A stretch of 64,000 nucleotides of DNA from Auanema rhodensis (lineage: Eukaryota; Animalia; Nematoda), in the NCBI GenBank assembly GCA_964057225.1, contig OZ059894.1, positions 11,036,001 through 11,100,000 on the forward strand. The letters are read 5' to 3'. This document shows, in pieces, positions 1 through 64,000 of the stretch. The position numbers and the translations under genes are program-made. The stretch's first letter is position 1, and each line of letters opens with the position of its first letter. A model generated the notes under the pieces. The model ran no database searches. It was given only the letters and a program-made list of their open reading frames with translations, and was not told where the DNA came from.

Positions 1-528
1 TCTTTCTATTTTTTCTTCATATGTACGTAGATACTATAGAGAACTATGATAGAAAACTTTAACATTCACGAAATCATCATTTCTCATTACGCTACGGAGG
101 TTTAAAAAGCTGTGTTTTACCTTATAATAGACCGGAAAACCCTTGTGTTAAAACTGGACCGTTTTTACACATATAAAAATGTCCCGTATTCGGGACCCTA
201 ATGTAACTTTTGATTCCCTATATTTTTTTTCATAAAATTTACAATCTACTGTAGAAAGAAGAATTATTTTTATAAAAACTGTAAATTTTTGAAAAATGAA
301 AACAAAACGAAAACAAAAACAACTTTTTTTTGAACATTTTCTCACACAAGGGTCCCCCCTTACCTACTTTTTTTCTCATTACTCGTTTCAACCTCATCCG
401 ATCACTCTGCAAACATGTTTAATCGTTCTAACTTGTTGAAATACGTCTTAAAAGTCTAAACAACATGCATATGCATAATAGAAACCACCCGAATAGGCCC
501 CCACGCACTAAACGAGATATATACATTA

Positions 529-660
529 CCAGTATAGTAATAGAACACATATTGAAGATTAATTCGATAAGAACAATTTATTGACGTAGAGAATGTTTGT
601 TCCGAAAAACTACAATATTAAACTATAAAAGTAACAAAAGCGTAGAGGCAGCAAAGACAT
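529..660 (-). pseudogene. Decayed element-5'/U2(39-79)/element-3' junction, present in every array unit
   Basis: 538-578 matches U2 nt 39-79 at 36/41; 579-622 matches 27767-27810 at 38/44; 529-537 CCAGTATAG matches 28545-28553. Confidence 0.85.
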
Positions 661-893
661 GAATAAACATAAATGTAAATACAGAATTACCAGGTAGTAC
701 ATAAGTATGACAAAAAATTATAAGAAAGCCATGAAAATAGAAGGTTTGTGAACAAATGAGAGGTACATCTTTGATCGTATAGTCATTTCTAAACCGTTCG
801 TATGCTGCAGCATCGTCATAAACGTCATTCAAGTTGAATTTCCATGTGTACTACACGATTTTCATTCTTATTGTTACATTCTTTCCCTGAGGG

Positions 894-1079
894 AATGGGC
901 CGTTCCCGCCAGCAGTGCAAGAGCGGGTCGACACGTGAGGTGGAGCTAGCAAGCCAGCATCTACCTCAAGTCTCAAAAATCGGTTAACCTTATTGTGAAC
1001 CAATGGAACACATATCGAAGGTTAATTCGATAAGAACGATTACTACACTTTGATCTTAGCCAAAAGGCCGAGAAGCGAT
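894..1079 (-). ncRNA. U2: U2 spliceosomal snRNA
   Basis: Minus strand reads ATCGCTTCTCGGCCTTTTGGCTAAGATCAAAGTGTAGTA; stem IIa with loop UUAACC complementary to GGUUAA; Sm site AUUUUUG; stem-loop IV UUGCAC. 3' end approximate. Confidence 0.95.
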
Positions 1080-1521
1080 ACAGCATAGCCATGAGTATCA
1101 AAGACATCAAGCAAATGTATCGTACTTGTTACGAGTGCACTCTCTCATTTGAATATAAAAGTGTGGTTTGACAATCTTGACTGTACAGGTCATAAATGGC
1201 TCATATAAACTGTGGATTTACTCAACTTTTGGACTTATTTTTTTCTTATTCGAAGCGCTGCACTTTTTTCTATTCTTTTTATTCAAATACTTGTATATAG
1301 TTTTATATGTACGGTTGCAAAGTTTCCGAATATTTTATATATTTTTATACAATAATTAGGAGAAGGTTAATACAATGAAATCTCCCAACTTTACAGTGTT
1401 TGTATTGCTTACAGTATCTAGAACAACCACTCTTGTAATATTAGAGCACATATCAATCAACAACTTTTTCTAGTTATCAAAGCTTTTTTATTTCTTCAAG
1501 ATATTTCAAATAAAATATAAA

Positions 1522-1640
1522 AGCTTACGACACCCGGGATTCCCAAGCCGTCTCCGATCCAAGTACTAACCGGGCCCAACGTTGCTTGACTTGCCAGATC
1601 GGACGGGATGGCGTACTTTCAACGTGGTATGGTCGTAAGC
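1522..1640 (-). rRNA. 5S rRNA
   Basis: GCTTACGACCATACCACGTTGAAAG...GTTAGTACTTGGATCGGAGACGG...GTCGTAAGCT followed by a T-run terminator; nematode-type 5S. Confidence 0.97.
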
Positions 1641-1881
1641 AATGTTATATTCTTCATTATCAGTTATATCACTCTAAATCTTGTTGTTAATAGTTAGGAC
1701 CACAAAGAAAACAACAGGAACAGTAACAAATGAAATGCCCAAACTTTACAGTGTTCGAGTTATTTACAGTATCTAAGACTACCTCTGTCGTGTTATTAGA
1801 GCAAACATTCGATTAACAACAACTTTTTTTTAGTTATCAAAGCTTTTTTATTTCTTCAAAAAATTTCAAATAAAATATAAA

Positions 1882-2000
1882 AGCTTACGACACCCGGGAT
1901 TCCCAAGCCGTCTCCGATCCAAGTACTAACCGGGCCCAACGTTGCTTGACTTGCCAGATCGGACGGGATGGCGTACTTTCAACGTGGTATGGTCGTAAGC
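1882..2000 (-). rRNA. 5S rRNA
   Basis: Identical copy. Confidence 0.97.
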
Positions 2001-2142
2001 AATGTCATATTCTTCATTATCAGTTATATCACTCTAAATCTTGTTGTTAATAGATACGACCACAAAGAAAACAACAGGAACAGTAACAATAACAAAAAAA
2101 ATTTTTTTTTCACCTATGTGTCTAAAGGTTAGCCATGTATCC

Positions 2143-2180
<38 letters not shown>

Positions 2181-3360
2181 ACAGTAAAAAGTCCAATCAA
2201 GAGAGAAATTTTTTCAACACATAGTTGTTTTTTTTTTAAATATCATTGTTTTTCCTCATAACTCGGTTTAAACTCGTTCTAACCCGTTGAAATACGTCTA
2301 GAAAGTCTTTATAACATGCATATGTATGATAGAACTTCATATTTATTGTAATAGAAAATTTTATTTTCAGACGTCTTGGTTAACAATGATATGTTTTACC
2401 CCCTTATAATTTTTATCATAATGTTCCTTATACGGAACGCTCAATGAAACTTGCTTCCAGAAAAATTTCTTTCTATTTTTTCTTCATATGTACGTAGATA
2501 CTATAGAGAACTATGATAGAAAACTTTAACATTCACGAAATCATCATTTCTCATTACGCTACGGAGGTTTAAAAAGCTGTGTTTTACCTTATTATAGACC
2601 GGAAAACCCTTGTGTTAAAACTGGACCGTTTTTACACATATAAAAATGTCCCGTATTCGGGACCCTAATGTAACTTTTGATTCCCTATATTTTTTTTCAT
2701 GAAATTTACAATCTACTGTAGAAAGAAGAATTATTTTTATAAAAACTGTAAATTTTTGAAAAATGAAAACAAAACGAAAACAAAAACAACTTTTTTTTGA
2801 ACATTTTCTCACACAAGGGTCCCCCCTTACCTACTTTTTTTCTCATTACTCGTTTCAACCTCATCCGATCACTCTGCAAACATGTTTAATCGTTCTAACT
2901 TGTTGAAATACGTCTTAAAAGTCTAAACAACATGCATATGCATAATAGAAACCACCCGAATAGGCCCCCACGCACTAAACGAGATATATACATTACCAGT
3001 ATAGTAATAGAACACATATTGAAGATTAATTCGATAAGAACAATTTATTGACGTAGAGAATGTTTGTTCCGAAAAACTACAATATTAAACTATAAAAGTA
3101 ACAAAAGCGTAGAGGCAGCAAAGACATGAATAAACATAAATGTAAATACAGAATTACCAGGTAGTACATAAGTATGACAAAAAATTATAAGAAAGCCATG
3201 AAAATAGAAGGTTTGTGAGCAAATGAGAGGTACATCTTTGATCGTATAGTCATTTCTAAACCGTTCGTATGCTGCAGCATCGTCATAAGCGTCACTCAAG
3301 TTGAATTTCCATGTGTACTACACGATTTTCATTCTTATTGTTACATTCTTTCCCTGAGGG

Positions 3361-3546
3361 AATGGGCCGTTCCCGCCAGCAGTGCAAGAGCGGGTCGACC
3401 CGTGAGGTGGAGCTAGCAAGCCAGCATCTACTTCAAGTCTCAAAAATCGGTTAACCTTATTGTGAACCAATGGAACACATATCGAAGGTTAATTCGATAA
3501 GAACGATTACTACACTTTGATCTTAGCCAAAAGGCCGAGAAGCGAT
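3361..3546 (-). ncRNA. U2: U2 snRNA
   Basis: Copy of the unit-1 U2. Confidence 0.95.
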
Positions 3547-3988
3547 ACAGCATAGCCATGAGTATCAAAGACATCAAGCAAATGTATCGTACTTGTTACG
3601 AGTGCACTCTCTCATTTGAATATAAAAGTGTGGTTTGACAATCTTGACTGTACAGGTCATAAATGGCTCATATAAACTGTGGATTTACTCAACTTTTGGA
3701 CTTATTTTTTTCTTATTCGAAGCGCTGCACTTTTTTCTATTCTTTTTATTCAAATACTTGTATATAGTTTTATATGTACGGTTGCAAAGTTTCCGAATAT
3801 TTTATATATTTTTATACAATAATTAGGAGAAGGTTAATACAATGAAATCTCCCAACTTTACAGTGTTTGTATTGCTTACAGTATCTAGAACAACCACTCT
3901 TGTAATATTAGAGCACATATCAATCAACAACTTTTTCTAGTTATCAAAGCTTTTTTATTTCTTCAAGATATTTCAAATAAAATATAAA

Positions 3989-4107
3989 AGCTTACGACAC
4001 CCGGGATTCCCAAGCCGTCTCCGATCCAAGTACTAACCGGGCCCAACGTTGCTTGACTTGCCAGATCGGACGGGATGGCGTACTTTCAACGTGGTATGGT
4101 CGTAAGC
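3989..4107 (-). rRNA. 5S rRNA
   Basis: Identical copy (only one in this unit). Confidence 0.97.
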
Positions 4108-4249
4108 AATGTTATATTCTTCATTATCAGTTATATCACTCTAAATCTTGTTGTTAATAGATACGACCACAAAGAAAACAACAGGAACAGTAACAATAAC
4201 AAAAAAAATTTTTTTTTCACCTATGTGTCTAAAGGTTAGCCATGTATCC

Positions 4250-4295
<46 letters not shown>

Positions 4296-5475
4296 ACAGT
4301 AAAAAGTCCAATCAAGAGAGAAATTTTTTCAACACATAGTTGTTTTTTTTTTAAATATCATTGTTTTTCCTCATAACTCGGTTTAAACTCGTTCTAACCC
4401 GTTGAAATACGTCTAGAAAGTCTTTATAACATGCATATGTATGATAGAACTTCATATTTATTGTAATAGAAAATTTTATTTTCAGACGTCTTGGTTAACA
4501 ATGATATGTTTTACCCCCTTATAATTTTTATCATAATGTTCCTTATACGGAACGCTCAATGAAACTTGCTTCCAGAAAAATTTCTTTCTATTTTTTCTTC
4601 ATATGTACGTAGATACTATAGAGAACTATGATAGAAAACTTTAACATTCACGAAATCATCATTTCTCATTACGCTACGGAGGTTTAAAAAGCTGTGTTTT
4701 ACCTTATAATAGACCGGAAAACCCTTGTGTTAAAACTGGACCGTTTTTACACATATAAAAATGTCCCGTATTCGGGACCCTAATGTAACTTTTGATTCCC
4801 TATATTTTTTTTCATGAAATTTACAATCTACTGTAGAAAGAAGAATTATTTTTATAAAAACTGTAAATTTTTGAAAAATGAAAACAAAACGAAAACAAAA
4901 ACAACTTTTTTTTGAACATTTTCTCACACAAGGGTCCCCCCTTACCTACTTTTTTTCTCATTACTCGTTTCAACCTCATCCGATCACTCTGCAAACATGT
5001 TTAATCGTTCTAACTTGTTGAAATACGTCTTAAAAGTCTAAACAACATGCATATGCATAATAGAAACCACCCGAATAGGCCCCCACGCACTAAACGAGAT
5101 ATATACATTACCAGTATAGTAATAGAACACATATTGAAGATTAATTCGATAAGAACAATTTATTGACGTAGAGAATGTTTGTTCCGAAAAACTACAATAT
5201 TAAACTATAAAAGTAACAAAAGCGTAGAGGCAGCAAAGACATGAATAAACATAAATGTAAATACAGAATTACCAGGTAGTACATAAGTATGACAAAAAAT
5301 TATAAGAAAGCCATGAAAATAGAAGGTTTGTGAACAAATGAGAGGTACATCTTTGATCGTATAGTCATTTCTAAACCGTTCGTATGCTGCAGCATCGTCA
5401 TAAGCGTCACTCAAGTTGAATTTCCATGTGTACTACACGATTTTCATTCTTATTGTTACATTCTTTCCCTGAGGG

Positions 5476-5661
5476 AATGGGCCGTTCCCGCCAGCAGTGC
5501 AAGAGCGGGTCGACCCGTGAGGTGGAGCTAGCAAGCCAGCATCTACCTCAAGTCTCAAAAATCGGTTAACCTTATTGTGAACCAATGGAACACATATCGA
5601 AGGTTAATTCGATAAGAACGATTACTACACTTTGATCTTAGCCAAAAGGCCGAGAAGCGAT
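5476..5661 (-). ncRNA. U2: U2 snRNA
   Basis: Copy of the unit-1 U2. Confidence 0.95.
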
Positions 5662-6103
5662 ACAGCATAGCCATGAGTATCAAAGACATCAAGCAAATGT
5701 ATCGTACTTGTTACGAGTGCACTCTCTCATTTGAATATAAAAGTGTGGTTTGACAATCTTGACTGTACAGGTCATAAATGGCTCATATAAACTGTGGATT
5801 TACTCAACTTTTGGACTTATTTTTTTCTTATTCGAAGCGCTGCACTTTTTTCTATTCTTTTTATTCAAATACTTGTATATAGTTTTATATGTACGGTTGC
5901 AAAGTTTCCGAATATTTTATATATTTTTATACAATAATTAGGAGAAGGTTAATACAATGAAATCTCCCAACTTTACAGTGTTTGTATTGCTTACAGTATC
6001 TAGAACAACCACTCTTGTAATATTAGAGCACATATCAATCAACAACTTTTTCTAGTTATCAAAGCTTTTTTATTTCTTCAAGATATTTCAAATAAAATAT
6101 AAA

Positions 6104-6222
6104 AGCTTACGACACCCGGGATTCCCAAGCCGTCTCCGATCCAAGTACTAACCGGGCCCAACGTTGCTTGACTTGCCAGATCGGACGGGATGGCGTACTT
6201 TCAACGTGGTATGGTCGTAAGC
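6104..6222 (-). rRNA. 5S rRNA
   Basis: Identical copy. Confidence 0.97.
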
Positions 6223-6463
6223 AATGTTATATTCTTCATTATCAGTTATATCACTCTAAATCTTGTTGTTAATAGTTAGGACCACAAAGAAAACAACAGG
6301 AACAGTAACAAATGAAATGCCCAAACTTTACAGTGTTCGAGTTATTTACAGTATCTAAGACTACCTCTGTCGTGTTATTAGAGCAAACATTCGATTAACA
6401 ACAACTTTTTTTTAGTTATCAAAGCTTTTTTATTTCTTCAAAAAATTTCAAATAAAATATAAA

Positions 6464-6582
6464 AGCTTACGACACCCGGGATTCCCAAGCCGTCTCCGAT
6501 CCAAGTACTAACCGGGCCCAACGTTGCTTGACTTGCCAGATCGGACGGGATGGCGTACTTTCAACGTGGTATGGTCGTAAGC
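6464..6582 (-). rRNA. 5S rRNA
   Basis: Identical copy. Confidence 0.97.
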
Positions 6583-6724
6583 AATGTCATATTCTTCATT
6601 ATCAGTTATATCACTCTAAATCTTGTTGTTAATAGATACGACCACAAAGAAAACAACAGGAACAGTAACAATAACAAAAAAAATTTTTTTTTCACCTATG
6701 TGTCTAAAGGTTAGCCATGTATCC

Positions 6725-6772
<48 letters not shown>

Positions 6773-7952
6773 ACAGTAAAAAGTCCAATCAAGAGAGAAA
6801 TTTTTTCAACACATAGTTGTTTTTTTTTTAAATATCATTGTTTTTCCTCATAACTCGGTTTAAACTCGTTCTAACCCGTTGAAATACGTCTAGAAAGTCT
6901 TTATAACATGCATATGTATGATAGAACTTCATATTTATTGTAATAGAAAATTTTATTTTCAGACGTCTTGGTTAACAATGATATGTTTTACCCCCTTATA
7001 ATTTTTATCATAATGTTCCTTATACGGAACGCTCAATGAAACTTGCTTCCAGAAAAATTTCTTTCTATTTTTTCTTCATATGTACGTAGATACTATAGAG
7101 AACTATGATAGAAAACTTTAACATTCACGAAATCATCATTTCTCATTACGCTACGGAGGTTTAAAAAGCTGTGTTTTACCTTATAATAGACCGGAAAACC
7201 CTTGTGTTAAAACTGGACCGTTTTTACACATATAAAAATGTCCCGTATTCGGGACCCTAATGTAACTTTTGATTCCCTATATTTTTTTTCATGAAATTTA
7301 CAATCTACTGTAGAAAGAAGAATTATTTTTATAAAAACTGTAAATTTTTGAAAAATGAAAACAAAACGAAAACAAAAACAACTTTTTTTTGAACATTTTC
7401 TCACACAAGGGTCCCCCCTTACCTACTTTTTTTCTCATTACTCGTTTCAACCTCATCCGATCACTCTGCAAACATGTTTAATCGTTCTAACTTGTTGAAA
7501 TACGTCTTAAAAGTCTAAACAACATGCATATGCATAATAGAAACCACCCGAATAGGCCCCCACGCACTAAACGAGATATATACATTACCAGTATAGTAAT
7601 AGAACACATATTGAAGATTAATTCGATAAGAACAATTTATTGACGTAGAGAATGTTTGTTCCGAAAAACTACAATATTAAACTATAAAAGTAACAAAAGC
7701 GTAGAGGCAGCAAAGACATGAATAAACATAAATGTAAATACAGAATTACCAGGTAGTACATAAGTATGACAAAAAATTATAAGAAAGCCATGAAAATAGA
7801 AGGTTTGTGAACAAATGAGAGGTACATCTTTGATCGTATAGTCATTTCTAAACCGTTCGTATGCTGCAGCATCGTCATAAGCGTCACTCAAGTTGAATTT
7901 CCATGTGTACTACACGATTTTCATTCTTATTGTTACATTCTTTCCCTGAGGG

Positions 7953-8138
7953 AATGGGCCGTTCCCGCCAGCAGTGCAAGAGCGGGTCGACCCGTGAGGT
8001 GGAGCTAGCAAGCCAGCATCTACTTCAAGTCTCAAAAATCGGTTAACCTTATTGTGAACCAATGGAACACATATCGAAGGTTAATTCGATAAGAACGATT
8101 ACTACACTTTGATCTTAGCCAAAAGGCCGAGAAGCGAT
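7953..8138 (-). ncRNA. U2: U2 snRNA
   Basis: Copy of the unit-1 U2. Confidence 0.95.
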
Positions 8139-8580
8139 ACAGCATAGCCATGAGTATCAAAGACATCAAGCAAATGTATCGTACTTGTTACGAGTGCACT
8201 CTCTCATTTGAATATAAAAGTGTGGTTTGACAATCTTGACTGTACAGGTCATAAATGGCTCATATAAACTGTGGATTTACTCAACTTTTGGACTTATTTT
8301 TTTCTTATTCGAAGCGCTGCACTTTTTTCTATTCTTTTTATTCAAATACTTGTATATAGTTTTATATGTACGGTTGCAAAGTTTCCGAATATTTTATATA
8401 TTTTTATACAATAATTAGGAGAAGGTTAATACAATGAAATCTCCCAACTTTACAGTGTTTGTATTGCTTACAGTATCTAGAACAACCACTCTTGTAATAT
8501 TAGAGCACATATCAATCAACAACTTTTTCTAGTTATCAAAGCTTTTTTATTTCTTCAAGATATTTCAAATAAAATATAAA

Positions 8581-8699
8581 AGCTTACGACACCCGGGATT
8601 CCCAAGCCGTCTCCGATCCAAGTACTAACCGGGCCCAACGTTGCTTGACTTGCCAGATCGGACGGGATGGCGTACTTTCAACGTGGTATGGTCGTAAGC
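8581..8699 (-). rRNA. 5S rRNA
   Basis: Identical copy. Confidence 0.97.
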
Positions 8700-8940
8700 A
8701 ATGTTATATTCTTCATTATCAGTTATATCACTCTAAATCTTGTTGTTAATAGTTAGGACCACAAAGAAAACAACAGGAACAGTAACAAATGAAATGCCCA
8801 AACTTTACAGTGTTCGAGTTATTTACAGTATCTAAGACTACCTCTGTCGTGTTATTAGAGCAAACATTCGATTAACAACAACTTTTTTTTAGTTATCAAA
8901 GCTTTTTTATTTCTTCAAAAAATTTCAAATAAAATATAAA

Positions 8941-9059
8941 AGCTTACGACACCCGGGATTCCCAAGCCGTCTCCGATCCAAGTACTAACCGGGCCCAACG
9001 TTGCTTGACTTGCCAGATCGGACGGGATGGCGTACTTTCAACGTGGTATGGTCGTAAGC
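8941..9059 (-). rRNA. 5S rRNA
   Basis: Identical copy. Confidence 0.97.
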
Positions 9060-9201
9060 AATGTCATATTCTTCATTATCAGTTATATCACTCTAAATCT
9101 TGTTGTTAATAGATACGACCACAAAGAAAACAACAGGAACAGTAACAATAACAAAAAAAATTTTTTTTTCACCTATGTGTCTAAAGGTTAGCCATGTATC
9201 C

Positions 9202-9237
<36 letters not shown>

Positions 9238-9241
<4 letters not shown>

Positions 9242-12179
9242 GTTGGGCAAAATTCCAAAATTTTCGACTGCGACTGTGGTCGACTTTAAAGTATTGCTTG
9301 TTTACGAATATTGACTATAGTCGATTATGAAATTTAAAAAATTATCGATTTTTGACTTTAGTCGATTATGAAATTTAAAAATTATCGATTTTTGACTAAA
9401 ATCGACTTAAGTAATATGATAATTTACGACTTTTGACTAAAATCGACAGTTATGTATCTTTTTTTTTAAAAATTATCGATTTTTGACTAAAATCGACTTA
9501 AGTAATATGATAATTTAGGACTTTTGACTAAAATCGACAGTTATCTTTTTTAGTATCTTTTTTTTTGAAATTTGATTTGTTTAATTGTCTATTGTTATTT
9601 TTTATTTTAAGTTTGATATGCGCAGCGTTTCGAAGTCTAAAGTGTGGCGCTATTTTGAGAGAGTGAAGAAAAAAAGTGTGTCATGTAGTTTATGTGGTAA
9701 AATTTATGCGTTTCATGGAGCAACCACGAACCTTTGGGACCATATCAAAAAATTACATCCCCAAGAATCGGATGATCTTACCAAAGAAGAAACTTGCTCC
9801 CTTGTGTCCGAACAATCTCAACCACTCATTACACATTCTTTGTGGCCCACCATGTCTAAATTAAAATCCGAAAAATGTTTGGAAAAGTTGGTAGACTTCT
9901 TTTCCTCGTCATATATCTCGCTAAGAATAGTAGAAACGTCTGATTTTCTTGAATTTTTAAAAGAGCTGCAGCCCGCATTTAAAGTACCTAGCAGACGCAA
10001 ATTGGGAAGACTTATTCGAGAGAAAGCTGATGCTATACATCAGAAAAATTTGGCCGAGTTAGAATCGGCAACTCACATCTACATGGGTGCTGACTGCTGG
10101 AGTACTCTAAATTCATCAGTATCTCTATTAGTTATTACGGGGCACTATTTTTTGCCTAATGAATTCAAAAGAAATAATATTATTGTGGACGTGATCACAC
10201 TAAGAGACAGGTACGATTTCTATTACTATTATGTTTTTTATTCCTTCATTATTTTTTTGTCAGACACACATCTGAAGTATTAGCTGACTCAATAACCTCG
10301 GCTTTACCCATTAGTCTGCTATGCACTTAACGGTGCTATAAGTGATGGAGCTCCTAATTTGAAGAAAGCATATAAAATTTTGAACATTGAATAGTAAGTT
10401 TTTCTTTTCTACTCATACTTATCACATTTTAGTTTCCACTGTACTGCGCACCTTCTCAACTTAATTGTATCTGATGTACTATGCACGCCACCTCTTGAAG
10501 AAAATCTTAAAAAAATGCGAAAAACTCTTAAAATGTTCAAGAGAAGCGCTCGTTTTAAAAACCAACTCGAAACGTAAGACTGTAAACCCAAAAAATAAAT
10601 TTTAAATATTTTAGAAAATGTGCGGAAATGGGAATGAAATACTCTGTTCCATATTCGGATAGTCAAATACGATGGAACAGCACATACATTATGATTAAAA
10701 AATTTTTGGAGATGGTTCGTTAATAATGCTTTAAATTAATAATTGCTATTTCAAGTCCGATGCCTATGACTGGTTCATGAATGAACAAGGAATTGAACCA
10801 TTTACTGGAAACGAAAAATGCTTTTTGCAACTTGTCATGGAAACTTTCGAAATTTTCTTCAACTCTACTTTAACAGTACGTTTTTTCACTGAATGGACAA
10901 GGTCAGAATTACATTATTTTTTACAGGTTTCAAAACGTGAAGAATGTGCTTGTTCTATTCTAGGGCTCTGCAGACTGATTATTTTTAATTTAAAAAAGTG
11001 AGTCACTTATCTTTTGTTCGCATGATGTTTAATTATTATATGCTTAATATGAGTTTCAGTTCACTAAAAAAAACTTACGGGGAAAAAAAAAATTTTGTTT
11101 CCCGCTTACTCGAATCTGCTAATTCTCGATTTGCTGATGTATTTGATAATATGTTTTACAAGATGGCCGCATTTGTTGATCCAAGATTCAGTTATCTATC
11201 TTCTATACTAACTGCTGAAGAATGGAAAATCGTGGAAGAAAGTTTTATCTCAGCTGCCAGTACTAATAGTATGTTTTTCAAATAGTATTATTGTTTAAAA
11301 TCATTGCTTCAGAAGAGAATGACACCACTAACACAGGAAAAAATCCCAGCTTCTGGGCTGAATTTATGGAGAGCTCAGATAACGAGCGGAATGGTGAATC
11401 TGAGAAAGATAAACTTGAGGTATGTTTTCAAAATATTAAAATATCATTTTCCTTTTCAGAATGAAATTTTTCGATACAAGTCGTTTTTAAAACTAAGTAG
11501 ACCTTCGATTGAATCACTACCCACAACTTGGTGGGCTAATAATTGTCAAAATTTCCCTCTTCTTGGAACAATAAGCAAAAAATACTTGTGTTTGCCTTCT
11601 TCGGCAACAGACTGTGAACGGTTTTTCAGGTAAAAAGCAGTAAGTTATTGAGCTAATGATTGTATGTTTTCAGTATGGCAGGGGTAATCTACGGAAACAG
11701 ACGTAGAACAAAATTAACTGGAGAAAATGCTAGAAACTTACTTTTGAATTTAACAAATAGAAACAAAAATGACGTTGAAAAAAAAAATGAGGCTTACGAG
11801 TGTCATGACTACGAAAATGAAGAGGAAGAAGATGAAGAGAGTGAAACTGAAGAAAACGAAAATGCGAGAAATGATGACGATATGCAATCTGAATATTCTG
11901 TTGAATTTTAGTGTTGTATACAAATAAAAAATTGTATTTGAGTGTAGAGAACAGGAGAGAAAAAGCAATAAACCAAATTATCGAATTTCGACTGACTCGA
12001 CTTGAGAAATATACCGAATTATCGACTTTTGACTTTAGTCGATTATCAAATTCAAAAATTATCGACTTTCGACTTAGTCGACTTGAGCAATATAAAAAAA
12101 TTTCGAATTTCGACTTGGTCGACTTTCGACTCCAGTCGATAATCAAAATTCCTGGACTTTGGAGTCGTGCCCAACTTTA
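9238..12179 (+). mobile_element. hAT DNA transposon
   Basis: TIRs TAAAGTTGGGCA (22 bp with 3 mismatches), 8-bp TSD ATATATAT within the (TA)n tract, TCGAC-rich subterminal repeats at both ends. Confidence 0.93.
9618..11911 (+). pseudogene. hAT transposase, ~9 short GT-AG introns, apparent frameshift in exon 2
   Basis: BED finger (VW.YF, CSLC, NLWDHIKKLH), DCWS, SDGAPN, CTAH, RWNSTY, DPRF, WW, CERFFS; frame changes near 10303-10325. Confidence 0.8.
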
Positions 12180-13375
12180 ATATATATATATATCAACAGT
12201 AAAAAGTCCAATCAAGAGAGAAATTTTTTCAACACATAGTTTTTTTTTTTTTAAATATCATTGTTTTTCCTCATAACTCGGTTTAAACTCGTTCTAACCC
12301 GTTGAAATACGTCTAGAAAGTCTTTATAACATGCATATGTATGATAGAACTTCATATTTATTGTAATAGAAAATTTTATTTTCAGACGTCTTGGTTAACA
12401 ATGATATGTTTTACCCCCTTATAATTTTTATCATAATGTTCCTTATACGGAACGCTCAATGAAACTTGCTTCCAGAAAAATTTCTTTCTATTTTTTCTTC
12501 ATATGTACGTAGATACTATAGAGAACTATGATAGAAAACTTTAACATTCACGAAATCATCATTTCTCATTACGCTACGGAGGTTTAAAAAGCTGTGTTTT
12601 ACCTTATAATAGACCGGAAAACCCTTGTGTTAAAACTGGACCGTTTTTACACATATAAAAATGTCCCGTATTCGGGACCCTAATGTAACTTTTGATTCCC
12701 TATATTTTTTTTCATGAAATTTACAATCTACTGTAGAAAGAAGAATTATTTTTATAAAAACTGTAAATTTTTGAAAAATGAAAACAAAACGAAAACAAAA
12801 ACAACTTTTTTTTGAACATTTTCTCACACAAGGGTCCCCCCTTACCTACTTTTTTTCTCATTACTCGTTTCAACCTCATCCGATCACTCTGCAAACATGT
12901 TTAATCGTTCTAACTTGTTGAAATACGTCTTAAAAGTCTAAACAACATGCATATGCATAATAGAAACCACCCGAATAGGCCCCCACGCACTAAACGAGAT
13001 ATATACATTACCAGTATAGTAATAGAACACATATTGAAGATTAATTCGATAAGAACAATTTATTGACGTAGAGAATGTTTGTTCCGAAAAACTACAATAT
13101 TAAACTATAAAAGTAACAAAAGCGTAGAGGCAGCAAAGACATGAATAAACATAAATGTAAATACAGAATTACCAGGTAGTACATAAGTATGACAAAAAAT
13201 TATAAGAAAGCCATGAAAATAGAAGGTTTGTGAACAAATGAGAGGTACATCTTTGATCGTATAGTCATTTCTAAACCGTTCGTATGCTGCAGCATCGTCA
13301 TAAGCGTCACTCAAGTTGAATTTCCATGTGTACTACACGATTTTCATTCTTATTGTTACATTCTTTCCCTGAGGG

Positions 13376-13561
13376 AATGGGCCGTTCCCGCCAGCAGTGC
13401 AAGAGCGGGTCGACCCGTGAGGTGGAGCTAGCAAGCCAGCATCTACCTCAAGTCTCAAAAATCGGTTAACCTTATTGTGAACCAATGGAACACATATCGA
13501 AGGTTAATTCGATAAGAACGATTACTACACTTTGATCTTAGCCAAAAGGCCGAGAAGCGAT
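13376..13561 (-). ncRNA. U2: U2 snRNA
   Basis: Copy of the unit-1 U2. Confidence 0.95.
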
Positions 13562-14003
13562 ACAGCATAGCCATGAGTATCAAAGACATCAAGCAAATGT
13601 ATCGTACTTGTTACGAGTGCACTCTCTCATTTGAATATAAAAGTGTGGTTTGACAATCTTGACTGTACAGGTCATAAATGGCTCATATAAACTGTGGATT
13701 TACTCAACTTTTGGACTTATTTTTTTCTTATTCGAAGCGCTGCACTTTTTTCTATTCTTTTTATTCAAATACTTGTATATAGTTTTATATGTACGGTTGC
13801 AAAGTTTCCGAATATTTTATATATTTTTATACAATAATTAGGAGAAGGTTAATACAATGAAATCTCCCAACTTTACAGTGTTTGTATTGCTTACAGTATC
13901 TAGAACAACCACTCTTGTAATATTAGAGCACATATCAATCAACAACTTTTTCTAGTTATCAAAGCTTTTTTATTTCTTCAAGATATTTCAAATAAAATAT
14001 AAA

Positions 14004-14122
14004 AGCTTACGACACCCGGGATTCCCAAGCCGTCTCCGATCCAAGTACTAACCGGGCCCAACGTTGCTTGACTTGCCAGATCGGACGGGATGGCGTACTT
14101 TCAACGTGGTATGGTCGTAAGC
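14004..14122 (-). rRNA. 5S rRNA
   Basis: Identical copy. Confidence 0.97.
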
Positions 14123-14363
14123 AATGTTATATTCTTCATTATCAGTTATATCACTCTAAATCTTGTTGTTAATAGTTAGGACCACAAAGAAAACAACAGG
14201 AACAGTAACAAATGAAATGCCCAAACTTTACAGTGTTCGAGTTATTTACAGTATCTAAGACTACCTCTGTCGTGTTATTAGAGCAAACATTCGATTAACA
14301 ACAACTTTTTTTTAGTTATCAACGCTTTTTTATTTCTTCAAAAAATTTCAAATAAAATATAAA

Positions 14364-14482
14364 AGCTTACGACACCCGGGATTCCCAAGCCGTCTCCGAT
14401 CCAAGTACTAACCGGGCCCAACGTTGCTTGACTTGCCAGATCGGACGGGATGGCGTACTTTCAACGTGGTATGGTCGTAAGC
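14364..14482 (-). rRNA. 5S rRNA
   Basis: Identical copy. Confidence 0.97.
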
Positions 14483-14533
14483 AATGTCATATTCTTCATT
14501 ATCAGTTATATCACTCTAAATCTTGTTGTTAAT

Positions 14534-14919
14534 TGTTCCATACATAACTTATAGAGAAGGCGGTTGACTACGTCAACCGACTTTAGTTTAATCAAATAAA
14601 ATAAGAAACTAGAATTCGAAAGCTTTTTAGAAAAGATTCCACGGAATAAGGTGGAACGTAATTCTTTTTATACAAATTCATTCACTTTTTACATTCTATA
14701 GTTTGCTATATAAACCCGTAGAAAACACACTAAGGGAGATCTTCTATCATGTAGTTTTAGACTTTAACTTTACTTGTTTGTAGTTTATAACATTTCCTAT
14801 TGTAGTTTTCTCTATATAATAAAACGGTTGCTAATTTAACTACTTGTTGAACAATGAAACCCTTGCACAAAATCCATCTGAAAACCCTAGTCGGAACCCT
14901 AGGGCAATCAAATGGAACG
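14534..14919 (+). repeat. 5' LTR (TGTTCCAT...ATGGAACG)
   Basis: Direct repeat of 25922-26307. Confidence 0.95.
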
Positions 14920-14937
14920 TGGAGGTTCCACCGAGAT
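14920..14937 (+). promoter_or_regulatory. Primer binding site, tRNA-Gln
   Basis: TGGAGGTTCCACCGAGAT abuts the LTR and is complementary to the tRNA-Gln 3' end. Confidence 0.9.
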
Positions 14938-15253
14938 CCGTCTATAACGGACGGATCTCTATGGACCATTTCCGCTACTTTTCGAAATCCTTTTTGTATT
15001 CAAAATCTTTTATCCTTCATATCAAAACTTTATATAATATTCAAACTTCTATTTCTAAAATTGTCAATTTTATCTCCTAAATGTTACCCGAATTTTATCT
15101 TTACTTCATTCTTTCTTATTTTATTTCATATATATTAAAAGCATATAATGCATGAAAACTCTTTTGAAACAAACAAATCAAAACATTTATTGTCATAATC
15201 TATTTATAAAATACTTTAAAAACATTTATTCATTATCATTTATAAGACATTTT

Positions 15254-15288
<35 letters not shown>

Positions 15289-15908
15289 ACCAAAACATAT
15301 TCTTGAATCATCTATTTTTTTTCTCTTCGTAAAACTTCCTATTCATAAACCATAAACTATTCTATTTATTCAAGCCCGTGAGAAACAATACCAGACTTTC
15401 TCGGGACATCGTGCGGAGGCGTACACTTTTGATATAAGACGCGCATTCATTTGAAATTAACCCTTTTTCGGTCCTATATGAGAATTACAAAACGTAATAT
15501 TTTTTTGAAGTTAAGTGGTCCCACCTAGCAGAGCCCAGGGGAGCAGAAGCAACGTTAAAAGGGAACGTCTTCTGCGGGTTCGCTTAGGCACGAGAAGTCT
15601 GGAAAAATGAGTTCGAGAAGCCTGTGTACCTGATCTTGTCCATGACTGAAAAGGCACAATACACAGACCACTGTCTCGCATCTCATGCCTCTTCGTGAGA
15701 TAAGAACCCGGTCCTTTGCTAAGGTCACACGTAGTTGCGGACTCGTGTATGAACCTGACCAGGCTATTCTCCGACTAGAGACCCGCTGCAGGCTGGCCCC
15801 CTGACAGAAATAGGAGTCGCGCATACCAACCCCATATTGTTTCTTACGTTTGTATATATAAGCTCAGTCTTCGTTGGTTAATAATTTCCTTCCAGGAAAC
15901 CAACAAAA

Positions 15909-18900
15909 ATGGCTGACACAGCGAATCAAAACCCTCCGCCGGGAAATAATACCCAAAACACTACAAATAGCGAAGAGAATACCCAGACAGTGGAAGCAGC
16001 ACTGCATAGAAACCAAAGAAAAAGAGGACCACCGGATGCATTTCGACCAGATGCGAAACATCCGAAAACTAACGCTAAATCAAAGAAATTACCCCCCATT
16101 CCGGGCACACCGCTAACCGCTAAGAAACTTTATACAACTGCTATCAAAACTACTAGGCATGCGATAAGTTTGAATAAAAATAAAGCAACATCTAGTAAAT
16201 CCACGCCCAAACGCTCTTCTCACTCTCCAAAAACAGTCATTGACACCGGCACTAACACTTATCTTCCAAATCACACTTCTCCTCAACGTCCTATTCAAAC
16301 CGAAAACACGGAAATCCTCACTTCTCCTATTCCTAGAAATTCCCCCTCTTCCACTGATCAATCTTTGCATGGGCACTCTCTGTCTCCTGTCTCTTCTTCG
16401 TCAGACAATAACATAAATTTGACTTCGAATGTTACAGAGCAGAGAAGTCGCCCTCAAATGGCAAATCAGATGGAGCAAGATAATCCTCCTATCGCGAGAG
16501 CCAACAATGTTTCTATTCGCCATCATAAACCTACGCTTTATGATGGATCCGTACCATTCAATCTCTACATGCAAAGACTAGAAGGATATTTTGATGCACT
16601 TCAAGTCCCTATTGCCGAGAGACTTTCCCATCTTTATCTACTTCTTGGAACGGACAGAGCCGCCGAAGCTCTGCGAACTATACCAGCAGAAGACTTACGC
16701 CAAGGATGGAACCACGTCAAACGTCTACTATCGGAGAAATTACAACCTCCAGAAAAGAGGGATGCTGCATTTACGAAACTCACCCATTTGAAACAAGGAG
16801 AAAACGAAACGGTACAAAATTTCGCGCAACGTTGCAGAAATCTCGCTTACGAATCATGCAACATGGACTCAACAGCTGACGAAAGAATACTACGTGTTTC
16901 GTTCTTAGGAGGACTAAGAAAGACTTTAAGAACACACGTCAATAACCGCAGCCCTATAACCTTCGATGCAGCTGTAACTATCGCCGAAACAGTAGAAGCC
17001 GACGAAGATCCGTCGCTACATATCAACAACTTGATCAAAAACGTGGAACAATTAGAGATCAATAACGGTCTCATAAACCACATGAGAACCTCACAACAGG
17101 ACAAAACCCATGACGAATCACAAACACACCAACCAAGAACGTTTTATGGAAATCAATCAAGATCACAACGCCCACAGGAACAATGGAATCAAAGAAGAGG
17201 AGGATACCGCCCACCAAGATACCAGGACGACCGACAAAATAACCGTCCCAACTTCAGACAAGATAACAGAAACAATGGATACCAACGAGGATACAACAGT
17301 TATCGTAGTCCTCAACGGTACGATAGATACAACGATCGATACGATAACAGAAGAAACGACCGATATGATAACAGAGGAAACGATCGACATGAGCACAGAG
17401 GAAACGACCGATACAACCGCGGAAACTATCACGATCGCGGATTCCAACAAAGAAATCGCAGCACTTCGCATGGACAACATAACAGGTACAGAGATCGTAC
17501 CAGAAGCCCTAGCGTTCGTTTTCACGTTAACAAAGTGGAGAAAGAAACAGGAAAAACAAGGAAGACACTTCCGTTCATACCGCTATTCTTATCCGTCATC
17601 GCTTTATCTTTGATACCCTGTCAGGCAGACAACACCTATCAACTCTGCATCGGCAAACGAGGAGGTATTTTCCTCGAACCACCTCGACCAACAACCTGCT
17701 CAGACTATGCACACAAAGACGGAGTCAAGATAAAAACAGTGGAACTATTTGCAGAAAATATGAATTACAAAGAATGGGAAGCATGGAAATGCTCCAAGGA
17801 AATCTATAAAGCTTGCGCCTACGACTTATTCTTCATCAGGGAAAACAACCTCACATTACTCCGAATAGAACCAGCCACTCCACAAGAATGCAAAACAGCC
17901 ATTCAAGAGAGACGACACACGGATAACAACCTCAATCGGGAAGCTCCAGGACTATTCAAAACTCCTATGCCTACCAATACTCAATCAAAATCGTTCTGGT
18001 CATCCTCTTGCACAACAAAATCAAGATTCACATTAGAAAGAGGAATGATGACTAGCCTACACGATGACACTATAATCTCCGACTTGTTTATCAACACTGA
18101 GGGATGCACTAAACAACAAGGTGTATGCAACACCACAAACGCAGTTATCACATGGATCCCACCCAATAACCATCGAAATTGTGATTACACAACTTTAGGA
18201 AAATTCGAAGCACTAATCAATAATGATACTGTTATAATCTCGGAAATACAAGGAGCATTCATCCTCAACGACGACACGCCAGACCCTATTGCTACAAGAT
18301 GTATGAATAAGAACATCTATTCAACTGACAGCGGTACGTACATTTCCATCAACGAGTTAAAACCCCGACGTCAAAAGAGAAAAGCACCACAGGAGTACCC
18401 TACGAGATTCTTCAACATCACTATCTATCAATCACTTCGCCTCACAGACAGTTCTACAGGATTACTACCAATGTACCAAACATATCGAAATCGTAAAAGA
18501 CTGGATAGTACCTATAACCTTATAGACTACCTCAAAACATCTAGCGTACACATAGGGCTCATCAAATTCCTACAACTGGAAGCATCAAAACTAAAATATC
18601 GACTCTTATGGCACAACTACACCGATATCAACATGGTTATCCTACACACACTCGCAGAAGCCGAGATTCGACTTTCCACAGAAATCGCCATTGAACATCT
18701 ATTACCATCAGAAATTACGGCAAAACTCAGCAAGCAAATCACTATCAGCGACTTTGCCACACGATTACTAAACCACAAAGGCGACTATCTCGAACGAGCA
18801 AGACAAATAGCACTCGAAATAGCACAGACACCTACAACTCTGGCTACAGGAGAAACTATTCCATCGTTGGAGGAATACTTATACCAACTTTACCCACCCA

Positions 18901-21900
18901 GAATGACAAAACTGCCTAGATCACGTACAGACACACAGGTCTACACCCAGATAGACGAAATACAAAAATTTCTCGAATACCTAGCTCAAAACAATCGTCT
19001 AAGCCGGATATCAAAAGAGGAAAGAGAAGCAGAAAACAAGAAATGGGCTGATCTCACAAGACAGTCAAATTCTTCAACGATTACCTTTCCCAACTATACT
19101 CTCATCTTCAACGGACACGCACAAAACTACGGATTCCCGAAAACACTACCTACAGCCAGACCCATCACGGAAGAAGACAGCTTATTATTTCAACAAACAT
19201 ATCTTCAGCTCATTGAGTCACCGGGTGCTAGTCCTACGACAACCACTACCACAACTACTACAACTACAACAACCACTAGAACCCCTGCAACCACAGTTGA
19301 TCCGACAACTACTACTTATCGGACACCTTTACCTCAATTCACAACCACACCAAGGAGATATCATTATTACCAGAGTACAACAACTCCAGTAACTCCACCA
19401 CCACGTCTTCTCACTACCACACCTCGCAGAGAACCTCCTAGGACAATTCCCACAACTCGGATTACCACAAAACGAGCAACAACAACTCAACCGGTAGAGG
19501 AAATTAAATCTCACACAGGATCACAAGCACACCTCAATTTCCTACGAACACGAGCAGATATTATTCAAAAATACGATGATCAACTACGACAACAAGATAC
19601 AAGGTCTCACCTCCAATACTCTACGTCAAAACTCGAGGAGGAAATCTTACAAGCTTTCCAAATAACAAAGAAAAGCGTTTGCAGAATGCAAAATAAACAG
19701 CTACTTACCTGGTGGGCAATCCTGCAAATTAATCCGACCATAGGAATTCGCACTATGCTTCTTCGACAGGACATTTCAGCCAAATTCGTCGGAGAACATC
19801 TCATCTACGTCATGCCATGCACCCCTGTACAAATAACACATGTATATTCGGATCACAAACGAGACGATAAATGTTACCTGGAGACGCCTGTAGACACGGA
19901 ACATCACGGCAAACTATTCATTACACCAGGATCAAGAGATTTGACACCATATGCTCACATCATAGCATGCGATATGGCTACATCAGATCCCTACAAAATA
20001 AACAATCAATGGATGAAAGATAATTCAACATTGAATGTAACTCACTTCTCATTTTCGGATGAACTCACATCTGTAAAAATTGATCACATTAAGTTCAACA
20101 ATTCCAACATATTTTCAAACCTCACGGAGTCAACATTTCCAATGGCACTGGCTATCTCCTACGGATCGAGCTTAGCATCCTTACAAGCCACTCTGCCAGG
20201 AAAGCTGAAACCAGTCTTCAAACAGTCTGGATTCTCTGATCTAAATCCAATAGGCATTATAGGAGGAACAGTTGGAACGACATTAATGTTAGCAGATAAC
20301 ATATCAAACAACGCAGAAAAACAAATCACAAATTTCTTCGAATATGTAGGAGAATCAATTACAGCATGGATACTAAGGACACTAGCCATTATTGGAGGAA
20401 TTCTCGTCGCAATAGGACTTATAACTGCTACCATCTGGGCATTAAAAATATATGCATGTACCACAAGGATACCAATCAATCAAATAACATTCAAAGAAGA
20501 AGAAGAAGAACCAAGGCGAGAAAATAAAGAAATCGAACTTCAGCAATTACAACCACTGAATAAATCTCAACAAAACAAATTCTATTCAAGAATCTCCCGA
20601 TACGATCCCGACGCTTTACTATCAGACAACGACTTTCTAGCCTATCTACCACGATACGCCATGAAAGAATCAAGGATTAACTACATCGGAGGATCACGAC
20701 TACCTTTCGTACCTCTCTCCATCCACAATCAGATCTTTACTGCTTTATGGGACACAGGAGCTTCTATATCATATATGAAGGAAAGCACATTTCAACAACT
20801 ACCGGCAGCAACGATGGTTGGTGAAAAGACAACAGCTATCGTAGCAAACAAATCACGGTTTTCCTTCCTGGGCTACACAAGACTTCCAATTGTTATTGGA
20901 AAAACAGAGATTGAGCACAAAATACTGATTTCTGCCAACAACCACTGCCCAGCACCTATCTTATTAGGAATAGACTTTATAGAAGCCCTCAGCAAAATAG
21001 GAATAAATACATCATTGCGACCACTTCAGAATTCATTGCTAGTCGGAGATACAATAGTACCTCTAGCACAAGACTACTCACCGTGGACCGAGAACCACAC
21101 GATAGCTCATGTAGTAAGCCTGGAAACTAAACAGTTTTACCCAGGAGAAACCAGATCGCTCACGTTGGAAGTAGACGATCCAGCATCATACGCACAAGCT
21201 TTTATAAGAAGTTCACAACGAATAGGAAAAATGACTTTCGCCCCTACAACTTTCACGCCAACAGGATACGGGGTTCAGATATTCGCTACAAATATCTCAC
21301 CCGAAACAATCAAAATTAAAACAAATCAAGGAATCGGAACTGCTTACGCTATCCCAAAAGATATCAAAGAACAAAAAGGACAATACGTCCCACCGGAAGC
21401 AAGATGGGAAGAACAACTACCATACTTCCCAGACGACTTCATAAAGGATCTCGACGTAACAAACACCATCTTCACCCAATTGGAAAGACAAGAATTAAAG
21501 AAAATAGTACTTAGAAATAAGGAAGCTTTCTTGAACGAGGATCGCAATATCGGACTTTTTAAAGGACCAGTGGAACATAATATACCTATCATACCAGGAA
21601 AATTTCCATCATTTCAAATCACATACAGGATCCCTCTAACTCAACAAGAAGAAGTCGAAAAACAGGTGGAGGAAATGCTCGAACAAGGTATAATAGAACC
21701 ATCAATTTCTATTACCACAAGTCCCGTTATACTCGTCAAAAAGAAGGACAAAACATACCGTTTTGTTACGGATTTTCGAGCATTAAATGCCATAACACTA
21801 AAGCAGATATACGTCATTTCAAACATACAAGATATTCTCGATCTAGCAGCAGGAGCATGCATCTTCACTAACTTTGATTTGGTATCAGGATTCTTCCAAA

Positions 21901-24764
21901 TACCTCTGCGTAAAGAAGATCGACATTTAACAGCATTTACTACAACTAGTGGTACATATCAATACTGTCGAATGCCCATGGGACTCTGTGGAGCCCCACA
22001 TACATTCCAAAACGCAGTACGGTACCTACAACAACATGTACGCTGCAAACTCTTCGTATATCTAGACGATCTTCTGCTTATATCAGAATCAACCACACAA
22101 CACCTTCAAGATATCGAAGAAGTTTTGAGAGTAGCAATAGAGCTAGGATTCAAAATTAAGCTGAAGAAATGCACCTTTGGACAAAGAGAAGTCAAGTTTC
22201 TCGGATTTATAGTCGGATATGAGGGAATAAAACCGGACCCTCAGAAAATTAAAGCCATCAGAGACTACCCCAGACCAAAGTCAACAACAGGAGTCAGAGC
22301 TTTCATGGGCGTCGTTAACTACTTTCGAAGATTCATCAAAAATGCCGCGGGAATTGCCTCACCTCTCTACGACCTCACAAAAAAGGATAAAGCTTTCACA
22401 TGGGGAGACAAAGAAGAAAAATCTTTCCAACACCTGAAGAAAGCCCTTTGTCAAGCACCGGTTCTTCAGGCACCTAGAGCAAAACGACCATACGTAGTTG
22501 AAAGCGACGGAAGCATAATTGCAGTAGGAGCAGTTCTATTGCAATCTGCGGATGATCAAGAACCATTGCACCCAATAGCTTTCGCTAGCCGTAAACTAAA
22601 CAAAGCAGAAAGGAACTACCCCCCGATTGAGATCGAAGCCTTAGCCCTAACTTTCGCAGTTCATCAGTTTCGCACCTACATCTTAGGAGCACCGATCAAA
22701 ATCATAACCGATCATAGACCCTTAACTAGCCTTATGACAAGAAAAGACCTCATAGGAAGACTAGCCAAATTTCAAATAGTACTCCAAGAGTATGATATTG
22801 AAATTATCTATCGCCCAGGACGTCTTAATAGCGTTTGTGACGCATTATCAAGATACTTCGAAGACGAAATCAACGAAGCGAAGGAAAGAAAGAAGAAAAC
22901 GAAAGAATCTCCCACGCATCAAATCTCTACTATTACAACTATCACGGACCTTCGGACAATTCAAGAGGAAACAGAATGGATCATGGAAACAAAAGAAAAG
23001 ATTCAGAACAAAACAGCAGGAAGGCAACTAACAGATCGATATATAGTTCAAAATAATATTCTCTATGCAAAGCCAAAAACAGCATTCCAAACACCTCGAG
23101 CCGTTCTACCCAATGATCCAACAATTACTACAGCAATAATTGATAAGTTTCATAAGGACCCATTACTAGGAGCTCATCTAGGAATCAACAAAACACATGA
23201 CTCAATTCTACGCCGTTATACATGGACAGGAATGCAAGAAGATATCACCAACTACGTCAACAGATGTCTTCAGTGCGCAAAAAGGAAAAATAACCCGCAT
23301 GAAGCAACGGTGGAACCCATGAGAAACTTTCCCACCGTTTCACAACCTTGGGAAAGAGTTCACATGGACATTCTCGGACCACTACCACGAACACAAAACG
23401 GGAACAGATATATCTTATCAATACAGGACGCGTTCTCCAAATGGATAATAGCAACACCATTATTAAGACAAACATCAGAAGAAATCATAACAGCAATTAA
23501 GAAAAACCTGTTCTTTGTTTTCGGACCACCAAAAAGGATCATAACGGACAACGGATCCAATTTTGTTTCTCACGAATTCAAAACAATGTGCGAACAACTA
23601 GGTTCCGAGCATCATACAACTATGCCATATTACAAGAATGCAAATGGACAAGTGGAACGACTACACAGAACACTAGAAGAAGCACTAACGTCGTACGTAA
23701 ATACGGAACAGGACAATTGGGATGATATACTACCTAAGATAGTATTCACACTCAACAGGCTACCTAATGCCACAACTCGCACACCGCCCTACGATTGTAT
23801 CTTTGGTCAGGCAGCGCGACTACCAATCGACCACAACCTGGACACTCCCGCACCCACTCTCAAACCCACAGGAGATTTACATGAGAAAATATACGAAAGG
23901 ATAACAAGGAACAATGAGAAGATGAAGAAGAAATACGACGAGGCACACAAGATACAAGAACGAGAACTATACGTGGATAACAGAGCTCTCGTCAAACGGG
24001 CAAAGCCCACCAACAAACTGCAAGCAGTCAGTGATGGACCGTACCTCATAAAAGAAATAAATAAAAATAATGTCATATTAGCAGATGACGACGGGAATAG
24101 AATACGGGCTCATAAGAATAATATAAGATACTTTCCACCCGATGACAATAACATCGAGGAAAGCGAGCACGGCAGAAATGACGCGGGATCCGCTATTTAT
24201 AGCAACAGGTCCCGGCACGATCAGGTCAATACGCGCGCTCAGAACAACGGTCAAGCCACGCCCCCAATTTCTGATTCGGACAGCGATAACGAGGACGAGT
24301 TCTACGAACAAAGCCGACCTATAATAACAACTAAAGAAACAATAACACCGCAGGAAGATACGTTGGAAAGACAACAAGAAAGTTATCAATCGGAATCTGG
24401 ACTAGATACAGCAGACAAGACATCTACGAACAAAGAAGAAAACAACCAATTCCAACAATTGGTCGACAAAATTGGAGAAGAAACAAGACAAGAGCTCTAC
24501 GAAGAAAGACAAAAAGAGTTACCTACAATCAAAAGATGGAGCTCAGCTCTCAAATTGGCACTCGGTTTAGAAGACAAAAATCCGATTACTCCTCCAAAAC
24601 CGTTTCACGTACCAATAAGGTACAACAGCGTGATACCCCCTTTAAAACCTAAAAGTAGGCTTACACGCTCTCAGATACCTGATGCCCATATCAATTTACC
24701 AAACACATCGGTTGAACGAAAGAAACGACCTTCAACAGTGATAGGAGGACCAACAACTATCTAA
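15909..24764 (+). CDS. Gag-Env-protease-RT-RNaseH-integrase polyprotein
   Basis: Capsid-like Gag, R/G/D-rich NC region, internal signal peptide (LFLSVIALSLIPCQA), Cys-rich ectodomain, furin site RRQKR, Thr-rich tract, TM helix, DTGAS, YLDD, RNase H, HHCC + DD35E integrase. Confidence 0.95.
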   Translation: MADTANQNPPPGNNTQNTTNSEENTQTVEAALHRNQRKRGPPDAFRPDAKHPKTNAKSKKLPPIPGTPLTAKKLYTTAIKTTRHAISLNKNKATSSKSTPKRSSHSPKTVIDTGTNTYLPNHTSPQRPIQTENTEILTSPIPRNSPSSTDQSLHGHSLSPVSSSSDNNINLTSNVTEQRSRPQMANQMEQDNPPIARANNVSIRHHKPTLYDGSVPFNLYMQRLEGYFDALQVPIAERLSHLYLLLGTDRAAEALRTIPAEDLRQGWNHVKRLLSEKLQPPEKRDAAFTKLTHLKQGENETVQNFAQRCRNLAYESCNMDSTADERILRVSFLGGLRKTLRTHVNNRSPITFDAAVTIAETVEADEDPSLHINNLIKNVEQLEINNGLINHMRTSQQDKTHDESQTHQPRTFYGNQSRSQRPQEQWNQRRGGYRPPRYQDDRQNNRPNFRQDNRNNGYQRGYNSYRSPQRYDRYNDRYDNRRNDRYDNRGNDRHEHRGNDRYNRGNYHDRGFQQRNRSTSHGQHNRYRDRTRSPSVRFHVNKVEKETGKTRKTLPFIPLFLSVIALSLIPCQADNTYQLCIGKRGGIFLEPPRPTTCSDYAHKDGVKIKTVELFAENMNYKEWEAWKCSKEIYKACAYDLFFIRENNLTLLRIEPATPQECKTAIQERRHTDNNLNREAPGLFKTPMPTNTQSKSFWSSSCTTKSRFTLERGMMTSLHDDTIISDLFINTEGCTKQQGVCNTTNAVITWIPPNNHRNCDYTTLGKFEALINNDTVIISEIQGAFILNDDTPDPIATRCMNKNIYSTDSGTYISINELKPRRQKRKAPQEYPTRFFNITIYQSLRLTDSSTGLLPMYQTYRNRKRLDSTYNLIDYLKTSSVHIGLIKFLQLEASKLKYRLLWHNYTDINMVILHTLAEAEIRLSTEIAIEHLLPSEITAKLSKQITISDFATRLLNHKGDYLERARQIALEIAQTPTTLATGETIPSLEEYLYQLYPPRMTKLPRSRTDTQVYTQIDEIQKFLEYLAQNNRLSRISKEEREAENKKWADLTRQSNSSTITFPNYTLIFNGHAQNYGFPKTLPTARPITEEDSLLFQQTYLQLIESPGASPTTTTTTTTTTTTTTRTPATTVDPTTTTYRTPLPQFTTTPRRYHYYQSTTTPVTPPPRLLTTTPRREPPRTIPTTRITTKRATTTQPVEEIKSHTGSQAHLNFLRTRADIIQKYDDQLRQQDTRSHLQYSTSKLEEEILQAFQITKKSVCRMQNKQLLTWWAILQINPTIGIRTMLLRQDISAKFVGEHLIYVMPCTPVQITHVYSDHKRDDKCYLETPVDTEHHGKLFITPGSRDLTPYAHIIACDMATSDPYKINNQWMKDNSTLNVTHFSFSDELTSVKIDHIKFNNSNIFSNLTESTFPMALAISYGSSLASLQATLPGKLKPVFKQSGFSDLNPIGIIGGTVGTTLMLADNISNNAEKQITNFFEYVGESITAWILRTLAIIGGILVAIGLITATIWALKIYACTTRIPINQITFKEEEEEPRRENKEIELQQLQPLNKSQQNKFYSRISRYDPDALLSDNDFLAYLPRYAMKESRINYIGGSRLPFVPLSIHNQIFTALWDTGASISYMKESTFQQLPAATMVGEKTTAIVANKSRFSFLGYTRLPIVIGKTEIEHKILISANNHCPAPILLGIDFIEALSKIGINTSLRPLQNSLLVGDTIVPLAQDYSPWTENHTIAHVVSLETKQFYPGETRSLTLEVDDPASYAQAFIRSSQRIGKMTFAPTTFTPTGYGVQIFATNISPETIKIKTNQGIGTAYAIPKDIKEQKGQYVPPEARWEEQLPYFPDDFIKDLDVTNTIFTQLERQELKKIVLRNKEAFLNEDRNIGLFKGPVEHNIPIIPGKFPSFQITYRIPLTQQEEVEKQVEEMLEQGIIEPSISITTSPVILVKKKDKTYRFVTDFRALNAITLKQIYVISNIQDILDLAAGACIFTNFDLVSGFFQIPLRKEDRHLTAFTTTSGTYQYCRMPMGLCGAPHTFQNAVRYLQQHVRCKLFVYLDDLLLISESTTQHLQDIEEVLRVAIELGFKIKLKKCTFGQREVKFLGFIVGYEGIKPDPQKIKAIRDYPRPKSTTGVRAFMGVVNYFRRFIKNAAGIASPLYDLTKKDKAFTWGDKEEKSFQHLKKALCQAPVLQAPRAKRPYVVESDGSIIAVGAVLLQSADDQEPLHPIAFASRKLNKAERNYPPIEIEALALTFAVHQFRTYILGAPIKIITDHRPLTSLMTRKDLIGRLAKFQIVLQEYDIEIIYRPGRLNSVCDALSRYFEDEINEAKERKKKTKESPTHQISTITTITDLRTIQEETEWIMETKEKIQNKTAGRQLTDRYIVQNNILYAKPKTAFQTPRAVLPNDPTITTAIIDKFHKDPLLGAHLGINKTHDSILRRYTWTGMQEDITNYVNRCLQCAKRKNNPHEATVEPMRNFPTVSQPWERVHMDILGPLPRTQNGNRYILSIQDAFSKWIIATPLLRQTSEEIITAIKKNLFFVFGPPKRIITDNGSNFVSHEFKTMCEQLGSEHHTTMPYYKNANGQVERLHRTLEEALTSYVNTEQDNWDDILPKIVFTLNRLPNATTRTPPYDCIFGQAARLPIDHNLDTPAPTLKPTGDLHEKIYERITRNNEKMKKKYDEAHKIQERELYVDNRALVKRAKPTNKLQAVSDGPYLIKEINKNNVILADDDGNRIRAHKNNIRYFPPDDNNIEESEHGRNDAGSAIYSNRSRHDQVNTRAQNNGQATPPISDSDSDNEDEFYEQSRPIITTKETITPQEDTLERQQESYQSESGLDTADKTSTNKEENNQFQQLVDKIGEETRQELYEERQKELPTIKRWSSALKLALGLEDKNPITPPKPFHVPIRYNSVIPPLKPKSRLTRSQIPDAHINLPNTSVERKKRPSTVIGGPTTI

Positions 24765-24939
24765 AACAAGTTTGAAAATTCATTTTTTTTATCATAATTA
24801 CTTTATTTATACTTTTGCATCATTTTCCCATTTTTTCTCATCAAACAAACAACAATAATCAGTCATTCAAGTTTTCGAAATTTGATTTTTTTTTTGTCAT
24901 CAATCACACTATCTCTCTAAAAATTCTACCTTCTCTGTT

Positions 24940-24973
<34 letters not shown>

Positions 24974-25090
24974 TTCATCACCTGCAGTAACCTGAAAAAA
25001 AAAAAAAAAAAAAAAACCTGCTTTGCATGGAGCTATATAAGCTCAAAAACACCTCAAGCAGATAAAAAAAAATCCTCCGAATTCGACAAG

Positions 25091-25720
25091 ATGTCGCTCA
25101 ACCTTCCACCTCTACCCTGCGAGACACCCATCGAAATGATCAAGGAAAAATGGATCAACATCCATTCACTCCAAATTGAGCTACAAGAGCTGGAGAAAGA
25201 CAACCCCAAGAAACTAAAGATTCTTCGGTCCTTCTCGGAGAATCTATCCAGAGTGACTCTATTGATAGAAACTCTGGAAAGGTTACAATGTTTATGTAAC
25301 CATGAAGAAGACGAAATGGCCAAAATGGCAAAGAACTGGTTGTCAGCCACCGTCCGCACCAAGTTCACCATCCGCAAACTGCGTCAAGAATTAGGCTATT
25401 CAATCCCAGAATACGAAGACAGCGCTGATCTAATCCCGAGATGGGCCGCAGAAGAAATCTACAAGAGTTGGACAGAAGAGAGTTTAAACAAGTCCGCAAA
25501 CCAGTCCATAAGGAAAGCTGGAAAACGAGTTGGCCAAGCATTGAAGATTTTAATGGCAACTGGCGCCACCACCCAGAACCAGAAAGATATGAAAAAGAAG
25601 ATATGCAACCAGACGACAGATTTGCTGACAGATCTCAGTCTCTACCACACATGGACCGTCGCTGGGCAGCATACAGCAACCGACTTTCAAATGGGACAAA
25701 TCAATGAGGAGGAAGGATGA
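25091..25720 (+). CDS. Accessory ORF2 of the Gypsy element, 209 aa, unknown function
   Basis: Conserved in all three copies; preceded by TATATAAGCTCA at 25034-25045. Confidence 0.8.
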   Translation: MSLNLPPLPCETPIEMIKEKWINIHSLQIELQELEKDNPKKLKILRSFSENLSRVTLLIETLERLQCLCNHEEDEMAKMAKNWLSATVRTKFTIRKLRQELGYSIPEYEDSADLIPRWAAEEIYKSWTEESLNKSANQSIRKAGKRVGQALKILMATGATTQNQKDMKKKICNQTTDLLTDLSLYHTWTVAGQHTATDFQMGQINEEEG

Positions 25721-25921
25721 AAACTGCTAAGAAAGAGGTGATGAATCAATAAAACATTTTTTTTAATTTTTTTTTTTTATTTTATCTATTCACTCTATTA
25801 TTCACTTACCTATTCTATTATTCCTATTCTTGTTTCAATTTTTTTTTTTTTGTTTCAAAAAAAAACACGAAATCTAATTTCTTATAGCTGAGGTCAGCTA
25901 ACTTTTTTTTCCTATAAGGCA

Positions 25922-26307
25922 TGTTCCATACATAACTTATAGAGAAGGCGGTTGACTACGTCAACCGACTTTAGTTTAATCAAATAAAATAAGAAACTAG
26001 AATTCGAAAGCTTTTTAGAAAAGATTCCACGGAATAAGGTGGAACGTAATTCTTTTTATACAAATTCATTCACTTTTTACATTCTATAGTTTGCTATATA
26101 AACCCGTAGAAAACACACTAAGGGAGATCTTCTATCATGTAGTTTTAGACTTTAACTTTACTTGTTTGTAGTTTATAACATTTCCTATTGTAGTTTTCTC
26201 TATATAATAAAACGGTTGCTAATTTAACTACTTGTTGAACAATGAAACCCTTGCACAAAATCCATCTGAAAACCCTAGTCGGAACCCTAGGGCAATCAAA
26301 TGGAACG
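25922..26307 (+). repeat. 3' LTR
   Basis: Matches the 5' LTR. Confidence 0.95.
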
Positions 26308-26402
26308 TAATAGATACGACCACAAAGAAAACAACAGGAACAGTAACAATAACAAAAAAAATTTTTTTTTCACCTATGTGTCTAAAGGTTAGCCATGTAT
26401 CC

Positions 26403-26438
<36 letters not shown>

Positions 26439-27766
26439 ACAGTAAAAAGTCCAATCAAGAGAGAAATTTTTTCAACACATAGTTGTTTTTTTTTTAAATA
26501 TCATTGTTTTTCCTCATAACTCGGTTTAAACTCGTTCTAACCCGTTGAAATACGTCTAGAAAGTCTTTATAACATGCATATGTATGATAGAACTTCATAT
26601 TTATTGTAATAGAAAATTTTATTTTCAGACGTCTTGGTTAACAATGATATGTTTTACCCCCTTATAATTTTTATCATAATGTTCCTTATACGGAACGCTC
26701 AATGAAACTTGCTTCCAGAAAAATTTCTTTCTATTTTTTCTTCATATGTACGTAGATACTATAGAGAACTATGATAGAAAACTTTAACATTCACGAAATC
26801 ATCATTTCTCATTACGCTACGGAGGTTTAAAAAGCTGTGTTTTACCTTATAATAGACCGGAAAACCCTTGTGTTAAAACTGGACCGTTTTTACACATATA
26901 AAAATGTCCCGTATTCGGGACCCTAATGTAACTTTTGATTCCCTATATTTTTTTTCATGAAATTTACAATCTACTGTAGAAAGAAGAATTATTTTTATAA
27001 AAACTGTAAATTTTTGAAAAATGAAAACAAAACGAAAACAAAAACAACTTTTTTTTGAACATTTTCTCACACAAGGGTCCCCCCTTACCTACTTTTTTTC
27101 TCATTACTCGTTTCAACCTCATCCGATCACTCTGCAAACATGTTTAATCGTTCTAACTTGTTGAAATACGTCTTAAAAGTCTAAACAACATGCATATGCA
27201 TAATAGAAACCACCCGAATAGGCCCCCACGCACTAAACGAGATATATACATTACCAGTATAGTAATAGAACACATATTGAAGATTAATTCGATAAGAACA
27301 ATTTATTGACGTAGAGAATGTTTGTTCCGAAAAACTACAATATTAAACTATAAAAGTAACAAAAGCGTAGAGGCAGCAAAGACATGAATAAACATAAATG
27401 TAAATACAGAATTACCAGGTAGTACATAAGTATGACAAAAAATTATAAGAAAGCCATGAAAATAGAAGGTTTGTGAACAAATGAGAGGTACATCTTTGAT
27501 CGTATAGTCATTTCTAAACCGTTCGTATGCTGCAGCATCGTCATAAGCGTCACTCAAGTTGAATTTCCATGTGTACTACACGATTTTCATTCTTATTGTT
27601 ACATTCTTTCCCTGAGGGAATGGGCCGTTCCCGCCAGCAGTGCAAGAGCGGGTCGACCCGTGAGGTGGAGCTAGCAAGCCAGCATCTACCTCAAGTCTCA
27701 AAAATCGGTTAACCTTATTGTGAACCAATGGAACACATATCGAAGGTTAATTCGATAAGAACGATT

Positions 27767-28553
27767 TATTGAAGTAGATAATGTTTGTCCCGGAGGACTA
27801 CAATATTAAAATAATTACTGAAGCCCGAAGGCAGCGAGAAATAGTAAGGATACTACCTGCACTGAGTGCGTCGTATCATAAAAAAAGAGATAGCTAATGG
27901 GCAAGTTGAAGAGCTTGAAATTAACAATGACGTCACTAGAAGTAAAGTTTTCTATCTGCAGCTGCGGGTAAAGAGGGTCAGCGTAAGCAGAATTCAATTC
28001 TACCAACAATTAGTGGGAACATTGAGAGAACAGATGAAGGAGGAAATTGTAACTTCAAGTAAAATAGATTATATCTTCAGCTGCGGGTAAAGAGAGTCAG
28101 CTTTGTACAGATTACTAGTTTACATAAGAAGTGGTAACATTTCAAAAAAGGAGCACAACATAAAAAACGAGACTACGGACTATGAGGTAAATGTTATCAT
28201 TGTCTGGATCGATGAATCGGCATTTGATTGCAGCTGCGGATTGAGTGGATCAGCTTGCATGGCGTCCGCATTCGACATCAGGGAAAATGATGAGTTTCTT
28301 GAGGTCCGGCTCGGCGGGCTGTTATGTCCTATTCCCTGTTGATGGTGTTGTTGTCCTTGAGCTTGTTCTTCTTCCCAGAAAAAAAAAACTGTGAAGCTGA
28401 AGAGTCCTATTAAACGTCTTTAAACGCAAGATTAATAAGAAGCTACTACAGCTAACACAGGACCGCCTCAAGGCCTGGTAGATCAACCAGTGTTGCTTCA
28501 ATCACCAAGTATTGCGGCCTGGGCCCTTGGATCAATTCACAACACCAGTATAG
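27767..28553 (-). mobile_element. Non-coding U2-targeted element A (787 bp), putative non-autonomous retroelement
   Basis: Inserted at U2 nt ~39, flanked by U2 39-79 repeats; ends homologous to element B; no long ORF. Confidence 0.75.
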
Positions 28554-28594
28554 CAATGGAACACATATCGAAGGTTAATTCGATAAGAACGATT

Positions 28595-29458
28595 TATTGA
28601 AGTAGGAAATGTTTTGCCCCGTAGGACTACAAGTAAATATTATCTAGCACAAGGCTATTAGAGAATGATAAGATACTACCTGCACTAAGTGCGTCGCATC
28701 GTAAAGGGAAAAAAATTAAACAATGGGAGTTTAACAGCATGAAATTGAGAGAAAAGACATATCCGAGTGTGAATAAAATTACGGGTGAACGGAACATGGA
28801 GTACGAGAGACATACAAAACGAGACTAAGTGAAAAGAAAAAGTCTTGTATCACGTTCATGAAGGTTCGACGGATCCGGTAAGAAGCTGCGGGTTCAGAAG
28901 GTCAGCTTTCATCTCGTAGTCGTGGCGCATCAGGAATTTGTGAAGCTTTCCGGCTTTGCAGACGGCTGTATTGGTCCTCGTAGGATGGTGGAAGATGTTG
29001 TCGCTTAGTGATGTTACACATAAAGATATGCAAAAATAGAACAATTCAAAGAAAAAGAGCACAATTAAAACGAGATTTGGAGAGAAGAGAAGTCTTATAT
29101 CACTTTCGATGGTTCGGAAGCTCCAGTCTGCTGCTGCGGTTTAGGGGGTGCAACTGGCATGTCGGAGGCGTAGCACATCATAGGTCAAGCTTGCTGGACT
29201 CCCGGCTCGGCTGGTGGCTGTGAGTTTTCCTTGTGCTTGTTCTCGGTGGTGGTCCCTGGGCTGTCTCTTCACCAAAAATTACTATACTAATTGCACATTT
29301 CATTTAAACGACCCATTTCAGAAGCTTTAAGAGGAAAAGCTACAATTAGCATAGGACCGCCTCAAGGCCTGGTGGATCATTCAATTTAGTTTCAATCGCC
29401 AAGTATAGCGGCCTGGGCCCTTGGGTCAATTCACTGAACCAGTGTAGTATCGATTGTT
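28595..29458 (-). mobile_element. Non-coding U2-targeted element B (864 bp)
   Basis: Same junction positions as A; conserved 5' ~110-nt domain and 3' end; diverged interior. Confidence 0.75.
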
Positions 29459-29499
29459 CAATGGAACACATATCGAAGGTTAATTCGATAAGAACGATT

Positions 29500-32400
29500 A
29501 ATGGTTTATTGAATAACTAATGTTATGAAACAATAAATAACCAATAAAAAAGAGCCCAGAATCGGGGAGACGGTATTACCAGTACAACTTAAAACAGCAA
29601 GTGATTAAAAAGTACAAAATAAAACACATTACCAACAGAGGCTAAAACGACTCAAGAGTCGGGGGAGTGGGTTAAAAAAAGTAATGAATAACAAAAAAAA
29701 TGAATAATAAAGCAGAACAGTGAAAAGTAAATATCAAGTGCCGCTATGATCAAACAATTTGAGTGCCTACGGCAATGGTGTTAAAAATAAACAACAAAAT
29801 ACATGTACCAATGAAGGTCAGAAAGAGAGAAAGAAAAAAGACAAAAATAAGTAATACAAAAAGTAAAAAATATATTACAATCAAATCACAAACAAGTCAA
29901 TGGATAATTTCTTCTTCATACTGCCTTACACCAGAAACATGTTCCACGTAGATATTCCTGGCCCACTTGATGGTATCGGCGACGACGAGCTTCTCCATTA
30001 GCCGGTTGTAGTGGCTGCTGATCTTGAGTGATCGGAGGGCTTGTACGTTGAGCGGGTCCATAGTTCCAAGCATTCCTACGACATACGCTTCTACACTAGT
30101 CTTATAACCAAGACATTGGTATTGGCTGGCTATGTCAGCATATTTCCTCTCCTTTATCATACGCGCGGCTATCATGGCTTGTCGGCGGTTTTCATAGCTC
30201 ACTGTAACATCAACGATACTACAGTGTTTTGCGTCATGATCGACCACTACTATGTCAGGTCGGAGTGTACTATTAATGCCAGGAAGAGGCTGGTTAGTGT
30301 AAACTTCTCCGTTTTTAGGCTCTGGCAGGGCTTTGATAAGACGGTCCACGATGTTGTTGTGGCGGAGTTGGATTGCTCTCGTGTGAAAGTGGCAGTGTCC
30401 AAGAACATGTGCAGCAGTTTCGTTGGGGTAACTACACCTGCGGCACTGTTTGTTTCCTTCTCCGTGTCTTCTACAGCCATTGAGCTGGAGAGTATTAAGT
30501 CGAGCCTTGTGGATGAATCGCCAATCAGCAAACCGTATGAAATCTCCCTTCGCCATAAAGTGATTGGACGCTTTGTTGAGCATTGTGACATCAAAGACTT
30601 TCCCTTGATCCGGTTTTTGAAGAAGGATCCGAAGGTCTTTCAGCCATAATGCACGTCGCAGGCTTCTGTGGCATAGTGAAGGTGTTAACAGTTGGTTGTT
30701 TAGATTGAGTTCTAAACCACTTTCGAGGCATGTCCAGTTAGCGTTGATGAGTTTCTTGAGTTGACGCATCGCTACTCTTACTCTAGTCCAGATGGAGGAA
30801 ACATCAGATGTTTCGGTGTCGAAAATGCCATCAACGGAACCGTTGTAATATGCAGCTGTCTCATCGTTACTGGCTTGACGTTTAATCCTTTTTGATGCTA
30901 CTTTTATTGAGTCTTGATGCGCAATATCAGCTACTACAAGATCAGATGACTTCAAAAGTTGGTAGGCATGAGTGACTTCACAGACGTCTGACAGGTGTTG
31001 GAGTCGAGAGAGACCAAGTCCGCCGTAGTTAGTTGGCAGGTAGATTGGTTCAGCACTGGCGTTTGGAGGATAGTGCATCCATCTACGGGCACAGCGTTTG
31101 AGTTCTTTGTCAAAGGCGACTAGTTTACTCTTTGGGACGTGGCCATTCGTCATATGAAAATTAAGGCAGGGCATCAGGAAGGTGCGTACTGCGTCAGCTT
31201 TCTGCCATTCAGCCAGTAAGGATTTGTCAATTTTTTCCAAGTGTTGACTCATGATATTCACTGTTGGAACCGCAGACTTATGTAAATGCATTCCAGTAGG
31301 GATTCCCAGGTGGGAGTAGCTGTCAAATTTGCTGAGAGCGGGTAGAAAGCAGCTCTGAAGCATGTATGAGGCTGTTGATATTTTCCCTTTGTCGATCGTC
31401 AAAGTGGCGCATTTCGCTGGTTTGAAGGTCAAGCCTGTGAAATTAGCCGCATTTGATGCTGCGTCCAACATTTTCTGTAGATCTTCTGATGATGAGGAGA
31501 CCAGGGCAAGGTCATCGGCGTACGCTAGCACAGCGATGTTGTGATTGTGTAGCTTATAGCCTGTAGAGGTTTCCAAGATGGTTTTAATTAGAGGTTCAAT
31601 GGCAAGGTTGAACAGGATCGGAGATAGTGGGGATCCTTGTAACACACCTGCGTGAACTGGAATGGTCGAAGTGAGTCCGGAGCCTGTCTGGATTCTTGTA
31701 GAGGCATCTGTGTATAGAGCTCGTACTCGGGATATTGAGGCTTCAGCCATTCCTGACCATCTTAGAACGTCTAGCAGAGTTTCGTGTGGCAGCGATCCAA
31801 AAGCGTTTGCGAGATCAAGCCAAGCAATTGCAATTTTCTCACGTTTACGTTTAGCGTCTGCAATGGTACTTTGCAACAAAAAGTTGTGTTCCATGCATCC
31901 AGCTTTGGCCACAAAGCCCTTTTGGGAGGGAGAAAGTCTTTTTTCTGCTCTTGCCCATGTTAGCAGTCGATGCGTAAGACAAGCTGAGTACGTCTTACCA
32001 ATTGTGCACGAAAGTGCTATTGGTCGCCAGTTGTTAATGTCAGCTTTATCACCTTTCTTATGGATGAGGACGGTGGTCGACTCTTTCCAGGAAAAAGGGA
32101 TGTGTCCTAGCTTGTGTACGGTGTTAAATATCGCTGCTAATATGTGACCTCCTTGGTCAAATTTCTTCCAGTGCGAGTATCGAAGTCCATCAGCTCCTGG
32201 AGCCGTATCGCTGCAACGTCGTATGCGTTCCCAGACTTCCAAAGGGGTGAAAACACCTTCTAATGGGTCGGTACTAGTTGGCAAATCCGGTCTGGTGACT
32301 GTGATGGGGAGGGCTGGGCCTTGACTGCTGTGAACAGAAAGGAAGTGTTTTTCAACATCTGCAGATGGTATGGTGCAGGTTTCACTTTGTTCTCCGAGCA

Positions 32401-33227
32401 GTTGTCGAAAGGCTTTCTTCTTGTTGGCCCTCCAAAGCTTCTGGATCTTCATCGCCTGGGTTTTTTGGTCTTCCTCAGGTTGTGTGTGTGGTCGGCGCCT
32501 TTGTCGGAAGTTGGGAACTTTGATCATAATGTCAAGAGACTTTCTGATTGTGTCTACCAACTCTTCCAGGACCTGCTCGAGCTCACTTTTGCACACTACC
32601 TTTTTAATTCTATCCACCCAAATATTTTCAGAGTTTCTATTCGGATCAGGGTCGGCAAAAGATGGTTCTGTACTCGGAACCCTGATCTCGTTGAATATTT
32701 CACTCTCTCGCGGAAGGGGGGAAACTTCGGCCTCTGGGGACAAGTCCAGAATTGGGGCCTCAAACAAGCGTACCGTTGATGGAGATCCTTGTTCCTGTCC
32801 ACTGGATGATGTTTCCTCCATTGTACGCTCCTCCACGGGCGGGGTGGTCGTCCTTGTGCCTGGTGGGCGGGTGTTCCTGATCCTCCGCAATATAGGGCGG
32901 GAACTGGGCTCTCTCGGAGATAGAGGTGAGATCACCACAGTTTCCTCTATGATGCGGAGGCATCCTTCAGCTTTTTTCTGATGGCTTTTAACGGCCTTCA
33001 GATTGCTGGTGAGGCCACAGGCACGGCACTCAAATTCTACTCCGACCTCATGTTCTCTCCGAAGATGGCGGACGAGACCATTGTGGTCTGAGTAGGATCG
33101 CGGAATAGGAGCGCAGATTGAACAAGAAAAAGGGCTCTGAAGAGGCACCTTTAGCTTGTAAAGCCCTTGCTCCATCTCTAGCAGATCTAAAGACTTACGT
33201 AGTACAGTTGCAATATCGATTTAGCCA
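29500..33227 (-). mobile_element. Utopia-like (NeSL clade) site-specific non-LTR retrotransposon in U2
   Basis: 3' junction just after GTGTAGTA of U2, same orientation as U2; 52-nt 5' UTR, ~400-nt 3' UTR. Confidence 0.92.
29897..33175 (-). CDS. RT + restriction-like endonuclease protein, 1092 aa
   Basis: Two N-terminal Zn fingers, RT (APGADG, WRPIAL, QGSPLSP, YADD), CCHC knuckle, RPD..D..E..K RLE motif. Confidence 0.95.
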   Translation of the reverse strand: MEQGLYKLKVPLQSPFSCSICAPIPRSYSDHNGLVRHLRREHEVGVEFECRACGLTSNLKAVKSHQKKAEGCLRIIEETVVISPLSPREPSSRPILRRIRNTRPPGTRTTTPPVEERTMEETSSSGQEQGSPSTVRLFEAPILDLSPEAEVSPLPRESEIFNEIRVPSTEPSFADPDPNRNSENIWVDRIKKVVCKSELEQVLEELVDTIRKSLDIMIKVPNFRQRRRPHTQPEEDQKTQAMKIQKLWRANKKKAFRQLLGEQSETCTIPSADVEKHFLSVHSSQGPALPITVTRPDLPTSTDPLEGVFTPLEVWERIRRCSDTAPGADGLRYSHWKKFDQGGHILAAIFNTVHKLGHIPFSWKESTTVLIHKKGDKADINNWRPIALSCTIGKTYSACLTHRLLTWARAEKRLSPSQKGFVAKAGCMEHNFLLQSTIADAKRKREKIAIAWLDLANAFGSLPHETLLDVLRWSGMAEASISRVRALYTDASTRIQTGSGLTSTIPVHAGVLQGSPLSPILFNLAIEPLIKTILETSTGYKLHNHNIAVLAYADDLALVSSSSEDLQKMLDAASNAANFTGLTFKPAKCATLTIDKGKISTASYMLQSCFLPALSKFDSYSHLGIPTGMHLHKSAVPTVNIMSQHLEKIDKSLLAEWQKADAVRTFLMPCLNFHMTNGHVPKSKLVAFDKELKRCARRWMHYPPNASAEPIYLPTNYGGLGLSRLQHLSDVCEVTHAYQLLKSSDLVVADIAHQDSIKVASKRIKRQASNDETAAYYNGSVDGIFDTETSDVSSIWTRVRVAMRQLKKLINANWTCLESGLELNLNNQLLTPSLCHRSLRRALWLKDLRILLQKPDQGKVFDVTMLNKASNHFMAKGDFIRFADWRFIHKARLNTLQLNGCRRHGEGNKQCRRCSYPNETAAHVLGHCHFHTRAIQLRHNNIVDRLIKALPEPKNGEVYTNQPLPGINSTLRPDIVVVDHDAKHCSIVDVTVSYENRRQAMIAARMIKERKYADIASQYQCLGYKTSVEAYVVGMLGTMDPLNVQALRSLKISSHYNRLMEKLVVADTIKWARNIYVEHVSGVRQYEEEIIH

Positions 33228-33765
33228 TTAACCTTATTGTGAACCAATGGAACACATATCGAAGGTTAATTCGATAAGAACGATTACTACACTTTGATCT
33301 TAGCCAAAAGGCCGAGAAGCGATACAGCATAGCCATGAGTATCAAAGACATCAAGCAAATGTATCGTACTTGTTACGAGTGCACTCTCTCATTTGAATAT
33401 AAAAGTGTGGTTTGACAATCTTGACTGTACAGGTCATAAATGGCTCATATAAACTGTGGATTTACTCAACTTTTGGACTTATTTTTTTCTTATTCGAAGC
33501 GCTGCACTTTTTTCTATTCTTTTTATTCAAATACTTGTATATAGTTTTATATGTACGGTTGCAAAGTTTCCGAATATTTTATATATTTTTATACAATAAT
33601 TAGGAGAAGGTTAATACAATGAAATCTCCCAACTTTACAGTGTTTGTATTGCTTACAGTATCTAGAACAACCACTCTTGTAATATTAGAGCACATATCAA
33701 TCAACAACTTTTTCTAGTTATCAAAGCTTTTTTATTTCTTCAAGATATTTCAAATAAAATATAAA

Positions 33766-33884
33766 AGCTTACGACACCCGGGATTCCCAAGCCGTCTCCG
33801 ATCCAAGTACTAACCGGGCCCAACGTTGCTTGACTTGCCAGATCGGACGGGATGGCGTACTTTCAACGTGGTATGGTCGTAAGC
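33766..33884 (-). rRNA. 5S rRNA (coding region intact, upstream flank displaced by BEL element)
   Basis: Identical copy; LTR begins immediately at position -1. Confidence 0.95.
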
Positions 33885-34325
33885 TTTGGACTATGAATCC
33901 AAGAGTTATTCCAGGGGAATAGCTGTAGTATTACTCGTTCGACGTGATACAGGAGTTAATACCGTTTAGGAGTATTAACGAAGGTTGATACTCGAAGAGA
34001 ATATTATCAGGGTTGAACTTCGCAGATTTGGGTTTAAAAGGTTTATTAAATAAAGATGGTACAGTGGTAGAAAGGTTAGATTTTAAAGTGAAGGTTTCTT
34101 GGGTTTATATATGATTTAGCTTAAGGGTGATATTTGATATTTGAATAGAAAGGTCACGTTAATGTAAACTATAGAGGTGATAAAAGTTCAACATCCTTTG
34201 AGAATGTTGCGCAATAGGTTAATGATACAATTATTCGGTTAATAGATAATGGTTTAGTATTTCAGAAGAGTTATGTTTATATTGTAAATCATTATATTTT
34301 GTTAATAGTCAGGCATTTGCCGACA
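33885..34325 (-). repeat. BEL 3' LTR
   Basis: Direct repeat of 42390-42830. Confidence 0.95.
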
Positions 34326-37300
34326 TTGCCGGGCGAGGGTTGCGATTTGAATTTTTCAAACAGCAATAAGAGAGGATAGCTGGTAGAAGGAAAGGAGCGA
34401 GAAAGGAGAGGGCTGTGTATAAGATATATGAACATGCTGTGACTGCAGCTACGACGGGTACGATCCATTTCCAATTATCCTGGATCACTTCTATTAGAGG
34501 TTCCAAGTTGGGGAGATTCCAAGAGAGTCCAGATGTTCCATTATGTAGTTTGATCAGTTCTTCTGAAATTGTAGTGTCACTTATGTAGTGTAATCTGGTA
34601 CTTAGCTGGATAAATTGCTTTGTTGCTCTTCCGCATGTTAGAGTACAATTTTCTTGTACTTTGGGTTCATTGAAGTATAGTTTTATCGTTGTGGCGGGAT
34701 TTTTGTCGGAGCATCGAATTATAGTAGAAAAGGAATCGCAGTTCAGTATTGCATTTAACTCGTCCTTTGTTTCACATGTCATGTTTAGCGTTGTTCCTTC
34801 TCTGCATTTATAACATCCTGTTATCATTTGAAAATCTGAAAAACAAGGATGTCTATTAGTGTATAGACTTTCGATGCTAAATTGCGGGTTTTGCATTGTG
34901 AGCGTTGATTCTTCCATTTTTGATAGAACTGTTATAGTTCCTGCTTCTTTTGTTATCCTATAATTCGTATTAATTTTTGGAAGCTCATATTTTTTCAGTT
35001 CTCTTTGCGTCGCTGAATCGCAATTGCAAGAGAGCTGTGCTGCGGCCCCCAAACATGGGCAAGGCTTTCTTATGTGGCATGCATTAAACTTATCTGCCGC
35101 CATTCTTGCATTGCTGCATATAACAGCTGGTTTTATTTGCTCCGTTATCATGTAGTTGTTTGTCTCAGATGTTAAAAAAATTTTGTTGTACAGTTCCGTT
35201 GTTGCTTTTGCTGTGACTGACGAAATCTGTAATGATATTCCGTGAAACTCGTATTTTCGGTAGGGCTGTAGCAAAATGTCGTATTTTTGAGTGTTGTTGA
35301 GGTATATGATCGTTAATTTTGCTTGCACTTCTTGCTTCCATTGTATGCATTTGATCTCTTCGTATACTTCTTTGTTCTCTGGTTGATAAGTTGGTCTAAA
35401 TAAAATGCATCCTTCTATAGGAAGTCCACAGCTGTTGAATAGTCCTCCTCCGGCTCTGGTGCAGTAGGTTCTTCCAGGATTTTCGTATGCAGAATATAGT
35501 TCGGATACAAATGTATCCTGTCGAATATCATCGCATCCGGTGCCCCAGGGGCAATGAGTTGTACCGGCGCATCTATGAGAGGAGTGAATGGTTAGGTTAG
35601 TTATTCTAGTGAATCCTTGCGAAACTTTTTGGCATGAAAATTTATGTTGAATTAATTGAATTTCTAGTTTTCCTATAGTGGAGTTTTGATATTTGATGTA
35701 GGAGCAGAGAGAGTTTTGTAAGGGATTGAATGAAATTTCTTCGTTGGTTATTTTGGTGCAGTTTTGTATATCGTCGCAAAAGATTTCTATGTTTTTATGA
35801 GCGTTGGGGGATCCACAAGCTTGCGCCTGGCATATGAGAAAAAAGAGTGTGAATAGGAGGGAAGGGATGTACGAAATGGTGGGCTCGTTCTGTCGGCGGT
35901 ATGTTCTTAGTCTTCTGTAGATTAGACCACAGCTAATGAATAAAAGAGCGCAGCCAATTAATGGCGTAAGTACTATAAGAATAGCTAAGATTGGATTACA
36001 GTGAGGATTGCCTATGATATGTAGGATGAATGGCGGTGGGAAGTCACATGGGTGAGGAAGTTTGCATGTTTGATTCTGAGTTGACTCCAAGTTGAAGCGT
36101 GAAACGGATGCTGTTTTTGGTAAAACTGAAATAGGTAGTGGGATTATTTTGGATTGGTGTGCAGAGAGATTATGGCAGCTGGAGTCGATGCATATTGTTG
36201 AGTGGTTTGGTTGTGCTGGAAATACCACTTGTGATGTTGAACACCTGATTATCGGTTGGGTCATAGCAACTGAAAATATTTGTATTAGCATCAGAAAACG
36301 AAAAATGTTCCTTAGCCGGTTCGGATTGGTTGGTGTGTGTGAAAGATGATTGACAGTTATTTCCTGTGGTTCTCTTTCTTTGTCGAAATTGTCCTTGAGC
36401 TCGAGTGGGTAGAGTTTTTCAACTGGTTTCGTGAGTTCTTTGCCGTTTCCTAATTTAATTCTTGCGGATCTGAATATGTTATCCGAAGACGGTAGTAGGG
36501 CAGTAATGCGCGCCATTTGCCAGTTGCATCTGTTCAGGTTATCTTCTTCCACAAGGACCACCTCATTTAGCGTTGGGTGGTTAGAACTTCTGTGCGTTTG
36601 TTTTGTGGATGCGTGGGCATTACGGAGACATAGAAGATATTCCTTGGACCACCGATCCCAGAATGATTCCGCTATAATTTCCACTTTCTGCAGATTTTCA
36701 AATGCTTCTTTATTCGTTTGTATTGGGTTTGGTTCATCCAAGGCTTGTCCCAATTGTTCTACGTTACCTCCTGGTACGAGAACGGGGCTGCCGTTATTCA
36801 AGAAATCTGCTGGTGTCAGGGGTCGGTCGTCTACATTATCTGAATTTGTATAGGTGATCGGTCTGGAATTTATTATTCCTTCGATCTTTATAATTGCCGT
36901 CGTTAGTTGGTCTTTGTTGACCAATTTAAGCTGCAATGATTTGTAGAGCGAAGTTTTTACTATCGCAACCAGTCGCTCCCATACTCCTCCAGTCCATGGG
37001 GCACTGGGAGTGTTAAAAATCCATGTAATGTGGTGTTTTTGTAAAAATTTTGTGAAACTTGTTCTATGTTCACTATCATAAGTTTCTAACATGTTAAGTA
37101 TCTTAGCCGAGTGAACAAAATTGCTCCCATTGTCCGAACGGATAACGTCCGGTAATCCTCTGCGAGCTACGAATCTTATAAATGCATTGAGGAATGTATT
37201 AGAGGTCATGTCGTTAATTGGTTCGAGGTGAACTGCTCGAACCGTTAGACATGTAAAGATTACTATATATATTTGTTCACTTTTTCTATATTTAATGGGT

Positions 37301-40300
37301 CCGATACAGTCTAGCCCCGTATGCTTAAATGGCATAGCTTTTGTAATTCGATCTTCTGGCAGAGGTGCCAGAAAATCTGTGGTGAATGGGCGACTGAGTA
37401 TTTTTTGACACGGGACGCACTTTTTTATAATTGATTTGCATACCTGCCTTGTTCCTGCCATGAAGAACTTTTGAAGAAATAGGCTGATCAGATGTGTAGT
37501 TCCCAGGTGTGCATTTTCTTTATGTATGGAAAGCAAAATTAGTTTACCTAAATCAGATTTTTTGGGTAGTAAAAAGGGGTACTTTGTGGATGCAGGCAAT
37601 TTGGCGTTAAGCAAACGTGTTTGAATTATACGTAATCCGTTGTTATCCTTGGTGGTGCGAAATTGCTTTATTTCCGATTGTTTTAATTTTTTCTGGGCCT
37701 CTTGTATAAGAAAGAGATCTGCGGTTTGGGATTGCTGCTTTTCCTTTTGCGCTCGTTGTAGCATGGTTGATGTTGGGGTTTTGTTTATTTTCTGCAATAG
37801 TACTAGCGCGGCTTTAAATACCAAACCTGTGGTCCGTTGTAGTTTGGAGTACGAATTAAATCTTCCTGGTTGTATTATTGACTCGTATGATTGAATATCA
37901 GTAGATACGGGTAGAATGAGCATGGGGGGTTCGTCTTCGTCTATTGGAGCGGTGAGTTCCTTTATTGGTCTGTTGTCCATTTGTGATAGCCATGGTGGAG
38001 AAAACAACCAGCGTTCCTTTAACAGATTTTGGTCTGTTGTCCCTCTAGTTCCAATGTCTGCTGGATTATGGTCAGTATCAACATAGTGGAAGTGTAGTGA
38101 AGCTTTTTGAGCTTCCAACCTTCTTCCTATTTCTTCAATGTTTTGCCGCATATTACTGATAAAAACGGGGACACTTTTTTTCGTTATAAGCCAAGATAGA
38201 GCTATTTGGCTATCTGACGCAATGTTAATTGCCAGATTCGGCTCGTTCAAATTATTGTATATTGTTTCCGCGATTTTCATTCCCATAAAAATTGCGGATA
38301 GTTCTAAGCGCGGGATGGTCAAAGTCCTATTTTTGGGGGCTAATTTTACTTTCCCCATTATGATTGGAGCTCTTTCTGTGCTGGTAGTTAAATAGGCGCA
38401 TGCTGCAATAGCTTTTGTGCTTGCGTCTACAAAAACCCACAGTTCTTTCTTGTCTCTTTTGCTAGATAATTCCCGCGGAACTTCAATGTTGAACGGCCCT
38501 ATCTTTGTGCTGGCTTTGTTCCAATCGGCGACGAGATCCTCGGGGACTTGCTCCTTCCAATCGACATTGCTGTTCATTACTTGTCTTAAAATAATTTTAT
38601 ATGGAAGTAGGAGCGGTGCCGCTAGTCCTATGGGGTCATATATGCTGTGTAAACTACTCAGCATATCTCGTTTAGTAAAAGACTGTTGCATACGCATTTG
38701 TCCTGTTAATACAAACGAATCTTTACCGGCGTTATATAGCACACCTAGTATTTTGGGATTTTTATCTGGGTGGTGATCTATCGCCGGAATTTCGTTGTTA
38801 AAATGGGATGAGTTACTAAAGTATTCTCTAACATTCATCGAAATTTGAGAGAATATTTTCTTTGAATCTTTATATAAATCGGTTAGTTCTTTTTGATCAT
38901 TGGTTATATAAAAAATATTATCTACATAAAGATATCTTAGGGTTTTTTCTACAAATGGTGAGGTGTGGCTATTCAAATACGCGTGTAACGACATGTTTAA
39001 TACAGCGGGGCTTGCCGTAATGCCAAAAGCTAACCTATTAAATCGAAATTCTATTATATTGTTTGGTGTAGGCGGCTTATTGACATCTTTCAACCAAAGA
39101 AAGCGACAGAGATCTTTACAATCATTAGCTATGCGTATTTGTGTGAAAGCACCTTCAATATCACACATCAGAAAATACGATTTGGTACGAATACCTATCA
39201 AGATATCGAGAATTTTGTTGGTGAAGCTCTCACCTGTTGAGGTTATGTCATTTAGAGAGAGTTGTCCTTTTTGTTTAGCAGATGCGTTAAAGACTATGCG
39301 AAGAGGCTTGGTTTTTTGGGGTTTCCACACACCGCGATGTGGCATATAATAAGTTCTGGTCGCCTCAACATCTGCCGGGACTAACTCTATTACGTTTTCT
39401 TTTAAATATTGTGAGAACGTTTCTTGATAGTATTTTTGCTGATTGGGGTCTTTTTGTAAGGATATTTGAAGACGATTAAGTGTTGCCAAAGCAAGATTAC
39501 GGTTAGATTGAATATTTATGGCGTTTTTCTTTAGTGGGAGAGGGGCGGTTATGTAGCCGTTATCAAACGTAAGTAAAGTAGAATATTCGTTATAGAATAG
39601 TTCTGATTTGTTCAAAGCTCCTTCATGTGGAGCAATGCCCAAACTATCTATTTCGAATAATTGTTTAATCATAACTTCCTCCGGTATTTGAGGGTTTATG
39701 ATTAAGGAATGGACGGCTATGGATTCATGGGTATTATTTGTTTTTCCATAAATACAGGGACCAAAGTGGGTGTGTTTAATTTTTAGACCCGATGGTAATG
39801 AAATGGATGGCTCTTCAGTTATTACTGAATCATACCAATCCATACCTAACAAAATGTCGGGTGAGAATGTTTCCCCATTAATGAATTGATTGGTGACGGA
39901 AATTTTGGTTTTTTCAAGAAATTCTCTATCCCGGATTTGTAGAGAACAGCATTTTAGGTTTCCGGTGAGTGGTTTTGGGGATGTTAGCAAAATTAGTTTA
40001 ATTATTTTTCCATATGGGGTTTGCAAAATAGCTTCGACTGTTTTTGTTTCAAAAGTTTCTTTATTGCCCGAAAATCCGGTTGCTGTAATGTTTTGTGTTG
40101 CTAAGGTATTCAAGTTGCATGTCTCAGCTGTTTTTTGATGGATGAAGCTTTGAGTTGCTCCGGGGTCAAGAAATATGGTTTTAGTATGATAAGTGTTTGT
40201 TAAAGGATTTAAGAGAGAGATTTGAGAAGTCATGAGGTAAGCGGGAGAAGGATGGAAAGATTTAGATATAGTGGTGCAATTCATGGACGGTTTAGTAATT

Positions 40301-41526
40301 TTGATGGTTGGCTTAGGTAGGCATAAAGTATAATTATGCTCTTTTTTGCAGTTTCGGCAACTTTCGAATTTGCACTTACTGCTTGAGTGTGTTGGACTAA
40401 AGCAAATCCAACACCTATTTTTTCTCTTTATAATCTCTCTTCGTTCTTGGGGGGTGGTTATCGTGGGGCATTTTGTAGGGCGATGACCCTGCTTATCGCA
40501 AAAAACGCAGGGTCGTTCTGATTTTTCTGAGGATTTGATGGGTTTTGAGAAAAAAGGCTGAGTTTGGTCTCGATACTGAGGTTCGGATCGTTCTCGTCTT
40601 AAATAAGCCGAGGTTTCCTTTGAGTATGCTATACCCTCTATGTCCTTCAGAATTTGACTTATAGTATTTTCGCCGGGCGATCGCCAACAGCGCATATCTA
40701 TAATTTCTTCAGGAAATTTCTCAGATATCTCTGTGACCCAAGCTGGGTCTTCAGTATTGTATATATATTTAGATCTTGCTCTGTCGAGTTGGTCGAGCAA
40801 AGCTCGAATCTCATTAACTCGGGATCTCAAAGAGGTGGGGTCGGATTTTGCGACAGGTAATCTCCTGATATTACGGTATATGCGAAAGTCAACCGCTAAT
40901 ATCGGTTGATATGTGTTTTGTAAGGTTTCGATTATTTGGTGATAAAATTCGCCGTTTAAAGGCTTATTCTCGAGATGAACCCTGGCAGGTCCTTGTAGGG
41001 CTTCTGCCAAAAAAATGTTTTTCTGTTGTATATTTAGGCTAGGTTCATTGTGAATGAGGGTTTTGAATTGGTTCCAAAAGAGTGGAAATGTTAAGGAGTC
41101 TCCGTTAAATGTGGGAATCGAAAGTTGAGGTGTTTTAACGGAGAGACCAAAGCTAGTTCGCGTTGGTCTTTTATTCCGATCCGACTCTTGGTCGTCTTCG
41201 GAATCGGGGAGGGGTTGTTTTTTAGCTGTTTTGGTTTCTAGTTCCAAAATCAGGATGTTCGCTCTTGTTACTGTGTCAGCATGAAGCGTGGTTACCTCGT
41301 TTATTCTTCTGTTCAATTCAGAAAACGTAGGTTCGGGGAGAAGAGAAGCAAGAGTAGCGAGAGATGATTCTTCAGACCTAAGTTGTGTGAGAGATGTGTG
41401 TAGGCGTAGAAGCGAAATGTTTTCTTGGTTCTCAGTTTTAGTTTTTATGAGTAGTTTGGCTAGTTGCTCAAATTTGTCTGCGAAATTGTGAAGTTTTTCA
41501 TTGAAAACTTCTTCAGTACGGTCCAT
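34309..41526 (-). CDS. BEL Gag-Pol-Env polyprotein, 2405 aa
   Basis: Three Cys/His knuckles, LDPGA protease, YVDN RT, FVDAS RNase H, integrase, TM-flanked Cys-rich C-terminal glycoprotein as in Cer7/Cer13-type elements. Confidence 0.93.
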   Translation of the reverse strand: MDRTEEVFNEKLHNFADKFEQLAKLLIKTKTENQENISLLRLHTSLTQLRSEESSLATLASLLPEPTFSELNRRINEVTTLHADTVTRANILILELETKTAKKQPLPDSEDDQESDRNKRPTRTSFGLSVKTPQLSIPTFNGDSLTFPLFWNQFKTLIHNEPSLNIQQKNIFLAEALQGPARVHLENKPLNGEFYHQIIETLQNTYQPILAVDFRIYRNIRRLPVAKSDPTSLRSRVNEIRALLDQLDRARSKYIYNTEDPAWVTEISEKFPEEIIDMRCWRSPGENTISQILKDIEGIAYSKETSAYLRRERSEPQYRDQTQPFFSKPIKSSEKSERPCVFCDKQGHRPTKCPTITTPQERREIIKRKNRCWICFSPTHSSSKCKFESCRNCKKEHNYTLCLPKPTIKITKPSMNCTTISKSFHPSPAYLMTSQISLLNPLTNTYHTKTIFLDPGATQSFIHQKTAETCNLNTLATQNITATGFSGNKETFETKTVEAILQTPYGKIIKLILLTSPKPLTGNLKCCSLQIRDREFLEKTKISVTNQFINGETFSPDILLGMDWYDSVITEEPSISLPSGLKIKHTHFGPCIYGKTNNTHESIAVHSLIINPQIPEEVMIKQLFEIDSLGIAPHEGALNKSELFYNEYSTLLTFDNGYITAPLPLKKNAINIQSNRNLALATLNRLQISLQKDPNQQKYYQETFSQYLKENVIELVPADVEATRTYYMPHRGVWKPQKTKPLRIVFNASAKQKGQLSLNDITSTGESFTNKILDILIGIRTKSYFLMCDIEGAFTQIRIANDCKDLCRFLWLKDVNKPPTPNNIIEFRFNRLAFGITASPAVLNMSLHAYLNSHTSPFVEKTLRYLYVDNIFYITNDQKELTDLYKDSKKIFSQISMNVREYFSNSSHFNNEIPAIDHHPDKNPKILGVLYNAGKDSFVLTGQMRMQQSFTKRDMLSSLHSIYDPIGLAAPLLLPYKIILRQVMNSNVDWKEQVPEDLVADWNKASTKIGPFNIEVPRELSSKRDKKELWVFVDASTKAIAACAYLTTSTERAPIIMGKVKLAPKNRTLTIPRLELSAIFMGMKIAETIYNNLNEPNLAINIASDSQIALSWLITKKSVPVFISNMRQNIEEIGRRLEAQKASLHFHYVDTDHNPADIGTRGTTDQNLLKERWLFSPPWLSQMDNRPIKELTAPIDEDEPPMLILPVSTDIQSYESIIQPGRFNSYSKLQRTTGLVFKAALVLLQKINKTPTSTMLQRAQKEKQQSQTADLFLIQEAQKKLKQSEIKQFRTTKDNNGLRIIQTRLLNAKLPASTKYPFLLPKKSDLGKLILLSIHKENAHLGTTHLISLFLQKFFMAGTRQVCKSIIKKCVPCQKILSRPFTTDFLAPLPEDRITKAMPFKHTGLDCIGPIKYRKSEQIYIVIFTCLTVRAVHLEPINDMTSNTFLNAFIRFVARRGLPDVIRSDNGSNFVHSAKILNMLETYDSEHRTSFTKFLQKHHITWIFNTPSAPWTGGVWERLVAIVKTSLYKSLQLKLVNKDQLTTAIIKIEGIINSRPITYTNSDNVDDRPLTPADFLNNGSPVLVPGGNVEQLGQALDEPNPIQTNKEAFENLQKVEIIAESFWDRWSKEYLLCLRNAHASTKQTHRSSNHPTLNEVVLVEEDNLNRCNWQMARITALLPSSDNIFRSARIKLGNGKELTKPVEKLYPLELKDNFDKEREPQEITVNHLSHTPTNPNRLRNIFRFLMLIQIFSVAMTQPIIRCSTSQVVFPAQPNHSTICIDSSCHNLSAHQSKIIPLPISVLPKTASVSRFNLESTQNQTCKLPHPCDFPPPFILHIIGNPHCNPILAILIVLTPLIGCALLFISCGLIYRRLRTYRRQNEPTISYIPSLLFTLFFLICQAQACGSPNAHKNIEIFCDDIQNCTKITNEEISFNPLQNSLCSYIKYQNSTIGKLEIQLIQHKFSCQKVSQGFTRITNLTIHSSHRCAGTTHCPWGTGCDDIRQDTFVSELYSAYENPGRTYCTRAGGGLFNSCGLPIEGCILFRPTYQPENKEVYEEIKCIQWKQEVQAKLTIIYLNNTQKYDILLQPYRKYEFHGISLQISSVTAKATTELYNKIFLTSETNNYMITEQIKPAVICSNARMAADKFNACHIRKPCPCLGAAAQLSCNCDSATQRELKKYELPKINTNYRITKEAGTITVLSKMEESTLTMQNPQFSIESLYTNRHPCFSDFQMITGCYKCREGTTLNMTCETKDELNAILNCDSFSTIIRCSDKNPATTIKLYFNEPKVQENCTLTCGRATKQFIQLSTRLHYISDTTISEELIKLHNGTSGLSWNLPNLEPLIEVIQDNWKWIVPVVAAVTACSYILYTALSFLAPFLLPAILSYCCLKNSNRNPRPAMSANA

Positions 41527-42425
41527 TGCTACCGTTTTTTGATTTTTTGATGCAAAATGTATGACTTTTGAATTTCTTAGTTGAATTGTTGCAAAATGTG
41601 TTGGTAACTTTTTTGATATTGAGATTGAGATAGAGATAGAGATTCAGATGAGATGAGATGAAGCAAAGAAGTTTAAAGAATGTGATGATGAAGAAAAGTA
41701 AACAAAGGAACTGAGAAATAAAAAGTGAGAATAGAAAATAATACAAAAAGGTTTCTAACAATTGATACCTGATTTGGACGATGCACCAATTTGGACTATG
41801 AATCCAAGAGTTATTCCAGGGGAATCTGTTTTGGTTTCTAGTTCCAAAATCAGGATGTTCGCTCTTGTTACTGTGTCAGCATGAAGCGTGGTTACCTCGT
41901 TTATTCTTCTGTTCAATTCAGAAAACGTAGGTTCGGGGAGAAGAGAAGCAAGAGTAGCGAGAGATGATTCTTCAGACCTAAGTTGTGTGAGAGATGTGTG
42001 TAGGCGTAGAAGCGAAATGTTTTCTTGGTTCTCAGTTTTAGTTTTTATGAGTAGTTTGGCTAGTTGCTCAAATTTGTCTGCGAAATTGTGAAGTTTTTCA
42101 TTGAAAACTTCTTCAGTACGGTCCATTGCTACCGTTTTTTGATTTTTTGATGCAAAATGTATGACTTTTGAATTTCTTAGTTGAATTGTTGCAAAATGTG
42201 TTGGTAACTTTTTTGATATTGAGATTGAGATAGAGATAGAGATTCAGATGAGATGAGATGAAGCAAAGAAGTTTAAAGAATGTGATGATGAAGAAAAGTA
42301 AACAAAGGAACTGAGAAATAAAAAGTGAGAATAGAAAATAATACAAAAAGGTTTCTAACAATTGATACCTGATTTGGACGATGCACCAATTTGGACTATG
42401 AATCCAAGAGTTATTCCAGGGGAAT
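41226..42425. repeat. 600-bp tandem duplication (LTR end, PBS, leader, first 100 gag codons)
   Basis: 41226-41825 repeated at 41826-42425. Confidence 0.93.
42371..42388 (-). promoter_or_regulatory. BEL primer binding site (tRNA-Gly-like); second copy at 41771-41788
   Basis: TGGTGCATCG 1 nt after the LTR. Confidence 0.75.
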
Positions 42426-42830
42426 AGCTGTAGTATTACTCGTTCGACGTGATACAGGAGTTAATACCGTTTAGGAGTATTAACGAAGGTTGATACTCGA
42501 AGAGAATATTATCAGGGTTGAACTTCGCAGATTTGGGTTTAAAAGGTTTATTAAATAAAGATGGTACAGTGGTAGAAAGGTTAGATTTTAAAGTGAAGGT
42601 TTCTTGGGTTTATATATGATTTAGCTTAAGGGTGATATTTGATATTTGAATAGAAAGGTCACGTTAATGTAAACTATAGAGGTGATAAAAGTTCAACATC
42701 CTTTGAGAATGTTGCGCAATAGGTTAATGATACAATTATTCGGTTAATAGATAATGGTTTAGTATTTCAGAAGAGTTATGTTTATATTGTAAATCATTAT
42801 ATTTTGTTAATAGTCAGGCATTTGCCGACA
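42390..42830 (-). repeat. BEL 5' LTR
   Basis: TGTCGGC...GTCCAAA on the minus strand. Confidence 0.95.
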
Positions 42831-43076
42831 TAAGCAATGTTATATTCTTCATTATCAGTTATATCACTCTAAATCTTGTTGTTAATAGTTAGGACCACAA
42901 AGAAAACAACAGGAACAGTAACAAATGAAATGCCCAAACTTTACAGTGTTCGAGTTATTTACAGTATCTAAGACTACCTCTGTCGTGTTATTAGAGCAAA
43001 CATTCGATTAACAACAACTTTTTTTTAGTTATCAAAGCTTTTTTATTTCTTCAAAAAATTTCAAATAAAATATAAA

Positions 43077-43195
43077 AGCTTACGACACCCGGGATTCCCA
43101 AGCCGTCTCCGATCCAAGTACTAACCGGGCCCAACGTTGCTTGACTTGCCAGATCGGACGGGATGGCGTACTTTCAACGTGGTATGGTCGTAAGC
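43077..43195 (-). rRNA. 5S rRNA
   Basis: Identical copy. Confidence 0.97.
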
Positions 43196-43337
43196 AATGT
43201 CATATTCTTCATTATCAGTTATATCACTCTAAATCTTGTTGTTAATAGATACGACCACAAAGAAAACAACAGGAACAGTAACAATAACAAAAAAAATTTT
43301 TTTTTCATCTATGTGTCTAAAGGTTAGCCATGTATCC

Positions 43338-43379
<42 letters not shown>

Positions 43380-44559
43380 ACAGTAAAAAGTCCAATCAAG
43401 AGAGAAATTTTTTCAACACATAGTTGTTTTTTTTTTAAATATCATTGTTTTTCCTCATAACTCGGTTTAAACTCGTTCTAACCCGTTGAAATACGTCTAG
43501 AAAGTCTTTATAACATGCATATGTATGATAGAACTTCATATTTATTGTAATAGAAAATTTTATTTTCAGACGTCTTGGTTAACAATGATATGTTTTACCC
43601 CCTTATAATTTTTATCATAATGTTCCTTATACGGAACGCTCAATGAAACTTGCTTCCAGAAAAATTTCTTTCTATTTTTTCTTCATATGTACGTAGATAC
43701 TATAGAGAACTATGATAGAAAACTTTAACATTCACGAAATCATCATTTCTCATTACGCTACGGAGGTTTAAAAAGCTGTGTTTTACCTTATAATAGACCG
43801 GAAAACCCTTGTGTTAAAACTGGACCGTTTTTACACATATGAAAATGTCCCGTATTCGGGACCCTAATGTAACTTTTGATTCCCTATATTTTTTTTCATG
43901 AAATTTACAATCTACTGTAGAAAGAAGAATTATTTTTATAAAAACTGTAAATTTTTGAAAAATGAAAACAAAACGAAAACAAAAACAACTTTTTTTTGAA
44001 CATTTTCTCACACAAGGGTCCCCCCTTACCTACTTTTTTTCTCATTACTCGTTTCAACCTCATCCGATCACTCTGCAAACATGTTTAATCGTTCTAACTT
44101 GTTGAAATACGTCTTAAAAGTCTAAACAACATGCATATGCATAATAGAAACCACCCGAATAGGCCCCCACGCACTAAACGAGATATATACATTACCAGTA
44201 TAGTAATAGAACACATATTGAAGATTAATTCGATAAGAACAATTTATTGACGTAGAGAATGTTTGTTCCGAAAAACTACAATATTAAACTATAAAAGTAA
44301 CAAAAGCGTAGAGGCAGCAAAGACATGAATAAACATAAATGTAAATACAGAATTACCAGGTAGTACATAAGTATGACAAAAAATTATAAGAAAGCCATGA
44401 AAATAGAAGGTTTGTGAACAAATGAGAGGTACATTTTTGATCGTATAGTCATTTCTAAACCGTTCGTATGCTGCAGCATCGTCATAAGCGTCATTCAAGT
44501 TGAATTTCCATGTGTACTACACGATTTTCATTCTTATTGTTACATTCTTTCCCTGAGGG

Positions 44560-44707
44560 AATGGGCCGTTCCCGCCAGCAGTGCAAGAGCGGGTCGACCC
44601 GTGAGGTGGAGCTAGCAAGCCAGCATCTACCTCAAGTCTCAAAAATCGGTTAACCTTATTGTGAACCAATGGAACACATATCGAAGGTTAATTCGATAAG
44701 AACGATT
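44560..44707 (-). pseudogene. U2: U2 gene lacking nt ~3-38, replaced by a truncated retroelement 3' end
   Basis: U2 nt 39-end intact; normal upstream flank resumes at 44901. Confidence 0.9.
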
Positions 44708-44900
44708 AATGGTTTATTGAATAACTAATGTTATGATACAATAAATAACCAATAAAAAAGAGCCCAGAATCGGGGAGACGGTATTACCAGTACAACTTAA
44801 AACAGCAAGTAATTAAAAAGTACATAATAAGACACATTGCCAACAGAGGCTAAAACGACTCAAGAGTCGGGGGAGTGGGTTAAAAATAAAAAAAAAAAAA
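44708..44900 (-). mobile_element. 5'-truncated Utopia-like insertion (3' UTR only)
   Basis: Matches 29500-29680 with ~5 substitutions; same U2 junction. Confidence 0.92.
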
Positions 44901-45344
44901 ATACAGCATAGCCATGAGTATCAAAGACATCAAGCAAATGTATCGTACTTGTTACGAGTGCACTCTCTCATTTGAATATAAAAGTGTGGTTTGACAATCT
45001 TGACTGTACAGGTCATAAATGGCTCATATAAACTGTGGATTTACTCAACTTTTGGACTTATTTTTTTCTTATTCGAAGCGCTGCACTTTTTTCTATTCTT
45101 TTTATTCAAATACTTGTATATAGTTTTATATGTACGGTTGCAAAGTTTCCGAATATTTTATATATTTTTATACAATAATTAGGAGAAGGTTAATACAATG
45201 AAATCTCCCAACTTTACAGTGTTTGTATTGCTTACAGTATCTAGAACAACCACTCTTGTAATATTAGAGCACATATCAATCAACAACTTTTTCTAGTTAT
45301 CAAAGCTTTTTTATTTCTTCAAGATATTTCAAATAAAATATAAA

Positions 45345-45463
45345 AGCTTACGACACCCGGGATTCCCAAGCCGTCTCCGATCCAAGTACTAACCGGGCCC
45401 AACGTTGCTTGACTTGCCAGATCGGACGGGATGGCGTACTTTCAACGTGGTATGGTCGTAAGC
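45345..45463 (-). rRNA. 5S rRNA
   Basis: Identical copy. Confidence 0.97.
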
Positions 45464-46076
45464 AATGTTATATTCTTCATTATCAGTTATATCACTCTAA
45501 ATCTTGTTGTTAACGTTCCATATTGGTTCCTAGGGTTCCGGCTAGGTAACCATATGGACTTTAATAGTGTGAATGCCATTGTAAAAGTAACAGAGAGTAG
45601 AGAAAAAGAAGTTTATTCAGAATATGGAAATACAATTATAAAAGCAAAATACAATAATCAAATAAATGAAACTACATGTTATGAGAAAGCCAACCTAGTT
45701 GCTTTCTCAGGGGTTTATATAGCAAAATATTAATTACAAATATAATTGAATTTATACAAAAAGTAGTTCAGGTCTAGTTTCTTATTGAATTCTATTAACC
45801 AAAAGTCGGTTGACGTTGTCAACCGCCTTCTTTATAAGACACGTATGGAACATGCCTTATATTGAAAAAGTAGCTGACCTCAGCTATAAGAAATTAGACC
45901 TTTTAAGGAAAAGAAACAAAAGAGAAAAATATATATATAAATGAATTAGAATTAGAATACTAGAATAGGAATAATAGTGTAATAGGAATAATATTAAAAA
46001 AAATGAAAACAATATAAAAAGAAAAAGAAAAGAAAAGAAAAGAGAAGAAAAACTATAAATTCACCTCGTGCAGCTG

Positions 46077-46709
46077 TTATCCTTCTTCCTCCTCGATTTG
46101 TCCCAGCTGGAAGTCGGTCGCGGGTTGCCGGTCGGCGACCGTCCATATGTGGAACAGGCTGACGTCTGTTAGCAGTTCCGTCGCCTGGCCTGCTATCATC
46201 ATTTTCTTTCTTTTCTGGTCCGGAGTGGTGGCGCGCGTCGCCATTAGTATCCTTAAGGCCTGGCTGATCAGGTCTCCCGCCTTCCTAATCGACTGGTTGG
46301 TCGATTCCATCATACTTTCTTCTGTCCAGCTCTTGTGGATCTCTTCCGCGGCCCATCTTGGGATGAGATCCGCGCTAGCTACATTTTCGGAGGCTGGATA
46401 GCCTAGATCTTAGCGTAGTTTGTTGATGGTGGCCTTGGTGCGGGCAGTGGCCTCGGACCAGTTTTGCGCCATTTTGGCCATCTCTTCTTCATCATTGTTA
46501 CATGAACATTGTAACCTTTCCAGAGTCTCTATTAATAGAGTAACTCTGGCTAAATTCTCCGAAAATGATTGGAGAATTCTTATCTTTTTAGTCCTGTTGT
46601 TTGTTGTCTCCAGTTGTAGTTCTATCTGGAGCGAATGAATCTTGATCCACTTTTCCTTGATCATCGCGATAGGTGTCTCGCAGGCTGGTGGAGGGAAGAC
46701 GAGTGCCAT
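46077..46709 (-). pseudogene. ORF2 homolog with one in-frame stop
   Basis: MALVFPPP...KLR*DLGY...QIEEEG; TAA at 46410-46412 where copy 1 has CAA. Confidence 0.8.
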
Positions 46710-46929
46710 TCTTGTGGTGCTGGGAGTTTTTCTGCTTGAGGTGAATTTTGAGCTTATATAGGGTGAAAAAAATAGGTAAGTATATATTTTGTGATACATA
46801 GATATTAAGATTGATGATTGGGGAAAACATTGTTTTTGTTGTTTGGGTAGCAGATAGAATGAATTATTATAAATTAATAAAAAAAAATTAATGAATAAAG
46901 TTATTTTCCCGAAAAGTTTCTATTTTTGA

Positions 46930-49900
46930 TTAAATGGTTGTTGTTGCTCCAATCACTGTTGAAGGTCGTTTCTTTCGTACAACCGGTGTTTTTGGAGAAT
47001 TGAAATGAGCATCAGGTATCTGAGAGCGTGTGAGCCTGTTTTTAGACTCTAAGGTGGGTATCACGCTGTTGTACCTTATTGGTACGTGGAATGGTTTTGG
47101 AACGGTTATAGGATTTTTGTCTTCTATTCCAAGTGCCAACTTGAGGGCTGAGCTCCATCTTTTGGTTGTGGGTATCTCTTTACGTCTTTCTTCATAGAGC
47201 TCTTGCCTTGTTTCTTCTCCAATTTTATCGACAAGTTGTTGAAATAAGTTGTTTTCGTCCTTGTCCGTAGCTGACTTGTCTGCCGTATTCGGTCCGGTTT
47301 CTGCTTGATAATTGTCCTGTTGTGTTTCCCGCGTAATTTCCTGTGGTGCTATTGTTTCTTGTGGTGTTATTGAAGGTCGGCTTTGTTCGTAGGATTCGTC
47401 CTCGTTGTCGCTTTCTGAATCAGAGATTGATGTTGTGGTGGGCGTGCTATTTTTAGCGCGCGTATTTTCCGTATCCTGCTGTGAGCCGTCGCTATAAATG
47501 GCGGGTGCGGAGTCGTTTCTGTTGTGCTCGCTTTCTTCGACGTTGTTATCGTCGGGTGGAAAGTATCTTATATTATTCTTGTGAGCTATAATCGTATTCC
47601 CTTCGCTATCTGCTAATATTACGTTATTTCCTTTTATTTCCTTGATTATATATGGTCCATCGCTTGTTGTTTGTAATTTATTTGCTGGCTTTGCTCGCTT
47701 GACGAGTGCTCTATTTTCCACGAAGATCTCTCTTTCCTGCGTCCTGTGATTTTCGTCGTATTTCTTCTTCATTCTTTCATTATTCAACTCTATCCTTTCA
47801 TGAATCTTCTCGTGTAAGTCCGGGGCGTTCTTGATTGTGGCTCCTGGGGTTTCTAAGTCCTTATCTATTGGTAACCGAGCTGTTTGTCCAAACAGACAAT
47901 CGTAGGGTGGTGTGCGAGTAGTAGCGTTTGGTAGTCGATTCATCGTAAAAACAATTTTTGGTAGAATGATATCCCAATTGTCTTGATCGTCATTAACGTA
48001 GGAAGTTAATGCTTCTTCCAGTGTTCTGTGTAGCCGTTCCACTTGACCATTTGCGTTTTTGTAGTATGGCATAGTTGTGTGATGTTCCGATCCAAGATCA
48101 TCACACATGTTTTTGAATTCCTTTGAAACAAAATTTGCTCCATTGTCTGTGATGATTTTCTTGGGGGGTCCAAAAACATAAAACAAGTGTGTTTTAATAG
48201 CCGCTATTATTTCTTCTGATGTTTGACGAATGAGCGGTATCGCTATGATCCATTTTGAAAAAGCGTCTTGTATTGATAAAATGTATCTTTTATCATTTGC
48301 GGTCCGAGGTAGTGGTCCAAGTATATCCATGTGAACCCTTTCCCATGGATGGGTTACTGTTGGAAAATTTCTCATTGGCTCAACAGTGGCTTCGTGTGGG
48401 TTGTTTTTCCTCTTTGCACAGTCGAGACATCTGTTGACGTATTTTGTGATGTCGTCCTGTATTCCGGTCCACGTATACCGCCGCAAAATGGAATCTTGAG
48501 TCTTATTGATTCCTAGATGCGCTCCGAGAATTGGGTCTTTATGAAATTTTTCTATAATTGGTATTGTGATTGCTGGATCGTTTGGTAGAATGGCTCGCGG
48601 AGTTTGTAAAGCTGTTTTGGGTTTTGCATACAGAGCGTCGTTCACAACGATATATCGATCCATTAGTTGCCTTCCTGCTGTTTTGTTCCGAATCTTTTCT
48701 TTTGTTTCCATGATCCATTCTGTATTGCCTTGAATGGTCCGAAGGTCCGTAATAGTTGAAATAGTCGAGATTTTGTGTGTAGGAGTTTCTTTTGGTTTCT
48801 TCTTTCTTTCCTTGGCTTCGTTGACTTCGTCTTCAAAATATCGTGAAAGTGCATCACAGACGCTGTTAAGACGTCCTGGGCGATACACTATCTCGATGTC
48901 GTATTCTTGTAATACGATTTGAAATTTTGCTAGCCTGCCAATAAGATCTTTTCTTGTCATGAGGCTAGTAAGAGGCCTGTGATCGGTGATGATTCTTATT
49001 GGTGTGCCTAGTATGTAAGTCCGAAATTGATGTACTGCGAAAGTGAGTGCTAGGGCTTCGATTTCAATTGGCGGGTAATTCCGTTCGGCTTTGTTCAGTT
49101 TTCGGCTGGCAAATGCAATTGGGTGAAGTGGTTCCTTGTCGTCTTTAGCCTGTAATAGTACTGCGCCAACTGCAATTATACTTCCGTCGCTTTCAATGAC
49201 GTAAGGTCGTTTTGCTATAGGTGCTTGTAGTACAGGAGCTTGACAGAGTATCTGTTTAAGTTGTTGAAATGCTTGTTCTTCTGCATCTCCCCATTTGAAA
49301 GCTGTATCCTTTTTCGTGAGCTCATAAAGTGGTGACGCAATGCCTGCGGCATTTCTAATAAATCTGCGAAAGTAGTTCACAACTCCCATAAATGCTCGAA
49401 CTCCTGTTATTGATTTCGGTCTTGGATAATCTTGGATTGCTTTTACTTTCTGAGGGTCTGGTTTTATTCCTTCGTGTCCAACAATGAATCCTAGGAATTT
49501 GACTTCTTGTTGTCCAAAGGTACATTTCTTAAGCTTGATTTTTAATCCTAGCTCTGCTGATGCGTTCAGTACTTCGTCGATATCTTGTAAATGTTTCGTC
49601 GTTGATTCCGATATGAGAAGTAGATCGTCGAGATAGACGAAGAGCTTGCATCGTACGTGTTGTTGTAAATATCGTACAGCATTTTGGAATGTGTGTGGAG
49701 CTCCGCAGAGTCCCATCGGCATTCTGCAGTATTGATAAGTTCCGCTCGTAGTAGTGAATGCGGTGAGGTGTCTATCTTCTGATCTAAGAGGGATTTGAAA
49801 GAATCCAGATACTAGATCAAAGTTACTGAAGATACGCGCTCCGGCTGCTAGGTCCAAGATGTCTTGAATGTTAGATATAACGTAGATTTGTTTTTGCGTT

Positions 49901-52900
49901 ATTGCGTTGAGTGCTCGAAAATCAGTCACAAATCTGTACGTTTTATCCTTTTTCTTGACCAATATTACGGGACTGGTAGTCATAGAAAAAGATGGCTCAA
50001 TTATTCCTTGTTCTAACATTTCCTCCACTTGTTTTTCTACTTCTTCTTGTTGTGATAGAGGTATTCTGTACGTGATCTTGAAAGATGGAACTTTTCCTTC
50101 GATGATCGGGATGCTATGTTCCACTGGTCCTTTGAAAAGTCCAATATTGCGATCCTCGTTTAAGAAAGCTTCCTTGTTTCTGAGCACTATTTTCTTTAAC
50201 TGTTGTCTCTCTAGCTGAGTAAAGATGGTGTTTGTTACATCGAGGTCTTTTATAAAGTCCTCTGGGAAGTATGGTAGTTGATCTTCCCATCTTGCTTCTG
50301 GTGGCACATATTGTCCTTTTTGCTCCTCCGTGTTTTTCGGGATAGCGTAAGCTGTTCCAATGCCTTGATTTGTCTGTACTACAATTGTGTCTGGAGAGAT
50401 ATTTGTAGCAAATATCTGAACTCCATATCCCGTTGGGGTGAAAGTAGTAGGGGCGAAACTCATTTTTCCTGTCCGCTGTGAGCTTCTAATAAAAGCTTGT
50501 TCGTAAGAGGCGGGATCGTCTACTTCCAATGTAAGCGATCTGGTTTCTCCTGGGTAGAACTGTTTAGTTTCCAGGCTTACGACGTGTGCTATCGTGTGGT
50601 TCTCAGTCCATGGCGCGTAGTCTTGTGCTAAAGGTACTATTGTGTCTCCAATTAGTAGTGAATTTTGTAGTGGTCGTAAAGATGTATTTATTCCTATTTT
50701 GTTGAGAGCTTCTATGAAGTCTATTCCTAATAATATTGGTGCTGGGCAGTGGTTGTTGGCAGAAATCAGTACTTTGTGCTCGATTTCTGTCTTCCCGATA
50801 ATAATTGGGATTCTTGTGTAGCCCAGGAAAGAAAATCGTGATTTGTTTGCTACAATGGCTGTTGTCTTTTCCATAACCATTGTTGCTGCCGGTAGTTGTT
50901 GAAATGTACTTTCCTTCATGTATGATATAGAAGCTCCTGTGTCCCATAAAGCAGTAAAGATCTGATTGTGAATGGAGAGAGGTACGAAAGGTAGTCGTGA
51001 TCCTCCGATGTAGTTAATCCTTGATTCTTTCATAGCGTACCGTGGTAGATAGGCGAAAAAGTCATTATCTGATAGTGGGGCGTCAGGATCATATCGAGAG
51101 GTTCTTGTATATAATTTCTCTTGCTGAGAAGTGACTAGTGGTTTTAATTCGAATTGTTTGTCCTCTCCTCTTGGTTCTTCGTCTTGTTCGTTGAATGTGA
51201 TTTGATTGATTGGTATCCTTGTGGTACATGCATATATTTTTAATGCCCAAATAGTAACAGTTATGAGTCCTATTGTGACGATGATTGCTCCAATAATAGC
51301 TAGTGTCCTTAGTATCCATGCTGTAATTGATTCTCCTATGTATCCAAAGAAATTTGTGATTTGTTTCTCCGCGTTGTTTGATATGTTATCTGCTATCATT
51401 AATGTCGTTCCAACTGTTCCTCCTATAATTCCTATTGGATTCAGATTGGATAGTCCAGAATGTTTGAAGACTGGTTTCAATTTTCCTGGCATAGTTGCTT
51501 GTAAAGATGCTAGGCTAGAGCCGTAGGAAATAGCCAGTGCCATTGGAAATGTTGACTCCGTGAGGTTTGAAAATATGTTGGAATTGTTAAACTTAATGTG
51601 ATCAATTTTTACAGATGTGAGTTCATCCGAAAATGAGAAGTTAGTCACATTCAATGTTGAATTATCTTTCATCCATTGATTGTTTTCTCTGTAGGGATCT
51701 GATGTAGCCATATCGCATGCTATGATGTGGGCAAATGGTGTTAAATCTCTTGATCCTGGTGTGATGAAGAGTTTTCCGTGATGTTCCGTGTCTACCGGTG
51801 TCTCCAGGTAACATTTATCGTCTCGTTTGTGATCCGAGTATACACGTGTTACTTGTACAGGGGTGCATGGCATGACGTAAATAAGATGTTCTCCAACAAA
51901 CTTTGCTGAAATATCCTGTCGACGAAGCATAGTGCGAATTCCTATAGTCGGATTAATCTGCAGGATTGCCCACCAGGTAAGTAGCTGCTTATTTTGCATT
52001 CTGCATACGTTTTTCTTTGTTATTTGGAAAGATTGTAAGATTTCCTCCTCTAGTTTTGACGTAGAGTATTGGAGGTGGGACCTTGTATCTTGTTGGCGTA
52101 GTTGATCGTCGTATTTTTGAATGATATCTGCTCGTGTTCGTAGGAAATTGAGGTGTGCTTGTGATCCAGTGTGAGATTTGATTTCCTCAATCGGTTGGGT
52201 CGTTGTTGCTCGCTTTGTAGTAGTCCGAGTTGTTGGAAGTGTCCTAGTAGATTCCCTGCGGGATGTGGTGGTGAGAGGACGTGGTGGTGGAGTTACTGGA
52301 GTTGTTGTACTCTGGTAATAATAATATCTCCTTGGTGTAGTTGTAGGTTGAGGTGGAGACGTCCGATGAGTAGTAGTTGTCGGGGCAGTTGTTGTGGTAG
52401 TCGATGTAGTGGTTGTGGTGGTTGTAGTAGTGGTGGTTGTGGGGCTAGCACCAGGTGACTCAATGAGCTGAAGATATGCTTGTTGAAATAATTTGCTGTC
52501 TTCATCCGTGATAGGTCTGATTGTAGGTTGATTTTTGGGCAACCCATAATTTTGTGCGTGTCCGTTGAAGATGAGGGTATAGTTGGGAAAGACGATTGCT
52601 GACGAATTTGCCTGTTTTGTGAGATCTGCCCATTTCTTATTTTCTGTCTCTCTTTGTTCTTTTGATATCCGAGTTAGACGATTGTTTTGCTCTAGATAAT
52701 TAAGAAACTCCTGTATTTGATCCATCTGGGTGTAGAACTGTGTGTCAGTGCGTGATCTAGGCAGTTTTGTCATCCTGGGTGGGTACAGTTGGTACAGATA
52801 GTCCTCCATTGATGGAATAGTCTCTCCTGTTGCCAGAGTGGTAGGTGTGTGAGCTATTTCAATTGCTATTTGTCTTGCTCGGTCGAGATAATCGCCTTCG

Positions 52901-55770
52901 TAGTTGAGTAGACGTGTGGCAAAGTCGCTGATAGTGATTTGCTTGCTGAGTTTTGCCGTGATCTCTGATGGCAGTAGGTGTTCGATGGCAATTTTCGTAG
53001 AAAGTCGAATCTCAGCTTCTGCAAGTGTGTGCAGGATAACCATGTTGATGTCAGTGTAGTTGTGCCATAAGAGTCGGTTCTTCAGTTTTGATGAATCTAG
53101 TTGTAGGAATTTGATGAAACCTATGTGTACGCTAGATGTCTTGAGATATTCCATAAGGTTATAAGCGTTGTCCAGTCTTTTCCTATTTCGATATGTCTGG
53201 TACATAGGTAGTATACCTGTAGAACTGTCTGTGAGGCGAAGTGATTTGTAGATAGTGATATTGAAGAATCTCGTAGGGTATTCTTGGGGTGCCATCCTCT
53301 TTTGACGTCGGTGTGTTTTTAAGTCCTTGATGGAAATGTACGTACCACTATCAGTTGAGTAGATGCTTGTATTCATACATCTTGTAGCTGTAGGGTCTGG
53401 CGTGTTGTTTTTGAGAATGAATGCTCCTTGTATTTCCGAGATTAATACAGTATCATTGTTGATTAGTGCTTCGAATTTCCCTAATGTCGTGTAGTCGCAA
53501 TTTCGATGATCATTGGGTGGGATCCATGTGATAACTGCGTTGGTGGTGTTGCATACTCCTTGTTGCTTAGTGCATCCTTCAGTGTTGATGAATAAGTCGG
53601 AGATTATAGTGTCATCGTGTAGGCTAGTCATCATTCCTCTTTCTAAGGTGAATCTTGACTTGGTTGTGCAAGAGGATGCCCAAAACGATTTTGATTGTGT
53701 ACTAGATGGCATAGGGGCTTTGAATAGTCCTGGTGCTTCGCGATTGAGGTCGTTATCCATGTGTCGTCTTTCTTGAATGGCTGTTTGGCATTCTTGTGGA
53801 GTGGCTGGTTCTATTCGGAGTAATGTAACGTTATTTTCCCTGATGAAGAATAAGTCGTGGGCGCACGTTTTATAGATTTCCTTGGCGCATTTCCATGCTT
53901 CCCATTCCTTGTAATTCATATTTTCTGCGAATAGTTCCACTGTTTTTATCTCGACTCCGTCCTTGTGTGCATAGTCTGAGCAGGTGGTTGGGCGAGGTGG
54001 TTCGAGGAAAATACCTCCTCGTTTGCCAATGCAGAGTTGATAGGTGTTGTCTGCCTGGCAAGGTATCATAGATAGGGCGATGACGGATAAGAATAGCGGT
54101 ATGAACGGAAGTGTCTTCTTTGTTTTGACTGTTTCCTTTTCTACTTTGTTAACGTGAAAACGGACGCTGGGGCTTCTTGTGCGATCTCTGTTCCTGTTAT
54201 GTGGTCCATATGAAGTGCTGCGATTTCGTTGTTGAAATCCGCGATCAGGACAGTTTCCGCGGTTGTATCGGTCGTTTCCTCTGTGCTCCTGTCGATCATT
54301 CCTTCTGCTATCATATCGATCGTTTCCTCTGCTGTTGTATCGATCATTGTATCTATCGTACCGTTGGGGGCTACGATAATTGTTGTATCCTCGTTGATAT
54401 CCATTGTTTCTGTTATCCTGTCTGAAGTTGTGACGGTTATTTTGTCGATCCTCTTGGTATCTTGGTGAGCGGTATCCTCCTCTTCTTTGATTCCATTGCT
54501 CTTGTGGTTGTTGTGGTCTTGATTGATTTCCATAGAATGTTCTTGATTGGTGTGTTTGTGATCCGTCATAGATTTTCTCCTGTTGTGATGCTCTCATGTG
54601 GTTTATGAGACCATTATTAATCTCTAGTTGTTCCACGTCTTTAATCAAGTTGTTGACCAAGAGCGAAGGATCCTCGTCAGCTTCCACAGTTTCGGCAATA
54701 GTCACGGCTGCATCAAAGGTGATAGGGCTGCAGTTATTGACATGTGTTCTTAAAGTCTTTCGTAGTCCTCCTAAGAATGAAACTCGTAGTATTCTTTCAT
54801 CGGCTGTCGAGTCCATGTTGCATGATTCGTAGGCAAGGTTTCTGCAGCGTTGAGCGAAATTTTGTACCGTTTCGTGCTCTCCTTGTTTCAAATGAGTGAG
54901 TTTTGTGAATGCTGCATCTCTCTTTTCTGGAGGTTGTAATTTCTCCGATAGTATGCGTTTGACGTGGTTCCATCCCTGGCGTAAGTCTTCTGCTGGTATA
55001 GTTCGAAGAGCTTCAGCGGCTCTATCCGTTCCGAGAAGTAGATAGAGATGGGAAAGTCTCTCGGCAATAGGGACTTGAAGGGCATCGAAATATCCTTCTA
55101 GTCTTTGCATGTAGAGGTTGAATGGAACCGATCCATCATAAAGCGTAGGTTTGTGATGGCGAATAGAAACGTTGTGGGCTCTTGCAATAGGAGAGTTGTC
55201 TTGCTCCATCTGCTCTGCCATTTGAGGGCGACTTCTCTGCTCTGTAACATTCGAAGTCAAATTTACGTTATTGTCTGACGAAGAAGAGACAGGAGACAGA
55301 GAGTGCCCGTGCAAAGATTGATCAGTGGAAGAGGGAGAGTTTCTAGGAATAGGAGAGGTGAGGATTTCCGCATTTGCGGTTTGAACAAGGCGTTGAGGAG
55401 AAGTGTGATTTGGAGGACAAGTGTTAGTGCCGGTATTAACAACTGTTTTTGGAGAGTGAGAAGAGCGTTTGGGCGTGGATTTACTGGATGATGCTTTATT
55501 CTTATTCAAGCTAATTGCATGCCTAGTAGTTTTAATAGCAGTAGTATAAAGTTTCTTAGCAGTTAGCGGTGTACCCGGAATAGGGGGTAATTTCTTTGAT
55601 TTCGCGTTCGTTTTCGGATATTTCGCATCTGGTCGGAATGCATCCGGTGGTCCTCTTTTTCTTTGGTTTCTATGCAGTGCTGCTTCCACTGTCTGAGTTT
55701 TCTCTGCGCTATTCGTAGCATTTTGGGCAATATTTCCCGGCGGAGGGTTTTGATTCGCTGCGTCAGCCAT
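46930..55770 (-). CDS. Gag-Env-Pro-Pol polyprotein, 2946 aa
   Basis: Colinear homolog of 15909-24764. Confidence 0.95.
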   Translation of the reverse strand: MADAANQNPPPGNIAQNATNSAEKTQTVEAALHRNQRKRGPPDAFRPDAKYPKTNAKSKKLPPIPGTPLTAKKLYTTAIKTTRHAISLNKNKASSSKSTPKRSSHSPKTVVNTGTNTCPPNHTSPQRLVQTANAEILTSPIPRNSPSSTDQSLHGHSLSPVSSSSDNNVNLTSNVTEQRSRPQMAEQMEQDNSPIARAHNVSIRHHKPTLYDGSVPFNLYMQRLEGYFDALQVPIAERLSHLYLLLGTDRAAEALRTIPAEDLRQGWNHVKRILSEKLQPPEKRDAAFTKLTHLKQGEHETVQNFAQRCRNLAYESCNMDSTADERILRVSFLGGLRKTLRTHVNNCSPITFDAAVTIAETVEADEDPSLLVNNLIKDVEQLEINNGLINHMRASQQEKIYDGSQTHQSRTFYGNQSRPQQPQEQWNQRRGGYRSPRYQEDRQNNRHNFRQDNRNNGYQRGYNNYRSPQRYDRYNDRYNSRGNDRYDSRRNDRQEHRGNDRYNRGNCPDRGFQQRNRSTSYGPHNRNRDRTRSPSVRFHVNKVEKETVKTKKTLPFIPLFLSVIALSMIPCQADNTYQLCIGKRGGIFLEPPRPTTCSDYAHKDGVEIKTVELFAENMNYKEWEAWKCAKEIYKTCAHDLFFIRENNVTLLRIEPATPQECQTAIQERRHMDNDLNREAPGLFKAPMPSSTQSKSFWASSCTTKSRFTLERGMMTSLHDDTIISDLFINTEGCTKQQGVCNTTNAVITWIPPNDHRNCDYTTLGKFEALINNDTVLISEIQGAFILKNNTPDPTATRCMNTSIYSTDSGTYISIKDLKTHRRQKRMAPQEYPTRFFNITIYKSLRLTDSSTGILPMYQTYRNRKRLDNAYNLMEYLKTSSVHIGFIKFLQLDSSKLKNRLLWHNYTDINMVILHTLAEAEIRLSTKIAIEHLLPSEITAKLSKQITISDFATRLLNYEGDYLDRARQIAIEIAHTPTTLATGETIPSMEDYLYQLYPPRMTKLPRSRTDTQFYTQMDQIQEFLNYLEQNNRLTRISKEQRETENKKWADLTKQANSSAIVFPNYTLIFNGHAQNYGLPKNQPTIRPITDEDSKLFQQAYLQLIESPGASPTTTTTTTTTTTTSTTTTTAPTTTTHRTSPPQPTTTPRRYYYYQSTTTPVTPPPRPLTTTSRRESTRTLPTTRTTTKRATTTQPIEEIKSHTGSQAHLNFLRTRADIIQKYDDQLRQQDTRSHLQYSTSKLEEEILQSFQITKKNVCRMQNKQLLTWWAILQINPTIGIRTMLRRQDISAKFVGEHLIYVMPCTPVQVTRVYSDHKRDDKCYLETPVDTEHHGKLFITPGSRDLTPFAHIIACDMATSDPYRENNQWMKDNSTLNVTNFSFSDELTSVKIDHIKFNNSNIFSNLTESTFPMALAISYGSSLASLQATMPGKLKPVFKHSGLSNLNPIGIIGGTVGTTLMIADNISNNAEKQITNFFGYIGESITAWILRTLAIIGAIIVTIGLITVTIWALKIYACTTRIPINQITFNEQDEEPRGEDKQFELKPLVTSQQEKLYTRTSRYDPDAPLSDNDFFAYLPRYAMKESRINYIGGSRLPFVPLSIHNQIFTALWDTGASISYMKESTFQQLPAATMVMEKTTAIVANKSRFSFLGYTRIPIIIGKTEIEHKVLISANNHCPAPILLGIDFIEALNKIGINTSLRPLQNSLLIGDTIVPLAQDYAPWTENHTIAHVVSLETKQFYPGETRSLTLEVDDPASYEQAFIRSSQRTGKMSFAPTTFTPTGYGVQIFATNISPDTIVVQTNQGIGTAYAIPKNTEEQKGQYVPPEARWEDQLPYFPEDFIKDLDVTNTIFTQLERQQLKKIVLRNKEAFLNEDRNIGLFKGPVEHSIPIIEGKVPSFKITYRIPLSQQEEVEKQVEEMLEQGIIEPSFSMTTSPVILVKKKDKTYRFVTDFRALNAITQKQIYVISNIQDILDLAAGARIFSNFDLVSGFFQIPLRSEDRHLTAFTTTSGTYQYCRMPMGLCGAPHTFQNAVRYLQQHVRCKLFVYLDDLLLISESTTKHLQDIDEVLNASAELGLKIKLKKCTFGQQEVKFLGFIVGHEGIKPDPQKVKAIQDYPRPKSITGVRAFMGVVNYFRRFIRNAAGIASPLYELTKKDTAFKWGDAEEQAFQQLKQILCQAPVLQAPIAKRPYVIESDGSIIAVGAVLLQAKDDKEPLHPIAFASRKLNKAERNYPPIEIEALALTFAVHQFRTYILGTPIRIITDHRPLTSLMTRKDLIGRLAKFQIVLQEYDIEIVYRPGRLNSVCDALSRYFEDEVNEAKERKKKPKETPTHKISTISTITDLRTIQGNTEWIMETKEKIRNKTAGRQLMDRYIVVNDALYAKPKTALQTPRAILPNDPAITIPIIEKFHKDPILGAHLGINKTQDSILRRYTWTGIQDDITKYVNRCLDCAKRKNNPHEATVEPMRNFPTVTHPWERVHMDILGPLPRTANDKRYILSIQDAFSKWIIAIPLIRQTSEEIIAAIKTHLFYVFGPPKKIITDNGANFVSKEFKNMCDDLGSEHHTTMPYYKNANGQVERLHRTLEEALTSYVNDDQDNWDIILPKIVFTMNRLPNATTRTPPYDCLFGQTARLPIDKDLETPGATIKNAPDLHEKIHERIELNNERMKKKYDENHRTQEREIFVENRALVKRAKPANKLQTTSDGPYIIKEIKGNNVILADSEGNTIIAHKNNIRYFPPDDNNVEESEHNRNDSAPAIYSDGSQQDTENTRAKNSTPTTTSISDSESDNEDESYEQSRPSITPQETIAPQEITRETQQDNYQAETGPNTADKSATDKDENNLFQQLVDKIGEETRQELYEERRKEIPTTKRWSSALKLALGIEDKNPITVPKPFHVPIRYNSVIPTLESKNRLTRSQIPDAHFNSPKTPVVRKKRPSTVIGATTTI

Positions 55771-57440
55771 CTTTGTTGGTTTCCTGGAAGGAAATTATTA
55801 ACCAACGAAGACTGAGCTTATATTATACAAAACGTAAGAGACAATATGGGGTTGGTATGCGCGACTCCTGTTCCTGTCAGGGGGCCAGCCTGCAGCGGGT
55901 CACTAGTCGGAGAATAGCCTGGTCAGGTTCATACACGAGTCCGCAACTACGTGTGACCTTTAGCAAAGGACCAAGTTCTTATCTCTCGAAGAGGCATGAG
56001 ATATGAGACAGTGGTCTGTGTATTGCTCCTTTTCAGTCATGGACAAGATCAGGTACACAGGCTTCTCATACTCACTTTTCCAGACTTCTCTTACCTAAGC
56101 AAACCCCCAAAAGACGTTCCCTTTTAACGTTACTTCTGTTCCCCTGGGTCTTGCTAGGTGGGACCACTCAATTTCAAAATATTCTTTAATTCTCATATGG
56201 GACCAAAAGGGTTAATTTCAAATGATTGCGCGTCTTATATCAAAAAGTGTACGCCTCCGCGCGATGTCCCGAGAATGTCTGGTATTGTTTCTTACGGGGC
56301 TTTCTCATAAAAATGCGTTAGATATCAAGAATAGTGATTTTGTTTATGAATCAATGTTTTCAGAATGATTTATGAATAGATATTTTCAAAATTTAGCTTG
56401 TGATAAGATGTTTTCAAGATGACTTATGGGTAAGTGTTGCAATATGAATAAATGTCTTTAAGATATTTCATGAATTGATAGTTTTTAATATTATTCGTGG
56501 TTAAATATTTTGATATGCTTGTTCCAAAAAGAGTTTTTATGCATTATATGCCTTTAACATACAGGAAAGTAGAGGAATAAAGTAGGAATATAGATTGTAA
56601 TAGATAATATGTATAAGACATTTTTTTTTTTTTTTCAAATAGATATATCAGAAATGATGTTAGAAGAATGATATTTAGAGATAAATTCGAATTACTAGAT
56701 TAAATTGGAGTTTTTGTTTTAGATACAAAATTGACTTGAAAGTTTGAAATATAAAATTTAATTAGAATTTTTGGATATGAAATCAAGATAAATTTTTAGA
56801 GTAAAAAGGATTTCAAAGAAAGAGAAAGTAATTTAAAGGTGAGAAAAGTAGCGGCAATGGTCCATAGAGATTCGTCCCTTATAGACGAATCTCGGTGGAA
56901 CCTCCACGTTCCATATTGGTTCCTAGGGTTCCGGCTAGGTAACCATATGGACTTTAATAGTGTGAATGCCATTGTAAAAGTAACAGAGAGTAGAGAAAAA
57001 GAAGTTTATTCAGAATATGGAAATACAATTATAAAAGCAAAATACAATAATCAAATAAATGAAACTACATGTTATGAGAAAGCCAACCTAGTTGCTTTCT
57101 CAGGGGTTTATATAGCAAAATATTAATTACAAATATAATTGAATTTATACAAAAAGTAGTTCAGGTCTAGTTTCTTATTGAATTCTATTAACCAAAAGTC
57201 GGTTGACGTTGTCAACCGCCTTCTTTATAAGACACGTATGGAACATTAATAGTTAGGACCACAAAGAAAACAACAGGAACAGTAACAAATGAAATGCCCA
57301 AACTTTACAGTGTTCGAGTTATTTACAGTATCTAAGACTACCTCTGTCGTGTTATTAGAGCAAACATTCGATTAACAACAACTTTTTTTTAGTTATCAAA
57401 GCTTTTTTATTTCTTCAAAAAATTTCAAATAAAATATAAA

Positions 57441-57559
57441 AGCTTACGACACCCGGGATTCCCAAGCCGTCTCCGATCCAAGTACTAACCGGGCCCAACG
57501 TTGCTTGACTTGCCAGATCGGACGGGATGGCGTACTTTCAACGTGGTATGGTCGTAAGC
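57441..57559 (-). rRNA. 5S rRNA
   Basis: Identical copy. Confidence 0.97.
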
Positions 57560-58215
57560 AATGTTATATTCTTCATTATCAGTTATATCACTCTAAATCT
57601 TGTTGTTAATAGATACGACCGTTCCATTTGATTGCCCTAGGGTTCCGACTAGGGTTTTCAGATGGATTTTGTGCAAGGGTTTCATTGTTCAACAAGTAGT
57701 TAAATTAGCAACCGTTTTATTATATAGAGAAAACTACAATAGGAAATGTTATAAACTACAAACAAGTAAAGTTAAAGTCTAAAACTACATGATAGAAGAT
57801 CTCCCTTAGTGTGTTTTCTACGGGTTTATATAGCAAACTATAGAATGTAAAAAGTGAATGAATTTGTATAAAAAGAATTACGTTCCACCTTATTCCGTGG
57901 AATCTTTTCTAAAAAGCTTTCGAATTCTAGTTTCTTATTTTATTTGATTAAACTAAAGTCGGTTGACGTAGTCAACCGCCTTCTCTATAAGTTATGTATG
58001 GAACATGCCTTATAGGAAAAAAAGTTAGCTGACCTCAGCTATAAGAAATTAGATTTCGTGTTTTTTTTTGAAACAAAAAAAAAAAAAAAAAAAAAAAATT
58101 GAAACAAGAATAGGAATAATAGAATAGCTAAGTGAATAATAGAGTGAATAGATAAAATAAAAAATAAATAAAAATAAAATGTTTTATTGATTCATCACCT
58201 CTTTCTTAGCAGTTT

Positions 58216-58845
58216 TCATCCTTCCTCCTCATTGATTTGTCCCATTTGAAAGTCGGTTGCTGTATGCTGCCCAGCGACGGTCCATGTGTGATAGAGACTG
58301 AGATCTGTCAGCAAATCTGTCGTCTGGTTGCATATCTTCTTTTTCATATCTTTCTGGTTCTGGGTGGTGGCGCCAGTTGCCATTAAAATCTTCAATGCTT
58401 GGCCAACTCGTTCTCCAGCTTTCCTTATTGACTGGTTTGCGGACTTGTTTAAACTCTCTTCTGTCCAACTCTTGTAGATTTCTTCTGCGGCCCATCTCGG
58501 GATTAGATCAGCGCTGCCTTCGTATTCTGGGATTGAATAACCTAATTCTTGACGCAGTTTGCGGATGGTGAACTTGGTGCGGACGGTGGCTGCCAACCAG
58601 TTCTTTGCCATTTTGGCCATTTCGTCTTCTTCATGGTTACATAAACATTGTAACCTTTCCAGAGTTTCTATCAATAGAGTCACTCTGGATAGATTCTCCG
58701 AGAAGGACCGAAGAATCTTTAGTTTCTTGGGGTTGTCTTTCTCCAGCTCTTGTAGCTCAATTTGGAGTGAATGGATGTTGATCCATTTTTCCTTGATCAT
58801 TTCGATGGGTGTCTCGCAGTGTAGAGGTGGAAGGTTGAGCGACAT
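58216..58845 (-). CDS. Accessory ORF2, 209 aa
   Basis: Near-identical to 25091-25720. Confidence 0.8.
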   Translation of the reverse strand: MSLNLPPLHCETPIEMIKEKWINIHSLQIELQELEKDNPKKLKILRSFSENLSRVTLLIETLERLQCLCNHEEDEMAKMAKNWLAATVRTKFTIRKLRQELGYSIPEYEGSADLIPRWAAEEIYKSWTEESLNKSANQSIRKAGERVGQALKILMATGATTQNQKDMKKKICNQTTDLLTDLSLYHTWTVAGQHTATDFQMGQINEEEG

Positions 58846-59178
58846 CTTGTCGAATTCGGAGGATTTTTTTTTATCTGCTTGAGGTGTTTTTGAGCTTATA
58901 TAGCTCCATGCAAAGCAGGTTTTTTTTTTGTTTTTTTTTTTTTTTCAGGTTACTGCAGGTGATGAATCGTTTTTTGTTTTTTTTTTTTTTTTTTTTTTTT
59001 TTTGAACAGAGAAGGTAGAATTTTTAGAGAGATAGTGTGATTGATGACAAAAAAAAATCAAATTTCGAAAACTTGAATGACTGATTATTGTTGTTTGTTT
59101 GATGAGAAAAAATGGGAAAATGATGCAAAAGTATAAATAAAGTAATTACGATAAAAAAAATGAATTTTCAAACTTGTT

Positions 59179-62100
59179 TTAGATAGTTGTTGGTCCTCCT
59201 ATCACTGTTGAAGGTCGTTTCTTTCGTTCAACCGATGTGTTTGGTAAATTGATATGGGCATCAGGTATCTGAGAGCGTGTAAGCCTACTTTTAGGTTTTA
59301 AAGGGGGTATCACGCTGTTGTACCTTATTGGTACGTGAAACGGTTTTGGAGGAGTAATCGGATTTTTGTCTTCTAAACCGAGTGCCAATTTGAGAGCTGA
59401 GCTCCATCTTTTGATTGTAGGTAACTCTTTTTGTCTTTCTTCGTAGAGCTCTTGTCTTGTTTCTTCTCCAATTTTGTCGACCAATTGTTGGAATTGGTTG
59501 TTTTCTTCTTTGTTCGTAGATGTCTTGTCTGCTGTATCTAGTCCAGATTCCGATTGATAACTTTCTTGTTGTCTTTCCAACGTATCTTCCTGCGGTGTTA
59601 TTGTTTCTTTAGTTGTTATTATAGGTCGGCTTTGTTCGTAGAACTCGTCCTCGTTATCGCTGTCCGAATCAGAAATTGGGGGCGTGGCTTGACCGTTGTT
59701 CTGAGCGCGCGTATTGACCTGATCGTGCCGGGACCTGTTGCTATAAATAGCGGATCCCGCGTCATTTCTGCCGTGCTCGCTTTCCTCGATGTTATTGTCA
59801 TCGGGTGGAAAGTATCTTATATTATTCTTATGAGCCCGTATTCTATTCCCGTCGTCATCTGCTAATATGACATTATTTTTATTTATTTCTTTTATGAGGT
59901 ACGGTCCATCACTGACTGCTTGCAGTTTGTTGGTGGGCTTTGCCCGTTTGACGAGAGCTCTGTTATCCACGTAGAGTTCTCGTTCTTGTATCTTGTGTGC
60001 CTCGTCGTATTTCTTCTTCATCTTCTCATTGTTCCTTGTTATCCTTTCGCATATTTTCTCATGTAAATCTCCTGTGGGTTTGAGAGTGGGTGCGGGAGTG
60101 TCCAGGTTGTGGTCGATTGGTAGTCGCGCTGCCTGACCAAAGATACAATCGTAGGGCGGTGTGCGAGTTGTGGCATTAGGTAGCCTGTTGAGTGTGAATA
60201 CTATCTTAGGTAGTATATCATCCCAATTGTCCTGTTCCGTATTTACGTACGACGTTAGTGCTTCTTCTAGTGTTCTGTGTAGTCGTTCCACTTGTCCATT
60301 TGCATTCTTGTAATATGGCATAGTTGTATGATGCTCGGAACCTAGTTGTTCGCACATTGTTTTGAATTCGTGAGAAACAAAATTGGATCCGTTGTCCGTT
60401 ATGATCCTTTTTGGTGGTCCGAAAACAAAGAACAGGTTTTTCTTAATTGCTGTTATGATTTCTTCTGATGTTTGTCTTAATAATGGTGTTGCTATTATCC
60501 ATTTGGAGAACGCGTCCTGTATTGATAAGATATATCTGTTCCCGTTTTGTGTTCGTGGTAGTGGTCCGAGAATGTCCATGTGAACTCTTTCCCAAGGTTG
60601 TGAAACGGTGGGAAAGTTTCTCATGGGTTCCACCGTTGCTTCATGCGGGTTATTTTTCCTTTTTGCGCACTGAAGACATCTGTTGACGTAGTTGGTGATA
60701 TCTTCTTGCATTCCTGTCCATGTATAACGGCGTAGAATTGAGTCATGTGTTTTGTTGATTCCTAGATGAGCTCCTAGTAATGGGTCCTTATGAAACTTAT
60801 CAATTATTGCTGTAGTAATTGTTGGATCATTGGGTAGAACGGCTCGAGGTGTTTGGAATGCTGTTTTTGGCTTTGCATAGAGAATATTATTTTGAACTAT
60901 ATATCGATCTGTTAGTTGCCTTCCTGCTGTTTTGTTCTGAATCTTTTCTTTTGTTTCCATGATCCATTCTGTTTCCTCTTGAATTGTCCGAAGGTCCGTG
61001 ATAGTTGTAATAGTAGAGATTTGATGCGTGGGAGATTCTTTCGTTTTCTTCTTTCTTTCCTTCGCTTCGTTGATTTCGTCTTCGAAGTATCTTGATAATG
61101 CGTCACAAACGCTATTAAGACGTCCTGGGCGATAGATAATTTCAATATCATACTCTTGGAGTACTATTTGAAATTTGGCTAGTCTTCCTATGATTTCTTT
61201 TCTTGTCATAAGGCTAGTTAAGGGTCTATGATCGGTTATGATTTTGATCGGTGCTCCTAAGATGTAGGTGCGAAACTGATGAACTGCGAAAGTTAGGGCT
61301 AAGGCTTCGATCTCAATCGGGGGGTAGTTCCTTTCTGCTTTGTTTAGTTTACGGCTAGCGAAAGCTATTGGGTGCAATGGTTCTTGATCATCCGCAGATT
61401 GCAATAGAACTGCTCCTACTGCAATTATGCTTCCGTCGCTTTCAACTACGTATGGTCGTTTTGCTCTAGGTGCCTGAAGAACCGGTGCTTGACAAAGGGC
61501 TTTCTTCAGGTGTTGGAAAGATTTTTCTTCTTTGTCTCCCCATGTGAAAGCTTTATCCTTTTTTGTGAGGTCGTAGAGAGGTGAGGCAATTCCCGCGGCA
61601 TTTTTGATGAATCTTCGAAAGTAGTTAACGACGCCCATGAAAGCTCTGACTCCTGTTGTTGACTTTGGTCTGGGGTAGTCTCTGATGGCTTTAATTTTCT
61701 GAGGGTCCGGTTTTATTCCCTCATATCCGACTATAAATCCGAGAAACTTGACTTCTCTTTGTCCAAAGGTGCATTTCTTCAGCTTAATTTTGAATCCTAG
61801 CTCTATTGCTACTCTCAAAACTTCTTCGATATCTTGAAGGTGTTGTGTGGTTGATTCTGATATAAGCAGAAGATCGTCTAGATATACGAAGAGTTTGCAG
61901 CGTACATGTTGTTGTAGGTACCGTACTGCGTTTTGGAATGTATGTGGGGCTCCACAGAGTCCCATGGGCATTCGACAGTATTGATATGTACCACTAGTTG
62001 TAGTAAATGCTGTTAAATGTCGATCTTCTTTACGCAGAGGTATTTGGAAGAATCCTGATACCAAATCAAAGTTAGTGAAGATGCATGCTCCTGCTGCTAG

Positions 62101-64000
62101 ATCGAGAATATCTTGTATGTTTGAAATGACGTATATCTGCTTTAGTGTTATGGCATTTAATGCTCGAAAATCCGTAACAAAACGGTATGTTTTGTCCTTC
62201 TTTTTGACGAGTATAACGGGACTTGTGGTAATAGAAATTGATGGTTCTATTATACCTTGTTCGAGCATTTCCTCCACCTGTTTTTCGACTTCTTCTTGTT
62301 GAGTTAGAGGGATCCTGTATGTGATTTGAAATGATGGAAATTTTCCTGGTATGATAGGTATATTATGTTCCACTGGTCCTTTAAAAAGTCCGATATTGCG
62401 ATCCTCGTTCAAGAAAGCTTCCTTATTTCTAAGTACTATTTTCTTTAATTCTTGTCTTTCCAATTGGGTGAAGATGGTGTTTGTTACGTCGAGATCCTTT
62501 ATGAAGTCGTCTGGGAAGTATGGTAGTTGTTCTTCCCATCTTGCTTCCGGTGGGACGTATTGTCCTTTTTGTTCTTTGATATCTTTTGGGATAGCGTAAG
62601 CAGTTCCGATTCCTTGATTTGTTTTAATTTTGATTGTTTCGGGTGAGATATTTGTAGCGAATATCTGAACCCCGTATCCTGTTGGCGTGAAAGTTGTAGG
62701 GGCGAAAGTCATTTTTCCTATTCGTTGTGAACTTCTTATAAAAGCTTGTGCGTATGATGCTGGATCGTCTACTTCCAACGTGAGCGATCTGGTTTCTCCT
62801 GGGTAAAACTGTTTAGTTTCCAGGCTTACTACATGAGCTATCGTGTGGTTCTCGGTCCACGGTGAGTAGTCTTGTGCTAGAGGTACTATTGTATCTCCGA
62901 CTAGCAATGAATTCTGAAGTGGTCGCAATGATGTATTTATTCCTATTTTGCTGAGGGCTTCTATAAAGTCTATTCCTAATAAGATAGGTGCTGGGCAGTG
63001 GTTGTTGGCAGAAATCAGTATTTTGTGCTCAATCTCTGTTTTTCCAATAACAATTGGAAGTCTTGTGTAGCCCAGGAAGGAAAACCGTGATTTGTTTGCT
63101 ACGATAGCTGTTGTCTTTTCACCAACCATCGTTGCTGCCGGTAGTTGTTGAAATGTGCTTTCCTTCATATATGATATAGAAGCTCCTGTGTCCCATAAAG
63201 CAGTAAAGATCTGATTGTGGATGGAGAGAGGTACGAAAGGTAGTCGTGATCCTCCGATGTAGTTAATCCTTGATTCTTTCATGGCGTATCGTGGTAGATA
63301 GGCTAGAAAGTCGTTGTCTGATAGTGGAGCGTCGGGATCGTATCGGGAGATTCTTGAATAGAATTTGTTTTGTTGAGATTTATTCAGTGGTTGTAATTGC
63401 TGAAGTTCGATTTCTTTATTTTCTCGCCTTGGTTCTTCTTCTTCTTCTTTGAATGTTATTTGATTGATTGGTATCCTTGTGGTACATGCATATATTTTTA
63501 ATGCCCAGATGGTAGCAGTTATAAGTCCTATTGCGACGAGAATTCCTCCAATAATGGCTAGTGTCCTTAGTATCCATGCTGTAATTGATTCTCCTACATA
63601 TTCGAAGAAATTTGTGATTTGTTTTTCTGCGTTGTTTGATATGTTATCTGCTAACATTAATGTCGTTCCAACTGTTCCTCCTATAATGCCTATTGGATTT
63701 AGATCAGAGAATCCAGACTGTTTGAAGACTGGTTTCAGCTTTCCTGGCAGAGTGGCTTGTAAGGATGCTAAGCTCGATCCGTAGGAGATAGCCAGTGCCA
63801 TTGGAAATGTTGACTCCGTGAGGTTTGAAAATATGTTGGAATTGTTGAACTTAATGTGATCAATTTTTACAGATGTGAGTTCATCCGAAAATGAGAAGTG
63901 AGTTACATTCAATGTTGAATTATCTTTCATCCATTGATTGTTTATTTTGTAGGGATCTGATGTAGCCATATCGCATGCTATGATGTGAGCATATGGTGTC
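59179..64000 (-). CDS. Gag-Env-Pro-Pol polyprotein, 3' part (5' end outside window)
   Basis: Env C-terminus, protease, RT, RNase H and integrase nearly identical to copy 1. Confidence 0.93.
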   Translation of the reverse strand, partial: TPYAHIIACDMATSDPYKINNQWMKDNSTLNVTHFSFSDELTSVKIDHIKFNNSNIFSNLTESTFPMALAISYGSSLASLQATLPGKLKPVFKQSGFSDLNPIGIIGGTVGTTLMLADNISNNAEKQITNFFEYVGESITAWILRTLAIIGGILVAIGLITATIWALKIYACTTRIPINQITFKEEEEEPRRENKEIELQQLQPLNKSQQNKFYSRISRYDPDAPLSDNDFLAYLPRYAMKESRINYIGGSRLPFVPLSIHNQIFTALWDTGASISYMKESTFQQLPAATMVGEKTTAIVANKSRFSFLGYTRLPIVIGKTEIEHKILISANNHCPAPILLGIDFIEALSKIGINTSLRPLQNSLLVGDTIVPLAQDYSPWTENHTIAHVVSLETKQFYPGETRSLTLEVDDPASYAQAFIRSSQRIGKMTFAPTTFTPTGYGVQIFATNISPETIKIKTNQGIGTAYAIPKDIKEQKGQYVPPEARWEEQLPYFPDDFIKDLDVTNTIFTQLERQELKKIVLRNKEAFLNEDRNIGLFKGPVEHNIPIIPGKFPSFQITYRIPLTQQEEVEKQVEEMLEQGIIEPSISITTSPVILVKKKDKTYRFVTDFRALNAITLKQIYVISNIQDILDLAAGACIFTNFDLVSGFFQIPLRKEDRHLTAFTTTSGTYQYCRMPMGLCGAPHTFQNAVRYLQQHVRCKLFVYLDDLLLISESTTQHLQDIEEVLRVAIELGFKIKLKKCTFGQREVKFLGFIVGYEGIKPDPQKIKAIRDYPRPKSTTGVRAFMGVVNYFRRFIKNAAGIASPLYDLTKKDKAFTWGDKEEKSFQHLKKALCQAPVLQAPRAKRPYVVESDGSIIAVGAVLLQSADDQEPLHPIAFASRKLNKAERNYPPIEIEALALTFAVHQFRTYILGAPIKIITDHRPLTSLMTRKEIIGRLAKFQIVLQEYDIEIIYRPGRLNSVCDALSRYFEDEINEAKERKKKTKESPTHQISTITTITDLRTIQEETEWIMETKEKIQNKTAGRQLTDRYIVQNNILYAKPKTAFQTPRAVLPNDPTITTAIIDKFHKDPLLGAHLGINKTHDSILRRYTWTGMQEDITNYVNRCLQCAKRKNNPHEATVEPMRNFPTVSQPWERVHMDILGPLPRTQNGNRYILSIQDAFSKWIIATPLLRQTSEEIITAIKKNLFFVFGPPKRIITDNGSNFVSHEFKTMCEQLGSEHHTTMPYYKNANGQVERLHRTLEEALTSYVNTEQDNWDDILPKIVFTLNRLPNATTRTPPYDCIFGQAARLPIDHNLDTPAPTLKPTGDLHEKICERITRNNEKMKKKYDEAHKIQERELYVDNRALVKRAKPTNKLQAVSDGPYLIKEINKNNVILADDDGNRIRAHKNNIRYFPPDDNNIEESEHGRNDAGSAIYSNRSRHDQVNTRAQNNGQATPPISDSDSDNEDEFYEQSRPIITTKETITPQEDTLERQQESYQSESGLDTADKTSTNKEENNQFQQLVDKIGEETRQELYEERQKELPTIKRWSSALKLALGLEDKNPITPPKPFHVPIRYNSVIPPLKPKSRLTRSQIPDAHINLPNTSVERKKRPSTVIGGPTTI

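Follow-up and report, generated by a model that had tools for sequence, protein, structure and literature searches.

Non-coding elements at the Utopia target site of a U2 snRNA gene in Auanema rhodensis: probable hitchhikers of a U2-specific retrotransposon

The window, the whole 64,000-nucleotide stretch of Auanema rhodensis DNA that was analysed, contains a nematode-like array of U2 snRNA and 5S genes, with units that are 99-100% identical and carry one or two 5S genes each. One U2 snRNA gene in the array was interrupted by three insertions at the same nucleotide. The gene was mapped by BLAST against the whole window, with an intact U2 copy (5472-5661, minus strand) as the query. On the minus strand the order was U2 nt 1-96, a 3727-bp element encoding a reverse transcriptase (RT), U2 nt 38/39-79, element B (864 bp), U2 nt 39-79, element A (787 bp), and U2 nt 39-190. 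An earlier note on this DNA had claimed this layout, which proved to be exact to the base, with 100% matches to the intact copy. The features of the interrupted gene, in the order in which they are read, are:

33228..33323, minus strand: U2 nt 1-96, 5' part of the interrupted gene (BLAST 100%; Rfam U2, 84 bits)
29501..33227, minus strand: full-length Utopia-type non-LTR retrotransposon, 3727 bp (ORF, RVT_1, motifs, U2 junction)
29897-33175, minus strand: intact ORF of the Utopia-type element, 1092 aa (ORF list)
29459..29500, minus strand: U2 nt 38/39-79 fragment at the junction of the Utopia-type element and B (100% to U2 nt 38-79)
28595..29458, minus strand: element B, 864 bp, non-coding (U2 junctions, A/B alignment)
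29447-29340, minus strand: conserved 5' domain of B (A/B alignment)
28554..28594, minus strand: U2 nt 39-79 fragment between B and A (100% over 41 nt)
27767..28553, minus strand: element A, 787 bp, non-coding (U2 junctions, A/B alignment)
28553-28446, minus strand: conserved 5' domain of A (A/B alignment)
27615..27766, minus strand: U2 nt 39-190, 3' part of the interrupted gene, then normal downstream spacer (100% over 152 nt)

The promoter region upstream of the interrupted gene was normal (window 33228-33884 was 100% identical to positions 95-751 of the canonical unit), and the downstream flank (26308-27614) was 99.1% identical to the canonical unit. Env-bearing LTR elements were covered by a Pfam scan and by one homology search with a pol fragment.

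The RT element has a 5' UTR of 52 nt and a 3' UTR of approximately 396 nt with the terminus ...TTCAATAAACCAT. Residues 371-593 of the 1092-aa protein matched Pfam RVT_1 (E = 5e-28), and motifs read in the translation were C2H2 zinc fingers at the N-terminus and, at the C-terminus, a CCHC motif (CRRC..H..C) and a PD-(D/E)xK-like restriction-like endonuclease (RLE; RPD..D..E..K). A single ORF with N-terminal zinc fingers, a central RT, and a C-terminal zinc finger and endonuclease is the layout of Utopia, a group of U2 snRNA gene-specific RLE non-LTR retrotransposons in the NeSL clade (Kojima & Jurka 2015, PMC4640811). The published Utopia insertion site is U2 nt 39 (PMC4640811), and both copies in the window (3' junctions 29501/29500 and 44709/44708) were followed by U2 from nt 38/39 onward at 100% identity. 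The best RT match to the protein had 56% identity. The nearest RT homologs were from Dendroctonus and Daphnia, which are listed Utopia hosts, and from turtles, though of genera other than those listed. Homologs at 43-46% identity, one from a scorpion (L039) and one on a soil contig (L042), were likewise joined to U2 at the same site, and we read a target duplication of about 20 bp in the scorpion copy; the contigs of two soil-metagenome relatives with 55-56% RT identity (L001 and L002) end before the U2 flanks. The 3' junction, the protein layout and the U2-joined homologs bear out the previous placement of this RT-RLE element at the Utopia site, and by these features it is a Utopia-type U2-site retrotransposon. 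A second, 5'-truncated insertion was found in another U2 gene by BLAST and unit comparison (44556..44900, minus strand). It consists of U2 38-190 (44556-44708), 178 bp from the 3' end of the element (44709-44886, 97% identity) and a T-run; the U2 sequence upstream keeps only nt 1-2, and nt 3-37 are absent. As its ORF is intact and the second copy is 97% identical, the resident Utopia is young and apparently active.

BLAST and alignment of A with B confirmed that the two share junction positions, a 5' domain and a 3' end and have diverged interiors. Identity was 82-83% in the 5' block of 108 nt, 32-60% in the interior, and 84% in the last 32 columns; the 5' junction of B has 11 extra nucleotides. 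The interior of A is made up of three decayed modules with the core GCUGAYC..ACCCGCAGCUG, and B has two decayed internal modules. Conservation did not change steadily with increasing distance from the U2 repeats, which favors constraint over gene conversion spreading from those repeats.

Neither element encodes a protein, in agreement with the earlier note. The longest sense ORFs starting with ATG were 32 aa in A and 56 aa in B (against 38 and 70 aa on the other strand), each sense frame had 11-18 stops, and tblastn of A and B with 121 RT proteins found nothing below E = 0.06 and no remnant of an RT, zinc finger or RLE protein. A frame of 33 codons is open in the 5' domain of both elements, but it was rejected as coding because it lacks an ATG and 10 of the 33 residues differ; reading it as linked to sequence upstream was also rejected, since the 11-nt insert of B breaks it.

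The terminal regions of A and B resemble that of the resident Utopia. Utopia-like tails were found at approximately 28642-28595 in B, with the hairpin GUCC[UACG]GGGC, and at about 27812-27767 in A, with the hairpin GUCC[UCCG]GGAC. Aligned from their ends, the final 48 nt of A and of B matched the final 40 nt of the RT element better than 2000 of 2000 shuffles did (scores of 31 and 28.5, shuffle means of 8.3 and 5.6, sd about 4.4), and in the whole window, on both strands, only one unrelated locus reached such a score. The similarity is short, about 40 nt, and the A/B hairpin is enlarged, with a cUNCGg loop. Judged by these alignments, the terminal module of about 40 nt is homologous to the Utopia tail. 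The earlier statement that only TTCAATAAA was common to A/B and the RT element was thus too narrow.

At the other end, similarity between A/B and Utopia was not significant (215 and 1568 of 2000 shuffles scored as well), and neither the A/B nor the Utopia 5' ends significantly resembled the U2 sequence downstream of their junctions. Beyond the tail, the only similarity between A/B and the resident Utopia was one exact 16-mer, at 250-266 of A and 2467-2483 of the Utopia ORF. With dissimilar 5' ends and only the tail and this 16-mer in common, A and B did not arise from their neighbor by internal deletion, which agrees with the initial description.

A and B might instead be the dead, rearranged remains of another autonomous Utopia lineage located outside the window, either decayed copies or deletion derivatives like the short internally deleted elements (SIDEs) of R2. 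R2 SIDEs arise in such a manner (PMC3414825), several Utopia lineages can coexist within one U2 array (PMC4640811), and the common target, the Utopia-like tail and the 16-nt match, of which approximately 7e-4 would be expected by chance, are all consistent with this origin. However, no RT, zinc finger or RLE remnant was detectable at the protein level, and the interiors are repeated modules rather than ORF debris. In addition, A, B and the relics described below keep one non-coding architecture and the same junctions despite deep divergence, which indicates propagation in a non-coding state. We consider this origin unlikely, though with an appreciable chance of being correct.

A degenerate relic of the same arrangement is present in each normal unit of the array. 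The copies are:

27249..27385, minus strand: relic, one per array unit, this copy beside the interrupted gene (BLAST, local alignment, nhmmer)
near 579-650, 3046-3120, 5161-5235, 7638-7710, 13061-13135 and 44245-44318: further relics

In the copy beside the interrupted gene, some 80 nt of A-like tail (to 27304) contain the hairpin GUUU[UUCG]GAAC and are followed by a degenerate U2 39-79 (27303-27263) with five transitions and by CTATACTGGT (27262-27249), which is the 5' start of A; the nhmmer E-value was 3e-4 at each unit. The presence of this relic in every normal unit indicates that the A/B family is old in this array. Across A, B and the relic, the cUNCGg hairpin differs by one compensatory and two one-sided changes. 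The first 230 nt or so of the ordinary U2 downstream spacer were considered as an A-like body and rejected, the similarity not being significant.

The two elements and the relics, all within one array, were the only copies in the window. A covariance model of A/B, run on the window and on six related loci, recovered A and B themselves and no further copy. An exact 19-mer of the 5' domain had 36 matches in JGI metagenome contigs, all attributable to chance: 35 were in GC-rich contigs (56-75% G+C, presumably bacterial), and the other (L028, 37% G+C) was inside a tyrosine-recombinase gene.

The confinement of all copies to one locus would also be expected if A and B were immobile, that is, if U2 39-79 and a spacer-like block had been duplicated as DNA by unequal crossing-over or slippage, with gene conversion maintaining the termini. 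The array evolves by unequal exchange, as seen in its nearly identical units and varying number of 5S genes, and the arrangement of tail, U2 39-79 and 5' start sits in ordinary spacer. On the other hand, the flanking 41-bp U2 pieces were identical at 41 of 41 positions whereas the interiors had only 32-60% identity, and the relic shows that such U2 pieces decay if undisturbed. Conserved blocks alternate with diverged blocks and do not fade with distance, the 11-nt indel lies exactly at the junction of B, the 3' junction is at precisely the base where Utopia nicks its target, and the tail is homologous to that of a retrotransposon. Immobile duplication is therefore decidedly unlikely. Since the U2 pieces beside A and B are intact and that of the relic has five changes, A and B look like independent, fairly recent insertions of two long-separated lineages. 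A Dada-like DNA transposon was also rejected as the origin of A and B: there are no terminal inverted repeats, and 41 bp far exceeds the Dada target duplication, which is 6-7 bp.

The conserved 5' domain did not correspond to any RNA family searched. Rfam at E ≤ 10 found only U2 and 5S in positions 27000-34000, with no ribozyme or small-RNA family in the domain, and ARAGORN found no tRNA-like match in the A/B head. A hammerhead ribozyme was rejected because the core motifs are imperfect, and manual threading on the helix order of HDV-like ribozymes gave no fit, though pseudoknotted ribozymes are easily missed. RNAalifold predicted a rod-like fold for the domain from two sequences, a number that does not allow covariation to be seen. 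Folding energies of A and B were ordinary (MFE z-scores of +0.2 to -1.8), and give no support to the earlier description of the elements as structured as a whole; what is seen is local hairpins and block conservation.

Strong conservation of the 108-nt block is also what might be seen if A and B were functional non-coding RNA genes or regulatory modules of the host that lie by chance inside a disrupted U2 gene, and both elements have, some 170-185 nt in from the 5' end, a T-run that could terminate a Pol III transcript. We regard this as highly improbable: there was no Rfam match or tRNA-like head, the location, junctions and tail are of retroelement type, and A and B are too diverged for a homogenized gene family.

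Taken together, A and B are probably diverged non-autonomous, non-coding retroelements that were inserted at the Utopia target by target-primed reverse transcription (TPRT), with a Utopia-type enzyme acting in trans. The nucleotide of insertion is that of Utopia (the U2 38/39 site), extra nucleotides such as the 11 of B are typical of TPRT 5' joins, and the last 40 or so bases, shared with the Utopia tail, point to Utopia as the partner. Most likely they are previously undescribed SINE- or SIDE-like hitchhikers of Utopia. The claim that they are apparently undescribed agrees with the literature searched: neither 'non-autonomous' nor 'nonautonomous' was found in the searched text of the paper defining Utopia (PMC4640811), and the other Utopia papers found in that literature are, judged by title and abstract, not on such elements. 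Of the overall reading in the earlier note, the part that stands is same-site, independent, non-coding insertion; the parts that lack support are the structured character and the array as a system, because a repeat-spacer-like array that grows is the by-product expected of repeated insertion with a long target duplication.

We infer as follows how A and B are mobilized, how the U2 promoter may serve them, and how the 41-bp duplication came about. The element RNA would be part of a longer transcript, and its likeliest source is the intact U2 promoter upstream; the many internal T-runs argue against Pol III transcription. The Utopia protein would recognize the 3' hairpin and the ..AACAUUA..UUCAAUAAA tail and nick the bottom strand at U2 38/39. 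The duplication of U2 39-79 could then arise in one of two ways. The top strand may be cut at a point 41 nt downstream, so that a long stretch of the target is duplicated, or the cDNA may include a co-transcribed leader of U2 1-79 whose joining relies on homology, a mechanism postulated for those R2 elements that keep upstream 28S sequence in their RNA. R2 RNAs with target sequence give uniform 5' junctions (PMC3774820). Either route would recreate a usable target, so that successive insertions stack. The 5' junctions differ, at nt 79 for A and B and nt 96 for the Utopia element, which would be unexpected if one enzyme made both by a fixed staggered cut. The conserved 108-nt domain is most likely a cis-acting RNA, for 5' processing or as a protein-binding '5' RNA' like that of R2.

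A bolder version, which we think unlikely, is that A and B belong to a long-lived, RNA-only lineage of U2-array parasites with a new cis-acting 5' RNA, a tail that mimics the Utopia hairpin, and relics recruited into spacer. The 5' domain of such a lineage could be a new self-cleaving motif or a '5' RNA' that places the Utopia protein; if the latter set the second-strand cut 41 nt downstream, this would explain joins at nt 79 in A, B and the relic as opposed to nt 96.

If A and B are passengers of Utopia, they would define a minimal 3' recognition module (a hairpin and about 20 nt), offer a candidate 5' RNA domain, and show how insertions can stack within a small multigene family when the target duplication is long. 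The minimal RNA needs of R2-type RLE proteins are of practical interest because R2 and its relatives are under development as gene-insertion tools. The relics also show that the spacer of an snRNA/5S array can be partly built of remains of A/B-type elements.

A and B are a modest extension of a known theme, and neither a new kind of mobile element nor a new biological system. Utopia is known in nematodes, and stacked insertions have been described in Nasonia (PMC4640811). The 3727-bp element resembles Utopia in its protein layout, in its 3' flank from U2 nt 39, and in disrupting U2 genes within arrays, but its apparent duplication of U2 39-96, about 58 bp, is longer than the reported target duplications, which span 0 bp (arthropods) to 20 bp (reptiles) (PMC4640811). 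A and B, in contrast to Utopia, keep the site and the tail without the ORF, and non-coding partner elements are not described in the searched text of that paper.

SINEs, including the SINEU families with snRNA-derived heads (Kojima 2015, PMC4494074), are also composite non-autonomous retroposons with a head, a body and the tail of a partner LINE, and SINEU is likewise snRNA-associated. A and B have a tail common to a partner LINE. They do not have the Pol III small-RNA head with an internal promoter: the head is not a recognizable tRNA, 7SL, 5S or snRNA by Rfam and ARAGORN, and the many T-runs rule out that Pol III transcribes an element from end to end. As far as the window shows, A and B are not dispersed but site-specific, and their U2 sequence, unlike that of SINEU, is a flanking duplication and not clearly part of the element.

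R2 SIDEs (Eickbush & Eickbush 2012, PMC3414825) resemble A and B in being non-coding insertions in an rRNA or snRNA gene at the target nucleotide of a site-specific, autonomous RLE partner. They also keep the cis-acting 3' end that TPRT requires, together with a conserved RNA domain at the 5' end, and they are transcribed along with the host gene, as A and B would be. However, R2 SIDEs have clearly arisen from the resident R2 by internal deletion, with its HDV-like ribozyme and with both ends from the resident element. In A and B only the 3' tail of about 40 nt is homologous to the resident Utopia, the interiors are repeated modules, and the 5' domain is unrelated to the resident element and has no match among Rfam ribozyme families at E ≤ 10.

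U2 snRNA genes and 5S rRNA genes are arrayed in tandem in the window, every one of them on the minus strand. Rfam models identified five intact U2 genes, 13 5S genes and three partial U2 matches. The canonical array unit (5472-7948) repeats across the window at 99-100% identity and is interrupted by several large insertions. The U2 gene that carries the non-coding elements A and B was mapped by BLAST with an intact U2 copy as the query, and the cassette described in the earlier note was matched to the base:

33323-33228, minus strand: U2 nt 1-96
33227-29501, minus strand: reverse transcriptase (RT) element, 3727 bp
29500-29459, minus strand: U2 nt 38/39-79
29458-28595, minus strand: B, 864 bp
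28594-28554, minus strand: U2 nt 39-79
28553-27767, minus strand: A, 787 bp
27766-27615, minus strand: U2 nt 39-190

Each of the U2 pieces was 100% identical to functional copies. The promoter of the interrupted gene is presumably intact, since the sequence upstream of the gene was 100% identical to that of normal units.

The RT element contained a single intact ORF of 1092 aa with an RVT_1 domain, and direct reading of the translation showed two N-terminal C2H2 fingers, a C-terminal CCHC motif and a PD-(D/E)xK-type nuclease motif. The best match in the protein collection had 56% identity. The 3' flank of the element starts at U2 nt 38/39, which is where the 3' flanks of Utopia elements start (Kojima and Jurka, PMC4640811). 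A second, 5'-truncated copy was found in another U2 gene (44556-44900), consisting of the last 178 bp only, at 97% identity, preceded by a T-run and joined to U2 38-190; the upstream U2 was reduced to nt 1-2, and nt 3-37 were absent. Two homologs were also joined to U2: one on a soil-metagenome contig, where the element end ...AATAAAATTAA is followed by ATCTGTTCTTATCAG, and one on a scorpion contig, where the element begins after approximately U2 nt 57, a duplication of about 20 bp. The ORF domains, the 3' flank, the second copy and the U2-joined homologs together indicate that the RT element is a member of the Utopia family, young and probably active. Its target duplication of about 58 bp is unusually long, as the 5' junctions of Utopia elements range from no duplication to 20-bp duplications (PMC4640811).

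A and B had no coding capacity. There were 11-18 stops in each frame of the sense strand, the longest ATG-initiated ORF was at most 56 aa on the sense strand and 70 aa on the antisense strand, and a tblastn search for RT remnants with 121 related RT proteins found nothing below E = 0.06. A 33-codon frame open in both 5' domains (the conserved 108-nt block at the 5' end of each element) was rejected as coding: it has no start codon and 10 of the 33 residues differ, which indicates that there is no selection at the protein level.

The two elements could be aligned end to end. In 50-column steps, identity was 82% in the 5' block (83% over 108 nt by BLAST), 32-60% in the interior, 74% in one block near the 3' end and 84% in the final 32 columns. 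The interiors contained decayed modules, three in A and two in B, with the conserved core GCUGAYC...ACCCGCAGCUG. At the 5' junction of B, 11 additional nt were found between U2 nt 79 and the beginning of the sequence common to A and B. Duplication at the DNA level, accompanied by gene conversion, is disfavored as the origin of A and B by this 11-nt indel and by the non-monotonic conservation, as well as by the identical flanks that surround diverged interiors and by a tail of the retrotransposon type. Further copies were sought with an exact 19-mer of the 5' domain against metagenome contigs, which gave chance matches only, and with a covariance model in the window and six related loci, which gave none. 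A T-run was present about 170-185 nt from the 5' end of both elements, immediately after the conserved domain (T10 in A, 28370-28385; AAUUUUUGG, which is Sm-site-like, in B, 29275-29285). A soil-metagenome relative of Utopia with 55% identity (L001, 1-1560) had a long upstream region with two internal repeats of about 300 bp ending in TTTGCAGC(A/G)GCTG; these resemble monomeric 5' UTR repeats and the CAGCTG-containing modules of the A and B interiors, and no alignable homology was found between the upstream repeats and those modules.

It had been proposed that only TTCAATAAA is common to A/B and Utopia, but an end-anchored alignment showed that the similarity spans more of the tail. The last 48 nt of A and B, aligned with the last 40 nt of Utopia and anchored at the common AATAAA, scored 31 and 28.5 (shuffle means 8.3 and 5.6, standard deviation approximately 4.4), and none of 2000 shuffles scored as high. 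When every 45-nt window on both strands of the 64 kb was scanned with the A tail, and the family members and both Utopia tails were set apart, one other locus equaled the Utopia-tail score. The common module consists of TATTGT, an apical loop, AACATTA, a few bases, TA, and then TTCAATAAA. In the Utopia tail the apical part is a short loop, whereas A, B and the relic, a decayed family member in the spacer of each array unit, have an extended stem there with a UNCG tetraloop at its top (A, GUCC[UCCG]GGAC; B, GUCC[UACG]GGGC; relic, GUUU[UUCG]GAAC), with one compensatory and two one-sided changes among the three hairpins. The 5' ends of A/B had no significant similarity to that of Utopia in a shuffle comparison. 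Outside the tail, the sole identity between A and Utopia was 16 nt, between the A interior (28288-28303, A positions 250-266) and the Utopia ORF (30745-30760), in the same orientation and not kept in B; the number of such matches expected by chance is approximately 7e-4. This one may be accidental, or it may be a vestige of shared ancestry. It is possible that A and B derive from another autonomous Utopia lineage by decay or deletion.

The description of A and B as structured held for the 3' hairpin, but not for the rest. For the 5' domain (108 or 134 nt) and the tails, folding energies were not significantly below those of shuffled controls (z +0.5 to -1.8), and no Rfam family matched A or B at E <= 10, all known self-cleaving ribozymes included. 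RNAalifold, with two sequences only, predicted a rod-like fold of the 5' domain whose loops contain the positions that differ between A and B, and an alternative pseudoknot can be drawn by eye. That A and B represent a host non-coding RNA gene is unlikely.

The relic was located in ordinary spacer, about 265 bp downstream of each U2 gene:

27249-27385: relic
579-650, 5161-5235, 13061-13135, 44245-44318: examples from the same place in every unit

Its adjoining pieces are about 80 nt matching the A tail, a copy of U2 39-79 that has degenerated by five transitions, and CTATACTGGT, the 5' start of A. Because it is present in every unit, this order of element tail, U2 39-79 and element head is older than the last homogenization of the array. 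The A/B family has at least four recognizable members, and as the relic is part of the standard spacer downstream of each U2, old insertions of this family make up part of the array spacer. The relic also shows the decay of a 41-bp U2 fragment left alone, which makes the perfect identity of the U2 fragments around A and B informative. Two lineages whose interiors differ by 40-70% are flanked by identical U2 pieces, and separate, relatively recent insertions of A and B fit this better than an old local duplication does.

The best reading of these sequences is that A and B may be non-autonomous passengers of a Utopia-type enzyme, as a stringent RLE reverse transcriptase that recognizes the 3' end would need both of the features seen, the shared nick site and the homologous tail. 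Two routes to the duplication of U2 39-79 could fit this one locus equally. The first would be a true target-site duplication, with the top strand cut 41 nt downstream of the bottom-strand nick; Utopia (duplication 39-96) would have entered the intact gene first, and A and B later at 'tail / U2 39' sites, an order that would place recognition in the downstream U2 sequence. In the second, the RNA would be co-transcribed from the U2 start site, the cDNA would carry a U2 1-79 (or 1-96) leader, and annealing to the upstream target would form the 5' join, a mechanism put forward for R2 elements with upstream 28S sequence still attached to their RNA (PMC3774820). On this route A would have come first, B second and Utopia last, each newcomer entering the intact site nearest the 5' end, and the junction positions, nt 79 and nt 96, would be lineage markers passed on by inheritance. 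The 5' junction was constant at U2 nt 79 in A, B and the relic, and was at nt 96 in the autonomous element. Speculatively, this contrast may mean that the partner of A/B is a different Utopia lineage, or that their distinct 5' domain influences second-strand cleavage.

The large insertions in the array contained LTR-retrotransposon polyproteins, some with viral fusion-glycoprotein domains (Pfam):

9238-12179: large insertion, 2.9 kb, in spacer
9585-10283: 232-aa ORF with a BED zinc finger, in the preceding insertion
14534-26307: large insertion
15909-24764, plus strand: giant uninterrupted ORF, 2951 aa
33885-42830: large insertion
34309-41526, minus strand: giant uninterrupted ORF, 2405 aa
41768-41855, plus strand: tRNA-His-like gene (ARAGORN), within a Bel/Pao-type insertion
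45514-57245: large insertion
46930-55770, minus strand: giant uninterrupted ORF, 2946 aa
57621-64000: large insertion

In a homology search, the nearest proteins to a pol fragment from one insertion were from Caenorhabditis, Auanema, Meloidogyne and Panagrolaimus (39-64% identity), and on this evidence the host is very probably a nematode of rhabditid type. All five insertions were 0-180 bp upstream of a 5S gene: three at 50-61 bp, one at 178 bp, and one immediately adjoining the 5S gene at 33766-33884 on its 5' side. The four with both ends inside the window had target duplications of 4-5 bp; at 9238-12179 the flanking unit sequence overlaps by 4 bp. This pattern suggests that nematode LTR elements target Pol III genes in the manner of Ty3/Ty1. 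In the three giant ORFs, viral fusion-glycoprotein domains are joined to gag, protease, RT and integrase (Pfam scan). A Ty3-like element has a gB/Monjiviricetes-type fusion domain between gag and protease, an unusual order, and in a Bel/Pao-like element the integrase is followed by a phlebovirus G2 domain. The tRNA-His-like call may be false, or may be connected with primer binding.

The observation in the earlier note was correct, and its reading of A and B as U2-specific non-autonomous elements is reasonable and was partly strengthened, though they do not constitute a new kind of system. What had been called a repeat-spacer-like array is what results when insertions with a long target duplication are stacked. 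There is precedent for such passengers in the SIDEs, short internally deleted elements, of R2 (PMC3414825), and A and B would be a variation on this known theme, in which SIDE/SINE-like passengers depend on a site-specific RLE element.
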